DNA from: an uncultured virus (IMG/VR IMGVR_UViG_3300043464_001377) | Taxonomy: Duplodnaviria > Heunggongvirae > Uroviricota > Caudoviricetes | Direction: 5' to 3' (one strand) | Length of the DNA: 33,916 nucleotides | Virus record (IMG/VR): IMGVR_UViG_3300043464_001377 | Shown here: positions 1 to 33,916 of the stretch, piece after piece | How the letters are laid out: each line of letters opens with the position of its first letter | How positions within the stretch are numbered: position 1 is the first letter of the stretch | Made by a program: the position numbers and the translations under genes | Notes under the pieces: generated by a model | Told to the model about the DNA's origin: nothing | The model's input: only the letters and a program-made list of their open reading frames with translations | Databases searched by the model: none

Positions 1-9
1 GGAGGCGCC

Positions 10-333
10 GTGGCTAACTGGGCTTCGGGCCGACGTTCGGCGTCGGCCGAGTCGTGGCGGCTGCTGTCTCGGCTCAAGCGGCGATCAGACTCGCTGCCGC
101 CGCGAAGCGAAACGCTGATCGCCGAGGCCAGCGGTGCGCTGAAGGGCCGACGACTCGTCAAGGGCCGTGGATGGCAGCATCGGAGAACAAGCGAGGACGA
201 TCGACTCCAGATGGCGATCCTGCGGTTCGACGAAGGCGTCGGCATCGAGGAGATCGCCGAGAAGTTTAGCGTCTCGGCCGGGACCGTGTATCGAGTGATC
301 CGTGACTTTGAAACCAAGAAGGAGGAAGTCTGA
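10..333 (+). CDS. Small protein with C-terminal helix-turn-helix
   Basis: GGAGG at 1-5 before GTG; C-terminal GIEEIAEKFSVSAGTVYRVI fits an HTH pattern. Confidence 0.6.
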   Translation: MANWASGRRSASAESWRLLSRLKRRSDSLPPRSETLIAEASGALKGRRLVKGRGWQHRRTSEDDRLQMAILRFDEGVGIEEIAEKFSVSAGTVYRVIRDFETKKEEV

Positions 334-335
334 CC

Positions 336-731
336 ATGCCCAAGATCACCATCGAGATCGAAGACACGCTGCAAGAGCGTGTCGACTCGGCGATCGACGA
401 AGTTCGAGACTTGCTCAAGTCTTACGTTCGACGCGAGGAGCCCGAAGACCTGCCGTGCCTGCACAACGACCTCGACTACTCGGGAGACGTTCACTCGATC
501 ATCGACGGATCGGTGCCGTTCCGGACGAGCGAGATCGAGGCGACGTGGTACTTGCACGGCCAAGACTTGGAGGAGGCGTACGAGACCGTCGGGATCGGCA
601 CGAATCCCCGCGAGAACCATGGCATGACGGCTATCTACTGCTACATCGAGCAGAAGGTGGCTGAGTGGTATCACGGCCACGCCCAAGCAGTGTTCGATGA
701 GGCCCTCAAAGAAGAAGGAGACGACGAATGA
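336..731 (+). CDS. Acidic protein, possible Ocr (T7 gp0.3)-like DNA mimic
   Basis: 32 D/E versus 10 K/R in 131 aa; VHSIIDGSVP..SEI resembles Ocr IHMAADNAVP..ADI; acidic tail. Confidence 0.5.
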   Translation: MPKITIEIEDTLQERVDSAIDEVRDLLKSYVRREEPEDLPCLHNDLDYSGDVHSIIDGSVPFRTSEIEATWYLHGQDLEEAYETVGIGTNPRENHGMTAIYCYIEQKVAEWYHGHAQAVFDEALKEEGDDE

Positions 732-1081
732 AGAACTCGATTCGTGTGATCCATCCCTACTGGGACAACGGCTCCCTCGTGTTCGACGACCCCGCCGTGG
801 GGCTCGTCAAGGAGCCGTTCGTCGCCGGTGCGGATTCGGTGCTGGGCTCCCTGGCGGAACGAGTCCCAGGCTGCTCAGAGCAGTTCACGCTGGTGTTCTC
901 GGACGAGAAGTTCCCTGGACATCAGACGTCGTTCCGGCTCGTTGGGCCGGAGTACGGCGGCAACTGGTATGCGTGCGATGACCTGGGTGGAGTTCATGGA
1001 TGGCTCTGCCCGGCGCTCTTCAAGTACTTCGCGAAGGCGCCGGAGCGTCTCTACATCCAGATCAAGGAGTGCGAGGCATGA
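728..1081 (+). CDS. DUF6717-like hypothetical protein
   Basis: Motifs IHPY, VFDD..GL.KEPFVAGAD, GGNWY, GWLCPAL.KYF; ATGA overlap with upstream stop. Confidence 0.6.
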   Translation: MKNSIRVIHPYWDNGSLVFDDPAVGLVKEPFVAGADSVLGSLAERVPGCSEQFTLVFSDEKFPGHQTSFRLVGPEYGGNWYACDDLGGVHGWLCPALFKYFAKAPERLYIQIKECEA

Positions 1082-1395
1082 TGAAGATTGTCGTCTCCGA
1101 AACGTATCGCGTCAGCGAGCGAGTTGTGCTGGCTCGCGGCGATACGTTTCGGGCGTCGGGAGGGCCGTACTGGAAAGGCCCAAACGGCGAGAAAGTCGCC
1201 GTGAAGGCCAGAGGTCCGTACACGTTCCACTCGCACTGCGCGAAAGGCTCCTGCGAGTGGATCAACGCTACAGACCGCGACGGCCAGTACGCTGTCTTGC
1301 ATATCGCCGGGCGACGAAAAAGCCCGGCGGGGCTGGTGCCGAGGCCCCATAAGATTCTCGGCAAGAAACGAAAGGGGAAGAAAAATGCTCGCTGA
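1078..1395 (+). CDS. Hypothetical phage protein
   Basis: ATGA-coupled to upstream ORF; fills the gap in the operon. Confidence 0.6.
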   Translation: MMKIVVSETYRVSERVVLARGDTFRASGGPYWKGPNGEKVAVKARGPYTFHSHCAKGSCEWINATDRDGQYAVLHIAGRRKSPAGLVPRPHKILGKKRKGKKNAR

Positions 1396-1642
1396 TGGAC
1401 GCTCAGTGTGGGTCGCCTGGGCTGGGATATCGACCAGCGAACGGGTGGCAGTAACCGAACTTTACCAAGCCGACGTCGTGAGCGGGGCAGACCGTCTCGT
1501 GCGGCGGCGAGAAGACGGAAGGCTGCGAGTCTTGTGCTTCGAGAAAGTCTTTGAAAAAGAGGCCGAAGCGAAGTCGCACATCGCTGCCACGCTCGACTCA
1601 TATGTCTCTGCGATTCAGACGATCGCCAGTCGGTATCGGTAG
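1385..1642 (+). CDS. Hypothetical phage protein
   Basis: Overlaps upstream gene end; purine-rich SD-like sequence upstream. Confidence 0.55.
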   Translation: MLADGRSVWVAWAGISTSERVAVTELYQADVVSGADRLVRRREDGRLRVLCFEKVFEKEAEAKSHIAATLDSYVSAIQTIASRYR

Positions 1643-1688
1643 TTTTTGTACGGACACACTCTCTCGCAGAACAGAAAGGATTCTGGAC

Positions 1689-1970
1689 ATGCTCGACACG
1701 TATACCCAGGTCATCGTCGACGAGTTCCGCAAGCACGAAGCCTTCGCAGAGCGGGCCAGGAAGTGGCTCGCCGATGCCGACACGCAGTCGCTCTCGGCGT
1801 CTGAACGTGAGGCCTACCTCGCCAAGTCCATACAGGCGACGTGCCTGCTCTCCATGATGAAAGTCCGGGCGCCTGACTTCGCTCACTCGATCCTGCTCAG
1901 GGCCTTCGACGAGATCGACTGGCAGGAGGCAGCGAAGGCCCTGTATTTCGTGAAACCGGAACTCAACTAG
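1689..1970 (+). CDS. Hypothetical phage protein
   Basis: AAAGGA SD before ATG 1689. Confidence 0.6.
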   Translation: MLDTYTQVIVDEFRKHEAFAERARKWLADADTQSLSASEREAYLAKSIQATCLLSMMKVRAPDFAHSILLRAFDEIDWQEAAKALYFVKPELN

Positions 1971-1981
1971 GAGGCGTACCA

Positions 1982-2326
1982 ATGGACAAGAACAAGTTCT
2001 CCTGGCCGTTCTCGAAGCATCGGCAGTCGTGGATCGCGACGGGCGACAGGCTGATCAGCGAGGCGGCCGACGACCTCGAAGACGGCGGCGGCGGACAGCC
2101 GCTGACGCCGAAGCACTACCGGCAGTACCGTCGCGCGGCTCGTAAGTACGAGAAGTCGGCGAATTGCTACCGGAAGGCGGGGCTCGGCGCCATGGCCCTG
2201 GCCTCGTGGCAGGACGCGGCTGAGTGCTGGGCAGCAATCGGCGACGCCAAAGAGTTCGCACGGTGCGAGCAGGAAGAACTGTCGATCGACGTGTACTGGG
2301 AGGAGGACGAAAACGATGCCGCTTGA
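1982..2326 (+). CDS. Hypothetical helical protein
   Basis: GGAGG SD before ATG; overlaps start of the helicase. Confidence 0.6.
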   Translation: MDKNKFSWPFSKHRQSWIATGDRLISEAADDLEDGGGGQPLTPKHYRQYRRAARKYEKSANCYRKAGLGAMALASWQDAAECWAAIGDAKEFARCEQEELSIDVYWEEDENDAA

Positions 2327-3677
2327 GCCGTGGCCGCACCAACTCGACGAGGCCGACTGGATCACTCAGCGACTGTGGGCGTATCTCAACGGCGACATGG
2401 GAACAGGCAAGACCGGCGCTTGCCTGATCGCGATGCGTGCCTGCCAGCGAGTGCTGGTCTGCTGCCCGATCGCCGTTGGGCCCGCCTGGGTCAAGCAAGT
2501 CGGCCTGTGGGACTCAGGCCGCGAGACGTGCCTCGTCGTCGACGGCTCGTCGAAGGCGAGAGCCAAGGCCGTCGAGAAGGTCGCAGCCCGAGACAATCGG
2601 TTCGTCGTGGTCACCAACTACGACGCCGTTTGGCGGGGCGAACTTGGCAAGCAGATCGAGGCCGTGCAGTGGGACGCCATCGTGCTGGACGAGTCGCACC
2701 TTGTGAAGAGCCCGTCTGGAAAGCGGTCGCGATGGCTCGCAAAACTCGCCGCCAGGCACAAGAACGCCAAGAGAATCTGCCTGTCTGGCACGCCGTGCCC
2801 CAACTCGCCGCTGGACTGGTGGGCCCAGTTCCGCTTCCTGAATCCCGAGATTCTCGGCGGCTCGTACACGGCGTTCCGGTCGCGAATCGCGAACACGCAT
2901 CCCCGTCACCCGGCGTGGGTCATTGATTTCAAGCCCGAGGCGATCCAGGCCCTGAGCAAGAGACTTGATCCGCATGTCTATCGAGTCACGGCCGATCAAG
3001 TCTTGACCCTGCCAGATGCCATTCACACTGACATCGTCGTGTCATTGCCTGCGGACGCGAGAAAATACTACGAGGCGATCGAGGACGAGATGGTCGCCAC
3101 CCTCGATACGGGCGAGACCGTGACGGCAGCGAACAAACTCGTCGTCATCGGAAAACTCCAGCAGGCGACGTCTGGCTTCGCCGTGACGAGCGAAGGACAA
3201 CTCGTGCCCGTCTCGTCGAAGAACCCCAAGCGAGAGGCGTTGCGAGAGTGGCTTGAGTGCCTGCCTGCGAATGAGCCCGTCGTGATCTTCTGCAAGTTCA
3301 TCTCTGATCTCGACGCATGCCGTGACGTGCTTCGTGAACTGGGTCGCTCGTCGTCGGAACTCTCAGGCCGAGAAAAATCTCTTGACCAATGGCAGCGTGG
3401 CGATACAACTGCCCTGGTAGTGCAGCAGCAGGCTGGCGGCGTCGGCGTCGACATGACGCGGTCGTGCTACTGCCTGTACTACTCGCTGTCGCACTCGCTC
3501 GGTGACTTCGAGCAGTCGACGGCACGAATCCGTCGGCCGGGGCAAACTCGGCCGTGCCGGTTCTATCATCTCGTCGCCGAGAACACGGTCGACGAGGCGA
3601 TCTATCGAGCGTTGCAAGAAAAAAGGGACGTCGCCGAGGCTGTGTACTCGCGGCTCACACGGAGGGTTCCCGCATGA
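2316..3677 (+). CDS. SNF2-like superfamily 2 helicase
   Basis: Walker A MGTGKT, motif II LDESH, motif III LSGTP, motif V AGGVGVD, motif VI QSTARIRRPGQ. Confidence 0.92.
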   Translation: MPLEPWPHQLDEADWITQRLWAYLNGDMGTGKTGACLIAMRACQRVLVCCPIAVGPAWVKQVGLWDSGRETCLVVDGSSKARAKAVEKVAARDNRFVVVTNYDAVWRGELGKQIEAVQWDAIVLDESHLVKSPSGKRSRWLAKLAARHKNAKRICLSGTPCPNSPLDWWAQFRFLNPEILGGSYTAFRSRIANTHPRHPAWVIDFKPEAIQALSKRLDPHVYRVTADQVLTLPDAIHTDIVVSLPADARKYYEAIEDEMVATLDTGETVTAANKLVVIGKLQQATSGFAVTSEGQLVPVSSKNPKREALREWLECLPANEPVVIFCKFISDLDACRDVLRELGRSSSELSGREKSLDQWQRGDTTALVVQQQAGGVGVDMTRSCYCLYYSLSHSLGDFEQSTARIRRPGQTRPCRFYHLVAENTVDEAIYRALQEKRDVAEAVYSRLTRRVPA

Positions 3678-4531
3678 TTGTTAGTACGGACACGCTTCCC
3701 GGCGTCATCGACACGAAGAACGCGCCGTTCATCGACGTGGACATGCCGAACGAGGCCTACCACGCCGAGAAGCACCACATCAGCCGCTCGACGGCGCACC
3801 GCTACGCCGACGACGACATGGGCGGTCGGTCGCAACGGTACGCCGAGCAGGGCGGCTCGCTCTTCGGTGGCAACTCAAGCACGGGCTTCGGCACGATCGT
3901 CGACGTGGCCTGCGGGGCCGAGATGCGTGGCGTTGACTGGCGGTCCCAGGTCGCCGTGCCGCCGGATAACGTGCTGGCGTCGGACGGTTCACGGCGAGGA
4001 AAGGCATATCAAGAGTGGAAGGCGACGCTGCCCGCTGGGTTCTGCGAGTGCAACGCCACAGACTACGCGAAAGTTCAGGACATCATCGCCTCGATCTACG
4101 AGCATGACGCTGCCAAGGCCCTCGTCGAAGCCGCGACGCACTCCCAGTACAGCGTGTTCTGGACGGACTCTGACGGTCACGCCCGCAAGGCCCGAGCCGA
4201 CGGCGTCACGCCGCGAGGGTGGTTCGACCTCAAGACCACGAGCAGCGAGTGGCGAGACTTGAAGTGGAGTTTCCTCCGCTTCGGCTACGACTGGCAGGCC
4301 GTCTGGTATGCCGACGCCGCCCGCGTGGCTGGCTTCGAGCCGTTCGATTTCCCCTTCATCGTCGTGCAGACCTTCGCGCCGTTCAATGTCAAGGTCGTGA
4401 CGCTGCCGGGCGACGTGCTGGCAAGGGCCGCCGACGAGATCAAGCGGACGCTGGATGCAGTCCGCACCCGACGCGAGACGGGCATCTACGTGCCCGCTTC
4501 GTATCACGCCGTGCAAGAGTTGGTGTTTTAG
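3674..4531 (+). CDS. PD-(D/E)XK exonuclease, RecE/ExoVIII (DUF3799)-like
   Basis: NEAYHA..ISRS, RKARAD, FDLKTT and GYDWQAVWY motifs; ATGA coupling at 3674. Confidence 0.85.
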   Translation: MIVSTDTLPGVIDTKNAPFIDVDMPNEAYHAEKHHISRSTAHRYADDDMGGRSQRYAEQGGSLFGGNSSTGFGTIVDVACGAEMRGVDWRSQVAVPPDNVLASDGSRRGKAYQEWKATLPAGFCECNATDYAKVQDIIASIYEHDAAKALVEAATHSQYSVFWTDSDGHARKARADGVTPRGWFDLKTTSSEWRDLKWSFLRFGYDWQAVWYADAARVAGFEPFDFPFIVVQTFAPFNVKVVTLPGDVLARAADEIKRTLDAVRTRRETGIYVPASYHAVQELVF

Positions 4532-4565
4532 TTGTCTGGATACGATTCCTTACGGAGGCTCAAAA

Positions 4566-5363
4566 ATGAGCAATGGTCTGTCGGTTGTCGGTTCGTTCCG
4601 TGCCCTCGAAGAGGGCAACGCTGCGGCGGCTCTCCTCGAAGCCAATCTCGGCGGCGCGGCGCTTCGCAGCAGTGACCTGACGTGGGTCAAAATCCCCACC
4701 GGCGGCGCGACACGATGGTCGTGGTCAAACAAGGCCGGTGCTGAGTTCAGTGAGAAGGCGATCACGGGCTTGCTCGTCGTCGTCAGCAAGACTGAGCAAG
4801 TCTTGTGGCCGCATGCTGACGCCACGAGCGGCAGCAGGCCGCTGCTCGTCTCGCTCGACGGTGCGACGGCCCACAAGGTCGGCAGCGACTACGGCGACCT
4901 CGATCCGAACGTGATCGAGGCGGCGAAGCGGGCCGACGGCACCTATGACTGCCGGAAGATTTCCTACTTCCAGTGGCAGGGCCGTGGGGCGGGCTCGAAG
5001 CCGCCGCGTGCCAAGTCCAGCCGCGTGCTGGGCGTTCTCCGCGAGGAGGACAATCAGCCGGTGTTCGTGCGGGTGAGTTCGACGAGCCTGCGGGCCGTCG
5101 ACGATCTCCTGCGGGGCATCACGGCCGAGGGCCTGTTCCACTTCCGAGCGATCGTGGAACTGACCCTGGAGAAGCGGAAGGGCGCCAGGGCGGACTACGC
5201 CGTCCTTGTCGCCAAGTCAGTCGGCTCCGTCGACGAGCAGACTGGCCTGCTCGCGAAGAGTCGGTTCACGGACACGATGACCAACGTCGTGTGCCCGCCG
5301 GTTGAGGACCGTGTCTCGCGGTCGCAGTCGGTCGCCTCGTCGACGGACGACGTCCCGTTCTGA
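4566..5363 (+). CDS. Putative ssDNA-binding/annealing protein
   Basis: Follows the exonuclease; SSB-type acidic-aromatic C-terminal tip DDVPF; GGAGG SD. Confidence 0.55.
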   Translation: MSNGLSVVGSFRALEEGNAAAALLEANLGGAALRSSDLTWVKIPTGGATRWSWSNKAGAEFSEKAITGLLVVVSKTEQVLWPHADATSGSRPLLVSLDGATAHKVGSDYGDLDPNVIEAAKRADGTYDCRKISYFQWQGRGAGSKPPRAKSSRVLGVLREEDNQPVFVRVSSTSLRAVDDLLRGITAEGLFHFRAIVELTLEKRKGARADYAVLVAKSVGSVDEQTGLLAKSRFTDTMTNVVCPPVEDRVSRSQSVASSTDDVPF

Positions 5364-5395
5364 TCTAGGCGGCTCGGGTTTTTCTCCTTCCCGCA

Positions 5396-5458
5396 CCCCT
5401 CGCCGTGCATACGCCGTCAAAAAGCGACACGGCGAGGGGGCCGCTTTTTCGTTTTTTC
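5396..5458 (+). terminator. GC-rich hairpin followed by T-tracts (terminator/attenuator)
   Basis: CCCCTCGCCGTG (5396-5407) pairs perfectly with CACGGCGAGGGG (5428-5439); TTTTTCGTTTTTT follows. Confidence 0.55.
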
Positions 5459-5482
5459 GTCTCTACCATGGAGGGTTCATTC

Positions 5483-7105
5483 GTGAGTTACGATTACAAC
5501 GCAGATCGCATCTTTTCCGAAGTCTCGTCGCTTGCTGCCAGGGGCTGGAAGATCGTCAGGCTCTGGGGCGTCAGGGACAACTTCACCTGTACGTGCGGGC
5601 GTCCTGACTGCCCAACGCCTGGGAAGCATCCGCACGGCGGCGGCGGCTGGCCTGATCGAGCCACTGACGACGAGTCGCAAATCTGGTCGTGGCTCGAAGA
5701 CGTCGAGGAACACACCCGCTCGAACTTCGGCGTCAGGCTCGGGGCCTCTTCGGGCGTGATCGACGTCGAGTTTGACTCGCCGGAGGCCGAGCAAGTTTTG
5801 AAACGGTACGGCCTGCACACGATCGACACGCCCACGTACTCCAGCGGACGTGGCGAGCATCGGATTTTCCAGTACTCGATCGGCCTGCCCGACGCTGGTG
5901 TCGTCAAGGTTGAGGGCCTGGAGGTCCGCATCGGCGGCGGCGACGCCGCGAGCCAGTCGGTGATTCCGCCGTCGTGGCACAAAAGTGGCAAGCAGTACCA
6001 GTGGTTGCCAGGCAAGAGTCCAGACGACTGCAATCCGGCCGTCCTGCCAGACGCCTTCATGGCGGCGATCCTCGACTCGTCGAAGAGGAAGGGCTCAGGC
6101 CTCGTGGCCCAGGCTCGCGAGACTCTCGGAGGCGACGAGGCCGTCAAGGAAGGCGGACGGCATGCGTTCTTGGTTGGCGCGGCCAGTTGGCTCTGCGCTC
6201 GCGTCGGAGAATACACGACGGCCAACCTCAAGATGGTCGCTACCCTGCTCGAAGGGGCGAACGCCGCGAGATGTCAGCCACCGAAGAGCCAGGACGAGGT
6301 CGTGAAGATCGCGAAAGACCAGTTTCTGCACTACCAGCAGAAGCAGATCGAGCGGAAGTCCAAGCGTCCGTTCGAGCGATACGGCCTCGCCTGGAACCAC
6401 GAGGACGGATGCTGGGAGCCAGGAGCGTGGCGGCTCACGATCGTCGAGAGCGACCCGCCTGAATACAAACTTCATGTCCCGTCGCCCAGCAACCCGCGAC
6501 GGAGCGTGGCCGTCCTGCTAGACGCCGACGAGATCACGAGATCACGAGACGTCGCCGTGGCGATTCTGGAGGCCACGAAGAGCGTCGACGTGCTTGATCC
6601 GAACCCGGCCCGCTGGGCGAAGACCTGGGACGGAGAGAACCTCCGTAACGAGGACGGAGGCTGGCGGACGATCCGTGGCCTGAAGTGCAAACTGTTCGAC
6701 GACGCCGATCGCGAGATTCCTCCGATCGAGGCCAACGAAGCGGTCAACCACGCCCAGATTCTGTACCAGTACCTCCGTTTTGGGTTCGCCAAGACCGAGG
6801 GCGGCGAGAGCGAGAGCGACCGTCTCCCGAACCACTCCGGCGTGCCGAAGTGGATTCAGGACAAGAAGGGCCGCTGGGGTCTGTGGCTGAAGTGGAACGA
6901 GGCCGTGTACGCCGCGTGGAGAAAGCGTGGACTCCAGCAGCCTGGGCAGAAAATCACGCGACCCCTGAAGAGGCTCGTCCTCGAAGAGGTCGGAGAGAAG
7001 GATTTCGAGACCGACGCGAAGCGGTTCGACGGAGGATCGTCACGCTGGTTCATTCTCCGCGACCATCATCTGGAGGCCCTCGAACGTCTTTCCGGCTCTA
7101 TATAG
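5483..7105 (+). CDS. Bifunctional primase/polymerase (Prim-Pol) with PriCT-like domain
   Basis: CTCGRPDCPTPGKHP, NFGVRLG, VIDVE, SGRGEHRIF, VIPPSWH..G..YQW; EGGRH PriCT-like motif; GGAGGG SD before GTG 5483. Confidence 0.88.
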   Translation: MSYDYNADRIFSEVSSLAARGWKIVRLWGVRDNFTCTCGRPDCPTPGKHPHGGGGWPDRATDDESQIWSWLEDVEEHTRSNFGVRLGASSGVIDVEFDSPEAEQVLKRYGLHTIDTPTYSSGRGEHRIFQYSIGLPDAGVVKVEGLEVRIGGGDAASQSVIPPSWHKSGKQYQWLPGKSPDDCNPAVLPDAFMAAILDSSKRKGSGLVAQARETLGGDEAVKEGGRHAFLVGAASWLCARVGEYTTANLKMVATLLEGANAARCQPPKSQDEVVKIAKDQFLHYQQKQIERKSKRPFERYGLAWNHEDGCWEPGAWRLTIVESDPPEYKLHVPSPSNPRRSVAVLLDADEITRSRDVAVAILEATKSVDVLDPNPARWAKTWDGENLRNEDGGWRTIRGLKCKLFDDADREIPPIEANEAVNHAQILYQYLRFGFAKTEGGESESDRLPNHSGVPKWIQDKKGRWGLWLKWNEAVYAAWRKRGLQQPGQKITRPLKRLVLEEVGEKDFETDAKRFDGGSSRWFILRDHHLEALERLSGSI

Positions 7106-7260
7106 GGAAATAATTAGGACTATGAAAGCAAAAGTAGAAGTCTACAAGTCAGAAACGGGAGTAAAGCGTTATCAGATATAGAGTTAGGTCTCCTATATAG
7201 ACAAGAACTTGGACGGTACTTGAACAGTTTCTGGGTCTCATTCATCCACGGAGGGAAACA
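7097..7260. other. AT-rich intergenic segment, candidate replication origin
   Basis: Visibly AT-rich against a GC-rich background; lies between primase and helicase; 10-bp inverted repeat TCTATATAGG (7097-7106)/CCTATATAGA (7192-7201). Confidence 0.45.
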
Positions 7261-7263
7261 AGC

Positions 7264-9792
7264 ATGGCGACGGTAGAGCGAGCAATCGGCGGGGCTGGCA
7301 CTGGGAAGACGAGGCTGATCCTCGATCGGCTCTCCCAGGCCAAGCGGGAACTGGGCCTGGGCGTCCACGAGATCGGCTTCTGCACCTTCACGAGGGCAGG
7401 CAGGGCCGAGATCGCTGGGCGGGCTGCCGCTGAGTGGAACGTCGACGTGGACGCCCTTACGAGCCACGGCTGGTTCCGGACGGCCCACGCGATCGCCTAC
7501 CGTCAGGTCAGCGTGGCCGACGGGCAACTCATCCAGGGCCGCGACGGCGACCAGTTCGTCTCGGACTCCGTCGGGGGCGTGATCAGCACGAGGATCGACG
7601 GTCGCGGCGAGCGGCAGTACATCTCAGGCGAGGGCGACGACAAGTCGATCCCGCTCTCGCTGAAGGCCTGGGAACTGGCTCGCAGCAAGATGACCAGCGT
7701 CCAGTCGATCCTGGCACGGTGGGACTTGTGCGGCGAGGAAACGCCGACACTCGCCGACGCCCGTCGCACGATCGAGAAGTACGAGAACGCCAAGAAGGCC
7801 CACGACCGTCTCGATTTCACGGACGTGATTTCCAGGTTCGCGGGCGTCCGCTACACGGTGGACGGGCCGTACCGGGTCGAGCCCGAGGGCGACGTGCCCG
7901 AGGGGCTTCGTGTCCTGGCGATCGACGAGGCCCAGGACTCGTCGACCCTCGTCGATCTCGTCTGCAAGCGGCTCGCCGCGAGTCCGACGATCGAGCGAAT
8001 CTGGCTGTGTGGCGACCCGTACCAATGCCAGCCAGCCGGAACGCCTGTCCTGACGTTGTCTGGATACAAGAATATCGAAGACCTCGACCCGTCGACGGAC
8101 AAACTCGTCTCGTTCAGCCGCAGGGAAGGCAGGTTCTACGGTGCGAATGGCTTCGAGATCGCAAACCGCGAAGTTGACTCTTCTAGTCTGATCGAAATCA
8201 CGCTCGCCGACGGTACGAAGCACGTCTCCACGGACAGCCACAAATGGGTCGTCAGGACTCGCGGAAAGAAAAATGCGTTCGCAACGTACCTCATGTCTCG
8301 CGACGGCCGCTGGAGAGTCGGGACCGTCCAGATGTTTGCCGGAAAGACTTCCGACAGGAACGGATCGTTCAGGCTCAAGATGCGTATGAATCAAGAGGAC
8401 GCTAAACGCGCGTGGATTCTTGGCGTCTTCGAGACAGACCGCGAGGCCAGATGCTACGAGCAGATCGTCTCGTGTAAGTACGGCATACCGCAGGTCACGT
8501 TTCGTCCAGTCTCAGGAGGCAGGAGCAATCTCGACAAGGGATACATAGAGGCAGTGTTCGAGTCGCTTGGAGACTTGACTGCCAGCGGCTGTAGGTGTCT
8601 GAGAGACCACGGCCTCGACGCTGAATCTCCTCTTTGCGAGAAGGCCGACCGTTGCAAGAACGGGCATCATGCGAGCAGGCTCGTTCACGCATCGAACTTG
8701 CTGCCTGGAATCCACTACGTTCCGAAGATGACCGACCCCGGCCGGGGAATCACAGCAAGGCGGTGCGAGTGGGTTGAGGTCGTGGCGTGCAGGAGGCTTC
8801 CCGCTGGCGAGAAAGTCCGAGTCTGGAGCATGAATGTTCACAAGCATCACACGTACGTGACAACAAGCGGTGTTGTCACAGGCAACTCGATCCACAGTTT
8901 TGCCGGGGGCGACTACACGCACTTCATGTCCTGGGAGGCGACCGAGTCGACCATGCAACGGTCCTACCGCTGCCCACGGCAAGTCCTGGCCCTGGGCGAG
9001 GCCTGCCTGCGGCAGATGACGAAGGGATACCGGGACCGTCAAATCCAGCACGCCGGGCACGACGGCTCCGTGAGCCGCGTCGGCAGTGCCGAGGAGGCCC
9101 TGTCTCGCCTGTCGGCCAACACGTCGGCCCTCATCCTGGGACGCTGTGCCTACTCGCTCGAAGAGTACGAGGCGATCCTCCAGGCCAAAGGCATGCCGTA
9201 CCTGTGGATCGACAAGACCTCCGGCTCTTCTACGTTGTCTGGATACGCGGCCCTGTGGGGACTCCAGCACGGACAAACGATCTCGGGCGACGACTGGGCG
9301 AACGCCGTCCAGGCGATCGCTGTGAAGAGCGGCGAGCATGGCGAACTGCTCACTCGCGGCACCAAGACGGCATGGAAGAGCGGCAAGATGTCGCACGTCG
9401 ATCTGATTCGTCCAACGACAGACGACTACGAACTGATCGGCGTCACGCCGTCGCTGGCAACGCTGATCTCGCAGGGCCGCTGGCATCTGGCGATCGAGCC
9501 CAAGTCAGCCGATCGGGCGAGGATTTGGCTGGACACGGCAACTCGCTACGGCGAGGAGGTCGCTACGAACCCGCCTATCCGGCTGTCGACGATTCACGGC
9601 GCCAAAGGCCTGGAGGCCGACACGGTGATCCTGTCGTCGATCACGAGCCCGAGCGTCGAGCGGTCTCGCAACGCCCTGGCTGACTTGCACGACGAGGAGT
9701 GCCGCGTGGCCTACGTGGCGGTCACGAGGGCCAAGAAGGATTTCATGTTCGTCGACGACGGATACCGCTACCGCATGGATTTGCCGCTATGA
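7264..9792 (+). CDS. UvrD/Rep-like superfamily 1 helicase, intein-containing
   Basis: GGAGTGKT, CTFTRA, FRTAHA, IDEAQD, GDPYQ/SIHSF, SYRCP, LSTIHGAKGLE, YVAVTRAK. Confidence 0.93.
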   Translation: MATVERAIGGAGTGKTRLILDRLSQAKRELGLGVHEIGFCTFTRAGRAEIAGRAAAEWNVDVDALTSHGWFRTAHAIAYRQVSVADGQLIQGRDGDQFVSDSVGGVISTRIDGRGERQYISGEGDDKSIPLSLKAWELARSKMTSVQSILARWDLCGEETPTLADARRTIEKYENAKKAHDRLDFTDVISRFAGVRYTVDGPYRVEPEGDVPEGLRVLAIDEAQDSSTLVDLVCKRLAASPTIERIWLCGDPYQCQPAGTPVLTLSGYKNIEDLDPSTDKLVSFSRREGRFYGANGFEIANREVDSSSLIEITLADGTKHVSTDSHKWVVRTRGKKNAFATYLMSRDGRWRVGTVQMFAGKTSDRNGSFRLKMRMNQEDAKRAWILGVFETDREARCYEQIVSCKYGIPQVTFRPVSGGRSNLDKGYIEAVFESLGDLTASGCRCLRDHGLDAESPLCEKADRCKNGHHASRLVHASNLLPGIHYVPKMTDPGRGITARRCEWVEVVACRRLPAGEKVRVWSMNVHKHHTYVTTSGVVTGNSIHSFAGGDYTHFMSWEATESTMQRSYRCPRQVLALGEACLRQMTKGYRDRQIQHAGHDGSVSRVGSAEEALSRLSANTSALILGRCAYSLEEYEAILQAKGMPYLWIDKTSGSSTLSGYAALWGLQHGQTISGDDWANAVQAIAVKSGEHGELLTRGTKTAWKSGKMSHVDLIRPTTDDYELIGVTPSLATLISQGRWHLAIEPKSADRARIWLDTATRYGEEVATNPPIRLSTIHGAKGLEADTVILSSITSPSVERSRNALADLHDEECRVAYVAVTRAKKDFMFVDDGYRYRMDLPL
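8026..8886 (+). mobile_element. Intein (287 aa) in helicase motif III
   Basis: Splits GDPYQ|SIHSF; starts CQPAGTPVLT; block B TDSHKW; ends HTYVTTSGVVTGN followed by Ser. Confidence 0.92.
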
Positions 9793-10538
9793 AACTCAAA
9801 TTGATCGCCATCCCGCTACTCGCCGTCGCGATCGTCGCGATCGCTGGCACGATCGACCCACGCAAGGACGATGAACGGCACCGTGAGTACGGCGACAAGT
9901 TCAAGTGCGTCGCAAAACTCGTGTGCCGAAACATCAAGACCGACTGCGAGCAGACCGCCAGTTGCGTGATCATCTCGCCGAGGTTTGTGATCACAGCCGC
10001 GCATGTCGTCGCTGACTGCGACGGCTGGTTCGTGCTGTGCGACGACGGATCGAAGCGCGAGATCGCCGAGATCGTCTCGCATCCTGACTTCAAGCAGAAG
10101 AAACTCAGTGAAGGAGACTTGGCGATCGGGAGAGTCTCGGAGCCGTTCACGCTGGACTTCTACCCTGCCTTGCACGGGCTCAAGGACGAGCCTGGACGGG
10201 TCGCCGCCATCGCTGGCTACGGGCTGACGGGCACGTTCAAAACAGGCGCCGTGGTCTGCGACGGCAAAAAACGGGCAGGCTCCAACGTGGTCGACCGTGC
10301 CGACCGAGACCTACTGATCTGCTCCGTGGACTCGAACCGCAGGACAGAACTGGAGTTCCTGATCTCCCCGGGCGACTCAGGCGGCGGCCTGTTTCTCGGC
10401 AACGATCTCGCTGGCATCAACTCGTTTCTGATGGTCGCGGGACGGACGGCAACGGCAAAGATGGGCGAGGAGTCGGCCCACACGCGAATCAGTGCCCACA
10501 AAGAGTGGATCGAGGAGGTTCTCAATGCCCGCGAATGA
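9789..10538 (+). CDS. Secreted trypsin-like (S1) serine protease
   Basis: Signal peptide MKLKLIAIPLLAVAIVA; ITAAHV, GDLAIG, GDSGGG catalytic motifs. Confidence 0.88.
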   Translation: MKLKLIAIPLLAVAIVAIAGTIDPRKDDERHREYGDKFKCVAKLVCRNIKTDCEQTASCVIISPRFVITAAHVVADCDGWFVLCDDGSKREIAEIVSHPDFKQKKLSEGDLAIGRVSEPFTLDFYPALHGLKDEPGRVAAIAGYGLTGTFKTGAVVCDGKKRAGSNVVDRADRDLLICSVDSNRRTELEFLISPGDSGGGLFLGNDLAGINSFLMVAGRTATAKMGEESAHTRISAHKEWIEEVLNARE

Positions 10539-11010
10539 CCTTCTGTTCGACATCGCTCCGATCGAGGACGAGGACGGCAAGAAAAAGAAGTCCGCACGAA
10601 AGCGGCAGGCCGAGGAGCCTACGGCCCCCAAGGCCTGGGAGCCGCCGCCTGAGCCGCCCGCAGGGTTCATGCTCTCCATCGAGGGCCACGTCTCGTGCGA
10701 GAAGTGCGGACTGCAAGTCATCGACCTCGTCGAGGTCGTAAAGATCGGCGGCAAGCCGCAGTGGCGAGTCATGTGCGGCTGGTGGTGCATGACGACGTGG
10801 CTCATTGATCCCATTCCGGGCCTGCTCGACGAGGCCGACAAGTCGGCGAAGAAGTTCGTCCTTCGCGAGGGTCGCTTCGCTGGCAAGACGTTCGACGAAG
10901 TCTGGGACTCTGGCAACGAGTGGTACGTTCGCGATCTCGTGAAGATGGCGAAGCGAACGGTCGTGGCCGAAGCGGCGGCCGAGTGGCTGTCGAAAAAAAA
11001 GATTGACTGA
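10525..11010 (+). CDS. Zinc-ribbon protein with G(K/R)(Y/F)xGK-type small domain
   Basis: CEKC...CGWWC; LREGRFAGKTFDEV...WY. Confidence 0.55.
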   Translation: MPANDLLFDIAPIEDEDGKKKKSARKRQAEEPTAPKAWEPPPEPPAGFMLSIEGHVSCEKCGLQVIDLVEVVKIGGKPQWRVMCGWWCMTTWLIDPIPGLLDEADKSAKKFVLREGRFAGKTFDEVWDSGNEWYVRDLVKMAKRTVVAEAAAEWLSKKKID

Positions 11011-11030
11011 ACTGGTTGTACGGATACGCT
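10974..11030 (+). repeat. 57-bp direct repeat copy 1, containing a sigma70-like promoter
   Basis: 55/57 identical to 12250-12306; TTGACT-16 bp-TACGCT. Confidence 0.85.
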
Positions 11031-11062
11031 ACTCCCGCAAAATCGATCTCAAGGAGGGAAAA

Positions 11063-12109
11063 ATGAGCCACAGACTGAATACCGGAGACTGCATTGCTTG
11101 GCTTCGGACTCTGCCAGAATCGAGCGTCCACTGCTGCGTGACTTCGCCGCCGTACTGGGGCCTGCGTGACTACGGACACGACGGACAGTTTGGTCTTGAG
11201 GCCACACCGGAAGCCTACGTCGCCCGCATGGTGGAGGTGTTCCGCGAGGTGCGGCGAGTGCTTCGTGATGATGGGACTTGCTGGGTGAATCTTGGCGACT
11301 CGTACTACGCCGGAGGGTGGGAGTGCAGGAGAGTAAACGCCGTTGGAAATGGAAGTATGCCGCCAGAGCAGAGAAAAAGCGGCATTGCTACCAAGATCGA
11401 CGGACTGAAGGCCAAAGACCTCGTCGGCATCCCATGGCGAGTCGCCTTAGCCTTGCAGGCTGACGGCTGGTGGCTGCGGCAGGACATCATTTGGCACAAG
11501 CCGAACCCGATGCCAGAGAGCGTGCGAGACCGCTGCACGAAAGCGCATGAATACGTTTTCCTGCTCACCAAGAGCGACAAGTATTTCTATGACGCCGATG
11601 CGGTGAGCGAGGCGAGCGTCGAGATGTCTCGTCCGCAGTCAGAGAAGAGGCGATTGCAGCGAATGAACCGAGGCGTTGTCACGGCGGGCCGATTCGGACA
11701 AACAAGCAAGGGCGTCGATTCCGGAGAGGAGCCAACGCATGTGATGCGATCCGGAGAAAGACGCAACCGCCGCTCCGTCTGGACCGTCACGACGAAGCCG
11801 TTCCGAGGAGCGCATTTTGCCGTGATGCCTCCGGACCTAGCCGAGTTGTGCATCAAGGCTGGCACAAGCGAAGAGGGGTGCTGCGATCGGTGCGGCGACC
11901 CGTGGAGCAAAGACAAGAAGTGCCGATGCGAAGGAAGTTCTCCGACGCCATGCACCGTTATGGACCCGTTCGCAGGCTCCGGCACGACGATGGCGGTTGC
12001 CGCAAGTCTTGGCCGCAGCAGTGTGGGGTGCGAACTCAATCCCGAGTACATCAAGATCGCGCAGGCGAGGATCGGTGCTGCCGTCGAAAAGGCCGGGCTT
12101 TTTGCATGA
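11063..12109 (+). CDS. Site-specific DNA methyltransferase, N4-C/N6-A, beta class
   Basis: TSPPYW catalytic motif precedes DPFAGSGTT SAM-binding motif; AAGGAGG SD. Confidence 0.93.
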   Translation: MSHRLNTGDCIAWLRTLPESSVHCCVTSPPYWGLRDYGHDGQFGLEATPEAYVARMVEVFREVRRVLRDDGTCWVNLGDSYYAGGWECRRVNAVGNGSMPPEQRKSGIATKIDGLKAKDLVGIPWRVALALQADGWWLRQDIIWHKPNPMPESVRDRCTKAHEYVFLLTKSDKYFYDADAVSEASVEMSRPQSEKRRLQRMNRGVVTAGRFGQTSKGVDSGEEPTHVMRSGERRNRRSVWTVTTKPFRGAHFAVMPPDLAELCIKAGTSEEGCCDRCGDPWSKDKKCRCEGSSPTPCTVMDPFAGSGTTMAVAASLGRSSVGCELNPEYIKIAQARIGAAVEKAGLFA

Positions 12110-12282
12110 GCATCCTCGAAGAACTCCGCGAAGCACACCCCGAGGCCCTGCTGGCTGACGGGCTCGAAGACGCACTCATCGGCTACACGATCAACACGCA
12201 CGTCGCGGTCTACTCCGCGCAGAAGTGTGTCGAGGTACTCGTGCGGCGAGGCGGCCGAGTGGCTGTCGAAAAAAAGGATTGA
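12106..12282 (+). pseudogene. Truncated paralog of 14490..14747
   Basis: PEALLADGLEDALIGYT..HVAVYSAQKC matches the 14490 ORF, then breaks off at the direct repeat. Confidence 0.7.
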
Positions 12283-12306
12283 CTGAACGGGTTGTACGGA
12301 TACGCT
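12250..12306 (+). repeat. 57-bp direct repeat copy 2, containing a sigma70-like promoter
   Basis: Near-identical to 10974-11030. Confidence 0.85.
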
Positions 12307-12424
12307 TCTTGCCATGTGGCCCTGGAGCAGGAACGCCATTGTCTTGGAACTCCGCAGGATCGCGTTTCGGATGCGCCGTCCCTATGCGGTGCGCATAACC
12401 CTCATCCGAAAGGAAAGTGGATTT

Positions 12425-12718
12425 ATGGCCCTTGTCTATTCAGTCACGGCAGCCCCCGTCGTCGACTCTGACGTTTTCGCTCGCCGCTTGGTCGTTACGG
12501 TAAACGGCGAGAACGTAAGCAGCACTGACCACCCCGCCGAGGTGACGTCGTTCGGCGAAGTGGCCGTGCCGCAGGATTCGCAAGTAGTCCTGACGCTCGT
12601 CGACATTGACGATGCGGGCAACTCTAGCGAGCCGTCGGTTGTCGAGTTCACGGCTACGGACACGATCGCTCCTGCGAAGCCAGGGTCGTTCGGCGTCACT
12701 CTTGTTCGCGAAGAGTAA
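12425..12718 (+). CDS. Small Ig-like/beta-sandwich protein (alternative start 12314)
   Basis: LVDIDDAGNSS...DTIAPAKP is typical of bacterial Ig-like repeats. Confidence 0.55.
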   Translation: MALVYSVTAAPVVDSDVFARRLVVTVNGENVSSTDHPAEVTSFGEVAVPQDSQVVLTLVDIDDAGNSSEPSVVEFTATDTIAPAKPGSFGVTLVREE

Positions 12719-12739
12719 GCCTCTCGCGGGGGGCAAAAA

Positions 12740-13684
12740 ATGATGCACGACATCATTCACGGCGACGCAACGGACGTCCTCTGCGGCATGGATGCCCAGA
12801 GCGTCCATTGCGTTGTCACGAGCCCGCCGTACTACGCCCAGCGGTCGTACCTGGGCGAGACGGACCCGCTCAAGCCGCAGGAGATCGGCCTCAAAGGCGG
12901 CGAGTACATCGCGGACCTCGTGGCCGTGTTCCACGAGGTCAAGCGGGTGCTTCGCGACGACGGCACGCTGTGGCTGAATCTCGGCGACGTCTACGAGAAC
13001 GGCGAACTGCTCGGCCTGCCGTGGATGGTCGCCCGTTTGCTCCAGTCGGACGGCTGGATGCTTCGCCAGGACATCGTGTGGGCCAAGCCGAGCCCGATGC
13101 CCGAGAGCGTCTCTGACCGCTGCACACGGGCCCACGAGTACGTGTTCATGTTCACCAAGTCTCGCGACTACTTCTACGACGCCGAGGCGATCAAAGAAGA
13201 GTCTGGCTCGTCGCCGACGGGCAAGAACCGCCGCAGCGTCTGGCGGATCGCGTCGACGCCGTACGCCGGGGCCCACTTCGCCACGATGCCGACGACCCTG
13301 GCGGAACTGTGCATCCAGGCTGGCACGAGCGAGTACGGTGCCTGCTCGTCCTGCGGGACTCCGTACGAGCGGCAGATCGAGAAGCGGAAGATCACTCGCA
13401 AGCGGCCAAACCAGTACGTGAAGCGAACGGGCTCGAAGGGCACGGGCAACTCGTGCGCCAACACGGTGGCTGGCGTCGAGACCAAGACCATCGGCTGGAG
13501 CCCTGACTGCTCGTGCGTGGCGTGGGTCCAGCCGTGCGTCGTGCTTGATCCGTTCGCCGGAAGCGGCACGACGCTGGCCGTGGCTAAGGAACTTGGCCGC
13601 AGCGGTGTGGGCATCGAACTCAACGCTGAGTACGTGGAGTTGGCGAGGAAGAGGGTAGCCCAGACTTCCGAGAGGATGCCATGA
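12740..13684 (+). CDS. Second DNA methyltransferase, N4-C/N6-A, beta class
   Basis: TSPPYY, LRQDIVWAKP.PMPESV.DRCT, DPFAGSGTT; paralog of 11063. Confidence 0.93.
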   Translation: MMHDIIHGDATDVLCGMDAQSVHCVVTSPPYYAQRSYLGETDPLKPQEIGLKGGEYIADLVAVFHEVKRVLRDDGTLWLNLGDVYENGELLGLPWMVARLLQSDGWMLRQDIVWAKPSPMPESVSDRCTRAHEYVFMFTKSRDYFYDAEAIKEESGSSPTGKNRRSVWRIASTPYAGAHFATMPTTLAELCIQAGTSEYGACSSCGTPYERQIEKRKITRKRPNQYVKRTGSKGTGNSCANTVAGVETKTIGWSPDCSCVAWVQPCVVLDPFAGSGTTLAVAKELGRSGVGIELNAEYVELARKRVAQTSERMP

Positions 13685-13980
13685 GCGGCACATCAACATC
13701 ACAGTCTGATGGACTGAAGCAGAGGTGGTGGAACTGGCATCGAGAGAATCCCCATGTATATGCGCTTTTCGAGAGATTTACCTTTGAGGCTATTCGCCTA
13801 GGGCACAAAAGACTGAGTGCTTGGCTGATCGTAAACAGAATCCGATGGGAGACGTCTGTTGTCACAAGCGGCGGGGACTTCAAGATCAGCAACGACTTCA
13901 TCGCATATTACGCGAGGCTGTTCATGCACAACCATCCTCAGTACTTGGGGTTTTTCAAAACCAAGGCACTAAAACGCTGA
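13681..13980 (+). CDS. Conserved phage hypothetical protein
   Basis: HRENPHVY, RIRWE, FKISNDFIAYYARLF; ATGA coupling. Confidence 0.65.
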   Translation: MSGTSTSQSDGLKQRWWNWHRENPHVYALFERFTFEAIRLGHKRLSAWLIVNRIRWETSVVTSGGDFKISNDFIAYYARLFMHNHPQYLGFFKTKALKR

Positions 13981-13992
13981 CTTGGAATCAAC

Positions 13993-14493
13993 ATGAACCC
14001 CATCATCACGCTCACACCCTGGGAGTACGAGCGAGCCTTCGCCGTGGGCATCGGCCGCTTCACGGCAAACTGGGGCGTCGGTGACGCTGAGTACTACGAC
14101 CGTAGCCTCATGGAAGAGGACCGAAACGCCCAGCCTGCCGCAGCGATCTGCGAACTCGCCGTTTCCAAGTACACCGGCAAGTACTGGCACGCTGGCGTTT
14201 GGAGCCGTGGAGACCACTCCAAGTACAAGCATCTGGCAGACGTCGGCGACGACATCGAGGTCCGCCGCGTACGGACAAGAAACGCCGTCAAGGTCCGCAG
14301 CAAGGACGCCGGGAAGATCGTGTGGGCCGCCAGGACGGCCGACTCCGAGTACAAGACCGTCGAGATTCTCGGATTCATCTCGGCTGACGAGGTCATCAAG
14401 TCTCTCGTCGGCACGTATCAGTCAGAGAAGTACGTGGAACTCGACTGCCTGTGCCGTCCGTGGATCGGCGTCGATGAGGTGATCTCCGCATGA
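13993..14493 (+). CDS. Phage hypothetical protein, possibly nuclease-like
   Basis: CELAVSK...ADVGDDIEVR pattern; operon position. Confidence 0.55.
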   Translation: MNPIITLTPWEYERAFAVGIGRFTANWGVGDAEYYDRSLMEEDRNAQPAAAICELAVSKYTGKYWHAGVWSRGDHSKYKHLADVGDDIEVRRVRTRNAVKVRSKDAGKIVWAARTADSEYKTVEILGFISADEVIKSLVGTYQSEKYVELDCLCRPWIGVDEVISA

Positions 14494-14747
14494 CCAGCGA
14501 CGACATCATCGAGACCCTGTCGGACCTGAATCCCGAGGCCCTACTCGCCGACGGATTCGAGCAGGCCCTGGTCGGCTACACGGCCAACTACCACCACCCA
14601 CACGTCGCCGTGTACAGCGCGAAGAAGTGCATCGCGATCCTCGTCAAGCGTGACGGCATGACCGAGGACGAGGCCGAGGAGTTCTTCTCCCTCAACACGC
14701 TCGGCGCCTATGTCGGCGAGAGCGGCCCGCTGTTCGCTTGGATGTGA
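14490..14747 (+). CDS. Conserved small phage protein (ADGFE.ALVG family)
   Basis: LADGFEQALVG, VAVYS..KC, EAEEFF..NTLGAYVG. Confidence 0.7.
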   Translation: MTSDDIIETLSDLNPEALLADGFEQALVGYTANYHHPHVAVYSAKKCIAILVKRDGMTEDEAEEFFSLNTLGAYVGESGPLFAWM

Positions 14748-14784
14748 GTCATTCGCGGAGGGGAAACCCGCGAGAGACTGTTTC

Positions 14785-15303
14785 GTGCCTTGGATCGTGT
14801 ACGAGACCCGCTGCTTGGTCAGCGGAAAAATCTACATCGGCGTCCACAAGCAGGACGGCGACGAGTTCGACGGATACCTCGGCAGCGGAACGCTGATCAC
14901 AGCCGCTGTCGAGAAGCACGGACGGGATAACTTCCGTAGACAGACTCTCTTCGCGTTTGAGTCTGAACGAGATGCCTACGCCAAAGAGGCAGAACTCGTG
15001 GGCCGGGAGTGGGTCGATTCGACGTGGACATACAACATCAAAGAGGGCGGCATAGGGGGCGTCGGCTTCTCGATGCCAGAGGAGGCTCGCGAGAAAATCC
15101 GAGAGTACAGAACGGGAAGGCCGCACAGCGAAGAGACGAAGGAGAAGATTCGCCAGCATCGGGCCAAGATCGCGTTTCGCCACACTTCGGAGTCTCGGGC
15201 AAAGATGTCGGCCTCCAGAAAGGGCATTCCCCATTCAGAAGAGCGAAAGCAGAGGATCAGCGATGGCATGAAGCGGTCTTGGCAACTGCGGAGGGCTCCG
15301 TAG
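14785..15303 (+). CDS. GIY-YIG homing endonuclease with NUMOD3 repeats
   Basis: IVY...GKIYIG, YLGSG, YNI..GG; three H(S/T)xEx(K/R)xx(I/M) NUMOD3-like repeats. Confidence 0.88.
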   Translation: MPWIVYETRCLVSGKIYIGVHKQDGDEFDGYLGSGTLITAAVEKHGRDNFRRQTLFAFESERDAYAKEAELVGREWVDSTWTYNIKEGGIGGVGFSMPEEAREKIREYRTGRPHSEETKEKIRQHRAKIAFRHTSESRAKMSASRKGIPHSEERKQRISDGMKRSWQLRRAP

Positions 15304-15305
15304 CC

Positions 15306-15596
15306 ATGCCACTAGAGACAACGATCACCAAGTCCATCGTCAAGTCCGCCAAGGCCAGCGGCTGGTGGACGTTCAAGATCGCCGGAGGTGCGTTCCAGCG
15401 GGCCGGTGTTCCGGACTTGCTCTGCATCAAGGGCGGACGGGCTGTGTTTTTAGAGGTCAAACAGCCTGGCAAGAAGCCGACGCCGCTTCAGCAGCACGTC
15501 ATGCAAGAGATTCGTGAACAAGGCGGCGCAGTTGCCGAAGTTGTCACGAGCAAAGAACAAGCCCAGAAGGTGCTAGACGCAGCATGGGAAGCATAA
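15306..15596 (+). CDS. VRR-NUC domain nuclease
   Basis: LETTI, GVPDL, FLEVKQPGKKPTPLQ. Confidence 0.9.
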   Translation: MPLETTITKSIVKSAKASGWWTFKIAGGAFQRAGVPDLLCIKGGRAVFLEVKQPGKKPTPLQQHVMQEIREQGGAVAEVVTSKEQAQKVLDAAWEA

Positions 15597-15710
15597 CTTC
15601 ACGAAAAAACTGGCCTCCAGAGCCAGAGAAGCCGTCGCCGAAGCCTGTCTACGAGTTGGTTCTCGTGGACGGCGTTTGGCGGAAAGTCCTCAAACCCAAG
15701 GGAAGAAGAG

Positions 15711-15986
15711 ATGATCGCCGCCAGAAGGCCGGAAGACGGTAGCGTGTACCGCGAGTTGCTGATCGTCAACCCAAACGCCCTCGTCGCCAAGGGTATTTCG
15801 GAGGCCTACATCGGCCACTCGTCTGGCGCCAGGCCGGTCGCCGTCTACGACTACGAGACATGCGTCGCAGTTGTCATGGCCGACAAGAGCATGTCCTACG
15901 AGCAGGCCGTTGACTATCTCAGCGAACGCATCGTGCCAGACTTCGTTGGACAAGACTTGCCGATCTTCGTGGTCGCGACGAACTAA
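15711..15986 (+). CDS. Divergent paralog of 14490..14747
   Basis: NPNALVAKGISEAYIG..VAVYD..C..MSYEQAVDY...FVG..PIF aligns to that family. Confidence 0.6.
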   Translation: MIAARRPEDGSVYRELLIVNPNALVAKGISEAYIGHSSGARPVAVYDYETCVAVVMADKSMSYEQAVDYLSERIVPDFVGQDLPIFVVATN

Positions 15987-16010
15987 AAAACTCCATTGAC
16001 ACAGAGAAGT

Positions 16011-16418
16011 ATGGAAGCCATAACCACCACCGTTGGAATGCTCGCAGACCTCGATGCAAGAACGATCGTCGCGAGCCTGACCAAGCACGGAAGCGAGTTT
16101 CAGCGAGAGGTTCAAAGTCGACGCGGGTCGACGACACCGATCGCGATTGTGCGGGACGGATCATGGAGGATCGTGTCGTGGGCAGCAACGCACGAGTGGC
16201 GGTCGCAGCAAACCCTCGAAGGGTTTACGCTCGACTCGCATCGCCGTCGCGGGCTCTCTCGCGTGGCCGCCGCGATGCTGGTCGCGGACGGCTCGATCAA
16301 CCCGCAACTGCCGCTGGCTGTGTTCGCGCCGCACTGCGTCGAGATTGCACGCAGCGTTGGGTGCCGGGACGTTCGCCTCTACGAACGTCGCGGTGACGGA
16401 TGGTTCCTAAACTCGTAA
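16011..16418 (+). CDS. GNAT-like acetyltransferase
   Basis: FTLDSHRRRGLSR resembles acetyl-CoA motif A. Confidence 0.55.
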   Translation: MEAITTTVGMLADLDARTIVASLTKHGSEFQREVQSRRGSTTPIAIVRDGSWRIVSWAATHEWRSQQTLEGFTLDSHRRRGLSRVAAAMLVADGSINPQLPLAVFAPHCVEIARSVGCRDVRLYERRGDGWFLNS

Positions 16419-16432
16419 CGTGAGGCATTTGT

Positions 16433-16861
16433 ATGGACACGAGAACCGCGATCTTCATCATCCTGACCATGCTCGCCGCGTCGGCCGCCGCCGCCGAGCC
16501 GACCCCGGCCGACGGGACATGCAGCGTCCTCACTGCTGGCGAGGCGCAGGTCGTCGAGAAGACTAACGAAGCACGCATCGAGAGCGGGGTGCATGAACTC
16601 GTCGTCGACTGCCGCCTCATGTCGTCGGCACGTCGGCACGCACGACGGATGGCTCGCGAAATGGCGCTGCGGCACAGCAGCGACCGCGTCGCCGAGAACG
16701 TCGCCGCCGGTCAGCCGACGGCGGCTGATGCCGTTGTGGTCTGGCTCGCGTCGCCAGGGCACCGCGCAAACATTCTGAACCATGGCTACCGACGTGTCGG
16801 CGTGGCCGGGTTCATCGGACCTGACGGACGAGCGTACTGGGTGCAGCAGTTCGCTCCGTGA
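16433..16861 (+). CDS. Secreted CAP/SCP domain protein
   Basis: Signal peptide; N.AR, ARRHA..MA...H, AENVAAG, WLASPGHRANIL, YWVQQF. Confidence 0.9.
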   Translation: MDTRTAIFIILTMLAASAAAAEPTPADGTCSVLTAGEAQVVEKTNEARIESGVHELVVDCRLMSSARRHARRMAREMALRHSSDRVAENVAAGQPTAADAVVVWLASPGHRANILNHGYRRVGVAGFIGPDGRAYWVQQFAP

Positions 16862-16962
16862 CAAGCCCCTCCGGTGGTCCCGCCCGGCGAGCCAGGCTCT
16901 GCCGAACTCGCCGGGTGGGCCATTTGACCGACATCACCCATCAAAGCAAAGGAGAGCCGACG

Positions 16963-17301
16963 ATGATTGACAAGGACAAACTCGCCGAAGTCTGGACGAC
17001 CATGAAGGTCAACGACATCGCAGAGAAGTACGAGATGACCGCGCAGTCTGTCTATGCGCTCGCTCGCCGCTGCGGCCTGCCGAGCAGGCTCGACCTCGCC
17101 GGATTGAATGACGGCCCCGGCGAGGACGATCCCACTCCTGAGCAGATCGAAGAGCGGACTAAAGCCATTCGCGAGTCTTGGCCCGACGGTGAACACGAGC
17201 GTCGAGCGTCGTATCAGCGTCGTGTTCGCTACGAGTTTCCACGCATCGAGACGTCAGCCTTCTTCGGAACGGCCGAGGCTGCGTCGTACTCAAGGATATA
17301 G
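16963..17301 (+). CDS. HTH (GcrA-like) protein, paralog of 19441
   Basis: W.TMKVNDIAEKY...ARRCGLP; AAAGGAG SD. Confidence 0.55.
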   Translation: MIDKDKLAEVWTTMKVNDIAEKYEMTAQSVYALARRCGLPSRLDLAGLNDGPGEDDPTPEQIEERTKAIRESWPDGEHERRASYQRRVRYEFPRIETSAFFGTAEAASYSRI

Positions 17302-17304
17302 CCT

Positions 17305-17904
17305 GTGCCCATCGAAGAGACTTGGCTCGTTGATCCAGTCGGGTGCGCGATCGCGAAACTCCCTGGGCGAAAACTCGCCCTCGACATCGGCGCAAACCGA
17401 GGAGACTGGTCTCGCGAATTGGCTTTTGCGTTTGATCGCGTGATTGCCGTCGAGCCTGACGAACGGAATCCGCTGGCCCAGAACGTGGCCGGAAACGTCG
17501 AGGTCGTGACGGCAGCGGCCTGGAAGTCAGACGGCTTCGTGACTCTCTACATGCGGCCGAGCCCAGACCAGAACTCGCTTCTGGAGACGCACCCCATCGG
17601 CGCGGGTGAGTGTAGCCCCGCGCCGGTGATCGAGCATCGCCTCGTGCCGTGCCGAACGCTGGATAGCATCGCCCCTGGTGGGGCTGACTTCGTGAAGATC
17701 GACGTGGAGGGAGCCGAGGCCGACATTCTGTCGGCGTGCAGTCGAGAGGGGAACTGGTCTCGAACACTGTTCGTGGTCGAGTGCCACGACATGTTCGACT
17801 CCGTGAAGGCCGAGTTGACGTCGCTCGGCAAGTCCGTGCTGCGGGTGCCTCACCCGTCGCCCACGGCGCACCCTGGTCACTGTTGGGCAATCGGCACTCC
17901 GTGA
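17305..17904 (+). CDS. FkbM-family methyltransferase
   Basis: LDIGANRG, IAVEP, RTLDS, FVKIDVEGAE, VECH. Confidence 0.88.
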   Translation: MPIEETWLVDPVGCAIAKLPGRKLALDIGANRGDWSRELAFAFDRVIAVEPDERNPLAQNVAGNVEVVTAAAWKSDGFVTLYMRPSPDQNSLLETHPIGAGECSPAPVIEHRLVPCRTLDSIAPGGADFVKIDVEGAEADILSACSREGNWSRTLFVVECHDMFDSVKAELTSLGKSVLRVPHPSPTAHPGHCWAIGTP

Positions 17905-18566
17905 TTCTACTTTCGCAGTGGTACGAGCCCGCAAACGCCAGGCGTCGCGATGAACTGGCGTCCGCGAGGGGGCGGAACGAGTCGAGCGGCGTGTTCGAGA
18001 AGTGCGCGTACGTAGACGGCACGTCTCAGAACTGGACATACGGCGACTTCTTCTCGCTGGCCGCGTCGCGGTTCTCAGGCCGCGTCTGCGTGATCGCCAA
18101 CACAGACATCGTCTTCGACGACACAGCGAGCCTGCTTCCGGACCTCTGCCATCGCGGGCGGCTCATTGCCCTGACTCGCTGGGAGTCCTATTCGTCGCCC
18201 CGCATGCTCGGGCACTTCGCCGGAGAGCGGTTCTTCTCGGGGTCGCAGGACGCCTGGGCGTTCGTCGGCGGCGAACTGACGTCTCTCGGCAAGGACGTGC
18301 CGCTGGGTCGCATCGGCTGCGACAACTGCATCGCCGGTGAAGCGTGTCTGGCGGGGTTCGAGGTCGTCAATCCGTCGCTCGACATCGTGTCGCTCCACAT
18401 TCACGCCAGCGGGGATCGCGGTGAGCAGAGTCCCGTGTATGGCCGATACGGATACCCGGAACTCTGCTCGTCGTTTCCAAGCGGCCTCGTGCTGTGCCAC
18501 GACTGGCGGCCCGGCTCCAGCATGAGTCTCGTGCAAGCATCCTTGGTTGAAACATGCCAACCGTAA
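17901..18566 (+). CDS. GT-A-fold glycosyltransferase-like protein
   Basis: VIANTDIVFD, ALTRWE, SQDAW, LG..GCDN. Confidence 0.6.
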   Translation: MILLSQWYEPANARRRDELASARGRNESSGVFEKCAYVDGTSQNWTYGDFFSLAASRFSGRVCVIANTDIVFDDTASLLPDLCHRGRLIALTRWESYSSPRMLGHFAGERFFSGSQDAWAFVGGELTSLGKDVPLGRIGCDNCIAGEACLAGFEVVNPSLDIVSLHIHASGDRGEQSPVYGRYGYPELCSSFPSGLVLCHDWRPGSSMSLVQASLVETCQP

Positions 18567-19462
18567 ATCTGACTAAGTTCGCAGACGAGATCAGACGACA
18601 CGATCCGGACCTCATCCTGCCTCCCGATCTGGAGTTCGCCGATGAGTACTGGCGACGTGTGGAGATCGGCCGTCAGTGGGCCAAGCAACGGCGAGTCGCG
18701 CTCGTGGCGATCTGTCGCAATGCGATGCCGATCCTGCCTCGCACGCTATCGCTCGTGGAGAAGACAGGAGCGATGTTCGCCGACTGGCGGGCGTTCATCT
18801 TCGAGAACGACTCGACGGACGGCACGAAGGACGTCCTGAAGGCAGCGGCGGGAGGCAAACTCTCCGTGGCGACGACTGACAACGGTCGCCCGCACTTGAA
18901 CTACACCAAGTCGTCTGATCGGACGATCGCCCTGGCTGAGTACAGGAACAACTGCCGACTCTGGTGCGAGTCACAATGCCGCGACTACGACTACGCCATC
19001 GTGTTTGATACGGACGCCTGGGGCGGCTGGAGCATCGACGGCGTCGCCAACACGATCGGACACCTCGAAGACGACGAGTACAGGAATGCTTCTGGTATGG
19101 GCTCGTACTCGTGGGCGATCTGGGGGCCTCCCGTGTGGCCGCAGCCGACCGAGTGCCAGTACGACGCCTGGGCGTGCCGGTGGACGTGGTGGCAGGAGCG
19201 GCAGAACATGCTCTGGTTCCATCTCTGGCATCCGCCCGTGGGTTCTCCCCCGGTGCGGATGAACTCGTGCTTCGGGCAACTGGGTGTGTACCGCATGGGG
19301 GACTACATCTCCGGCACGTACGCCGGTGGTGACTGCGAGCATGTCGCTCACTGGAAGTCCATGGGCGGCGACTGCTATCTCAACCCGTCGCAGCGGGTGG
19401 TTTCATTTTGGGTTCCGGAGGAAAGCGTGAAAGACGAAGCATGCCACGAGGGCCAAACGTAG
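18554..19462 (+). CDS. Glycosyltransferase, CAP59/GT69-like
   Basis: FIFENDSTDGT, RTIALAEYRN, FDTD, SCFGQLGVY, CEHV. Confidence 0.7.
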   Translation: MPTVNLTKFADEIRRHDPDLILPPDLEFADEYWRRVEIGRQWAKQRRVALVAICRNAMPILPRTLSLVEKTGAMFADWRAFIFENDSTDGTKDVLKAAAGGKLSVATTDNGRPHLNYTKSSDRTIALAEYRNNCRLWCESQCRDYDYAIVFDTDAWGGWSIDGVANTIGHLEDDEYRNASGMGSYSWAIWGPPVWPQPTECQYDAWACRWTWWQERQNMLWFHLWHPPVGSPPVRMNSCFGQLGVYRMGDYISGTYAGGDCEHVAHWKSMGGDCYLNPSQRVVSFWVPEESVKDEACHEGQT

Positions 19463-19860
19463 CCGTCTGTACGGCGACGTTCTCGAAGATGTGGTTGGCA
19501 GGGACGCCGACCAGAGTGATTGCCGAGACTCTGAAAATCTCGGCAGATCGGTGCGACGCGACTCGTCGCCAGTTGGGCCTGCCGCGACGGGAGAGTTGGC
19601 ACGGCTCCAAGGCAGGGCACCGCAAGGCCTACATTCCCTCCGAGGCGGAAATCCGGCAGAAGTGCCTGGAGTTCCAGGCCGGGTGGAGCGAAGAAGAGCG
19701 AGCCCGTCGCCGCGTGGGCTGGAGCCCCGACCCGAAGCCCGTCGAGATTCGGGTCATCCCTGAGTCGATCGTGCGGGCCAACTACTCGCACCTCGCCGAA
19801 GAGAACACCCCCGGCGGATATCTCGAAGAACTCACCGATCGTGGAACTTCGGGTGATTGA
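19441..19860 (+). CDS. GcrA-like HTH protein
   Basis: MWLAGTPTRVIAETL...RRQLGLP. Confidence 0.55.
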   Translation: MPRGPNVAVCTATFSKMWLAGTPTRVIAETLKISADRCDATRRQLGLPRRESWHGSKAGHRKAYIPSEAEIRQKCLEFQAGWSEEERARRRVGWSPDPKPVEIRVIPESIVRANYSHLAEENTPGGYLEELTDRGTSGD

Positions 19861-19913
19861 AGAACTCCGTGTAGCCTGAACTCTGGCTCTGACACACGGA
19901 GGTTTTTCAAGCC

Positions 19914-20198
19914 ATGACTGAACCGAATTACGGCGCCGGTAACGTCTCGATCTGGGAAAAGATTCGCATCCTGCAAGAGTGGTCGCCAGTTGTTACCTAC
20001 GTGCAGGCTTTTCTGGCCGAGCATGACCCGCACGCCAAGTCTCTGATCGTCGCCGACGCCTGCGAGTGGCTCGCTGTGAAGTCCAAGAACACCAAGGTCG
20101 ACGACGAACTCGTCGATCACGTTACGGCGATCCTCAAGTCTCCGCAGGGCGAGGCTTTCCTGCGATGGATCGTCGCCAAAGTTGACGGGGGAAATTGA
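19914..20198 (+). CDS. Hypothetical protein
   Basis: GGAGG SD; first gene of a coupled cluster. Confidence 0.6.
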   Translation: MTEPNYGAGNVSIWEKIRILQEWSPVVTYVQAFLAEHDPHAKSLIVADACEWLAVKSKNTKVDDELVDHVTAILKSPQGEAFLRWIVAKVDGGN

Positions 20199-20473
20199 TG
20201 TTTGATGTCGAGTTTACTCTTCGCGCCGCTGCCGTCGTGGCGGCGGTTTTACTTGTGGCGTCCCCAAGCGTGGTGGGAGCAGTTCAAGCACTCCTGGCGT
20301 GGCGGCCGGTCTCGTTCAAGGTTCGGTCCTCCGGGCCTGAGCCGGAGACGACGGACGACGCCCATGTCGTGCTGGAGATTGCCCGTCGCCTCCAGAAGTC
20401 TGGCAACGTCGAGGGGGTGCGGCTGTGCAAGAGCCTCATCGACGTGCTACTCAAGCCGGAGAAGAAGCCATGA
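20198..20473 (+). CDS. Small membrane protein
   Basis: N-terminal hydrophobic helix; TGATG coupling. Confidence 0.55.
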   Translation: MFDVEFTLRAAAVVAAVLLVASPSVVGAVQALLAWRPVSFKVRSSGPEPETTDDAHVVLEIARRLQKSGNVEGVRLCKSLIDVLLKPEKKP

Positions 20474-20958
20474 AGCGAGTACGGCTGATTGCGGCCCTTC
20501 TTCTGGCTGCGTACGGCGTGTTCGGCATCCCGTCACTGCCGAAACTCAGTGTTCCGAGCCTGTCGGCGTCGGTTGTCAGGGAGCCCAGCGAGGCCATGAA
20601 AAGCACCGTCAAGCCTGTCGTCCGCGCTGTCAGCAAGATGTCCCCGATCGACCGACTCTGGCTCCAGACTATCTATAGCAACGCGGCGAAGGTCGTGGCC
20701 GCCGACGGCATCGTCGAGCCCCAGGCGATCGTCTCGACCGAGGGCCTGCGGGCGATCCATGTGGCAATCCTCAAGTTCATCTGGCGAGGTATGGCCGAGA
20801 ATCCGCCGGGCGAGTACGAGGGCCTGAGCGAGGCGATCGAGGGCGTAGTCGACGAGGTTCTCGGCGAAGACCAACGGTCGCTGACGCCTGAACTCCGGGC
20901 GAAGGCCGTCGAGGTCTTCGATGCGATTGCATGGGCTGGGCTTGGAAAGGATCAGTGA
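20470..20958 (+). CDS. Membrane-anchored or exported protein
   Basis: MKRVRLIAALLLAAYGVFG signal/anchor sequence. Confidence 0.6.
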   Translation: MKRVRLIAALLLAAYGVFGIPSLPKLSVPSLSASVVREPSEAMKSTVKPVVRAVSKMSPIDRLWLQTIYSNAAKVVAADGIVEPQAIVSTEGLRAIHVAILKFIWRGMAENPPGEYEGLSEAIEGVVDEVLGEDQRSLTPELRAKAVEVFDAIAWAGLGKDQ

Positions 20959-21929
20959 TGCCTGCTCCGTGGCGGCCCCAGGGGTACGTGCCTGATCGCG
21001 CGGCGACAGACAGGTTCGTCTCGTCGCTGAAGTACCCCACCCTGGCGGAAGCCGGGCCGAAACTCAAGAACAACGACAATCAAGACGTCGTTCTCTACCC
21101 GGCGATTCTCAAGGTCGATCCGCTCTACAAGCGTGTGGCCCAGGCAATCGGTTCGTGCGTCGGCCATGGCTGGGCCGGATGCGGGGACGCACTGGCCTCG
21201 ACGGAAATCGTCGTCCACGGCGAGGCCGAAGACTGGAAGGGCCGCATCCTCGAATCCTCGATTTACGGCGTGAGCCGGGTCGAAGCCAGAGGCAAGACCC
21301 GCGCGGGCACAGCCGACGGGTCGTTTGGCGCCGCAGCGGCGAAGGCCGTCATGCAGTGGGGCGTCCTGCACTACGGCGTGGACTACGGCGGCACGGTCTT
21401 CAAGGACTACTCTGGCATTCGCGAGAAGCAGTGGGGCGACACTGGCATGCCTGACGAACTGGAGAAGTTCGCCAAGCAACGCCGGATCAAGACCACGACC
21501 CTCGTCACAGATTTTGACTCGTATTGCAAAGCCATATCCAGCGGGTTCCCGGTCGCCATTTGTTCGGGCCAGGGCTTCACGATGTCCCGCTCGAAGGGAA
21601 AGACCGACGACGACATCGTCAATCGGGGCTTCGCCACACCTCGCGGCGAGTGGCTTCATTGCATGGCCGGGATCGGTAAGCGTGGCGGCAAGCGGCCGGG
21701 AGGGCTGATCTGGAACTCATGGGGAAGCAAGGCCCACACCGGGCCGCACTACTCTGGGATTCCTGACCGTCCTGACGACATACCCGCCGAGTTTCGAGGC
21801 TCGACGTTCTGGGTCGACGCTGAAGTCTTGGACAAGATGCTCAAGTCTTGGCAAGACTCGTTCGCCCTCTCGTCCTACGACGGCTTCCCGCCCCGGAAAC
21901 TCCCCTCGTGGACGGGAGGCATCCTGTGA
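20958..21929 (+). CDS. Papain-like (C1) cysteine peptidase
   Basis: QAIGSCVGH (Gln/Cys), WLHCM (His), IWNSWG (Asn). Confidence 0.82.
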   Translation: MPAPWRPQGYVPDRAATDRFVSSLKYPTLAEAGPKLKNNDNQDVVLYPAILKVDPLYKRVAQAIGSCVGHGWAGCGDALASTEIVVHGEAEDWKGRILESSIYGVSRVEARGKTRAGTADGSFGAAAAKAVMQWGVLHYGVDYGGTVFKDYSGIREKQWGDTGMPDELEKFAKQRRIKTTTLVTDFDSYCKAISSGFPVAICSGQGFTMSRSKGKTDDDIVNRGFATPRGEWLHCMAGIGKRGGKRPGGLIWNSWGSKAHTGPHYSGIPDRPDDIPAEFRGSTFWVDAEVLDKMLKSWQDSFALSSYDGFPPRKLPSWTGGIL

Positions 21930-22216
21930 CAAAGAAGGCCCTGCTTGCCGTGCTTGTGCTGGCCGGGTGCCAGCCTGAGCCAAGACTCACGCCGCAGCAG
22001 ATCGAACTGCTCGGCGAGTGCTTCTCCTGCGCGGCCTACGAGGTCATCAAGGCCGAGTCCCTCACTCCGGCCCCGCAGCCGCCGCAGAAGTGCTGCGGGA
22101 AGTGCAAGGGCGGGCTCGTGAAGTCCGGAGACGGCCTGGCGTGGGTGTCGTGCCCGTGCGACGACTCCTGCCCGTGCAAGACGAACTCCCTCATTCCCCC
22201 CAAGACCCTGCCGTGA
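21926..22216 (+). CDS. Lipoprotein with Cys-rich C-terminus
   Basis: Lipobox LAGC; CCGKC...CPCDDSCPC. Confidence 0.6.
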   Translation: MTKKALLAVLVLAGCQPEPRLTPQQIELLGECFSCAAYEVIKAESLTPAPQPPQKCCGKCKGGLVKSGDGLAWVSCPCDDSCPCKTNSLIPPKTLP

Positions 22217-22563
22217 ACCAGCAAGAACTCCGCGATCAACTGTGGCGGGAACTGCCGGTCCTGCGGCGAAACATCATCGGCCGCGAGAAGGTCGACGACA
22301 TAATCACGATCGCCATCGAGCAGTGCCCGCTGGAGTTCTTCCAGCATATCTCGCAGGGCTCGAACGAGCAGGACGTGGCCCTGGCGGCCTGGGGGCAGTC
22401 CGTGAAGCGTGGCTACGGCGAAGAGGCCCAGTTCGGCCCGCTGTTCTGGATTCTGGTGAGCCCCTTGATTCAGTACTTGCTCAAGCGGCTCTTGGAGTGG
22501 TGGTTCGAGTCGCGGGCCAATCGCGTGAAGATGGCCGGATGGAGGAGGGAGTTGACGAAATGA
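22213..22563 (+). CDS. Hypothetical membrane protein
   Basis: GTGA coupling; hydrophobic segment FGPLFWILVSPLIQYLL. Confidence 0.55.
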   Translation: MNQQELRDQLWRELPVLRRNIIGREKVDDIITIAIEQCPLEFFQHISQGSNEQDVALAAWGQSVKRGYGEEAQFGPLFWILVSPLIQYLLKRLLEWWFESRANRVKMAGWRRELTK

Positions 22564-22874
22564 CCGATGCGACCAAGCAGACGATCGTCGACACGGCGAT
22601 CAAAGTGGCCGGAGACTTCGGCGTCCCCGTAGTCATCCTGGCGGCGTTCATCTGGATGGCCCGCGAGGCGGCCACGACGCTTCATGGCACCGTCGTCGTG
22701 CCCATCGTGGCGTCGCACACGGAGTTCCTCGAATCGACTCGGGACACGCTGCACGAGATCGGAAGAACCCAGGCCCAGCAGGCCGAGACGCTCAAAGAAA
22801 TGGCTATTTCGCAGATCGAGATCAAGCAGGCCGTACTTCGGTCTGGGACGAAGCCAACTTTAGGCAATGACTGA
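22560..22874 (+). CDS. Holin-like single-TM protein with coiled coil
   Basis: FGVPVVILAAFIW followed by a heptad-like tail. Confidence 0.5.
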   Translation: MTDATKQTIVDTAIKVAGDFGVPVVILAAFIWMAREAATTLHGTVVVPIVASHTEFLESTRDTLHEIGRTQAQQAETLKEMAISQIEIKQAVLRSGTKPTLGND

Positions 22875-22932
22875 AGTTTGGATACAGTAAATGTGCCACG
22901 AGTTGGGCATGACCCACGCAAGGAGGTGACAA

Positions 22933-23283
22933 GTGGAACAGAAGATTCGCAGGAAGTACAAGACTTTCCCTATCGCGCTCTCGACCTCAACGGCGGCAGC
23001 GACGACGATCCGGTGGGACGATGTGGCCGGTGGCTGCATTGAGTTAGGAGCCGGGACGGCCGCGACATCGCTGCAAGTCTGGGCAAGCGACACTGACAGC
23101 GGGACGTTCGGCCGTCTATACGACTCGACTGGCGCTGCGGCCGACATCAAGTTGGCTCAGTCGTCGACCGAGGCCCGCGTCTACTCGCTCCCAGATGCCT
23201 GCTACGGAGCCGGGGCGATCAAGATCGTGGCTGGTCAAGAAGCAGCCACGGCGATCACCGCCAGCGTGATGCTCAAGACTTGA
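22933..23283 (+). CDS. Small virion-type beta protein
   Basis: AAGGAGG SD before GTG; Ala/Thr/Ser rich. Confidence 0.6.
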   Translation: MEQKIRRKYKTFPIALSTSTAAATTIRWDDVAGGCIELGAGTAATSLQVWASDTDSGTFGRLYDSTGAAADIKLAQSSTEARVYSLPDACYGAGAIKIVAGQEAATAITASVMLKT

Positions 23284-23303
23284 CGTCGGCGAGGAATTGC
23301 AGC

Positions 23304-23588
23304 ATGCCCAGGTACTTCCGCGCGACTCCCGAAGTCTACGCCACGATCTGTGCGCAACTGGACGCGGCATACGGTTACCCGCGACCCGAGACGCTGACTG
23401 ATCGCACGCTTCCGGAGGCTGGCTCGCTGCCTGTTGACGAGATCGGCCGGGTGTATCTCGCCGTGTCGGCGGCTTACTGCGACTACGTCTTGCCGTCGCA
23501 ACTGCTGCCAGAATTGCTCCTCACTGGCGCGGTGGAGGAGATCACCGCAGAAGACTATGCCGCCTTTCTTCCTGGGGATATTGAATGA
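23304..23588 (+). CDS. Hypothetical protein
   Basis: Operon position; overlaps next start. Confidence 0.55.
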   Translation: MPRYFRATPEVYATICAQLDAAYGYPRPETLTDRTLPEAGSLPVDEIGRVYLAVSAAYCDYVLPSQLLPELLLTGAVEEITAEDYAAFLPGDIE

Positions 23589-26194
23589 TGGCGATGTCGC
23601 CCATCATCATGCGTCCGCTCGCTCGCAGTCCGCTGCCGAAGCGGATTGGCGGCCTGGGGCTGTGGCTTGACGCAAACAACGGAGCGAGTTTGACGCTCAA
23701 CGGAGACGGCGTAAGTGAGTGGCGAGACCTCTCCGGTCGCGGGCGGCATTTTGTCCAGGCTACTGCCGCAAGCCAGCCAAATGCCGTGAGCCGCACCTAC
23801 AACGGGCTGCGAGTGATTGACTTCGATGGTACTCAGTTTTTGGAGGGCAACTCGGCGACGCTGAATCTCGCCCGCAACGTGCCGGGGCTCACGATCCTGA
23901 TGGTCGCCAAGGCGGACTCGTACGGAGGTGCCGAAGTCCACCGGTTTTACAACTGGAAGTGCGGCGGCAACGACTTGTCGCGGGCCTCGCTGTTTGTTCA
24001 GGGGTTCGCATCGTCGGCTGAAATCTGGCTCCGCAGCCGCCGGCTCGACAGCGAGACGTTTTACGACGCCGAGTATGAAGCAGGCCTCGACGCGATCAAC
24101 GCCAGCGTGTACACAGGCGTGATCAACTTCCAGGCTGCGGAGAGCCACCTGTATGTCGGCGGCTCACTGGTGGCGAGCAACCTGACCATGGGCACGCCCG
24201 GCCTTTCGTCCGACACCGACAGCCAGGACGCCTCGCTGGGCGCAAGGCTTGCCGACGGCGCGAGCGCGTGGGTGCAGCACCTCGACGGCTTTATTGCGGA
24301 GATGCTCGTCTACCAGCGAGTGCTGTCAGACCTAGAGCGGTCGCGTCTGGAGCAGTACTTGATCGACAAGTGGAATCCGCAGCCTGAGCCATTCTCTCCC
24401 GGCTCCCTCCCCGGCCTCGTCGGATGGTATGACTTCTCGGACGCATCGACACTGACGGTTGTCGATGGCGAGATCACGGCTGTCGCGAACAAAGGAACCG
24501 GAGAGCCGACAGCGACGGCGTTTGAGGCCCTGGAGCCAGCATTCGTCGCCTCCGCACAGAACGGCCGCAGTGCCGCCCGGTTTCCCCAAAACGACGTTGG
24601 CATCGCCACCGGCCTGTCGGTGGAGGTTCCGTACACAATCTTCCTTGCCGCTCGCCAGGGAGACGACGGCGATATTCGCCTGCTGTCCAGCGAAACCGAT
24701 CCCAATCTCATTTCGATTCGCAGAACAAACGACAACGTCGTTTACCTAAACGGCCAGTCAATCACGGACGATAAGTTTAGTGCCTCGCACTGGCCGACCT
24801 GCGTGACGCTGGAGGTTAGTTCTTTAGAGGCCATGGTGCGATACAACGGCACGGATATCGCATCAACTGCTACTGTGGGCGACTGGGGCGACCTCCTCAT
24901 CGGCAACGGGAACGACTACGAGTCGGGAAACGGCGACATATACGAGGTGCTGGTCTACGAGGGCATCCTCGCGCAACGCGAGAGGGTCGAGCAGTATCTG
25001 ATGCAGAAGTGGGACATCCGACCGGTGCCGTCTCCGAAGATCACGGCTACCACCAGCCTGCCCTTCGCGTCCGCGTGGGCTTCCATCGACACGGACACAG
25101 AGTGGTATGCCGTCAAGGTTGGCGACGAATCGCCGGTCTTGTTTTCTGCCGGGCAAGAGGCATGGAACGAGACGGCCGCAGGGAGCCAGCAGCAGTCCTC
25201 GCAGCAACTGGTCGCCAGCGATAGGGGGGCCGCTCGGCTAGATCACTCGCACGCCAAGTTCGGGAACACAAGCCTGCTGCTCGCAGGGGGGCACCTACAA
25301 TTGCAGGCGGGCGTCATCGACCTGTCGGCAGGAGATTGGACGATAGAGTGCTGGTTTCGGCCAGAGACTGAAGACCAGCCCGCAATGTGGCCGTCTGTCG
25401 TTAGTTTCGGGGACGGCTGGGTGCCAGGCGCGTGGTCGCTGCGGTACGATGATGACTCTGGGGCAGCGGGCGCATTCTCGGTGGTGGCCCATGACGAGGG
25501 CGCTCATTTGACGGCTGGCACCCCGTCGCCGTCTGGGCAGTGGCACCATGTCGCAGTAGTGCGAGACGGTGACGATGACAGGCTGTATGTCAACGGAGTG
25601 CTGGAGGCCACGCATACCCGAAACTTCACTGGGGAGCCAGGGGACTACATCTTACGCATCGGCGGCGGCTGGGACGGCGATAGCGCCGACTTGCTCGGCC
25701 ACATCGACGGACTTCGTATTGTCTCGGGCAGTGCCATCTACACCGGACCTTCATTCACCGTTCCGGCGGCAGCGCCGACGGCGATCAGTGGCACAGTGCT
25801 GTTGATGAACTTCGACGCGCCCGCCACTCCATCGCCCCGCGTGATTGAGATTTATCCGTGCGACGCCGAAGGCAACGCGGTCGGTCAGTTCACGGGAGTC
25901 GCGCTGTCTGGCAACGCGATCACGTCGCTGCGTGCGGAGGGCGTGTCCCTCGCGGCTACGGAGCCGGGCTACGTCTACCAATCCGGCTACGGCTCAGTGT
26001 ACTCCTCCGGCTCGGCAGCGGAGTGCGACCTGACTGGAAATCTACTGTCGGCGCAGGGGCTAAACACAGTGTACACGGACCTGCTGGGTGGATCGGGGTC
26101 GCTGTTCGTCACTGGCAATCCCGGCATCGACGCCGACGATCCGACGATTGCGACGGCGAAGGGGTATACGGTCTTTGGGTCGGAGGCGCCGTGA
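23585..26194 (+). CDS. Multi-LamG/ConA lectin-domain virion or tail protein
   Basis: LWLDA..VSEWRDLSG, G.IAE.LVY..L...EQYL..KW repeated twice; third domain DWTIECWF, WHHVAVVR, GHIDGLRI. Confidence 0.8.
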   Translation: MMAMSPIIMRPLARSPLPKRIGGLGLWLDANNGASLTLNGDGVSEWRDLSGRGRHFVQATAASQPNAVSRTYNGLRVIDFDGTQFLEGNSATLNLARNVPGLTILMVAKADSYGGAEVHRFYNWKCGGNDLSRASLFVQGFASSAEIWLRSRRLDSETFYDAEYEAGLDAINASVYTGVINFQAAESHLYVGGSLVASNLTMGTPGLSSDTDSQDASLGARLADGASAWVQHLDGFIAEMLVYQRVLSDLERSRLEQYLIDKWNPQPEPFSPGSLPGLVGWYDFSDASTLTVVDGEITAVANKGTGEPTATAFEALEPAFVASAQNGRSAARFPQNDVGIATGLSVEVPYTIFLAARQGDDGDIRLLSSETDPNLISIRRTNDNVVYLNGQSITDDKFSASHWPTCVTLEVSSLEAMVRYNGTDIASTATVGDWGDLLIGNGNDYESGNGDIYEVLVYEGILAQRERVEQYLMQKWDIRPVPSPKITATTSLPFASAWASIDTDTEWYAVKVGDESPVLFSAGQEAWNETAAGSQQQSSQQLVASDRGAARLDHSHAKFGNTSLLLAGGHLQLQAGVIDLSAGDWTIECWFRPETEDQPAMWPSVVSFGDGWVPGAWSLRYDDDSGAAGAFSVVAHDEGAHLTAGTPSPSGQWHHVAVVRDGDDDRLYVNGVLEATHTRNFTGEPGDYILRIGGGWDGDSADLLGHIDGLRIVSGSAIYTGPSFTVPAAAPTAISGTVLLMNFDAPATPSPRVIEIYPCDAEGNAVGQFTGVALSGNAITSLRAEGVSLAATEPGYVYQSGYGSVYSSGSAAECDLTGNLLSAQGLNTVYTDLLGGSGSLFVTGNPGIDADDPTIATAKGYTVFGSEAP

Positions 26195-26853
26195 CCTACT
26201 TCAGCACTCCACGCCACCGAGTGGCGATCAACGCAAAGGTCGGCTCGTCCTCGCTGGCGAGGGCCATTATCAAGCAGTTCTATCCAAAGCAGAATAGGCT
26301 GATCCGCACGGCCGCGTTTCCGCCCGGCGTGGACGAGACGAAGCGGCAATGGCACCGAATGTGTCCTCGCACGGGGAAGACTCGCAAGCCGGTGCTGCTC
26401 CTGGTGCGTGACCCGTTGTCGCGTTTTCTCTCGGCCATGCAACAGGTCGGACTCAAAAGCAAGGACGTTGAGGCGGCAATAGACTCGCTGGAAAACGACA
26501 CAGCAGTGCCGTCGTTGCGCAACCGAAAGAGGCGGCGGCGGCCAAGCCGGAAGGATCGGCGTATCGGCCGCCTGCGAGACGACGTGCATTTCGCCCACCA
26601 GCACACGCTCGCCAACGGGCCGACCAAGTGCTACCGATTCCCTGACCACTTAGAGCAGGCGGCTGCGGAGATTGGGCTGACGGGCAGGCTGCCAAGGGCC
26701 AACGAGGCCAAGAGAGAGAAGCCGACGCTGACTCCCGAGCAGGAGGCAAGAGTTCGCGCGTACTACGCGGCCGATCAGTCTCTGTTTGCGTCGATCACGC
26801 AGGCGGGGCATGTGTACACGCCGGCGCTGCCGGTGGAGCCAGCCGAAGCCTAA
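26191..26853 (+). CDS. Sulfotransferase-family (Sulfotransfer_2-like) protein
   Basis: AKVGSSSL (5'-PSB-like), VRDPLSRFLS (3'-PB-like), DVHF.HQ, YYAAD. Confidence 0.7.
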   Translation: MTYFSTPRHRVAINAKVGSSSLARAIIKQFYPKQNRLIRTAAFPPGVDETKRQWHRMCPRTGKTRKPVLLLVRDPLSRFLSAMQQVGLKSKDVEAAIDSLENDTAVPSLRNRKRRRRPSRKDRRIGRLRDDVHFAHQHTLANGPTKCYRFPDHLEQAAAEIGLTGRLPRANEAKREKPTLTPEQEARVRAYYAADQSLFASITQAGHVYTPALPVEPAEA

Positions 26854-26903
26854 AACCAGGCGGCAACTTTAGTCCTGCTCGCCTGCACTGGTAGCCTGGA
26901 GCC

Positions 26904-27215
26904 ATGGCTACTTTCAAGCAACTTCCGGCAGTGATGAACCTCGCGTTCAAGGCCGGTGACGCCGTGTCGCCGACGGTCGACTTCGACACGTCCCTGACAG
27001 GCCTGACAGTCTCGGCCCAGGTGTACTCGCTGGTTGACCGGAGAAAGATTTACGACATTCCGGTTGTGGTCTCGAACGCCACGAGCGGCGTGGTCACGAT
27101 GTCAATTTCTTCTTCGCTCACGACGCAGACTCCTGCTGGCTCGTACGGTTGGCAGATGCAGTGGAGCAGCCCACTGCGAACTGTCATGGCTGGCACGGTC
27201 GATGTGATTGGGTAG
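26904..27215 (+). CDS. Small baseplate/tail (BppU-like) protein
   Basis: GD....DF...LTG, SGVVTMS, G.Y.W.MQ, GTV.V pattern. Confidence 0.5.
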   Translation: MATFKQLPAVMNLAFKAGDAVSPTVDFDTSLTGLTVSAQVYSLVDRRKIYDIPVVVSNATSGVVTMSISSSLTTQTPAGSYGWQMQWSSPLRTVMAGTVDVIG

Positions 27216-27218
27216 CAA

Positions 27219-28304
27219 ATGCCAGTCTTCGTCTCGCCCGGCCAGATTTCCGCTTCCGTCTCCGGCAACTCGATCACGGCGAGCGTGTCTGGCGGCAGCG
27301 GCGTGGCTGTGTCCCAGTCCGCAAGCCAGCCCGTGTCGTTTCCGCAGGGAATCCAGACGCCAGCCCCCGTCCAGAGCGTCAACGGCCAGATCGGCAACGT
27401 CGTCATTCCTGTGGCAACCTGGGTGCCTCATAAGCCACCAGGCGTCGCCTGGCTGTCAAGCGTGCTGGACTCTGGCTCGTTCTCTCTTTCGGCTCGCTCG
27501 TCGACAGGGTATGCGGCCGTGCAGTGGTGGGACGGATCGGTGCAGGCGTACGGCGCGGGATCGCCAGGGCAATACATCGCTGCTTCAAAGGCTGTCCTAG
27601 CGTCGGGCTATTGGGCCAAGTCGACCATCAAGCAAGTATTCGTCTGGTCTTGTGCATCTGCCGCGAACGCATCGCAGTCTGGCTCACTTACGGGGCTCTC
27701 CTGCTCTTCAAAGAAAGTCTTTGCTCTCTCGATCGACGGCTGCTCGTCGCTGCTCGAAGTCTCGTGTGACTCGAATCAACTCACGAGCCTGAACCTCACT
27801 GGCTGCACGGCACTCCAGACGATCTCGTGCCACCTAAATAGCCTGACGAGCCTCGACGTCAGCGACGCCACGCCCCTCACGAGCCTGTACTGCCAGGGCA
27901 ACTCCCTGCGAGGCCTGGACGTGACGAGAAACACAGCCCTGCAAGTCCTGTCATGCAGCACAAATCTCCTCGCGGCCCTTGACCTCTCGCAGAACTCGGC
28001 CCTGGTTGGCCTGTACTGCTTTGGCAACCAACTAACAACGCTAGACATTCGCAACAAGCCTGCCCTGCGAGACGTGATCGCATCGAGCAACTCCATTTCG
28101 CTCGTGCGGGCAGCGGGAGTCGCCGCGTCTGGCGTGGCGGGCATGAACGTCGCGTCAAATCAACTCAACGCCGCGTCTCTGAACTCGCTATACACCGACC
28201 TCGCGTCAGTCCAGTCAGGCGTGATCTATGTCTCGGGCAACCCCGGCGTGGCTGGAGACAATCCGGCGATCGCCACCGCGAAGGGATACACGGTCAATGG
28301 CTGA
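27219..28304 (+). CDS. Leucine-rich-repeat virion-associated protein
   Basis: About 6 tandem 21-aa LxxLxCxxNxLTxLD(V/L) repeats; VQSVNGQIGNV tail-fibre-like motif. Confidence 0.8.
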   Translation: MPVFVSPGQISASVSGNSITASVSGGSGVAVSQSASQPVSFPQGIQTPAPVQSVNGQIGNVVIPVATWVPHKPPGVAWLSSVLDSGSFSLSARSSTGYAAVQWWDGSVQAYGAGSPGQYIAASKAVLASGYWAKSTIKQVFVWSCASAANASQSGSLTGLSCSSKKVFALSIDGCSSLLEVSCDSNQLTSLNLTGCTALQTISCHLNSLTSLDVSDATPLTSLYCQGNSLRGLDVTRNTALQVLSCSTNLLAALDLSQNSALVGLYCFGNQLTTLDIRNKPALRDVIASSNSISLVRAAGVAASGVAGMNVASNQLNAASLNSLYTDLASVQSGVIYVSGNPGVAGDNPAIATAKGYTVNG

Positions 28305-28833
28305 CTTCTATCGCACCGTGGGCAAGCACAGCGTCCTGACGTCAGTGCCGGAACTGGCCGGGCAACTCGGGAACAATTTAGAGCCGAGCCCAAGCGGCCT
28401 GCCGGTGGCTGTATTCGGCGAGGGGCACCGAGACCTGGGCTCGCTGGCCGTGGGCACGGCTGTCTTTTGGTGGCCCAACCACGCCCAGGAACTGTCTTCG
28501 CTGCTGGGCCTAGACTTGCAGCCCTCAAGTCTTCCGCAAGTCCCTGGCGTCCTGCCTGGATTCATCGTCGACGAGGCTGACTTTGCAGTGCCCCAGACCA
28601 TCACGGCCACGCAGATTCGCCTCTGGCTTTTCAGAAATGGCGTGAGCCTGGAGGCTGTCCAGAGTGCGATCGACGCCATCCCAGACGAGGCGGCTCGCGG
28701 CGAGACTCGCATCCAGTGGGAGTATGCGCCCTACGTAGAGCGGAGCCATCCATTCATCAACGCCCTCGGCCAGAGTCTTGGGCTGACCAGCGAGCAGATC
28801 GACCAGGCGTTCGTCGAGGCTGCTCGACTGTAG
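28297..28833 (+). CDS. Tail-fibre-associated protein
   Basis: ITATQIRLWL, WEYA.YVER.HP, LGLTSEQIDQAF motifs typical of genes next to tail fibres. Confidence 0.6.
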   Translation: MADFYRTVGKHSVLTSVPELAGQLGNNLEPSPSGLPVAVFGEGHRDLGSLAVGTAVFWWPNHAQELSSLLGLDLQPSSLPQVPGVLPGFIVDEADFAVPQTITATQIRLWLFRNGVSLEAVQSAIDAIPDEAARGETRIQWEYAPYVERSHPFINALGQSLGLTSEQIDQAFVEAARL

Positions 28834-28845
28834 GCGAAAATCTCG

Positions 28846-28873
28846 TTGCGTGCGATTTTGCGACCGCTACGAT
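28846..28873 (+). promoter_or_regulatory. Sigma70-like promoter upstream of the small-ORF/cassette region
   Basis: TTGCGT-16 bp-TACGAT; ATG 8 nt downstream (leaderless-like); GCGACC/GGTCGC inverted repeat brackets the -10. Confidence 0.5.
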
Positions 28874-28881
28874 CGGGTCGC

Positions 28882-29355
28882 ATGAGCAACTGGATTCCCA
28901 CCGGCGAGCGACTTCCAGTCGAGACTGGCTGGGTGCTGGTCACCGTCGAGACTGACGGGCGTCGCGAAGTTGGCATCGCCAGGGCGATCAACAAGCAGAT
29001 CGGCCTCGACTCGCCAGACATGGCCCCGCGTGTCACGCACTGGATGCCGCTGCCGGAGCCCGCGAAAAACTGCGTGGCTGGATTGGTCTTGTGCGTCGCC
29101 GTGCTGGTCGGGTGCGCCGCGCCGAATCCCGCAGCCTTCAAGTCCTACACCGTGACGGTCACGAGGCCGGATGGCGTTGTCCACCGGACTCTGCAAATCC
29201 AAAGCACAGAACATCCAAGAGTCGAGTCGTTCGACGACGAAGGCGGGTGCCTGCGGGTGCTGTACTGGAATGGTTCCTTCGATCGCTACAGCACGCAGCC
29301 ATTTCCGTCGGGGTGGCTCGTCGAGGTCGAGCCGAACGCGGAGGCGAGCAGATGA
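28882..29355 (+). CDS. DUF551-domain protein fused to a lipoprotein-like segment
   Basis: WIPTGERLP...VTHWMPLPEP followed by LVLCVAVLVGC. Confidence 0.65.
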   Translation: MSNWIPTGERLPVETGWVLVTVETDGRREVGIARAINKQIGLDSPDMAPRVTHWMPLPEPAKNCVAGLVLCVAVLVGCAAPNPAAFKSYTVTVTRPDGVVHRTLQIQSTEHPRVESFDDEGGCLRVLYWNGSFDRYSTQPFPSGWLVEVEPNAEASR

Positions 29356-29543
29356 GCGACGACACCTCGTGGATGGACGGGCCTGTGCTGGTCGATCCTC
29401 CGAGCGGCTGGAGGTGGGGATTCCCAAAACTCTGGGATCGCAAGACGCCGTGCCGGGAGTGGCTGGTCGCCAATGGGTATCCAGAGCATCTGGCGAATCA
29501 AGACTTGCCGTGCCGGTTCATTCAGCCGGAGCGAGAGGATTGA
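29352..29543 (+). CDS. Small phage protein
   Basis: VDPPSGWRWGFPK...WLVANGYP; ATGA coupling. Confidence 0.65.
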   Translation: MSDDTSWMDGPVLVDPPSGWRWGFPKLWDRKTPCREWLVANGYPEHLANQDLPCRFIQPERED

Positions 29544-29837
29544 ATGCACGTCATCGACAAAGCAGCCTATGAAGGCGACATCGTCTCTCGGCTCAGGAAC
29601 TGGCGAGGGCTGCACCTCGCTCACAGCGGGGAGTTGTTCGAGGAGGCGGCCGACGAAATTGAAAAGATTCGCGCCTACAGAGACGAAGCCGAGGATGCGG
29701 CGTCGATAGCGAACCTGGCGGCACTCAGCCTGCGGCTGACCGACGATGAGTGGGGGGCGATTGCATACTATGTCGGCACTGGCGGGCCTCGTGGTGTAGA
29801 CGCCACGCTCCGCTCACTGCTGGAGCGAACGAAATGA
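29544..29837 (+). CDS. Small phage protein (DIV.RLR/EAADEIE motif) with LTxxE...LLERT tail
   Basis: GDIVSRLR, EAADEIE, RLTDDEW...TLRSLLERTK. Confidence 0.65.
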   Translation: MHVIDKAAYEGDIVSRLRNWRGLHLAHSGELFEEAADEIEKIRAYRDEAEDAASIANLAALSLRLTDDEWGAIAYYVGTGGPRGVDATLRSLLERTK

Positions 29838-30013
29838 GCCTGGACAAGGCTATCGAACACGGCAAGGAGAAACGGAAGGGCTATCACAAATCCGCCGCCG
29901 TTGACCGCACATGCCGACCCGGAGGCACATGCCCGTATTGCTCTAGGGGCAGGCGGCACAAGAACAAAAAGCGAGCGGCAGCGGCGAAGGACAAGGAGAG
30001 TGACTGTGGCTGA
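29834..30013 (+). CDS. Small basic Cys-containing phage protein
   Basis: MSLDKAIEHGKEKRK..DRTCRPGGTCPYC. Confidence 0.6.
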   Translation: MSLDKAIEHGKEKRKGYHKSAAVDRTCRPGGTCPYCSRGRRHKNKKRAAAAKDKESDCG

Positions 30014-30236
30014 AGAACAGAATCCGGTGGCGTGGGCGGCGGTCGCCAAGAATGACGCCGCCGACTGGCTGCGGCACGCGATCGCCGCCGACCGCATCAG
30101 GATCGCGCAACTGGAGTCAGAGATCGAGCGCCTGCGGCTCACCTTCGAGGAGCGGCAGGCGATGATGCGCGCGATGTATCGGGTTGTTGGCGCCGACTCC
30201 GAAATACTCTGGTCGCTGCTGGAGCGGACGAGGTGA
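30006..30236 (+). CDS. Small phage protein (PVAW motif, LTxEER tail)
   Basis: AAGGAG SD before GTG; stop codon lies in the attC core TGAGAAC. Confidence 0.65.
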   Translation: MAEEQNPVAWAAVAKNDAADWLRHAIAADRIRIAQLESEIERLRLTFEERQAMMRAMYRVVGADSEILWSLLERTR

Positions 30237-30323
30237 GAACGACAAGGATCAGGAGCGGCGAGACATGAACACTGACAACACGCAGGACGGTGCCGAGCCG
30301 TCTCCTGCATCCGCTGGTTCTGC
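30234..30323 (-). other. attC site A (type 1, 90 bp)
   Basis: Minus strand: AGAAC-CAGCG-GATGCAGG...CCTGATC-CTTGTC-GTTCTCA. Confidence 0.85.
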
Positions 30324-30552
30324 CACGCTCACTGTGGACGACGTTGCGTTGCTCTACGACGAATGGAAGCGGCGATACTGCGGCCCGCGAGACATGGTGA
30401 TTCTGGTGCGGAGGCCAATGTGGAAACGAGTGCTTTCCGTCCCGTGGATGTGGTGGTCGCACTTCGGACTGGCTTGCCAATACACGGGCATTTTTCAATC
30501 CGCAAGGCTGGCAACGCTCTTCGTCTGGGCGTTCCTTACGGCTCGCAAGTAG
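30265..30552 (+). CDS. Cassette protein starting inside attC A
   Basis: AGGAG-9 nt-ATG within the attC; N-terminus MNTDNTQDGAEPSPASAGS; hydrophobic C-terminus. Confidence 0.6.
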   Translation: MNTDNTQDGAEPSPASAGSATLTVDDVALLYDEWKRRYCGPRDMVILVRRPMWKRVLSVPWMWWSHFGLACQYTGIFQSARLATLFVWAFLTARK

Positions 30553-30554
30553 TG

Positions 30555-30644
30555 GTAGAACGCCAGCGATCAGCGGCCCGCGACCTATGACCATGAACAA
30601 ACCAACCGACGATCTCGCGGGTCCGCTGCATCGCGTGGTTCTCA
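30555..30644 (-). other. attC site B (type 2, 90 bp)
   Basis: + strand AAC-GCCAG-CGATCAGCGGCCCGCGA...TCGCGGG(T)CCGCTG(C)ATCG-CGTG-GTT. Confidence 0.85.
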
Positions 30645-30805
30645 CTGGTCGGCAGCGAGAGGCAATCATGTATTGCATCGCGTGTGCGCAGGACTTCCGA
30701 GACACTATTGATTCGTTTGAACCTGACGGCGATTTGGCGCGACAAAAGGCCACTGAGAACATTGACATTGCCATAAGGCTCGTTTGGCCGCTCGTTGGCC
30801 CTTAG
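30587..30805 (+). CDS. Cassette protein starting inside attC B
   Basis: ATG in the attC loop; LTGRQREAI motif. Confidence 0.55.
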   Translation: MTMNKPTDDLAGPLHRVVLTGRQREAIMYCIACAQDFRDTIDSFEPDGDLARQKATENIDIAIRLVWPLVGP

Positions 30806-30821
30806 CAGACGAAGGACGAAA

Positions 30822-30974
30822 ATGAACAGAGAACCGATGTGGCTGTCAGTTCTGGTGTTTCCCATGAGAGCGGCCTTCGTAGTTATGGGGCTGTCGATGG
30901 TGGCGGCATTTTTAGTCGCGCCTTGGGTCTTGATTGCTTGGGCCGCAGGCTGTTGGTGCGGATGGTGTAAGTGA
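30822..30974 (+). CDS. 50-aa hydrophobic membrane peptide
   Basis: AAGGA SD; MNREPMWLSVLVF...WCGWCK; stop in the TGAGAAC core. Confidence 0.55.
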   Translation: MNREPMWLSVLVFPMRAAFVVMGLSMVAAFLVAPWVLIAWAAGCWCGWCK

Positions 30975-31006
30975 GAACCAGTGTTTCTCAACGTAAAGGA
31001 GTTTGC

Positions 31007-31588
31007 ATGACGACTTTTGGGTTTTTCCTGTCTGCGGCCACGCTGGCTCTTGGGCTGCTTCTTGGCTACATCGTTTTTGGGATGAGACCGAAGCCTGCGC
31101 AAGATGACTACGCTGATTGTTTGATTCACCCCGAGACAACGCCGCAGGTCAAGTGGGTGAAAATGACGCGGCCTACGAGGGACGCGATCATCGACATCTA
31201 CGCGGCCAACATGGACGAGTGCAAGAAGTTCATGGAGGCAAACGACCGCGTTACGACTGGCGAGGCGGCGATACTGTGGCTCATGGAAAAGGCGAAGCGA
31301 CAACACCGGCGATCAGCGGCCCGCGACCGCTGCATCGCGTGGTTCTCAAAAGCAAAGGAGACAGGCATGAGTGATCTTGTGCCGCCGATGATGCCTGACG
31401 ATCTGGATGCGCTCATCCAGGCGATGGAGCGAGTGCAGCAGTTAGAGGCGGAGGTGGAAAAGTTGCGGCTCACCGGCGAGGAGCGGGAGGCGATTGCGTG
31501 GTTTTCGGTCTACTCCGACACGCCAGGAGAGGAGCGGCACGCGGCCGTGCTGGAGACACTGATTGCACGGTTGGATTGTGACCGATGA
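31007..31588 (+). CDS. Fused ORF reading through attC C; second start at 31367
   Basis: AAAGGAG SD before both ATG 31007 and in-frame ATG 31367. Confidence 0.55.
   Translation: MTTFGFFLSAATLALGLLLGYIVFGMRPKPAQDDYADCLIHPETTPQVKWVKMTRPTRDAIIDIYAANMDECKKFMEANDRVTTGEAAILWLMEKAKRQHRRSAARDRCIAWFSKAKETGMSDLVPPMMPDDLDALIQAMERVQQLEAEVEKLRLTGEEREAIAWFSVYSDTPGEERHAAVLETLIARLDCDR
31298..31348 (-). other. attC site C (short type 2, 51 bp)
   Basis: AAC-ACCGG-CGATCAGCGG-CCCGCGA-CCGCTG(C)ATCG-CGTG-GTTCTCA. Confidence 0.75.
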
Positions 31589-31659
31589 TCAGCGATAACC
31601 GCGAAAATAGGCGGCGATCATCACTGACCACAGAGAGCAGCCCGAGAAAGGACGTTGAT

Positions 31660-31896
31660 ATGACACAGAACGAACTGGCCGAACGGCTGCGAGACATGAG
31701 CGACGCGCTCAACATTTGCGGTGCCGATTACAGTGACGTTTTGCTGGACGCGGCGAGAGAACTGGACCGCAGGAGTTGGATTCCGCAGCCCACGCTCACC
31801 GACGAGGAGCGGGAGGCGTTGCGCGGGATGCTTCCGACGATCATGTACGAACCGCACAGGAAGGCGATTGAGTCGATACTGGCACGGCTTGGTTGA
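31660..31896 (+). CDS. Cassette protein with PTLTDEERE tail
   Basis: AAAGGA SD; LAERLR..DAAREL; stop in the attC D core. Confidence 0.65.
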   Translation: MTQNELAERLRDMSDALNICGADYSDVLLDAARELDRRSWIPQPTLTDEEREALRGMLPTIMYEPHRKAIESILARLG

Positions 31897-31983
31897 GAAC
31901 ACGCAGGATCAGGAGCGGCGAACAATGAGCGATGACAACACGCAGGACGGTGCCGAGCCGTCTCCTGCATCGGCTGGTTCTCA
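31894..31983 (-). other. attC site D (type 1, 90 bp)
   Basis: Near-identical to A and H; encodes 20-aa peptide MSDDNTQDGAEPSPASAGSH (31925-31987). Confidence 0.85.
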
Positions 31984-32005
31984 CTGACAGAAACAAGGAG
32001 TTGAA

Positions 32006-32221
32006 ATGCCGAAGTGCATCATCGGTCCCAATGGAGTGGCTCACGGCCCAATGTGCAAGGACGGTCGCTTGTGCGGTTTTCGCGGAAACCAACTAGAGAG
32101 CGACCGCAAGTCGCAGCCCACGCTCACCGACGAGGAGCGGCAGGTGATATTTCGCGCGATGTATCGGGCTGCCGGCGCCGACTCCGCAATACTCTGGTCG
32201 CTGCTGGAGCGGACGAGGTGA
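32006..32221 (+). CDS. Cassette protein with PTLTDEER tail
   Basis: AAGGAG SD; stop in the attC E core. Confidence 0.65.
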   Translation: MPKCIIGPNGVAHGPMCKDGRLCGFRGNQLESDRKSQPTLTDEERQVIFRAMYRAAGADSAILWSLLERTR

Positions 32222-32308
32222 GAACGACAAGGATCAGGAGCGGCGAACAATGAACACTGACAACACGCGGGGCGCGGCCGAGCCGTCTCTTGCATCCGCT
32301 GGTTATGC
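32219..32308 (-). other. attC site E (type 1, 90 bp)
   Basis: AAC-GACAA-GGATCAGGAG-CGGC...GCCG(T)CTCTTG(C)ATCC-GCTG-GTTATGC. Confidence 0.85.
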
Positions 32309-32609
32309 GGTTGGCGATGTGATGGCGTTTCAGTGCGGGTTGCGTGGCGAATCATGGGAACTGCACAAAATCACCCGCATTACCGAGAAGGGGCTGATGA
32401 CTTGTGGCCCGTACCAGATAGACGCGCACCTGCGAGTCAGGGGGCGAACGGGCTATTCCGGGCCGATTTGCAGAGGCAGGCCGACGCCTAAAATCATGGC
32501 AGAAGTTCAGCGGCAAAGGGCTATTGCCATTATCAAGGCGACGAACTGGAGCAGCGTGCCGCTGGACAACCTTTTGGGTGTGATAGCGGTGCTGGAACAA
32601 GACGCATAA
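32250..32609 (+). CDS. Cassette protein starting inside attC E
   Basis: N-terminus MNTDNTRGAAEPSLASAG; stop TAA in the attC F core. Confidence 0.65.
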   Translation: MNTDNTRGAAEPSLASAGYAVGDVMAFQCGLRGESWELHKITRITEKGLMTCGPYQIDAHLRVRGRTGYSGPICRGRPTPKIMAEVQRQRAIAIIKATNWSSVPLDNLLGVIAVLEQDA

Positions 32610-32692
32610 CGCCAGCGATCAGCGGCATCGAACACAGGAGCAACCATGACAAACGATGTAGATGAGATGTCTGCTGCATCGCGTGGTTCTCG
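32604..32692 (-). other. attC site F (type 2, 89 bp)
   Basis: AAC-GCCAG-CGATCAGCGGCATC...GATG(T)CTGCTG(C)ATCG-CGTG-GTT; AGGAG and ATG in the loop. Confidence 0.85.
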
Positions 32693-32894
32693 CATGGTCG
32701 GCTCCGCTCCCGTCGAACGCCTTGGTGCCACCAAGGTCACTGACGTAGGCGAGTCGGGGCTGGCTTTGGCGAGCGAGGAAAGGAATGCCATCGTCGAAGT
32801 GCTTGAATGTTGGCGGCGATCTTCCGCGATACAGCAGCAACTGCCAGAGTGGAGCGTTGTTTCGCTTTGCTCACTGCTGTGGAGGACGAGGTGA
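32646..32894 (+). CDS. Cassette protein starting inside attC F
   Basis: CAGGAG SD; LASEERNAI...SLLWRTR tail. Confidence 0.6.
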   Translation: MTNDVDEMSAASRGSRMVGSAPVERLGATKVTDVGESGLALASEERNAIVEVLECWRRSSAIQQQLPEWSVVSLCSLLWRTR

Positions 32895-32904
32895 CCGAGG
32901 GGAG

Positions 32905-32953
32905 CGAGAACGCCAGCGATCAGCGGCTCGTCCGCTGCATCGCGTGGTTATGG
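32905..32953 (-). other. attC site G (minimal type 2, 49 bp)
   Basis: AAC-GCCAG-CGATCAGCGG-CTCGT-CCGCTG(C)ATCG-CGTG-GTT. Confidence 0.8.
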
Positions 32954-32981
32954 CCGGGCGAGGACAACATGAGGACGCGAG

Positions 32982-33185
32982 ATGCGATGGAAGATGATCG
33001 ACAGGCCAGCCGACGGGAACGAGGTGAGCCAGTGGTTCGCGTTCTGGCCCGTCACTGTCAAAGGCGAAACCCGGTGGCTGGAATGGGTGGCTGTGGAGTA
33101 TCGAATCGTCATCGCGGGTTACTCCGACGCTCTGAAAGTGAGGCCCGGCAAGATTCACAAGCACGCGGTGCGGTTCATTTCATAG
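32982..33185 (+). CDS. Cassette protein (WFAFWPV...RWLEWV)
   Basis: Fills cassette G; aromatic motif seen in small phage proteins. Confidence 0.6.
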   Translation: MRWKMIDRPADGNEVSQWFAFWPVTVKGETRWLEWVAVEYRIVIAGYSDALKVRPGKIHKHAVRFIS

Positions 33186-33275
33186 CCATAACACGCAGGA
33201 TCAGGAGCGGCGAACAATGAGCGATGACAACACGCAGGACGGTGCCGAGCCGTCTCCTGCATCCGCTGGTTCTCG
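33186..33275 (-). other. attC site H (type 1, 90 bp)
   Basis: Body near-identical to D. Confidence 0.85.
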
Positions 33276-33549
33276 CGGGGAGCCAGTCGCGTGGGGCGTC
33301 TTCTACGGTGATGGGAAACTTCACTCATCATGGGACTCGCACGCAAAGGCCGAATGCACGGCGGTGACGATGCGACGGTTCGACCATCTCGGCGTCTATG
33401 TTTCGCCGCTCTACCGCTCGCCCACGCTCACCGACGAGGAGCGGGCGGCCATTGCCGAAGCGGCCGGAGCCTACAACGACAACGATGACGATGAGGAGTG
33501 TGCGAAGATCGCGGCCACGCTTCACAGCCTACTGAAGCGGCTAGGTTGA
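33217..33549 (+). CDS. Cassette protein starting inside attC H (EPVAW...PLY, PTLTDEER tail)
   Basis: MSDDNTQDGAEPSPASAGS N-terminus; stop in the attC I core. Confidence 0.7.
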   Translation: MSDDNTQDGAEPSPASAGSRGEPVAWGVFYGDGKLHSSWDSHAKAECTAVTMRRFDHLGVYVSPLYRSPTLTDEERAAIAEAAGAYNDNDDDEECAKIAATLHSLLKRLG

Positions 33550-33595
33550 GAACGTCAGCGATCAGCGGCTCGTCCGCTGCATCGCGTGGTTCTGT
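33547..33595 (-). other. attC site I (minimal type 2, 49 bp)
   Basis: Body differs from G by one base. Confidence 0.8.
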
Positions 33596-33627
33596 GGTTT
33601 GTTGGATGACACAACAGGAGGATTGAA

Positions 33628-33903
33628 ATGCTCTACAACGCAATCAAGCGGCGAGACAACCTTATCTCAGGTCTGCGCGACTCGCAGGAGTTTTTTTGCA
33701 ATGCCATGAACAGGCAGCATGGCAGCCTCATCGACTGGATGCGGTGGCAGATTGAGAAGCGCGAGACGCGGCTAGACACTATCGGCCTGATCGCAAAGGC
33801 AGGCGGCGAGCCGTTGACCGCAGACGCCGCTAGGACGGCTGGCGAGGTGGCGGCATTCCACGCCGTGCTGGCGTACATCAACAACGGTTGGAAGGCAGAG
33901 TAG
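33628..33903 (+). CDS. Cassette protein, hypothetical
   Basis: AGGAGG SD; fills cassette I. Confidence 0.65.
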   Translation: MLYNAIKRRDNLISGLRDSQEFFCNAMNRQHGSLIDWMRWQIEKRETRLDTIGLIAKAGGEPLTADAARTAGEVAAFHAVLAYINNGWKAE

Positions 33904-33905
33904 TC

Positions 33906-33916
33906 ACAGAACACGC
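33906..33916 (-). other. attC site J, truncated by window end
   Basis: ACAGAAC-ACGC matches the start of D and H; core complements GTTCTGTG at 33589. Confidence 0.65.

What the first reader, a model, noticed from the sequence alone, without database searches (positions are those of the whole stretch)
30234..33916. Phage-borne integron-type cassette array of attC sites with no integrase in view
Seen: nine imperfect palindromes of two sequence types separate small ORFs. On the minus strand each reads core-AAC, 5-nt spacer, 8-nt L box (GATGCAGG/C), variable loop, 7-nt L box (C/GCTGATC), 6-nt spacer, GTT-core, with unpaired bases in the stem. Established: this is the R''-L''-L'-R' geometry of integron attC sites, which are normally described on bacterial chromosomes, plasmids and transposons. 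Inference: the phage keeps its accessory genes as mobile cassettes, shuffled by a host IntI in trans or by an integrase beyond 33916. The cargo is phage-type (EPVAW, LAERLR motifs), so this looks like phage genes packaged as cassettes rather than a captured bacterial array. I cannot check the literature for precedent.
Basis: partly seen in the sequence, partly recalled or inferred. Interest (0 to 1): 0.93.

Follow-up and report, generated by a model that had tools for sequence, protein, structure and literature searches.

The report
Integron-type gene cassette array in phage
A freshwater phage keeps a row of small accessory genes as integron-style mobile cassettes, separated by hairpin recombination sites of the same family that sits beside an integron integrase in a Pirellulales (planctomycete) bacterial genome, and related phages carry the same cassettes in other orders.

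Summary
Nine co-oriented imperfect palindromes lie at 30238-33591, and a tenth starts at 33910. They occur nowhere else in the window.

They meet the structural definition of integron attC sites:
- AAC/GTT cores.
- The same 6/5-nt spacer and 7/8-nt L boxes as the aadA1 attC of plasmid R100.
- Two bulged bases opposite the AAC.
- A variable loop.

A covariance model built only from phage sites finds the aadA1 attC as its single significant hit in 50 kb of R100. It also finds equally good sites beside a true integron integrase in a Pirellulales chromosome.

The eight bases after each GTT are the reverse complement of the eight ending in the next AAC. This is the mark of cassettes that pass through a circle. 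Related phage contigs hold identical cassettes in other orders, with junctions at the AAC.

No integron integrase is in the window or in a 99%-complete relative, so this is a CALIN, probably served by a host IntI (inferred).

The genes lie on the attC bottom strand, opposite to bacterial cassettes. Phage CALINs are already published (Qi et al. 2023).

Earlier notes of this scan describe integron-like arrays on other DNA. None of the eight shown was described as phage DNA.

The parts
30238..30319 (+). attC-type site 1, type A, long loop. The loop holds an RBS and the ATG (30265) of the cassette ORF.
   Evidence: 58.2 bits. Identical in the nearest virus record G001.
30559..30640 (+). attC-type site 2, type B, long loop with ATG 30587. 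The window and its nearest relative G001 diverge right after its AAC.
   Evidence: 64.5 bits; DNA fold: R box, internal loop, 3 bp, bulge, 6 bp, bulge, stem.
31302..31344 (+). attC-type site 3, type B, short loop. The upstream ORF (31007-) reads through it without a stop.
   Evidence: 59.0 bits.
31898..31979 (+). attC-type site 4, type A, long loop. Its loop ORF (31925-31987) stops after 20 codons.
   Evidence: 61.9 bits.
32223..32304 (+). attC-type site 5, type A, long loop with ATG 32250. The right L box is the variant CTTGCATC.
   Evidence: (54.2 bits).
32608..32688 (+). attC-type site 6, type B, long loop with ATG 32646. It is the left edge of the four-cassette block shared at about 100% with contig L188.
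   Evidence: (63.0 bits).
32909..32949 (+). attC-type site 7, type B, short loop.
   Evidence: (67.3 bits).
33190..33271 (+). attC-type site 8, type A, long loop with ATG 33217.
   Evidence: 56.3 bits.
33551..33591 (+). attC-type site 9, type B, short loop.
   Evidence: 66.7 bits.
33910..33916 (+). Start of site 10 (AACACGC), cut by the window end. The sister contig L188 has another site type after the same AAC.
30265..30552 (+). Cassette 1 ORF, 95 aa. It starts in the loop of site 1.
30587..31300 (+). Cassette 2, holding three ORFs: 30587-30805, 30822-30974 and 31007 onwards. At 30970-30977 stands GTGAGAAC, the perfect reverse complement of the GTTCTCAC after site 2. It may be the remnant of a lost site.
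   Evidence: The remnant was read by eye.
31367..31896 (+). Cassette 3, with ORFs 31367-31588 and 31660-31896.
32006..32221 (+). Cassette 4 ORF, 71 aa. Its C-terminal part is 90% identical in DNA to the end of the ORF upstream of site 1.
   Evidence: repeat D2.
32250..32609 (+). Cassette 5 ORF, 119 aa.
32646..32894 (+). Cassette 6 ORF, 82 aa.
   Evidence: 100% identical in L188.
32982..33185 (+). Cassette 7 ORF, 67 aa. A 79%-identical cassette lies between other site types in L052.
33217..33549 (+). Cassette 8 ORF, 110 aa.
33628..33903 (+). Cassette 9 ORF, 91 aa.
29544..30236 (+). Three small ORFs upstream of site 1. They carry the same protein motifs as cassette ORFs (LRLTxEE..., ...LLERT[KR] ends) but have no sites between them. 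They may be former cassettes that lost their sites (inference).
   Evidence: (repeat families D4-D6).

Best explanation
The stretch is an integron-type gene-cassette array without an integrase of its own, a CALIN, inside the accessory region of a roughly 97-kb freshwater phage.

Each site is an attC-type recombination site. Its + strand is the bottom (recombinogenic) strand. As single-stranded DNA it folds into an R box (AAC/GTT), an unpaired 6/5-nt spacer and an L box (GATCAGS/SCTG-C-ATC). Two bases are extruded on the arm opposite the AAC, C at position 16 and T at position 23. A variable terminal stem-loop of about 5 to 50 nt closes the hairpin.

A tyrosine recombinase of the integron-integrase type cuts between A and C of the left-arm AAC. 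A cassette therefore runs from that C, through the site and the gene body, to the next ...AA. It can leave as a circle and re-enter at another site. That is why the 8 nt after each GTT pair with the 8 nt ending in the next AAC.

Shown here:
- the structure of the sites;
- their kinship to bona fide attC sites;
- the end complementarity of the cassettes;
- cassette rearrangements between related phage contigs, with junctions at the AAC;
- the absence of intI from the window and from a near-complete relative.

Inferred: the enzyme is an IntI supplied in trans by the host. The host is probably a Pirellulales-type planctomycete, because one such chromosome has the same site family next to its intI. 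Rarely the IntI may be phage-borne.

Unlike bacterial cassettes, the genes are encoded on the bottom strand, co-directional with phage transcription. In most long sites the loop carries the RBS, the start codon and the first 19 or so codons of the gene.
For: STRUCTURE
- There are 9 of 9 sites with the same geometry.
- In an alignment of 44 family sites, AAC, GTT and the L-box cores are invariant. 89.7% of cells pair, against 80.5% in shuffles (0 of 500 shuffles reach it). Compensatory changes occur at L-box pairs 21-73, 22-72 and 23-70 and in the extended stem.
- The aadA1 attC of R100, read from the record, has AAC-5-8...7-6-GTT on the coding strand. The window has the mirror image on its + strand.
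- DNA folds of window 30554-30645(+) and of the aadA1 bottom strand both give R box, internal loop, 3 bp, bulge, 6 bp, bulge, stem.
- Across 250 family sites, position 16 is C in 243 and position 23 is T in 241.
- Nivina et al. 2016 (PMC5027507, passages read) define the bottom strand by extrahelical bases opposite the AAC, with position 16 usually G and position 23/24 described as conserved. The listed passage breaks off before naming that base, but the same paper's mutant names (T20, T24) show extrahelical T's.

KINSHIP
- Model R1, built from phage sites only, has one significant hit in 50 kb of R100 on both strands. It is the aadA1 attC at 13474-13535, bottom strand, 24.4 bits, E 1.6e-4; the next best hit scores 10.9 bits.
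- In a Pirellulales MAG chromosome (L156) two R1 sites of 54.8 and 55.6 bits lie 1.8 kb upstream of an integron integrase (TIGR02249 406.5 bits, cut-off 265). The layout matches intI1/aadA1 in R100.
- A Betaproteobacteria MAG contig (L155) has four weaker R1 sites (21-42 bits) beside its IntI (481 bits).
- 10 of 13 bacterial genomes holding R1-positive loci have an IntI over the cut-off, against 0 of 14 control genomes.

CASSETTE SIGNATURE
- In 156 distinct cassettes, the outer 5 nt of the two ends are perfectly complementary in 97 and match 4 of 5 in 44 more. Shuffled partners give a mean of 15.4 and a maximum of 34 in 10,000 trials. The two arms of one site match perfectly in only 23 of 250.
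- In the window, 5 of 8 consecutive pairs match 8/8, one 7/8 and two 6/8.

MOBILITY
- The window and G001 are 97-100% identical up to the AAC(G) of site 2 and unrelated after it.
- L188 equals the window from the CATAAC of site 6 to the AAC of site 10, with other neighbours on both sides.
- L190 and L196 share three 100%-identical cassettes in the orders B2-B3-B4 and B4-B2-B3. Identity of the moved 430-nt unit ends within 6 nt of its two AAC triplets.
- In 16 pairs of bodies at least 91% identical, the upstream site travels with the body in 10.

NO INTEGRASE
- No PF00589 match in G001.
- No TIGR02249 match in 5 of 5 near-complete relatives. These include G072, which is 97 kb, 99% complete, has a helicase 92-94% identical to the window's and carries a 13-site array.
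Against: - No recombination was observed directly and no IntI was tested.
- The R boxes are mostly GTTCTCA/TGAGAAC and do not fit the RYYYAAC/GTTRRRY consensus.
- Position 16 is C, not the usual G.
- The short sites (41 nt from AAC to GTT) are shorter than the aadA1 attC (52 nt).
- The genes lie on the bottom strand. In phage arrays, 27 of 144 bottom-sense ORFs have a Pfam family, against 0 of 122 top-sense ORFs from viral loci and the window.
- In 2-3 of the 16 body pairs the downstream site travels with the body instead, and in 4 neither site does. Exchanges at the GTT arm, or conversion between sites, therefore also happen.
- IntegronFinder's own attC model could not be run.
- Several relatives carry a small Xer-like tyrosine recombinase that could be the enzyme instead.
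- The host assignment rests on one IntI-linked chromosome plus MAG labels.
Confidence: 0.8

Rival explanations
1. The arrays are real cassette arrays, but the enzyme is the phage's own small (283-301 aa) Xer-like tyrosine recombinase. It lacks the IntI-specific domain. This would be a phage-autonomous, non-IntI cassette system.
For: - A PF00589 protein is found in 15 of 33 family records (14 over the cut-off) and in 19 of 46, though the two sets overlap.
- Most belong to one family of 283-327 aa with weak XerD/XerA matches.
- Among near-complete records with sites it is present in G072, G054, G021 and G013.
- In G007 it lies about 1 kb from the array.
- Earlier notes of this scan describe attC-like arrays next to short Xer-like recombinases in other organisms (unchecked leads).
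Against: - It is usually 5-45 kb from the array and in no fixed orientation.
- It is absent from G057 (92% complete, 4-site array), and from G056 and G032, which are near complete but hold one site each.
- None of these proteins reaches TIGR02249; the best scores 21 bits against a cut-off of 265.
- The two bulged bases are conserved in 241-243 of 250 sites. That argues for a folded single-strand substrate with extrahelical bases, which is how IntI reads its sites (Nivina 2016).
- The same site family sits beside a true IntI in bacteria.
- Tyrosine integrases are common in phages for lysogeny anyway.
Confidence: 0.12
2. The palindromes are chiefly regulatory hairpins (terminators, RNA processing or translation-control elements, or DNA-level signals) repeated between phage genes. 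Gene order would differ between relatives through ordinary homologous recombination at these conserved repeats.
For: - The + strand is the transcribed strand, so every site is also an mRNA hairpin.
- In 77 of 94 long sites the ORF starts inside the site, so folding could gate translation.
- The window encodes an exonuclease VIII-like protein.
- Some homology breakpoints lie at the GTT arm rather than the AAC.
Against: - Homologous recombination does not explain why the 5-8 nt outside the conserved cores are complementary between the two ends of a gene body and not within a site (97 of 156 against 23 of 250).
- It does not explain identity ending within 3-6 nt of the AAC.
- It does not explain the exact attC spacing and bulge positions.
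- It does not explain the IntI-linked sister sites.
- A regulatory side role is not excluded.
Confidence: 0.05
3. The palindromes are small mobile elements in their own right (MITE/REP-like) that inserted between genes. The genes themselves would not be mobile.
For: The sites are highly similar to each other within and between contigs. Site type and gene body are uncoupled in some pairs.
Against: - Site plus downstream body move together as 100%-identical units.
- The inverted terminal match flanks the gene body, not the palindrome.
- No target-site duplication pattern was seen.
- All sites within an array share one orientation: 9 of 9 in the window, 15 of 15 in L057 and 13 of 13 in L213.
Confidence: 0.02

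Closest known systems
CALINs (clusters of attC sites lacking an integron integrase) in phage genomes, Qi et al. 2023, Front Microbiol (PMC9892861; abstract, section 3.4 and passages read)
   Same: attC sites and gene cassettes lie inside phage genomes without an adjacent intI. DNA methyltransferases are among the cargo. Recombination by a bacterial IntI in trans is proposed, and was shown with IntI1 for 5 of 6 tested phage attC sites.
   Different: - That work reports 17 CALINs in sequenced phages, each with at least two predicted attC sites.
- Here a single homogeneous attC family forms arrays of up to 15 sites in 76 IMG/VR loci examined.
- The cargo is typical phage small genes (DUF551, Mom).
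- Genes lie on the attC bottom strand and start codons lie in the site loops.
- Natural rearrangements between phage genomes are visible.
Sedentary chromosomal integrons. Recalled example: the Vibrio cholerae superintegron. Found here: the Pirellulales MAG locus L156.
   Same: Long arrays carry near-identical attC sites and mostly single small ORFs of unknown function, with paralogous cassettes. The L156 integron has the same attC family (R1 55 bits).
   Different: The chromosomal integron has intI next to the array, and its cassette genes lie on the top strand. In L156 these are DKNYY, DUF2442 and HicA, all on the strand opposite to R1. The phage array has no intI and the opposite coding polarity.
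attC of the aadA1 cassette, class 1 integron In2 on plasmid R100 (NC_002134)
   Same: - AAC and GTT cores.
- 5/6-nt spacers and 8/7-nt L boxes.
- The extra base after the fourth L-box position, then 6 bp, then a second bulge.
- It is found by the phage-derived model in the bottom-strand orientation.
   Different: - The R boxes are TCTAAC/GTTAGA, which fit the consensus.
- The first bulged base is G, not C.
- The gene is on the top strand and ends before the site.
Boundary or linker sequences of mosaic lambdoid phages (recalled, not looked up)
   Same: Short conserved sequences between genes mark where modules are exchanged between phages.
   Different: Those act through homologous recombination. 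They have no folded-site geometry, no end complementarity of modules and no link to a site-specific recombinase.

Membership tests
integron attC site | Conserved 5'-AAC-3' and 5'-GTT-3' triplets in inverted R boxes at the two ends. | tested here: met
   9 of 9 window sites. Invariant in 44 of 44 aligned sites. 250 of 255 family hits have them at the expected place.
integron attC site | R-box consensus RYYYAAC / GTTRRRY (Nivina 2016). | tested here: not met
   The outer bases are mostly CTGTG, CTCAC, CTCAG or CTCGC after GTT. Only a few sites read GTTAGGT or GTTAGCG. Only the AAC/GTT core fits.
integron attC site | L boxes form an imperfect inverted repeat, separated from the R boxes by an unpaired central spacer of unequal length. 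| tested here: met
   The + strand has a 6-nt spacer, 7-nt box ... 8-nt box, 5-nt spacer. This is the mirror of the aadA1 top strand read from R100. Folds leave the spacer as an internal loop.
integron attC site | Extrahelical bases on the arm opposite the AAC of the bottom strand, at positions 16 and 23/24. | tested here: met
   Bulges lie at alignment columns 77 and 69 and appear in the folds. Position 16 is C in 243 of 250 sites and position 23 is T in 241 of 250. The identity at position 16 departs from the usual G.
integron attC site | Variable terminal structure; overall length about 57-141 bp (range recalled). | tested here: inconclusive
   Loops vary from about 5 to 50 nt. There are two length classes, about 41 nt and about 82 nt from AAC to GTT. 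With 7-nt R boxes the short class is about 49 nt, below the recalled lower bound.
integron attC site | Detected by the curated attC covariance model (IntegronFinder / HattCI). | not testable with these tools
   The model is not available, and Rfam gave 0 hits at gathering threshold. Reciprocal test: the phage-derived model R1 finds the aadA1 attC as its only significant hit in 50 kb of R100.
integron attC site | Recombined by an integron integrase as a folded bottom strand. | not testable with these tools
   Indirect only: sister sites of 55 bits lie beside IntI in L156, and weaker ones beside IntI in L155.
integron gene cassette array | Each cassette's two ends (R' and R'') are complementary, so the array site is a hybrid of two cassettes. 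| tested here: met
   97 of 156 cassettes are perfect on the outer 5 nt, against a shuffled mean of 15.4. Own-site arms are perfect in 23 of 250.
integron gene cassette array | Cassettes are mobile units, with crossover between A and C of the bottom-strand AAC. | tested here: met
   Shown by comparison only: window/G001, window/L188 and L190/L196. The upstream site is co-inherited in 10 of 16 pairs.
integron gene cassette array | Genes co-oriented with the attC top strand, with the attC at the 3' end of the gene. | tested here: not met
   ORFs lie on the bottom strand, and the site lies at the 5' end of the gene it travels with.
complete integron | intI with attI and a promoter next to the array. 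| tested here: not met
   - Of 39 window ORFs scanned against PHROGs, none matched a family named as an integrase.
- No PF00589 match in G001.
- No TIGR02249 match in 5 of 5 near-complete relatives.
- Two other viral records, G031 and G048, do hold an IntI-like gene, but 8 kb from their sites and in non-canonical orientation. The G031 protein reaches TIGR02249 at 354.7 bits; the G048 protein was scored with PF00589 only.
integron integrase (TIGR02249), for the Xer-like recombinases of relatives | Score over the curated cut-off of 265 bits, which requires the IntI-specific additional domain. | tested here: not met
   Five Xer-like proteins of 283-327 aa were tested, plus one 368-aa arm-type integrase (L127). 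The Xer-like ones score at best 21 bits. The G031 protein scores 354.7 bits.

The most novel reading that the evidence does not exclude
A clade of freshwater phages, probably of Planctomycetota, runs a cassette pool of its own on the host's integron machinery.

- The cassettes use the same attC family as the host's chromosomal integron but are built in the opposite polarity.
- The recombinogenic bottom strand is the coding strand, and the attC loop supplies the ribosome site and the first codons.
- They are therefore expressed in phage arrays and silent in the bacterial integron, and the reverse holds for bacterial cassettes.
- Phages would thus trade accessory genes, probably including anti-restriction genes, with each other one gene at a time through a host enzyme.
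- That would make IntI a driver of phage mosaicism as well as of bacterial adaptation.
Probability: 0.5. Interest if true: 0.82.

Novelty: new variant of a known kind. Interest (0 to 1): 0.72.

Why it matters
Integrons are known as a bacterial way to capture and shuffle single genes. Phage-borne attC clusters have been reported only as a few short cases.

Here one attC family forms arrays of up to 15 cassettes in dozens of uncultivated phage contigs. Phage-type genes are encoded in reverse polarity, and fresh rearrangements are visible between natural genomes.

If a host IntI does the work, site-specific cassette exchange is a mechanism of phage genome mosaicism. The phage accessory-gene pool becomes experimentally addressable, because cassettes can be amplified from attC to attC as is done for bacterial integrons.

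It also explains why assemblies of these phages break at this place. It gives a host clue (Pirellulales) for a phage group without cultured hosts.

Tried and rejected
- Rfam at gathering threshold over the whole window gave 0 matches. Rfam apparently has no attC family, so this says nothing.
- Pfam and PHROGs on the window's own 14 array ORFs gave nothing at E <= 0.001, and nothing reached a curated Pfam cut-off. Function came only from relatives' cassettes.
- Own-site pairing of the outer R-box bases was my first expectation and was rejected: only about 60% of cells pair and 23 of 250 are perfect.
- The simple rule that the site always belongs to the downstream body was rejected as absolute. 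Of the 16 pairs, 2-3 show the downstream site travelling instead and 4 show neither.
- The search for related loci with the ORF at 28228-28833 gave one contig (L159) that ends at the array start, so it was of no use for order comparison.
- Laying Logan contigs of four lake runs:
  - Contigs stop at the sites.
  - Most joints have sides under 30 nt and cannot be trusted.
  - The summed depth of cassettes (45-638 in X1) against the backbone (about 51) mixes other genomes and repeated motifs.
  - I draw no conclusion from joints or depth.
- DNA comparison of the window's array flank with the array region of the 99%-complete relative G072 found only the sites themselves and one 71% body piece. I do not claim the arrays sit at the same locus.
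- The weak R1 match at 29205-29236 (12.4 bits, E 0.26) was not taken as a site.
- The metagenome-contig scan was not used.
- Searches failed because the window's own assembly is not held.
- Literature searches and passages of PMC13323075 turned up no report of long phage attC arrays, or of bottom-strand-coded cassettes, beyond Qi et al. 2023. Supplementary tables of that paper were not opened and may list array sizes.

Full report
WHAT IS THERE

The window is a phage fragment. It encodes helicases, a primase, an exonuclease VIII-like protein, two DNA methyltransferases, HNH endonucleases and virion/tail proteins, all on the + strand.

From 30238 to 33591 there are nine co-oriented imperfect palindromes. 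On the + strand they read AAC-N6-GATCAG[G/C]-loop-[C/G]CTGCATC-N5-GTT. A tenth begins at 33910.

The left-arm pattern occurs 9 times against 0.17 expected. The right-arm pattern occurs 9 times against 0.28 expected. Neither occurs anywhere else in the window.

Four sites are type A and five are type B. Three have short loops (41-43 nt from AAC to GTT) and six have long loops (81-82 nt).

STRUCTURE

I aligned 44 sites from the window and from relatives.
- AAC, GTT and the L-box cores are invariant.
- The proposed hairpin pairs in 89.7% of cells, against 80.5% in column shuffles and at most 47% when the partner is slid.
- Compensatory changes occur in three L-box pairs and five pairs of the extended stem.
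- Two positions on the 3' arm never have a partner.

For a real reference I read the aadA1 cassette of plasmid R100. Its coding strand reads AAC, 5 nt, 8-nt box, loop, 7-nt box, 6 nt, GTT. The window's + strand is the mirror image, so it corresponds to the attC bottom strand.

Folded as DNA, window site 2 (+) and the aadA1 bottom strand give the same plan: R box, internal loop, 3 bp, bulge, 6 bp, bulge, stem. Counted as in Nivina et al. 2016 (PMC5027507, passages read), the bulges are at positions 16 and 23, opposite the AAC. That paper uses this placement to define the recombinogenic bottom strand. Over 250 family sites, position 16 is C in 243 (the paper says usually G) and position 23 is T in 241.

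IS IT AN attC?

IntegronFinder's model is not available here, and Rfam has nothing. I therefore ran the test in reverse.

A covariance model built from phage sites only (R1) was run with filters off over 50 kb of R100 on both strands. It found one significant match, the aadA1 attC in bottom-strand orientation (24.4 bits, E 1.6e-4; next best 10.9 bits). In the window it finds the nine sites, which were among the 44 it was built from, and nothing else above 18 bits.

A pattern scan of one genome per prokaryotic species gave 20 loci, and R1 confirmed sites in them. Of 13 genomes I followed up, 10 hold an integron integrase over the curated cut-off, against 0 of 14 control genomes.

In two cases the integrase is on the same locus.
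- In a Pirellulales MAG contig (L156), two sites of 54.8 and 55.6 bits lie 1.8 kb upstream of an IntI (TIGR02249 406.5 bits). These scores are as good as the window's own. The locus sits in an ordinary chromosomal neighbourhood with amylase, MiaA, HisG and menaquinone genes. The cassette genes are DKNYY, DUF2442 and HicA.
- In a Betaproteobacteria MAG contig (L155), four weaker sites lie beside an IntI of 481 bits.

In both, and in R100, the R1 orientation is on the strand of intI, which is the canonical layout. The phage sites are therefore members of an attC family that a real integron uses.

CASSETTE SIGNATURE

If cassettes pass through a circular form, the outer R-box bases at the two ends of one cassette must pair, while the two arms of a site in the array come from different cassettes.

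That is what is seen. In the window the 8 nt from each GTT match the reverse complement of the 8 nt ending in the next AAC at 8/8 in five of eight pairs (7/8 in one, 6/8 in two). The two arms of the same site match 4-7/8.

Over 156 distinct cassettes from 80 loci, the outer five bases are perfectly complementary in 97 and match 4/5 in 44. Shuffled partners give a mean of 15.4 and a maximum of 34 in 10,000 trials. Own-site arms are perfect in 23 of 250.

THE FAMILY

Two pattern scans of IMG/VR and R1 give 76 viral loci with sites. Of these, 37 have three or more sites and 12 have five or more. The largest arrays have 15 sites (L057) and 13 (L213). Median spacing is 357 nt. Many contigs end at the array, which shows that assemblies break there.

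MOBILITY

- The nearest virus record (G001, sharing 87% of 31-mers) is 97-100% identical to the window up to ...GGTAGAAC(G) of site 2 and unrelated from there on.
- Contig L188 is identical to the window from the CATAAC of site 6 to the AAC of site 10, which is four cassettes. It has a different cassette on each side.
- Arrays L190 and L196 share three 100%-identical cassettes in the orders B2-B3-B4 and B4-B2-B3. The moved unit is 430 nt, running from the C of one AAC to the next AA, and identity ends within 6 nt of those triplets.
- In 16 pairs of bodies at least 91% identical in differing contexts, the site upstream (in + orientation) is co-inherited in 10. That is what cleavage at AA|C of the bottom strand predicts. 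In 2-3 pairs the downstream site is co-inherited instead, and in 4 neither is. Exchanges at the GTT arm, or conversion among sites, therefore also occur.
- A close relative with a nearly complete genome (G072: 97 kb, 99% complete, helicase 92-94% identical) has a 13-site array with no cassette in common with the window. Only the sites match.

WHICH RECOMBINASE?

- Of 39 window ORFs scanned against PHROGs, none matched a family named as an integrase.
- G001 and the sister contig's record G050 have no PF00589 match.
- L188 shows that the array is followed by a DUF551-like gene, a phosphoesterase, MazG, HNH and the terminase genes.
- No TIGR02249 match exists in 5 of 5 near-complete relatives.
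- Two other viral records hold an IntI-like gene (G031, a complete 39-kb genome, and G048). It lies 8 kb from their sites and in non-canonical orientation. The G031 protein scores 354.7 bits on TIGR02249; the G048 protein was scored with PF00589 only.
- A small Xer-like recombinase family occurs in about 40% of records. It is usually 5-45 kb from the array, is missing from some near-complete genomes with sites, and does not reach the IntI model.

The conserved extrahelical bases argue for an enzyme that reads a folded single strand. I therefore favour a host IntI acting in trans. This step is inferred, not shown.

POLARITY AND CARGO

The ORFs of the array are on the + strand, which is the attC bottom strand.
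- GC by codon position fits the phage's genes.
- 132 of 155 family ORFs end within -12..+3 nt of the next AAC, often with the stop codon inside TGAGAAC or TAGAAC.
- 27 of 144 bottom-sense ORFs have a Pfam family: DUF551 in 20, a C5 DNA methylase at 157 bits and a Mom-family protein at 54.7 bits. Among top-sense ORFs, 0 of 122 from viral loci and the window have one.
- The only top-sense hit (DUF4160+DUF2442) is in a Planctomycetota MAG contig. The three Pfam-positive cassette genes of the L156 integron are also top-sense.

The same site family therefore serves two pools of opposite polarity.

In long sites the loop holds the RBS and start codon (77 of 94, against 13 of 61 short sites). In the window this holds for sites 1, 2, 5, 6 and 8. 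Site 4's loop ORF stops after 20 codons. The ORF from 31007 runs through site 3 without a stop.

The window's own cargo has no recognisable family. Several ORFs share an LTxEEReAI-type motif.

HABITAT

Twenty-four lake or freshwater metagenome runs hold the stretch, 13 of them with half or more of its words. Contigs of four runs cover the cassette bodies at 95-100% identity but stop at the sites.

COMPARISON WITH WHAT IS KNOWN

Phage-borne CALINs are published. Qi et al. 2023 (PMC9892861) found 3 complete integrons, one In0 and 17 CALINs in phage genomes, and showed IntI1 recombination for 5 of 6 phage attC sites. The kind is therefore known.

My searches found no description of the following:
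- the scale, with one homogeneous family across dozens of phage contigs and arrays up to 15 sites;
- the phage-type cargo;
- the bottom-strand coding with translation starts in the attC loop;
- the direct comparative evidence of recent shuffling among natural phage genomes;
- the link to a planctomycete chromosomal integron.

VERDICT

It is best filed as a new variant of a known kind. Confidence is 0.8 that this is an IntI-type cassette array. The identity of the enzyme remains open.

Noticed in passing
window 7264-9792 (+): The UvrD-like helicase (842 aa) matches its orthologues in G072 and G021 only over residues 1-254 and 542-842. Those orthologues lie in open frames of 568-575 aa. The window's gene therefore carries an insert of about 287 aa with no Pfam family. 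It may be an intein or an inserted domain.
   Followed up: partly
window 31007-31588 (+): The last ORF of cassette 2 has no stop before site 3. It reads through the short site in frame into the next cassette's ORF (ATG 31367), giving a possible 193-aa fusion.
   Followed up: no
window 30966-30992: GTGAGAAC-CAGT-GTTTCTC is an R-box-like pair without L boxes inside the three-ORF 'cassette 2'. GTGAGAAC is the exact complement of the GTTCTCAC after site 2. It may be the scar of a collapsed site.
   Followed up: no
window 29544-30236: Three small ORFs just upstream of the array share motifs and DNA repeats with cassette ORFs (families D4-D6; a 187-nt repeat at 30137-30323 / 32122-32308 at 90%). They lack sites between them and may be former cassettes that became fixed.
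   Followed up: partly
L006/L126 (viral record G031, 39.1 kb, terminal repeats, 100% complete) and L184 (G048): Two viral records carry an integrase with a strong PF00589 match in a 374-aa open frame. The G031 protein is a bona fide integron integrase (TIGR02249 354.7 bits); the G048 protein was not run against TIGR02249. Each record also has two R1-type sites about 8 kb away, in non-canonical relative orientation.
   Followed up: partly
L156 7000-11551 (Pirellulales MAG contig): A sedentary chromosomal integron. IntI is on the + strand, and cassettes on the opposite strand encode DKNYY, DUF2442 and HicA. It lies between hisG/miaA and menaquinone genes, and its attC sites belong to the phage family.
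   Followed up: partly
window end, G001 end, L159 end, Logan contigs: Independent assemblies stop at or inside the array. These phage genomes will be systematically fragmented at this locus in short-read metagenomes.
   Followed up: partly
window 27219-28304 (+) and 16433-16861 (+): A leucine-rich-repeat protein sits at the end of the tail module, possibly a receptor-binding protein. A CAP/SCP-domain protein (PF00188, 57.7 bits) is also present. Both are unusual phage genes.
   Followed up: no
family sites, left L box: The invariant left L box contains GATC. The right box does not, because the bulged base interrupts it. The phage encodes two DNA methyltransferases. Whether methylation marks one arm was not examined.
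   Followed up: no

Follow-up and report, generated by a model that had tools for sequence, protein, structure and literature searches.

The final 3.7 kb of the window, by which we mean the whole 33,916-nt stretch of DNA from the uncultured virus IMGVR_UViG_3300043464_001377 that was analysed, is best explained as an integrase-less cluster of attC sites (CALIN) of reversed polarity in a lake phage, a reading to which we assign a probability of roughly 0.7. Judged from the sequences, this cluster is probably shuffled by a host integrase. Since the recombinogenic bottom-strand hairpin is here the coding strand, the mobile unit would consist of an attC together with the gene downstream of it. We propose that an integron integrase (IntI) of the host, rather than one supplied by the phage, would fold the + strand and cut it at AA|C during infection, and that it would excise, insert and reorder these units among co-infecting phages; indirect support for the predicted recombination comes from homology that ends at AAC.

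Nine hairpins and the genes between them

We confirmed that positions 30238-33591 of the window contain nine imperfect hairpins, all on the + strand, with starts spaced 283-743 nt apart. Read 5' to 3' on +, each runs from AAC over a 6-nt spacer into a stem, and then from a bulged C over a 5-nt spacer to GTT. The AAC of one arm was paired with the GTT of the other in 9/9 copies, and these three pairs were invariant in 11/11 aligned copies; over the 11 copies stem pairing was 100%, compensatory changes were present at 6/13 pairs, and covariation as observed was reached in 0/500 shuffles. A scan of the whole 33.9 kb with the full model recovered only the nine sites, all on + and with scores of 48.6-94.9 bits, and the reverse strand at these sites gave at most 17.7 bits. 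Type A hairpins showed no gain in fold stability over shuffled sequence (z about 0), and at the gathering score Rfam gave 0 matches across the window.

The preliminary description had stated that an unpaired T and an unpaired C always lie in the right arm and that the spacers are asymmetric (5/6 nt). The asymmetry held throughout, with left spacers of 6 nt and right spacers of 5 nt in 9/9 copies, within the attC rule of 5-6 unpaired nt, and so did the C, which was unpaired in the right arm of all nine, while the T as a bulge did not hold outside the long copies. The base 7 nt upstream of the bulged C is T in 8/9 copies and A in the copy at 31302-31344. DNA folding, applied to three long copies, gave the bulged T in two (those starting at 30238 and 30559) and paired the T-bearing arm otherwise in the third (32608); on the basis of the alignment and the fully paired stem, the T is predicted to be bulged in all six long copies. 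In the folded 41-nt copy starting at 32909 the T lies within the terminal loop, where it is also expected in the copy starting at 33551.

Hairpin length is tightly bimodal, at 41-43 or 81-83 nt. Counting the 7-nt boxes, the long copies measure ~89-90 bp, inside the 57-141 bp range given for attC sites (Nivina 2016, PMC5027507), and the short ones ~49-51 bp, below that range. The extended R-box consensus RYYYAAC / GTTRRRY is fitted by 0/9 window hairpins, and among 131 unique phage hairpins each of the two motifs occurs in only 2/131; the phage boxes are TGAGAAC on the left and GTTCTCA on the right.

All the features that follow are on the + strand. The array opens with A1 (30238..30319, 92.0 bits), a long type A hairpin of 82 nt from AAC to GTT, with a Shine-Dalgarno-like GGAG in the left arm, an ATG at 30265 in the loop and bulges at T 30301 and C 30308. 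A 95-aa cassette ORF (30265..30552) starts inside its loop and remained open in 2/2 diverged copies; hairpin and ORF recur jointly as one unit in relatives L053 and G001. The long type B hairpin B1 (30559..30640, 82 nt, 84.1 bits), with bulged T 30622 and bulged C 30629, holds in its loop the ATG (30587) of a 72-aa cassette ORF (30587..30805). It is followed by a small membrane-like ORF of 50 aa (30822..30974) that lacks a hairpin of its own and has its stop codon inside an orphan TGAGAAC box. An open frame of 193 aa (31007..31588) then passes in frame through the short type B hairpin B2 (31302..31344, 43 nt, 48.6 bits), whose 5' box, CGACAAC, contains no stop codon; the two halves of this frame were found as separate modules in L112 and L079. 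The next small ORF, of 78 aa (31660..31896), carries an LTDEERE motif and has no family hairpin upstream.

The long type A hairpin A2 (31898..31979, 94.9 bits) encodes in its loop a leader ORF whose stop comes directly after the hairpin, and the 71-aa cassette ORF beyond it (32006..32221) has its own ribosome-binding site downstream of A2. A3 (32223..32304, long type A, 81.2 bits) provides ATG 32250 in its loop for a 119-aa cassette ORF (32250..32609), and B3 (32608..32688, long type B, 81 nt, 79.0 bits) likewise provides ATG 32646 for one of 82 aa (32646..32894). Near-identity to the relative L056 begins at ~32605, a few bases ahead of the B3 AAC. Downstream of the short type B hairpin B4 (32909..32949, 41 nt, 53.7 bits) lies a 67-aa cassette ORF (32982..33185); in L056 and L024 this gene end is shared, and the hairpins after it differ. 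A4 (33190..33271, long type A, 88.2 bits) has in its loop the ATG (33217) of a 110-aa cassette ORF with an LTDEERE motif (33217..33549), and the short type B hairpin B5 (33551..33591, 41 nt, 53.3 bits) precedes a 91-aa cassette ORF (33628..33903) whose + frame stayed open in 4/4 diverged copies, as against 1/4 for the antisense frame. B5 and this ORF form a unit common to L080, L067, L016, L038 and L116. A tenth hairpin, of type A, is interrupted by the window end, leaving its left box and first spacer bases only (33910..33916); in L056 a complete type A hairpin comes after the duplicated gene copy with box and spacer equal to the last bases of the window.

The position of the start signals bears on an RNA-level role, in which the hairpins would be translation-initiation or mRNA-stability modules and their attC likeness a relic with no role in recombination. 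All six long window copies hold an ATG in the loop and those of type A a GGAG in the left arm, every hairpin lies on the sense strand, the length classes are narrow and the reading frame of the right arm is reused. We nevertheless consider this explanation unlikely, because the unpaired features that were kept are those that count when the integrase recognises single-stranded DNA (AAC/GTT, C at 16, T at 23 and the 6/5 spacers), the short copies have no start signals, the homology of relatives ends exactly at AAC, and the bacterial members of the family run antisense to their cassette genes; moreover, no T-run terminator follows a hairpin, and none of the 10 terminator-like sites found overlaps a member of the family. 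An RNA-level role and a recombination role could also coexist.

Strand of the sites and of their genes

According to Nivina 2016 (PMC5027507), the attC bottom strand has AAC on its 5' arm, while on the opposite arm position 16, within L'', holds the first extrahelical base and position 23/24 the last, a T; a 6-bp stem separates the two, and the spacers measure 5-6 nt. Set against this definition, the + strand of the window has C at 16 in 9/9 copies, T at 23 in 8/9, and 6 bp between the two. The position of intI led to the same assignment. In six intI-adjacent Planctomycetota arrays, 52/53 matches to the phage model were on the bottom strand as set by intI position, the one exception (L272) being at a non-canonical location, and the strand equivalent to window + was the bottom strand in 6/6 arrays; four of the integrase genes were intact and above the cut-off, one was read in two frames and one was degraded. 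Matches also occurred in Rokuibacteriota, Latescibacterota and other phyla, which we count against the proposed explanation.

We also used a bacterial-only covariance model (R2), made from 19 bacterial bottom strands chosen by the RYYYAAC / GTTRRRY pattern. It matched five of the nine window hairpins at E <= 1 and four at E < 0.001, all on + and none on -, with 30.3 bits at B1, 22.6 at B2, 13.7 at B3, 30.8 at B4 and 30.7 at B5; type A hairpins gave no match to it. Taken together, these comparisons show that the window hairpins are, by sequence, homologues of the attC sites of Planctomycetota chromosomal integrons, and that by the same measure the + strand of the window corresponds to the attC bottom strand. 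The preliminary description had taken the minus strand as the canonical top strand and placed the ORFs on +; the Nivina definition, the orientation of intI and the bacterial model agree with it, and the covariance-model matches were without exception on + (9/9 with the full model, 5/5 with the bacterial one).

The coding strand was called with a codon model that was correct for 10/10 held-out genes. Among 68 intervals between phage hairpins, 59 code on the hairpin strand, 9 were unclear and 0 code on the opposite one, and in diverged copies + frames stayed open in 9/9 cases, antisense frames in 2/5. In the bacterial arrays, non-transposase Pfam matches were on the top strand (5/5), and in L210 a site bearing the canonical boxes GTCTAAC and GTTAGAC comes after each top-strand ORF. 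These results show that phage genes occupy the bottom strand and bacterial cassette genes the other, so that the phage cassettes depart from the canonical arrangement, in which the ORF precedes its attC on the top strand and is co-oriented with Pc. A single cassette in a relative (G001, L002 2009-2290) has the canonical orientation. The model search of phage loci gave 182 matches in 78 loci, among which no locus with hairpins on both strands was found. Left-to-right transcription, as proposed earlier, is consistent with all genes being on +, but the promoter suggested for it at 28846-28873 was absent from the consensus scan, which likewise found no promoter consensus tied to the hairpins.

The unit of exchange and the recombining enzyme

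Linkage was analysed in 131 related phage hairpins. Clusters sharing the same upstream flank contained more than one hairpin type in 7/9 cases, while those sharing the same downstream flank did so in 3/18 (Fisher p = 0.004); long and short hairpins were mixed in 8/17 pairs with the same upstream and different downstream flanks, and in 0/22 of the converse pairs (p = 0.0004). The hairpin therefore travels with the gene downstream and not with the one upstream, as the preliminary description had anticipated in taking attC followed by ORF as the unit, although the association is not absolute (3/18 downstream clusters carry different hairpins). In 11/17 pairs divergence set in 0-1 nt past AAC. The alignments show related phages differing by whole units, with the homology ending at the left AAC. 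The assignment of + as bottom strand, with genes on + and a unit of attC followed by ORF, is thus supported by three independent tests and by this linkage. Given the 3/18 downstream clusters with different hairpins, and given that A1 and A3 of the window are alike in upstream flank and hairpin but differ past the right GTT, exchange takes place at the right box as well.

Relaxed homologous or microhomology recombination between hairpin arms, with no site-specific enzyme and in the manner of the promoter/stem-loop repeats of T4-type phages, might produce a similar shuffling, given that the arms are ~20 nt long and nearly identical in many copies, that junctions are found at the left and at the right box, and that one duplication boundary falls within the conserved LTDEERE coding motif. 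The sharpness of the boundaries makes this improbable: similarity stops within 0-1 nt of AAC in those 11 of 17 informative pairs, where the spacer already differs and just 3-6 nt are common at the junction. Arms that are equally conserved would not predict the asymmetry of exchange (7/9 against 3/18 clusters), which agrees with the point of bottom-strand cleavage.

With regard to the enzyme, IntI above the cut-off was found in 0/50 related phage records, and no integrase was found among the 43 large ORFs of the window. An attI had been expected to the right of the window; this was contradicted by the relative L056, 99.7% identical, in which the array stops five hairpins past the window end and ordinary phage genes follow, with no attI or intI found to the right of the array. 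A CALIN is described as at least two attC sites, spaced <=4 kb apart, with no intI nearby (Ghaly 2021, PMC8352920), and the window has nine sites and no intI. The lack of IntI in the 50 phage records and an array that ends without attI therefore lead us to the reading as a CALIN of reversed polarity. With the cassette proteins of the window as queries, 101 matches were obtained in phage loci and 0 in ~1.5 Mb of bacterial loci, which speaks for separate phage and bacterial cassette pools.

The sites could instead be acted on by a phage-encoded Xer-like tyrosine recombinase and not by host IntI. Phage_integrase (PF00589) was above the Pfam cut-off in 23/50 records (0/1 for G001, 3/5 and 20/44 in the other sets), at E <= 0.001 it was matched in 7/10 records that are >=90% complete, and three of the four recombinases scanned, all from the five-record set, were weakly XerC/XerD-like (one was not). 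We regard such an enzyme as unlikely: where coordinates were compared (G008, G009, G011 and G026) the recombinase never adjoins the array, neither G001 nor the 43 large ORFs of the window include one, and it is absent from 3/10 near-complete records, of which G042 (92% complete) has four hairpins, while in the other two model matches are weak or missing. The recombinases are more simply ordinary lysogeny integrases, and the window hairpins have their homologues in true IntI arrays.

Comparison with known systems

In T4-type phages, promoter/stem-loop repeats bound shuffled gene modules. As in the present array, stem-loops between small early genes mark the differences in gene content of related phages. 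The hairpins described here differ from those repeats in having no promoter consensus and in their asymmetric unpaired bases, AAC/GTT boxes and homology to IntI sites, which are attC-specific.

CALINs are known from virulent phages (Qi et al. 2023, Front Microbiol, PMC9892861), where, as here, genomes without intI carry arrays in which attC-type hairpins separate small genes, and IntI1 recombined 5/6 of the phage attC sites tested, bottom strands better than top. In contrast to our array, the cassettes of TJE1 and PH101 are described there as being 'in the same direction', typical of bacterial arrays; the word 'antisense' occurs 0 times in that paper, and the portions considered here report no reversed gene-to-attC polarity, whereas the present family, with at least 128 viral stretches matching the hairpin pattern, has bottom-strand genes throughout. 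In the literature searched we found no description of reversed gene-to-attC polarity.

Like canonical attC sites (Nivina et al. 2016, NAR, PMC5027507), the hairpins carry on the recombined strand an AAC cleavage triplet in the 5' arm and, in the opposite arm, the extrahelical bases 16 and 23, separated by a 6-bp stem; they also have 5-6 unpaired nt as central spacer and a terminal structure that varies. They differ in the first extrahelical base, which is C instead of the usual G, as it also is in Planctomycetota sites. Beside this C, shared with the bacterial relatives, the unkept box consensus, the short copies below the attC range, and the type A hairpins, which gain no stability over shuffled sequence and lack a match to the bacterial model, count against the attC reading. 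As the recombined strand is here also the one that bears the gene, a phage cassette would by the published mechanism be inserted facing Pc, as the preliminary description had foreseen; at a host attI such a cassette would then be expected to remain silent, and a host cassette taken up by a phage would run antisense to phage transcription. With polarity opposed in both directions, the phage and host pools would therefore share an enzyme but not expression.

Among the closest known systems are the sedentary chromosomal integrons of Planctomycetota, with taxon-specific attC sites (Cury 2016, PMC4889954; Ghaly 2021, PMC8352920). Their sites belong to the same hairpin family: they have the core GATCAGCGG ... 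T-CCGCTG-C-ATC, the bulged C and T and, on the bottom strand, the 6/5 spacers. In the bacterial arrays, which adjoin intI, the boxes are RYYYAAC / GTTRRRY, the sites measure 57-61 nt and the genes are on the top strand, each upstream of its attC, whereas the phage copies have no intI, TGAGAAC/GTTCTCA boxes, two length classes (41-43 and 81-83 nt) and bottom-strand genes whose start codon is often inside the loop.

A hairpin array on one strand of a phage fragment

The window has a G+C content of ~61% over 33.9 kb, and its genes recognisable by PHROGs (helicases, primase, two DNA methyltransferases, homing endonuclease and virion proteins) are all located on the + strand, indicating that it is a fragment of a phage genome. 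The nearest record is G001, a viral contig of 31 kb with an estimated completeness of 32%, and the stretch was present as DNA in lake-water and freshwater metagenome runs, with no RNA among the listed runs. The Rfam scan of the window gave no match at the gathering score, and neither did blastn match positions 28000–33916 to GenBank phages. When the small ORFs were compared with Pfam (16 ORFs) and PHROGs (15 ORFs), the sole match was DUF551 in ORF 28882–29355, upstream of the array, the remaining ORFs giving only sub-threshold matches with both collections. Elsewhere in the window, the two methyltransferase genes both match phrog_67 and have one small ORF between them (11003–13684), and a homing-endonuclease-like ORF (14710–15303) is found between two ORFs matching the same part of phrog_13182 (14490–15986).

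Nine imperfect hairpins, all nine on the + strand, were found from 30238 to 33591, and a tenth, starting at 33910, is cut by the window end. Each is composed of a 5′ box ending in AAC, a 6-nt spacer, GATCAG with a variable stem, a loop and the returning stem, followed on the 3′ side by an unpaired C and ATC, a 5-nt spacer, and GTT with the 3′ box. Type A (left arm GATCAGGAGCGGC) is represented by four copies, all long (A1–A4, starting at 30238, 31898, 32223 and 33190), and type B (left arm GATCAGCGGC) by five, two long and three short (B1–B5, starting at 30559, 31302, 32608, 32909 and 33551). In the six long copies (81–82 nt) the loop contains a ribosome-binding site and a start codon, and the right arm is translated. 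The upstream gene usually ends within the 5′ box of the hairpin, which supplies its stop codon (TGAGAAC, TAGAAC or TAAC). The short copies are below the length of published attC sites, and the extended box consensus was fitted by 2 of 131 hairpins. In DNA folds of the two long copies that keep the full predicted stem, both unpaired bases (C and T) fall in the 3′ arm on the + strand and in the 5′ arm on the − strand; the predicted fold of the type A copies was no better than that of shuffled sequence.

The distance from AAC to GTT was sharply bimodal in the related viral loci (41–43 and 81–83 nt, 166 regular-expression hits), though the loops differ between types. A short acidic leader is encoded in the loop of the long hairpins (30265–30321, 31925–31987 and 32646–32690, and in related hairpin clusters), and an identical loop leader was joined to many unrelated bodies. 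In most hairpin types the right arm is read in one shared frame, giving a Ser/Ala/Gly-rich stretch that ends in G-S at the GTT box. An inverted repeat between two ORFs at 31575–31632 (GATGATC..CG / CG..GATCATC, loop of ~17 nt) is unrelated, is devoid of AAC/GTT boxes and falls outside the hairpin family.

The inner stem was 100% paired across 11 copies, with compensatory changes at 6 of 13 pairs, and the observed covariation was reached by none of 500 shuffles. A copy in G001 has GC replaced by AT on both arms. With R1, a covariance model of the phage hairpin family, an unfiltered scan of the whole window returned only the nine copies, all on the + strand, at 48.6–94.9 bits, while the reverse strand at the same nine sites scored at most 17.7 bits. 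The arm pattern matched at least 128 viral stretches and R1 gave 182 matches in 78 loci; among the related viral loci, none had copies on both strands.

Recombined strand and coding strand

The available text of Nivina et al. (2016; PMC5027507) describes the recombined bottom strand of attC sites as having the AAC triplet in R′ and the extrahelical bases on the opposite arm near L″, the first at position 16 and usually G, the last a conserved T at 23/24, with a 6-bp stem between them and spacers of 5–6 nt. On the + strand, the window hairpins have an unpaired C at 16, a T at 23, six bp between them and spacers of 6 and 5 nt, and since this matches the published layout, the + strand is the bottom strand. 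The arm pattern also forms arrays in Planctomycetota genomes that encode true integron integrases (IntI; 341–485 bits against a cut-off of 265, one confirmed at 469 bits). In all six arrays adjoining intI (four intact genes, one read in two frames and one degraded), all matches were on the canonical bottom strand, the one that runs towards intI. With R1, 52 of the 53 matches fell on this strand of the six arrays, the remaining one being a 28-bit match in L272, downstream of an intI. In the bacterial locus L210, every ORF on the top strand has behind it a site bearing the canonical boxes GTCTAAC and GTTAGAC, and the bottom strand of this site folds like the phage + strand.

A second model, R2, was built from 19 sites picked in those arrays solely by the canonical box pattern and oriented as bottom strands from the position of intI. 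Applied to the window without filters, R2 matched B4, B5, B1 and B2 at 22.6–30.8 bits and, more weakly, B3 (13.7 bits). These matches were on the + strand without exception, and R2 matched none of the B1–B5 sites on the minus strand; none of the four type A copies was reached. Taken together, three independent tests (the attC definition, the position of intI and the bacterial model) place the bottom strand on +, as the preliminary description had proposed. Among the bacterial genomes scanned with the arm pattern, single matches were mostly due to chance, with scattered gap lengths, and only arrays were kept; a Synechococcus locus (L166) matched the pattern, but not the model at E ≤ 0.01.

Strand calls based on GC3 were unreliable both in phages (50 vs 22) and in bacteria (5 vs 3 in a first run; 7 vs 6, with 3 unclear, in a second), and therefore a codon-usage model and Pfam matches were used instead. 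After training on nine annotated genes of the window, the codon-usage model was right for all 10 of the genes held out. Across 68 unique inter-hairpin intervals from the window and related viral loci, the coding strand was the hairpin-model strand in 59, unclear in 9 and the opposite strand in none. In diverged copies the + frames were open in 9 of 9 cases and the antisense frames in 2 of 5. The placement of the genes on the + strand, also part of the preliminary description, is thus upheld. In two bacterial arrays, 130 ORFs from both strands gave seven Pfam matches, and the five that were not transposases were all on the top strand. Transposase genes of the IS110 family and with DDE_5 were observed within Planctomycetota cassette arrays (L276, 7313–8287; L270, 8397–9470).

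Positions 2009–2290 of L002, a locus of G001, lie between two hairpins in the usual orientation, and the sole open frame there is on the minus strand; it encodes 66 aa with two hydrophobic segments and has its own ribosome-binding site, and is therefore regarded as a canonical-polarity cassette inside a reversed array. A consensus promoter scan of the window gave one site, against 1.3 expected by chance, and this was not the candidate promoter (28846–28873) from which transcription had been suggested to start.

Unit of exchange

Single window cassettes recur across many contigs with other neighbours. A set of 131 unique hairpins was compared with respect to the interior and to each of the two flanks. 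Pairs with the same upstream but different downstream flanks (17 pairs) had a median interior identity of 0.68, and those with different upstream but the same downstream flanks (22 pairs) of 0.93. Long and short hairpins were mixed in 8/17 of the former and 0/22 of the latter (Fisher p = 0.0004), and more than one hairpin type was found in 7/9 same-upstream clusters vs 3/18 same-downstream clusters (p = 0.004). Similarity ended 0–1 nt after AAC in 11/17 of the same-upstream pairs, and 0–6 nt to the left of AAC in 22/22 of the same-downstream pairs; examples are the window hairpin at 33190 compared with L056 and L024, two related loci, and that at 30559 compared with G001. These comparisons indicate that the hairpin belongs to the gene downstream, so that the proposed order of attC followed by ORF holds, and that junctions form mainly at the AAC of the left box, where an integrase would cut the bottom strand.

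Some cases depart from this pattern. A1 and A3 have the hairpin and the upstream flank in common and diverge beyond the right GTT; a single gene body follows three different hairpins in L053, L011 and L069; and for another gene body the hairpin in front is long in L004 and short in L088. The right box is thus a site of exchange as well, though a less frequent one. Low-level recombination of the top strand, reported for some sites in the available text of Nivina et al. (2016; PMC5027507), would give such junctions; alternatively, they may arise from recombination within the conserved arm. The pairing of one hairpin type with many unrelated gene bodies is not informative alone. In sedentary integrons, unrelated cassettes as a rule carry homogeneous attC sites.

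One open frame (31007–31588) passes in frame through B2 (31302–31344), because the 5′ box, CGACAAC, has no stop codon. Its two halves are separate modules in L112 and L079, and from the sequence the frame therefore looks like a fusion of two cassettes. An orphan TGAGAAC box that no hairpin follows was noted at 30966–30983, after a 50-aa membrane-like ORF. Its complementarity to the right end of A2 is 94% (inverted repeat I9), and it may be what remains of a site since lost. At least six small ORFs share the motif LT(D/F/G)EER (29731–33455; repeat families D4, D5 and D8), two of them before the first hairpin, indicating that the small genes are partly paralogous; one duplication boundary (30137/32122) falls within the motif.

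When Logan contigs from four lake-water runs (X1–X4) were compared with positions 29800–33916, contigs ended at hairpins and none among the listed pieces spanned the array. Contig joints with short sides of 21–46 nt inside repeated arms were not taken as excision. The summed contig depth over the same region differed up to about twenty-fold between neighbouring cassettes (in X1, 866.5 for bin 31732–31869 vs 45.4 for bins 30766 to 31317), as would be expected if some cassettes were present in many genomes of the sample. The pattern is no more than suggestive, and the repeats make it uncertain.

Integrase supply and relation to integrons

The preliminary description had placed any attI site to the right of the window. 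In L056, a phage locus 99.7% identical over window positions 32605–33912, the array goes on for five more hairpins and then ends without attI or intI, being followed by ordinary + strand genes, a DUF551-like and a phosphoesterase-like ORF (named from the translation by eye). None of 50 related viral records, ten of them at least 90% complete, had an IntI match above the cut-off. A generic tyrosine recombinase was found above the Pfam cut-off in 23 of the 50 records, away from the array in the four with compared coordinates; an NCBIfam scan of four such recombinases gave weak Xer-like matches at best.

We propose that the array is a reversed-polarity CALIN (cluster of attC sites lacking an integron integrase) and that host IntI, with the folded + strand as its substrate, would shuffle it. 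The attC sites of virulent phages are substrates for IntI1 (available text of Qi et al., 2023; PMC9892861), and IntI can also insert cassettes outside att sites (Loot preprint, in part). According to the published mechanism, as given in the available text of Nivina et al. (2016; PMC5027507), a reversed cassette inserted at attI would face Pc, the cassette promoter. With tblastn, the window cassette proteins gave no match in ~1.5 Mb of bacterial loci and 101 in phage loci, a split that, in this small sample, is compatible with separate cassette pools. More speculatively, and with regard to replication, GC skew was positive on the hairpin-model strand in all 49 phage loci that measure 4 kb or more, and likewise in the window. 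With a probability of roughly one in three, phages of integron-bearing freshwater bacteria might keep a large reversed-cassette pool of their own, exploiting host IntI and insulated in expression from host integrons. In such a pool the recombinogenic strand would be the G-rich coding strand, probably the template for lagging-strand synthesis, allowing fast shuffling; cassettes crossing between phage and host arrays, in either direction, would be antisense and silent; and the hairpin loops would act as portable translation starts with leader peptides.

In integrons, the orientation of cassettes is set by the choice of the attC bottom strand by the integrase, and this fixed orientation lets promoterless genes be read from Pc. 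Phage CALINs have already been published; in the literature searched, including the available text of Qi et al. (2023; PMC9892861), no description of reversed gene-to-attC polarity in phage arrays was found. Genes on the recombined strand would imply a second, phage-side cassette economy run on a host enzyme, a concrete and testable case in which recombination could be common to two gene pools while their expression is kept apart, and natural attC sites carrying translation starts are relevant to the engineering of recombination systems that exploit attC structure. This widespread phage family departs from the orientation rule, having the attC type of host integrons with its genes on the recombined strand, and the window hairpins deviate from the bottom-strand layout in the available text of Nivina et al. 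(2016; PMC5027507) solely in a C for G at the first extrahelical base.

What the first reader, a model, noticed from the sequence alone, without database searches (positions are those of the whole stretch)
30317..33912. Co-varying complementary core sites at both ends of every cassette show real excision/insertion units
Seen: the bases after each GTT are the reverse complement of the bases before a downstream AAC, hundreds of bases away. GTTCTGCCAC(30317)/GTGGTAGAAC(30552) 9/10; GTTCTCACT(30638)/AGTGAGAAC(30970) 9/9; GTTCTCAA(31342)/TTGAGAAC(31893) 8/8; GTTCTCAC(31977)/GTGAGAAC(32218) 8/8; GTTATGCG(32302)/CGCATAAC(32603) 8/8; GTTCTCGC(32686)/GCGAGAAC(32904) 8/8; GTTATGGC(32947)/GCCATAAC(33185) 8/8; GTTCTCG(33269)/TGAGAAC(33547) 6/7; GTTCTGTG(33589)/CACAGAAC(33905) 8/8. 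The two cores of a single in-array attC often mismatch (E, F, G, H). Established: this pattern is what results when circular cassettes with a fully paired attC integrate by crossover at G|TT. Also seen: the shared gene end CGGCTwGGTTGAGAAC (31885 and 33538) is followed by different attC types, with homology breaking exactly at AAC.
Basis: seen in the sequence. Interest (0 to 1): 0.88.

Follow-up and report, generated by a model that had tools for sequence, protein, structure and literature searches.

The report
Reversed integron gene cassettes in a phage
The last 3.7 kb of this lake-water phage contig is a row of small swappable genes separated by integron-type DNA hairpins. The matching ends of each gene unit show the units really move, but each hairpin belongs to the gene after it, the reverse of bacterial integrons.

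Summary
Observation confirmed. All nine core pairs sit at the stated coordinates. Only 24 of 362,880 permutations pair as well. In 104 non-homologous units from related viral contigs, 0 of 10,000 shuffles reach the observed pairing. Flanks of one in-array hairpin pair at random.

The window is a phage. The nine 41-82 nt elements have attC geometry: AAC...GTT, unpaired spacer, one bulged base, variable loop.

Between relatives, homology mostly breaks at AAC on the + strand. The upstream hairpin travels with its gene; the downstream one mostly does not. Most long hairpins (105 of 127) carry the next gene's start codon.

No integron integrase appeared in 49 related phage records. Three near-complete ones have no tyrosine recombinase at all. 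A host integrase acting in trans is therefore the likeliest agent. This is inferred.

attC clusters in phages are published (Qi 2023). This scan noted reversed phage cassettes before on other DNA. I rate it a new variant of a known kind.

The parts
30238..30319 (+). Element 0, 82 nt, type B attC-like hairpin. It carries a ribosome site, ATG 30265 and a 19-codon leader read in frame into ORF 30265-30552.
30559..30640 (+). Element 1, 82 nt, long type A. ATG 30587/30593 in its loop opens ORF to 30805.
   Evidence: The near-identical record G001 diverges from the window exactly at this AAC.
30976..30985 (+). Stub site AAC CAGT GTT. It ends unit 30641-30978, whose ends pair 9 of 9, and starts unit 30979-31304 with no hairpin.
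   Evidence: In L060/L174 the same gene follows a normal short element. In L145/L138 the same stub and gene follow a different ...CACAGAAC beside what looks by eye like a tRNA 3' end.
31302..31344 (+). Element 2, 43 nt, short type A. ORF 31007-31588 reads through it with no stop.
31898..31979 (+). Element 3, 82 nt, type B. Its leader ORF (ATG 31925) stops at 31987. The gene 32006-32221 has its own ribosome site.
32223..32304 (+). Element 4, 82 nt, type B. ATG 32250 reads into ORF 32250-32609.
32608..32688 (+). Element 5, 81 nt, long type A. ATG 32646 reads into ORF 32646-32894.
   Evidence: The same element and gene occur in L027 behind a different upstream gene.
32909..32949 (+). Element 6, 41 nt, short type A.
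33190..33271 (+). Element 7, 82 nt, type B. ATG 33217 reads into ORF 33217-33549.
33551..33591 (+). Element 8, 41 nt, short type A.
33910..33916 (+). First bases (AACACGC) of a tenth element, cut by the end of the window. The array goes on beyond the contig end.
30240..33911 (+). Ten gene units, each running from the C of one AAC to the AA of the next. Boundaries: 30240, 30561, 30978, 31304, 31900, 32225, 32610, 32911, 33192, 33553, 33911. Each is a hairpin (or stub) plus one to two small ORFs of no known family.
29544..30236 (+). Small genes of the same LTDEER...LLERT[RK] paralogue family just upstream of the array, with no hairpins between them. The first element abuts the stop of ORF 30000-30236 (TGAGAAC).
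1..29500 (+). Phage backbone: SNF2 and UvrD helicases, PDDEXK exonuclease, primase-polymerase, two DNA methyltransferases, GIY-YIG endonuclease, LamG virion protein, DUF551. No tyrosine recombinase.

Best explanation
The region is a phage-borne array of integron-type gene cassettes built back to front. Each unit is a folded attC-like site followed by its gene(s).

As single-stranded DNA, the + (coding) strand folds like an attC bottom strand. It has 5'-AAC on one arm, a 4-5 nt unpaired spacer, a 3-4 bp L box, one bulged base on the other arm, a variable loop, and GTT at the end. A tyrosine recombinase of the integron-integrase kind cuts in the AAC of two such hairpins. This releases a circle in which the gene's two ends (NNNNNAAC and GTTNNNNN) close the R stem. 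The circle re-inserts at another AAC.

That history, plus selection for a paired R stem in the circle, gives the covariation. The other strand is used less often, which gives the minority of GTT breakpoints.

The loop of the long hairpins doubles as the ribosome site, start codon and first codons of the gene behind it. The stop codon of the gene in front sits in the R'' core.

The recombinase is not on this contig. It is most likely a host integron integrase acting in trans.

Shown here: the structure, the covariation, the breakpoints and the absence of a phage integron integrase. Inferred: the single-strand mechanism, the circles, and the identity of the enzyme.
For: Covariation:.

Structure: a sequence-blind detector looked for AAC, a spacer, 4 bp, a bulge on the 3' arm, 6 bp and GTT, requiring at least 9 of 10 Watson-Crick pairs. 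It finds exactly the 9 window elements. It finds none on the - strand or elsewhere in the window, and 0 in 351 kb of shuffled DNA. Over 285 sources it finds 756 elements on one strand and 3 on the other.

Geometry matches the published bottom strand. The integrase cuts in 5'-AAC-3', the extrahelical bases lie near L'' on the other arm, and fewer extrahelical bases give weaker strand choice (Nivina 2016, PMC5027507, passages).

Breakpoints:
- G001 is 99% identical to window 28000-30561 and diverges at AAC 30559-30561.
- L031 and L035 hold the same three units in the order abc versus cab, each unit running exactly from AAC through the hairpin and gene to the next AAC.
- In 47 informative pairs the upstream element was same/similar/different in 17/11/14, and the downstream element in 5/2/31. 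Fisher p=5.7e-4 by pairs. By gene families the counts are 11:9 versus 4:17, p=0.025.

Coupling to the next gene: 105 of 127 long elements hold an ATG whose ORF of at least 40 aa reads through GTT, 94 of them with a ribosome site. None of 64 short elements does.

Circular form: the R stem forms in 8 of 9 units against 4 of 9 in the array, with mean dG -19.7 against -15.7 kcal/mol.

Recombinase in trans: TIGR02249 scores over cut-off in 0 of 49 related viral records. Three records at least 92% complete, of 204, 205 and 38 kb, have no PF00589 match at all yet carry elements. No recombinase lies beside the right end of 7 arrays. IntI1 recombines attC sites from other phages (Qi 2023, PMC9892861, section 3.4).
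Against: - No integron integrase was found anywhere. There is none in the window, none over cut-off in 49 viral records and no candidate in 88 metagenome loci.
- No bacterial integron with this attC type was shown. The exact type-A pattern occurs in only 2 of about 185,000 species genomes. One of the two is a chance match, and the other is a 14.7-kb contig of a MAG with no integron integrase over cut-off.
- The single bulged base is C on the strand I call bottom, whereas the attC sites that Nivina 2016 tested have two or three such bases, G16 among them (passages).
- Polarity is not clean. 14 of 42 upstream breaks lie at GTT, and 5 of 38 downstream elements co-travel.
- The family-level test is only p=0.025, and pairs are not fully independent.
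- Two otherwise identical elements differ in the spacer next to AAC, which a simple AA|C crossover does not explain.
- No circle or junction molecule was seen. The runs are kept as contigs, which cannot show one.
Confidence: 0.7

Rival explanations
1. Canonical polarity. Each cassette is a gene plus the attC after it, the - strand is the recombining bottom strand, and the crossover is at G|TT on the + strand.
For: Covariation fits this equally well. 14 of 42 pairs break at GTT upstream. In 5 of 38 pairs the downstream element stays with the gene although the next gene differs. The bulged base is G on the - strand.
Against: The downstream element differs in 31 of 38 pairs, and the upstream one is the same in 17 of 42. 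G001 diverges at AAC. The abc/cab units run AAC to AAC. On the - strand the bulge lies on the same arm as the 5'-AAC, opposite to the published geometry. 105 of 127 long elements carry the start of the gene after them.
Confidence: 0.1
2. The phages shuffle these units themselves with their own small Xer-like tyrosine recombinase (about 290 aa), without any integron integrase.
For: A homologue is present in 17 of 20 element-bearing records that are at least 90% complete, 12 of them at 35-80% identity, and in 5 of 5 records in the first look. The family's nearest clusters are viral. Integron integrases are relatives of XerC/D (recalled). No integron integrase was found anywhere.
Against: Three near-complete element-bearing phages have no tyrosine recombinase at all. 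The gene is never next to an array: it lies 12-50 kb away, and no recombinase sits beside 7 array ends. It scores far below the integron-integrase model. Its only match among solved structures is XerD at 2e-6. Most temperate phages have an integrase anyway, and no control set of element-free phages was examined.
Confidence: 0.17
3. The hairpins are expression signals only (translation-start modules, terminators or processing sites). End covariation reflects long-range mRNA pairing, and genes are exchanged by ordinary homologous recombination within the conserved arms.
For: Most long elements carry a ribosome site and start codon, and stop codons sit in the R'' core. The arms are near-identical among copies, which would favour homologous exchange. 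One joint in contigs lies in a ribosome-site region and not at a core (31360 to 32002).
Against: Breakpoints fall at the AAC or GTT triplets, not inside the conserved arms. The 64 short elements carry no start codon. An 8-bp stem across 200-900 nt is weak. The geometry is that of attC sites.
Confidence: 0.04

Closest known systems
Clusters of attC sites lacking an integron integrase (CALINs) in phage genomes (Qi, Rajabal, Ghaly, Tetu, Gillings 2023, PMC9892861; abstract and section 3.4 read)
   Same: attC-type hairpins separate small genes in a phage with no integrase nearby. Those authors showed that IntI1 recombines 5 of 6 tested phage attC sites.
   Different: Qi et al. report 17 CALINs, each with at least two attC sites. 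[quoted passage not shown] Here there are 9 complete sites plus the first bases of a tenth in 3.7 kb, up to 15 in relatives, and 756 in 285 sources. The site lies in front of its gene and often holds its start codon. No GenBank phage matches this array.
Gene cassettes and attC sites of bacterial integrons. Cassette definition from ACID (PMC2674596, passages). Strand choice from Nivina 2016 (PMC5027507, passages).
   Same: An R box with invariant AAC/GTT, an unpaired spacer, an L box with a bulged base, and a variable loop. The cassette ends form the R stem only in the circular form. Order is rearranged at the triplet.
   Different: Genes lie on the strand that folds like the bottom strand. There is one bulged base, and it is C. 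The covarying R stem is 8 bp. No intI, attI or Pc was found. About a quarter to a third of breaks use the other end.
Inverted cassettes produced by top-strand recombination (Nivina 2016, PMC5027507, passages)
   Same: Recombination of the other strand inverts a cassette relative to the array. Sites with few extrahelical bases choose the strand less strictly.
   Different: There it is a rare error in a bacterial array. Here the whole array, and 756 of 759 elements across relatives, share the reversed layout.

Membership tests
integron attC site | Inverted core sites ending in AAC and starting with GTT (R''/R') | tested here: met
   All 9 window elements and 756 in relatives.
integron attC site | Folded single strand with an unpaired central spacer, a paired L box, and extrahelical base(s) on the arm opposite the cleaved 5'-AAC | tested here: met
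   The + strand folds with a 4-5 nt spacer, a 3-4 bp L box and one bulged C on the 3' arm. Geometry is compared with passages of PMC5027507. Only one bulged base, and it is C.
integron attC site | Variable terminal structure: length varies while the arms are kept | tested here: met
   Lengths 41-83 nt with the same arms.
integron attC site | Recombined by an integron integrase | not testable with these tools
   Needs a recombination assay. Qi 2023 showed it for other phage attC sites.
integron gene cassette | Unit bounded at the conserved triplet. Its own attC is complete, with a paired R box, only in the circular form. | tested here: met
   Breakpoints between relatives fall at AAC or GTT.
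integron gene cassette | ORF on the top strand with the attC downstream of it | tested here: not met
   The attC lies upstream of its gene on the coding strand.
complete integron | intI gene and attI beside the array | tested here: not met
   No tyrosine recombinase in the window. TIGR02249 over cut-off in 0 of 49 related records. None beside 7 array ends. The window ends inside the array, so its own far end is unseen.
CALIN | Two or more attC sites with no integron integrase nearby (definition recalled from the IntegronFinder papers) | tested here: met
   9 sites, and no integrase in the 30 kb upstream.
integron integrase (for the phage Xer-like recombinase of relatives) | Scores as TIGR02249, the integron-integrase equivalog model | tested here: not met
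   Best hits are XerD/XerA models at 50-55 bits. TIGR02249 is not among them. At most 23 bits in 49 records.

The most novel reading that the evidence does not exclude
Unrelated freshwater phages of 30-205 kb share one common pool of small accessory genes. They trade these genes as attC-first cassettes through a host integron integrase, using mainly the coding strand. The attC has been co-opted as the translation start of each gene. Such phage arrays could be a source of the many tiny orphan cassettes of bacterial chromosomal integrons, or a route between bacterial integrons.
Probability: 0.3. Interest if true: 0.8.

Novelty: new variant of a known kind. Interest (0 to 1): 0.6.

Why it matters
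Integrons are known as bacterial gene-capture devices. In print, phages are known to carry only a few short attC clusters. Here a whole family of uncultured lake phages keeps long arrays whose units demonstrably change place and partner at the recombination triplet. No integrase is encoded by the phages examined, and the layout is reversed so that the recombination site also serves as the gene's translation start.

This gives a concrete, testable case of phages using a host recombination system to reshuffle their accessory genes. It also bears on where integron cassettes come from. The covariation itself is the expected hallmark of integron cassettes and is not new.

Tried and rejected
- Whole genome of the window: none is held.
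- Host: not established. No tRNA in the window. No cultured relative: the primase matches 3 phages at 26-31% identity, and the array matches no GenBank phage. I could not reach Planctomycetota genomes, because the tool needs a genome handle. The earlier notes' claim of a Planctomycetota attC type is therefore untested here.
- The Chloroflexia match L101 has no structural element and is a chance hit.
- Circle junctions in reads: all 24 runs are kept as contigs. Unitigs break at the hairpins, and joints have short sides (21-34 nt) within repeats. I read no junction from them. Unitig depths of gene bodies differ from the backbone (X12: 12.6 against 11.5-357.7), but such depths sum over organisms, so I draw nothing firm from them.
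- Cassette protein function: Pfam at E up to 0.01 gave a single sub-threshold match among the array and upstream ORFs (DUF1192, 16.8 bits, cut-off 25.5, on ORF 30000-30236). PHROGs gave two negligible hits.
- MITE-like self-mobile hairpins: rejected. The flanks of one element are unrelated to each other, while the gene ends covary.
- Recombinase beside arrays: only ordinary phage genes lie there.
- Rows dropped: units with more than 2,500-3,000 nt between elements; flanks shorter than 40 nt were not scored; loci fetched for other purposes (L096-L102, L168-L170, L172) were left out of the counts.
Full report
WHAT IS THERE

The window is 33,916 bp at 61.7% G+C. No whole genome is held for it.

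Positions 1-29,500 are a phage backbone with genes on the + strand. It encodes SNF2 and UvrD helicases, a PDDEXK exonuclease, a primase-polymerase, two DNA methyltransferases, a GIY-YIG endonuclease, a LamG virion protein and DUF551. None of the 54 ORFs scanned is a tyrosine recombinase.

From 30,238 to the end of the window, small ORFs are separated by nine repeats on the + strand. The 3'-arm motif occurs with at most 1 mismatch only there. Twelve hits with at most 2 mismatches were found against 0.7 expected, and nine of them are in the array.

The repeats are of three sorts:
- Short type A, 41-43 nt.
- Long type A, 81-82 nt.
- Type B, 82 nt. This type carries a ribosome site, an ATG and a 19-codon leader.

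THE OBSERVATION

Over the five variable bases beyond GTT/AAC, the nine pairs score 4,5,5,5,5,5,5,3,5. Of 362,880 permutations, 24 reach that total and 16 reach seven full pairs. The two flanks of a single in-array element score a mean of 2.44, no better than chance.

Two corrections. The AGTGAGAAC at 30970 is followed by a 4-base stub (AAC CAGT GTT) and not by a hairpin. The unit behind it (30979-31304) has ends that do not pair.

IS IT GENERAL?

The exact type-A pattern occurs in 95 stretches of viral contigs, and the type-B pattern in 65. It occurs in at least 126 metagenome stretches. Among about 185,000 species genomes it occurs in only 2 stretches. One of these has no structural element. 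The other is a 14.7-kb contig of a MAG.

I wrote a detector that ignores sequence. It asks only for AAC, a spacer, 4 bp, a bulge on the 3' arm, 6 bp and GTT, with at least 9 of 10 Watson-Crick pairs.
- It finds exactly the nine window elements.
- It finds nothing on the - strand and nothing in 351 kb of shuffled DNA.
- Over 285 sources it finds 756 elements on one strand and 3 on the other.

I then took one unit per homology cluster (104 clusters, at least 75% identity over 80% of length). The ends pair at a mean of 4.46 of 5, with 63 fully paired. No shuffle out of 10,000 reaches this, and the largest shuffled mean is 3.08. Complementarity stops exactly five bases beyond the triplet. So the covariation is real and is not inherited from a few related genes.

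WHICH WAY ROUND?

Covariation cannot say whether the hairpin belongs to the gene before it or the gene after it. Breakpoints between relatives can.

- G001, the nearest record, is 99% identical to window 28000-30561. It then carries a different hairpin and gene. The break is at AAC 30559-30561.
- L031 and L035 hold the same three units in the order abc and cab. Each unit is 100% identical from AAC, through its hairpin and gene, to the next AAC.
- In 47 informative pairs of gene bodies at least 90% identical, I scored the flanking elements. Where the upstream context differs, the upstream element is the same (at least 0.95 identity) in 17, similar in 11 and different in 14. Where the downstream context differs, the downstream element is the same in 5, similar in 2 and different in 31.
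- Fisher's test on same versus different gives p=5.7e-4 by pairs. Counting gene families (11:9 against 4:17) it gives p=0.025.

So the hairpin mostly travels with the gene after it, and the main crossover is in AAC on the + strand. A real minority of breaks lie at GTT.

Three other results agree.
- 105 of 127 long elements hold an ATG whose ORF of at least 40 aa reads through GTT into the next gene, 94 of them with a ribosome site. None of 64 short elements does.
- The stop codon of the gene in front lies in the R'' core: TGAGAAC 68 times, TAG-N6-AAC 49 times and TAAC 19 times.
- On the + strand the bulged base lies on the arm opposite the 5'-AAC. That is the published layout of the recombining bottom strand. 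On the - strand it lies on the same arm as the AAC.

When each window unit is closed on itself, the R stem forms in 8 of 9 units against 4 of 9 in the array. Mean dG is -19.7 against -15.7 kcal/mol.

WHO DOES IT?

No integron integrase was found.
- TIGR02249 scores over cut-off in 0 of 49 related viral records, 20 of which are at least 90% complete.
- No candidate appeared in 88 metagenome loci. The only three tyrosine recombinases there are of the phage Xer-like type.
- None lies beside the right end of seven arrays, where only ordinary phage genes are found.

A small Xer-like recombinase is present in 17 of 20 near-complete records. It scores as XerD/XerA at about 50 bits. Its only match among solved structures is XerD at 2e-6. 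It is never next to an array.

Three near-complete element-bearing phages, two of them about 205 kb, have no tyrosine recombinase at all. A recombinase supplied in trans is therefore needed at least there. Given the attC geometry, and the published finding that IntI1 recombines phage attC sites, a host integron integrase is the likeliest agent. This step is inferred. I showed no host and no bacterial integron with this attC type.

READS

24 lake and freshwater metagenome runs hold the array region. All are kept as contigs. Their unitigs break at the hairpins. In X12 one contig covers 30294-30561 and leaves the window sequence at the AAC. No circle can be read from contigs.

COMPARISON WITH WHAT IS KNOWN

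- The cassette definition (ACID, PMC2674596, passages) already implies that a cassette's own attC is complete only in the circle. The covariation is therefore the expected hallmark of integron cassettes.
- attC clusters in phages are published (Qi 2023, abstract and section 3.4). That paper reports 17 CALINs, each with at least two attC sites. For two phages it describes gene cassettes oriented in the same direction, as is most typical of bacterial arrays.
- In two full-text searches I found no paper describing attC-first arrays in phages (listings only, not exhaustive).
- Earlier notes of this scan describe the same reversed layout in other phage windows. The kind is therefore not new to the scan.

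VERDICT

I rate it a new variant of a known kind, with interest 0.6.

Noticed in passing
window 32698-32763 (+): Match to Rfam RF03075 (DUF3800-VIII RNA) at 39.6 bits, just under the gathering score of 40.2, E=6.7e-5. It covers the full model length and lies inside cassette ORF 32646-32894.
   Followed up: partly
window 31007-31588: This ORF has no stop before element 2. It reads in frame through the 43-nt hairpin into the next gene, which has its own ribosome site and ATG at 31367.
   Followed up: no
window 30976-30985; L145 and L138 about 140-165 and 410-435: A hairpin-less stub (AAC CAGT GTT) precedes the same gene in three contexts. In L145/L138 it lies just after what looks by eye like a tRNA 3' end. 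In L060/L174 the gene follows a normal short element. This may be a collapsed attC, or insertion at a bare AAC site.
   Followed up: partly
window 29544-33549: Many of the small proteins, inside the array and just upstream of it, share an L(T)xEER(E/Q)A motif and ...LLERTR or ...ARLG ends. This is a paralogous family of unknown function.
   Followed up: no
L035 versus L060, and L014 versus L154 (upstream elements of homologous units): Otherwise near-identical hairpins differ in the 5-nt spacer right after AAC (GGCTG versus GCTTG; GCCAG versus GCTTG). A simple AA|C crossover does not explain this fine mosaic.
   Followed up: no
window 31360 to 32002: Contigs of three runs (X1, X2, X4) join these two ribosome-site regions, skipping 641 nt with 3 other letters between. 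This looks like a variant joined outside the core sites.
   Followed up: no
G037 and G038 (records of L118 and L127): Two phages of about 205 kb carry 1 and 4 elements of the same family, so the family spans very different phage types.
   Followed up: partly

Follow-up and report, generated by a model that had tools for sequence, protein, structure and literature searches.

In sedentary chromosomal integrons, such as those that carry the Vibrio cholerae repeats, near-identical attC sites accompany unrelated genes within one array or lineage, with the repeats placed 3′ of the genes and not known to be translated. The sites described here resemble them in being homogeneous, but they precede their genes and would be read in frame. 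T4-type phages possess another kind of repeat, the promoter-early stem-loops, which flank small variable genes, carry promoters and act by homologous recombination; the present repeats likewise lie between small accessory genes and are linked with shuffling, but they bear the signature of integron cassettes. Jacquier and colleagues reportedly described, in 2009, attC hairpins or upstream translation affecting the expression of the next cassette.

A setting close to ours is that of the 17 CALINs (attC clusters without an integrase), with at least two predicted sites each, which the relevant passages of Qi et al. 2023 (PMC9892861) report from deposited phage genomes, together with the recombination by IntI1 of attC sites of virulent phages. 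The likeness lies in attC-type sites and cassettes that occur in phage with no adjoining integrase; those passages are silent on start codons or ribosome-binding sites within attC, and the arrays studied here differ in comprising at least 10 sites (12 at locus L037), in occurring in more than 100 uncultured viral contigs and in having their genes on the bottom-strand side. With respect to translation, about a fifth of integron cassettes have no start region, the cassette being defined as a gene plus a non-coding attC, as stated in the pertinent section of PMC8876359. According to that section, ORF-11, ORF-18 and ORF-17 of attI1 place a Shine-Dalgarno motif and an ATG within an integron recombination site and serve start-less cassettes, sometimes by in-frame N-terminal fusion, and the same can be said of the sites reported below. 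However, ORF-11 lies in the platform's single attI and spans the crossover, and thus serves the first cassette only (PMC8876359, same section), whereas here many attC sites have the signal in their variable top, where it is mostly inherited with its own gene and from where reading would continue across the hairpin's right arm. The work of Carvalho et al. 2024 (PMC11511950) is similar in the idea that attC mRNA structure and upstream translation shape the expression of the next cassette; in the arrays presented in its main passages the attC follows the gene, the start region of the next gene lies outside the attC, removal of the attC made little difference for most of the 10 tested cassettes, and no start codon in attC is described. 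In our search of the full-text literature (open-access papers and bioRxiv), no paper describing an attC with an internal start codon came up.

An array of attC-type sites in a lake-water phage

The window, that is the whole stretch of 33,916 nt that was analysed, belongs to a lake-water phage (IMGVR_UViG_3300043464_001377) and carries, from 30233 to 33916, nine hairpin repeats and a tenth cut by the window end, all on the + strand. The pattern CTGCATCSSSTGGTT, with up to two mismatches, gave 11 matches against 0.59 expected from shuffles, and nine of the 11 are array sites, which span 30233-33597, every one on the + strand; the pattern search, the sequence and the ORFs confirm the original observation. 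The sites share an inner stem, GATCAG(C/G)(G/A)G...C(C/T)(G/C)CTG-C-ATC, and an outer pair of boxes, of which the left one ends in AAC and the right one starts with GTT, while two bulged bases are carried by the 3′ arm and the variable top measures about 24 nt or about 64 nt. An imperfect palindrome with AAC and GTT box ends is present in 9/9 window sites. We gathered at least 264 related sites, using two exact 15-mers from the right arm as seeds; among the matches listed, AAC stands where expected in 163 of 183 sites, the interior is 24-26 nt long in 62 of the 183 and 62-66 nt in 115, and 44 interior clusters were distinguished across 256 sites. In DNA folds of the well-folded sites B, C, D, G and I, the single bulged bases (C, G) lie in the 3′ arm of the + strand. 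PMC5027507 describes this bulged-base geometry for the bottom strand, and the + strand bulges fit the attC strand description of Nivina et al.

The identity of the sites was evaluated by two comparisons. Six of nine junctions in the window show 8/8 complementarity between a left box and the preceding site's right box (7/8, 6/8 and 6/8 for the rest), versus 4-7/8 with the right box of the same site. Among the matches listed, 81 consecutive pairs were informative, and the outer 5 nt were perfectly complementary to the previous site in 43 and to the same site in 2; the better partner was the previous site in 67 pairs and the same site in 6. Secondly, two Verrucomicrobiota genomes hold arrays with an inner stem and right arm of identical type, and each of these genomes has two integron integrases that score 457-485 bits, above the TIGR02249 cut-off. 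A covariance model trained on 25 bacterial attC sites alone, all integrase-adjacent and from these two genomes, recovered 9/9 window sites on the + strand, eight of them at E 2e-6 to 0.039 and site H at 0.11, the best match on the − strand having an E of 1.2. Box complementarity to the previous site and the match to the bacterial model both identify the sites as attC-type.

These results also bear on a distinctly unlikely alternative, namely that the repeats are phage-specific hot spots of homologous recombination, comparable to the T4-type stem-loops, and owe their likeness to attC to ancestry or convergence only. The gene bodies are indeed mosaics joined at a repeated TLTDEERE stretch, as such hot spots would have it, but homologous exchange in the arms would not yield the complementary outer 5 nt, and the model built from bacterial attC alone recovers all nine sites in one orientation. 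Promoter-like or terminator-like signals were not found at the sites, and a scan of 29500-33916, restricted to sigma-70-type promoters, gave a single off-site match with 1.0 expected, with no sign of early promoters of the T4 kind.

Predicted start signals within the long sites

Site A (30233..30325, +; bacterial attC model E 5.8e-5) is a long hairpin of type 1 with left box GTGAGAAC and right box GTTCTGCC. Its interior contains AGGAG at 30251-30255 and an ATG at 30265, from which an ORF of 95 aa (30265..30552, +) crosses the right arm into the body; a family search with this ORF gave none. Site B (30554..30646, +; E 2.1e-6), a long hairpin of B type, has an ATG at 30587 without Shine-Dalgarno motif and in a frame that differs from type 1, and its ORF of 72 aa (30587..30805, +) has an alternative start in the in-frame ATG at 30668, with GAGAGG just before. 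Site B is followed by a collapsed site, GTGAGAAC-CAGT-GTTTCTCAA (30971..30991, +), whose left box complements that site's right box at 8/8 positions, and by the short site C (31297..31350, +; E 0.039), which has a degenerate left box (GCGACAAC) and no stop and is crossed by the ORF 31007-31588. Site D (31893..31985, +; E 3.7e-3) is again long and of type 1, with AGGAG at 31911-31915 and ATG at 31925; the ORF from this ATG (31925-31987, +) has only 20 aa, and the cassette ORF that comes after it (71 aa, 32006..32221, +) has its own AAGGAG and ATG. In site E (32218..32310, +; long, type 1; E 0.017), with GTTATGCG as right box, AGGAG at 32236-32240 and ATG at 32250 open an ORF of 119 aa (32250..32609, +). 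Site F (32603..32694, +; E 3.1e-3), long and of F type, carries AGGAG at 32636-32640 in the apical loop and ATG at 32646, where an ORF of 82 aa begins (32646..32894, +). The short site G (32904..32955, +; E 5.2e-4) has no ATG and precedes an ORF of 67 aa that has a GAGGA and an ATG of its own (32982..33185, +). Site H (33185..33277, +; partial model match, E 0.11) is long and of type 1, with AGGAG at 33203-33207 and ATG at 33217 beginning an ORF of 110 aa (33217..33549, +), and the short site I (33546..33597, +; E 2.4e-5), without ATG, is followed by an ORF of 91 aa that likewise has a separate AGGAGG and ATG (33628..33903, +). Of the tenth site only the beginning is present (CACAGAAC ACGC, 33905..33916, +), its left box and the right box of site I complementing each other at 8/8 positions; the array continues beyond the window end in the near-identical contig L071.

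The coordinates thus agree with the original prediction that AGGAG is followed 9 nt later by ATG in the type-1 sites A, D, E and H, that the frame is fused to differing bodies in A, E and H (these bodies are unrelated) and ends as a 20-aa peptide in D, and that the type-2 sites B and F also hold an ATG, with AGGAG in F. The N-termini had been called near-identical, and this applies to A (MNTDNTQDGAEPSPASAGS) and to D and H (MSDDNTQDGAEPSPASAGS), whereas E (MNTDNTRGAAEPSLASAGY) is more diverged than claimed. Upstream stop codons were said to fall in or next to the core, and they do so within the left box of A, D, E and I (TGAGAAC) and of F (CATAAC), the stop preceding the left box by 6 nt at H (TAG 33183), 4 nt at B and 10 nt at G.

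The start signal is conserved in the long sites. Among the matches listed, an ATG in the GGT-TCT frame is found in 139 of 196 long sites, and an ATG in 0 of 64 short ones. The Shine-Dalgarno motif, tested as a loose 4-mer match, accompanies an ATG in the GGT-TCT frame in 129 of the 196 long sites listed, which thereby share with attI1 ORF-11 a motif and ATG within the recombination site; the other two frames gave 5 and 0. The interior is free of stops in the GGT-TCT frame in 171 of the 196 listed, against 46 and 48 in the other frames. Beyond GTT, the tag frame runs without a stop for 30 codons or more in 96 of the 104 testable matches listed, compared with 48 and 50 in the other frames, and in sites without a loop start it is open only in 23/49 and 14/47, so that frame continuity through attC, which the original prediction required to exceed chance, clearly does so.

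We considered whether the loop ATGs might be idle, or yield short leader peptides only, the true starts lying downstream and the open frames being a by-product of high G+C. The 48 and 50 open alternative frames are in keeping with this, but the concentration of motif plus ATG in one frame and the lower share of open frames where a loop start is lacking are not. In a smaller first set, 61 of 66 loop ORFs continue for at least 45 codons, and among these 61 read-through matches listed another motif-plus-start is found within 110 nt in only 17, which could be true starts, whereas 44 have none. By comparison, 37 of 41 genes listed after a short site in that set have their own start, as do 4 of the 5 listed cases in which the loop ORF stops early, in the manner of site D. 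We regard idle loop ATGs as very improbable, and ribosomes presumably start at the loop ATG.

Public proteins from independent gene calls include the same tagged proteins, in keeping with this view; one body occurs there with at least six tag types and also untagged. Variation by codon position in the tags (0.39/0.67/0.58 in type 1 and 0.25/0.46/0.48 in type 3) gives no clear sign of protein-level selection, which would also suit idle ATGs. In the AlphaFold model of ORF H, pLDDT falls below 50 for residues 1-19 only, the site-encoded part, which is modelled as disordered, and residues 20-110 form a confident fold. The encoded N-terminal stretch would be a by-product of the site, without tag function of its own.

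It had further been proposed that pairing of AGGAG with CTCCT occludes the ribosome-binding site on the mRNA until ribosomes finishing the upstream gene open it. The pairing is found in RNA folds of the type-1 sites, with a probability of 0.87-1.0 in the window and a mean of 0.95 over 16 type-1 sites, and a motif buried in the stem would again speak for idle ATGs. As a general device, however, occlusion is not supported: pairing of the motif is confined to loops of type 1 and type 3 (0.95-0.99), the motif being mostly free in those of F type (0.22) and of the other families (0.33-0.49). The ribosome-binding site is thus, as far as the folds predict, buried in the stem in two loop families only and exposed at the tip elsewhere. 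Opening by the upstream ribosome fared no better, since in our model the type-1 motif stays paired (0.73-1.0) when 12-15 nt past the upstream stop are held open.

Coding strand, exchange junction and the movement of the start region

At 3/3 integrase-adjacent bacterial sites the strand that carries the motif is the bottom strand, and the bacterial genes are on the strand opposite to the motif (CAT directly before CTAAC), which places the canonical cut at the left AAC. The window genes lie on the bottom-strand side, and the canonical arrangement of a top-strand gene with a 3′ attC was not found. The attC is thus 5′ of the gene, and we therefore file the sites as attC-type in an inverted cassette layout and not as canonical cassettes.

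The position of the exchange junction was deduced from pairs of related loci, which are not independent of one another; among the matches listed, 57 pairs were informative, and 45 of these locate it at the left AAC. When interior and downstream gene are the same and the upstream side differs (21 pairs listed), the outer-left 5 nt are identical in 1/21 and the 6 nt 3′ of AAC in 18/21; when the upstream side is the same and the interior differs (24 pairs listed), the corresponding counts are 17/24 and 3/24. Homologous exchange, as at hot spots, would not focus junctions on the AAC triplet. Nevertheless, exchanges on the right side also occur, and the window and contig L071, which are 99.7% identical, have three of their four mismatches in the left half of the F loop, which suggests exchange within the site and would be compatible with such hot spots.

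The same pairs address the possibility that the start module is part of the cassette upstream, with the attC lying 3′ of the gene, and is donated to a start-less body inserted behind it, translation crossing the recombination point as with attI1 ORF-11. The original prediction of a portable module fused to different bodies was of this kind. Under this reading, which we consider unlikely, the cut would not be expected at the left AAC, where both the 3/3 bacterial sites and the 45 of 57 pairs listed place it, nor would the interior follow the downstream gene. Among the matches listed, however, the interior is the same in 2 and different in 24 pairs when the upstream gene is conserved, against 21 and 10 when the downstream gene is conserved (Fisher p 3e-6, the pairs not being independent), and a single interior type is kept by just 2 of 24 upstream clusters, compared with 13 of 26 downstream clusters. 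A frame that spans the crossover, as in ORF-11, was not seen as the rule, the junction lying upstream of the start in the 45 of 57 pairs listed. The body found with at least six tags and also without one does agree with upstream donation, as do the other 13 of the 26 downstream clusters listed, which have more than one interior type, and the similarity of sites A and E, which reaches beyond the sites into the upstream genes (30137-30323 versus 32122-32308, 90%).

The opposing 12 of the 57 pairs listed consist of 10 with the same downstream gene and a different interior, as upstream donation would produce, and 2 of the opposite kind; in those 10, the right 5 nt are identical in just 5/10. A sizeable minority of exchanges thus part the start module from the body. 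The 12 pairs leave room for some crossover-spanning events.

With the junction at the left AAC, the interior including the start would usually move with its own downstream gene, and judging from these sequence comparisons the start module appears mostly to travel with that gene and not to be donated by the upstream cassette. What stands of the original interpretation is the attC-type identity, the conserved start signal and the open frame; the portable module and the occluded ribosome-binding site are not supported in the form first proposed. We consider it likely that the locus is an integron-type cassette array in a phage, with no integrase nearby, in which the attC tops are predicted translation start regions. 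The genes are found on the strand corresponding to the bottom strand, the one that recombines, whereas in bacterial cassettes the gene is on the other strand; with the genes on this side, every attC precedes its gene and the predicted cut (AA|C) coincides with the left end of the site. One cassette would consist of C, the site interior, GTT plus 5 nt, the gene, its stop, the complement of those 5 nt, and AA. The variable top of a long site would be the start region, with a Shine-Dalgarno motif, ATG and 14-19 codons, its frame reading the conserved right arm as S-x-A-S-x-G-S/Y before it enters the gene, and genes after start-bearing long sites mostly lack a separate start, those after short sites having one.

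Integrase, host and wider distribution

A tblastn search found no tyrosine recombinase or integron integrase in the window, and the array is therefore a CALIN; intI and attI beside the array, as in a complete integron, were not found. In 5/5 related contigs tested, the sole recombinase is a distant Xer-like tyrosine recombinase located far from the array, and the recombinases of these five contigs gave no TIGR02249 match. The absence of an integron integrase from the window and the five contigs is what recombination hot spots of the phage's own would predict. In the reading preferred here, the cassettes would be moved by an integron integrase of the host, which may be of the Verrucomicrobiota kind. 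The site type shared with Verrucomicrobiota integrons gives a concrete lead to a candidate host; a search of 401 Verrucomicrobiota genomes for the short site in its phage form gave 0 genomes with it, and 50,697 deposited phage records held no match to the site family.

In a broader reading, to which we give slightly less than an even chance, the attC top is a ribosome entry site in widespread freshwater phages, whose inverted cassettes are shuffled by a host integrase of the Verrucomicrobiota type, so that each mobile cassette would bear a start signal and its first codons in its own recombination hairpin. The known range of phage attC clusters, a few deposited genomes so far, now includes long arrays in many lake phages that are uncultured, in which the recombination site itself supplies the predicted start region and the inverted layout sets the attC before the gene. 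If the reading is true, integron recombination would be a regular engine of accessory-gene turnover in these phages, and an attC could be a coding, translated element. The arrays offer a natural test case of how a DNA hairpin that is under structural selection might encode protein as well.

Identity of the repeats and the phage that carries them

A search of the window with the right-arm pattern CTGCATCSSSTGGTT, allowing at most two mismatches, returned 11 matches vs 0.59 expected from shuffles, and nine of these form a series on one strand between positions 30233 and 33597 (sites A to I), while a tenth site begins at 33905 and is interrupted by the end of the window. The type-1 sites A, D, E and H are 93 nt long each, the long type-2 sites B and F 92-93 nt and the short sites C, G and I 52-54 nt. 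No promoter- or terminator-like signals were found at the sites. Judged by their sequence, the repeats bear the mark of integron cassettes: the left 8-nt box of each site, ending in AAC, is the reverse complement of the right box of the preceding site, with 8/8 complementary positions at six of nine junctions in the window (7/8, 6/8 and 6/8 at the others), compared to only 4-7/8 with the right box of its own site. The same pattern was seen in viral contigs scanned with a single 15-mer, where the matches listed mostly belong to the same site family. Among at least 183 distinct sites, the interior between the boxes measures 24-26 nt in 62 and 62-66 nt in 115, and in the 81 informative consecutive pairs of sites listed the outer 5 nt paired perfectly with the previous site in 43 and with the own site in two.

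Some irregular sites were also observed. A collapsed site at 30971-30991 consists of the two outer boxes only, around 4 nt (GTGAGAAC CAGT GTTTCTCAA), and the left one agrees at 8/8 positions with site B's right box. Site C, whose left box is degenerate (GCGACAAC), is spanned by one stop-free open frame (31007-31588) that enters the next gene in frame (ATG at 31367), and this region may be a fused cassette pair or a decaying site. The string GATCAGCGATAAC at 31589-31601, between two genes with no full site separating them, may likewise be the relic of a site.

A scan of bacterial genomes gave at least 120 matches, nearly all by chance, the site-like ones among those listed being loci L165 and L251. 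Among the matches listed, two Verrucomicrobiota genomes contain arrays that share the inner stem and right arm of these sites, with the pattern GATCAGCGAC ... GCTGCATCGC(C/A/G)TGGTTAG; each genome encodes two integron integrases, each scoring over the TIGR02249 cut-off. A covariance model trained on 25 bacterial sites only, all from these two genomes, recovered 9/9 window sites, and on the + strand only. Its match at 13476-13549 (E 0.02) was rejected as a false positive, having no site motifs and lying inside a methylase gene. In the metagenome scan, locus L408 proved to be an unrelated 58-nt satellite whose tandem unit contains the seed 15-mer by chance; it was left out of the site set, as were L421 and L439, metagenome contigs which also show many closely spaced matches. 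The cassette arrays of the Verrucomicrobiota genomes G007 and G008 (loci L272-L277) are large, with attC sites of about 122 nt, and their inner stem shows a compensatory change (GATCAG with CTGCATC vs GATGAG with CTCCATC).

No tyrosine recombinase was found in the window. One is present in all five related contigs tested (L139-L143), of a distant Xer-like kind and far from the array; these proteins measure 284-337 aa and share 24-47% identity. Since the window has no recombinase and those of its relatives are distant and far off, we read the array as a cluster of attC sites without integrase (CALIN). A search of 401 Verrucomicrobiota genomes gave no match to the phage-type short site; the cassettes may be moved by a host integron integrase, perhaps of Verrucomicrobiota.

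The window is phage-like, with every long gene on the + strand. Among these are genes for an SNF2 helicase, a PDDEXK nuclease, a primase-polymerase, a UvrD-type helicase, two N6/N4 DNA methylases, a GIY-YIG endonuclease, a LamG-domain protein and a DUF551 protein; a trypsin-like serine protease gene (9699-10538) and a GIY-YIG/NUMOD3 homing-endonuclease-like gene (14710-15303) lie in the replication region. The relatives are uncultured viral contigs, with an HK97-type capsid gene in one of the five tested, and the closest record, G001, overlaps the array at site A only. The stretch was present in 24 runs, of lake or freshwater DNA and none of RNA; it had no match among 50,697 deposited phage records, and the primase-polymerase had only three weak matches among deposited phages.

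Predicted start signals and tags inside the long sites

The original prediction held that the sites double as portable translation starts. An AGGAG with an ATG 9 nt downstream is indeed present in all four type-1 sites, and the frames opened there continue into unrelated bodies in A, E and H and end at 20 aa in D, as had been proposed. The near-identity claimed for the N-termini applies to A (MNTDNTQDGAEPSPASAGS) and to D and H (MSDDNTQDGAEPSPASAGS), E being more diverged (MNTDNTRGAAEPSLASAGY). As for the type-2 sites, F carries AGGAG and ATG, and B has the ATG without a Shine-Dalgarno motif.

We extended the comparison to 196 long sites listed, a set biased to the two right-arm 15-mers used as seeds, taking as start frame the one with GGT TCT as codons across the right box and requiring the motif 5-16 nt upstream. 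An ATG lies in this frame in 139 sites, accompanied by the motif in 129, compared to five and none in the other frames; no stop interrupts the interior in 171, vs 46 and 48. In the 64 short sites listed, no ATG was found. Continuity of the frame through the site, which was expected to exceed chance, does so: past GTT, the tag frame remains open over 30 codons or more in 96/104 sites listed, vs 48 and 50 for the other frames, and the same frame is open to that extent in 23/49 and 14/47 listed sites that have no loop start. In a first, smaller set of listed sites, 61/66 loop ORFs continue over 45 or more codons, and a second motif-plus-start lies within 110 nt in only 17 of the 61. In that set a gene with its own start follows 37/41 short sites and four of the five loop ORFs that stop early, as it does at site D. 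Long sites with B- and K-type loops have no start signal, and the frames of the genes downstream of them are varied.

The tags, i.e. the first 14-19 codons encoded in a long site, are diverse (103 distinct among 129 listed sites) and do not vary preferentially at third codon positions. Their shared end, S-x-A-S-x-G-S/Y, is the conserved right arm translated, and in a structure model of ORF H, the 110-aa frame that starts inside site H (33217-33549), residues 1-19 have pLDDT <50 and residues 20-110 a confident fold. We infer that the tags are by-products of the site. Tagged proteins are also found among public gene calls. No credible family in PHROG or Pfam was found for the cassette proteins, nor any Foldseek match in the PDB for the ORF H model at E up to 0.001.

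Many cassette genes in 29731-33455 encode a common stretch, (P)TLTDEERE(A)I (for example at 30127-30159, 31458-31490, 31784-31816, 32112-32144 and 33416-33448), and many also share the ending LLERT(R/K) or LLKRLG. Public homologues are mosaics in which many pairings of N- and C-terminal halves meet at PLYRSPTLTDEERE, and this stretch looks like a second exchange point, within the genes.

Orientation and exchange junction

At all three bacterial sites adjacent to an integrase gene, the strand with the motif is the bottom one, and the bacterial cassette genes lie on the opposite strand, their start codons visible as CAT immediately before CTAAC. The window + strand has exactly the bottom-strand geometry of Nivina et al., so that the phage genes are on the bottom-strand side, every one with an attC 5′ of it, and the left end of each site is where the canonical AA|C cut falls.

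The junction was examined in 256 distinct sites listed by two scans of viral contigs and one of metagenomes, in pairs of which one member or both had a long interior; whole bodies could be compared in three pairs only, and 90-nt flanks were used in their place. Among the sites listed, conservation of the upstream 90 nt alone goes with the same interior in two pairs and a different one in 24, vs 21 same and 10 different when the downstream 90 nt alone are conserved (Fisher p 3e-6, on non-independent pairs). In the 21 pairs with the same downstream flank and interior, the outer-left 5 nt agree in one and the 6 nt following AAC in 18; for the 24 with the same upstream flank and a different interior, these figures are 17 and three. 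The exchange junction accordingly maps to AAC, a strong rule with exceptions, as 12/57 pairs of listed sites (non-independent events) indicate exchange on the right side. A single interior type is kept by 13/26 downstream gene clusters vs 2/24 upstream ones (sites listed), and in the window the resemblance of sites A and E extends over their upstream genes.

Contigs from four lake or freshwater DNA runs are interrupted at the sites, with some joints giving other site orders; no clean cassette excision product was readable in them. In L071, a contig 99.7% identical to window 32605-33912, one gene end (…VRFIS, stop, GCCATAAC) occurs at 1-212 and 577-795, with an F-type interior after one copy and a type-1 interior after the other, and the gene of window 33628-33903 is present in two copies (93% identity); this neighbouring phage therefore has extra cassettes relative to the window.

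Possible translational coupling and known systems

Occlusion of the ribosome-binding site by the hairpin, which had been proposed, was borne out in predicted RNA folds for two families, the mean pairing probability of the motif being 0.95 in type-1 (n=16) and 0.99 in type-3 loops (n=5); it did not extend to F-type loops, where the motif is mostly unpaired (0.22, n=28), nor to the remaining families (0.33-0.49). Among 248 sites listed, an ORF 40 or more codons long ends between -40 and +12 of AAC in 225, and the upstream stop falls within the left box in 118; in the window the stop lies 17-29 nt from the motif. With 12-15 nt held open past the stop in the fold model, the type-1 motif stays paired (0.73-1.0), and opening 18 nt frees it in A, D and E, not in H. 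On these models, unfolding could thus couple translation in types 1 and 3 and would not be a general mechanism.

Clusters of attC sites without integrase, a trait shared by the window array, are already described in phages by Qi et al. 2023 (PMC9892861), whose supplements list 17 CALINs and could bear on the novelty claim. A start signal inside attI1 is known from ORF-11 and its kin (PMC8876359), and the idea that a cassette's expression is shaped by the structure of attC and by translation of the cassette before it is in print (Carvalho et al. 2024, PMC11511950). The full-text literature searched (open-access papers and bioRxiv) held no description of a start codon inside an attC or of the inverted layout. 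The inverted cassette layout, the apparent double use of the attC top, as coding sequence and as start region, and how extensive such arrays are in uncultured lake phages all appear to be undescribed.
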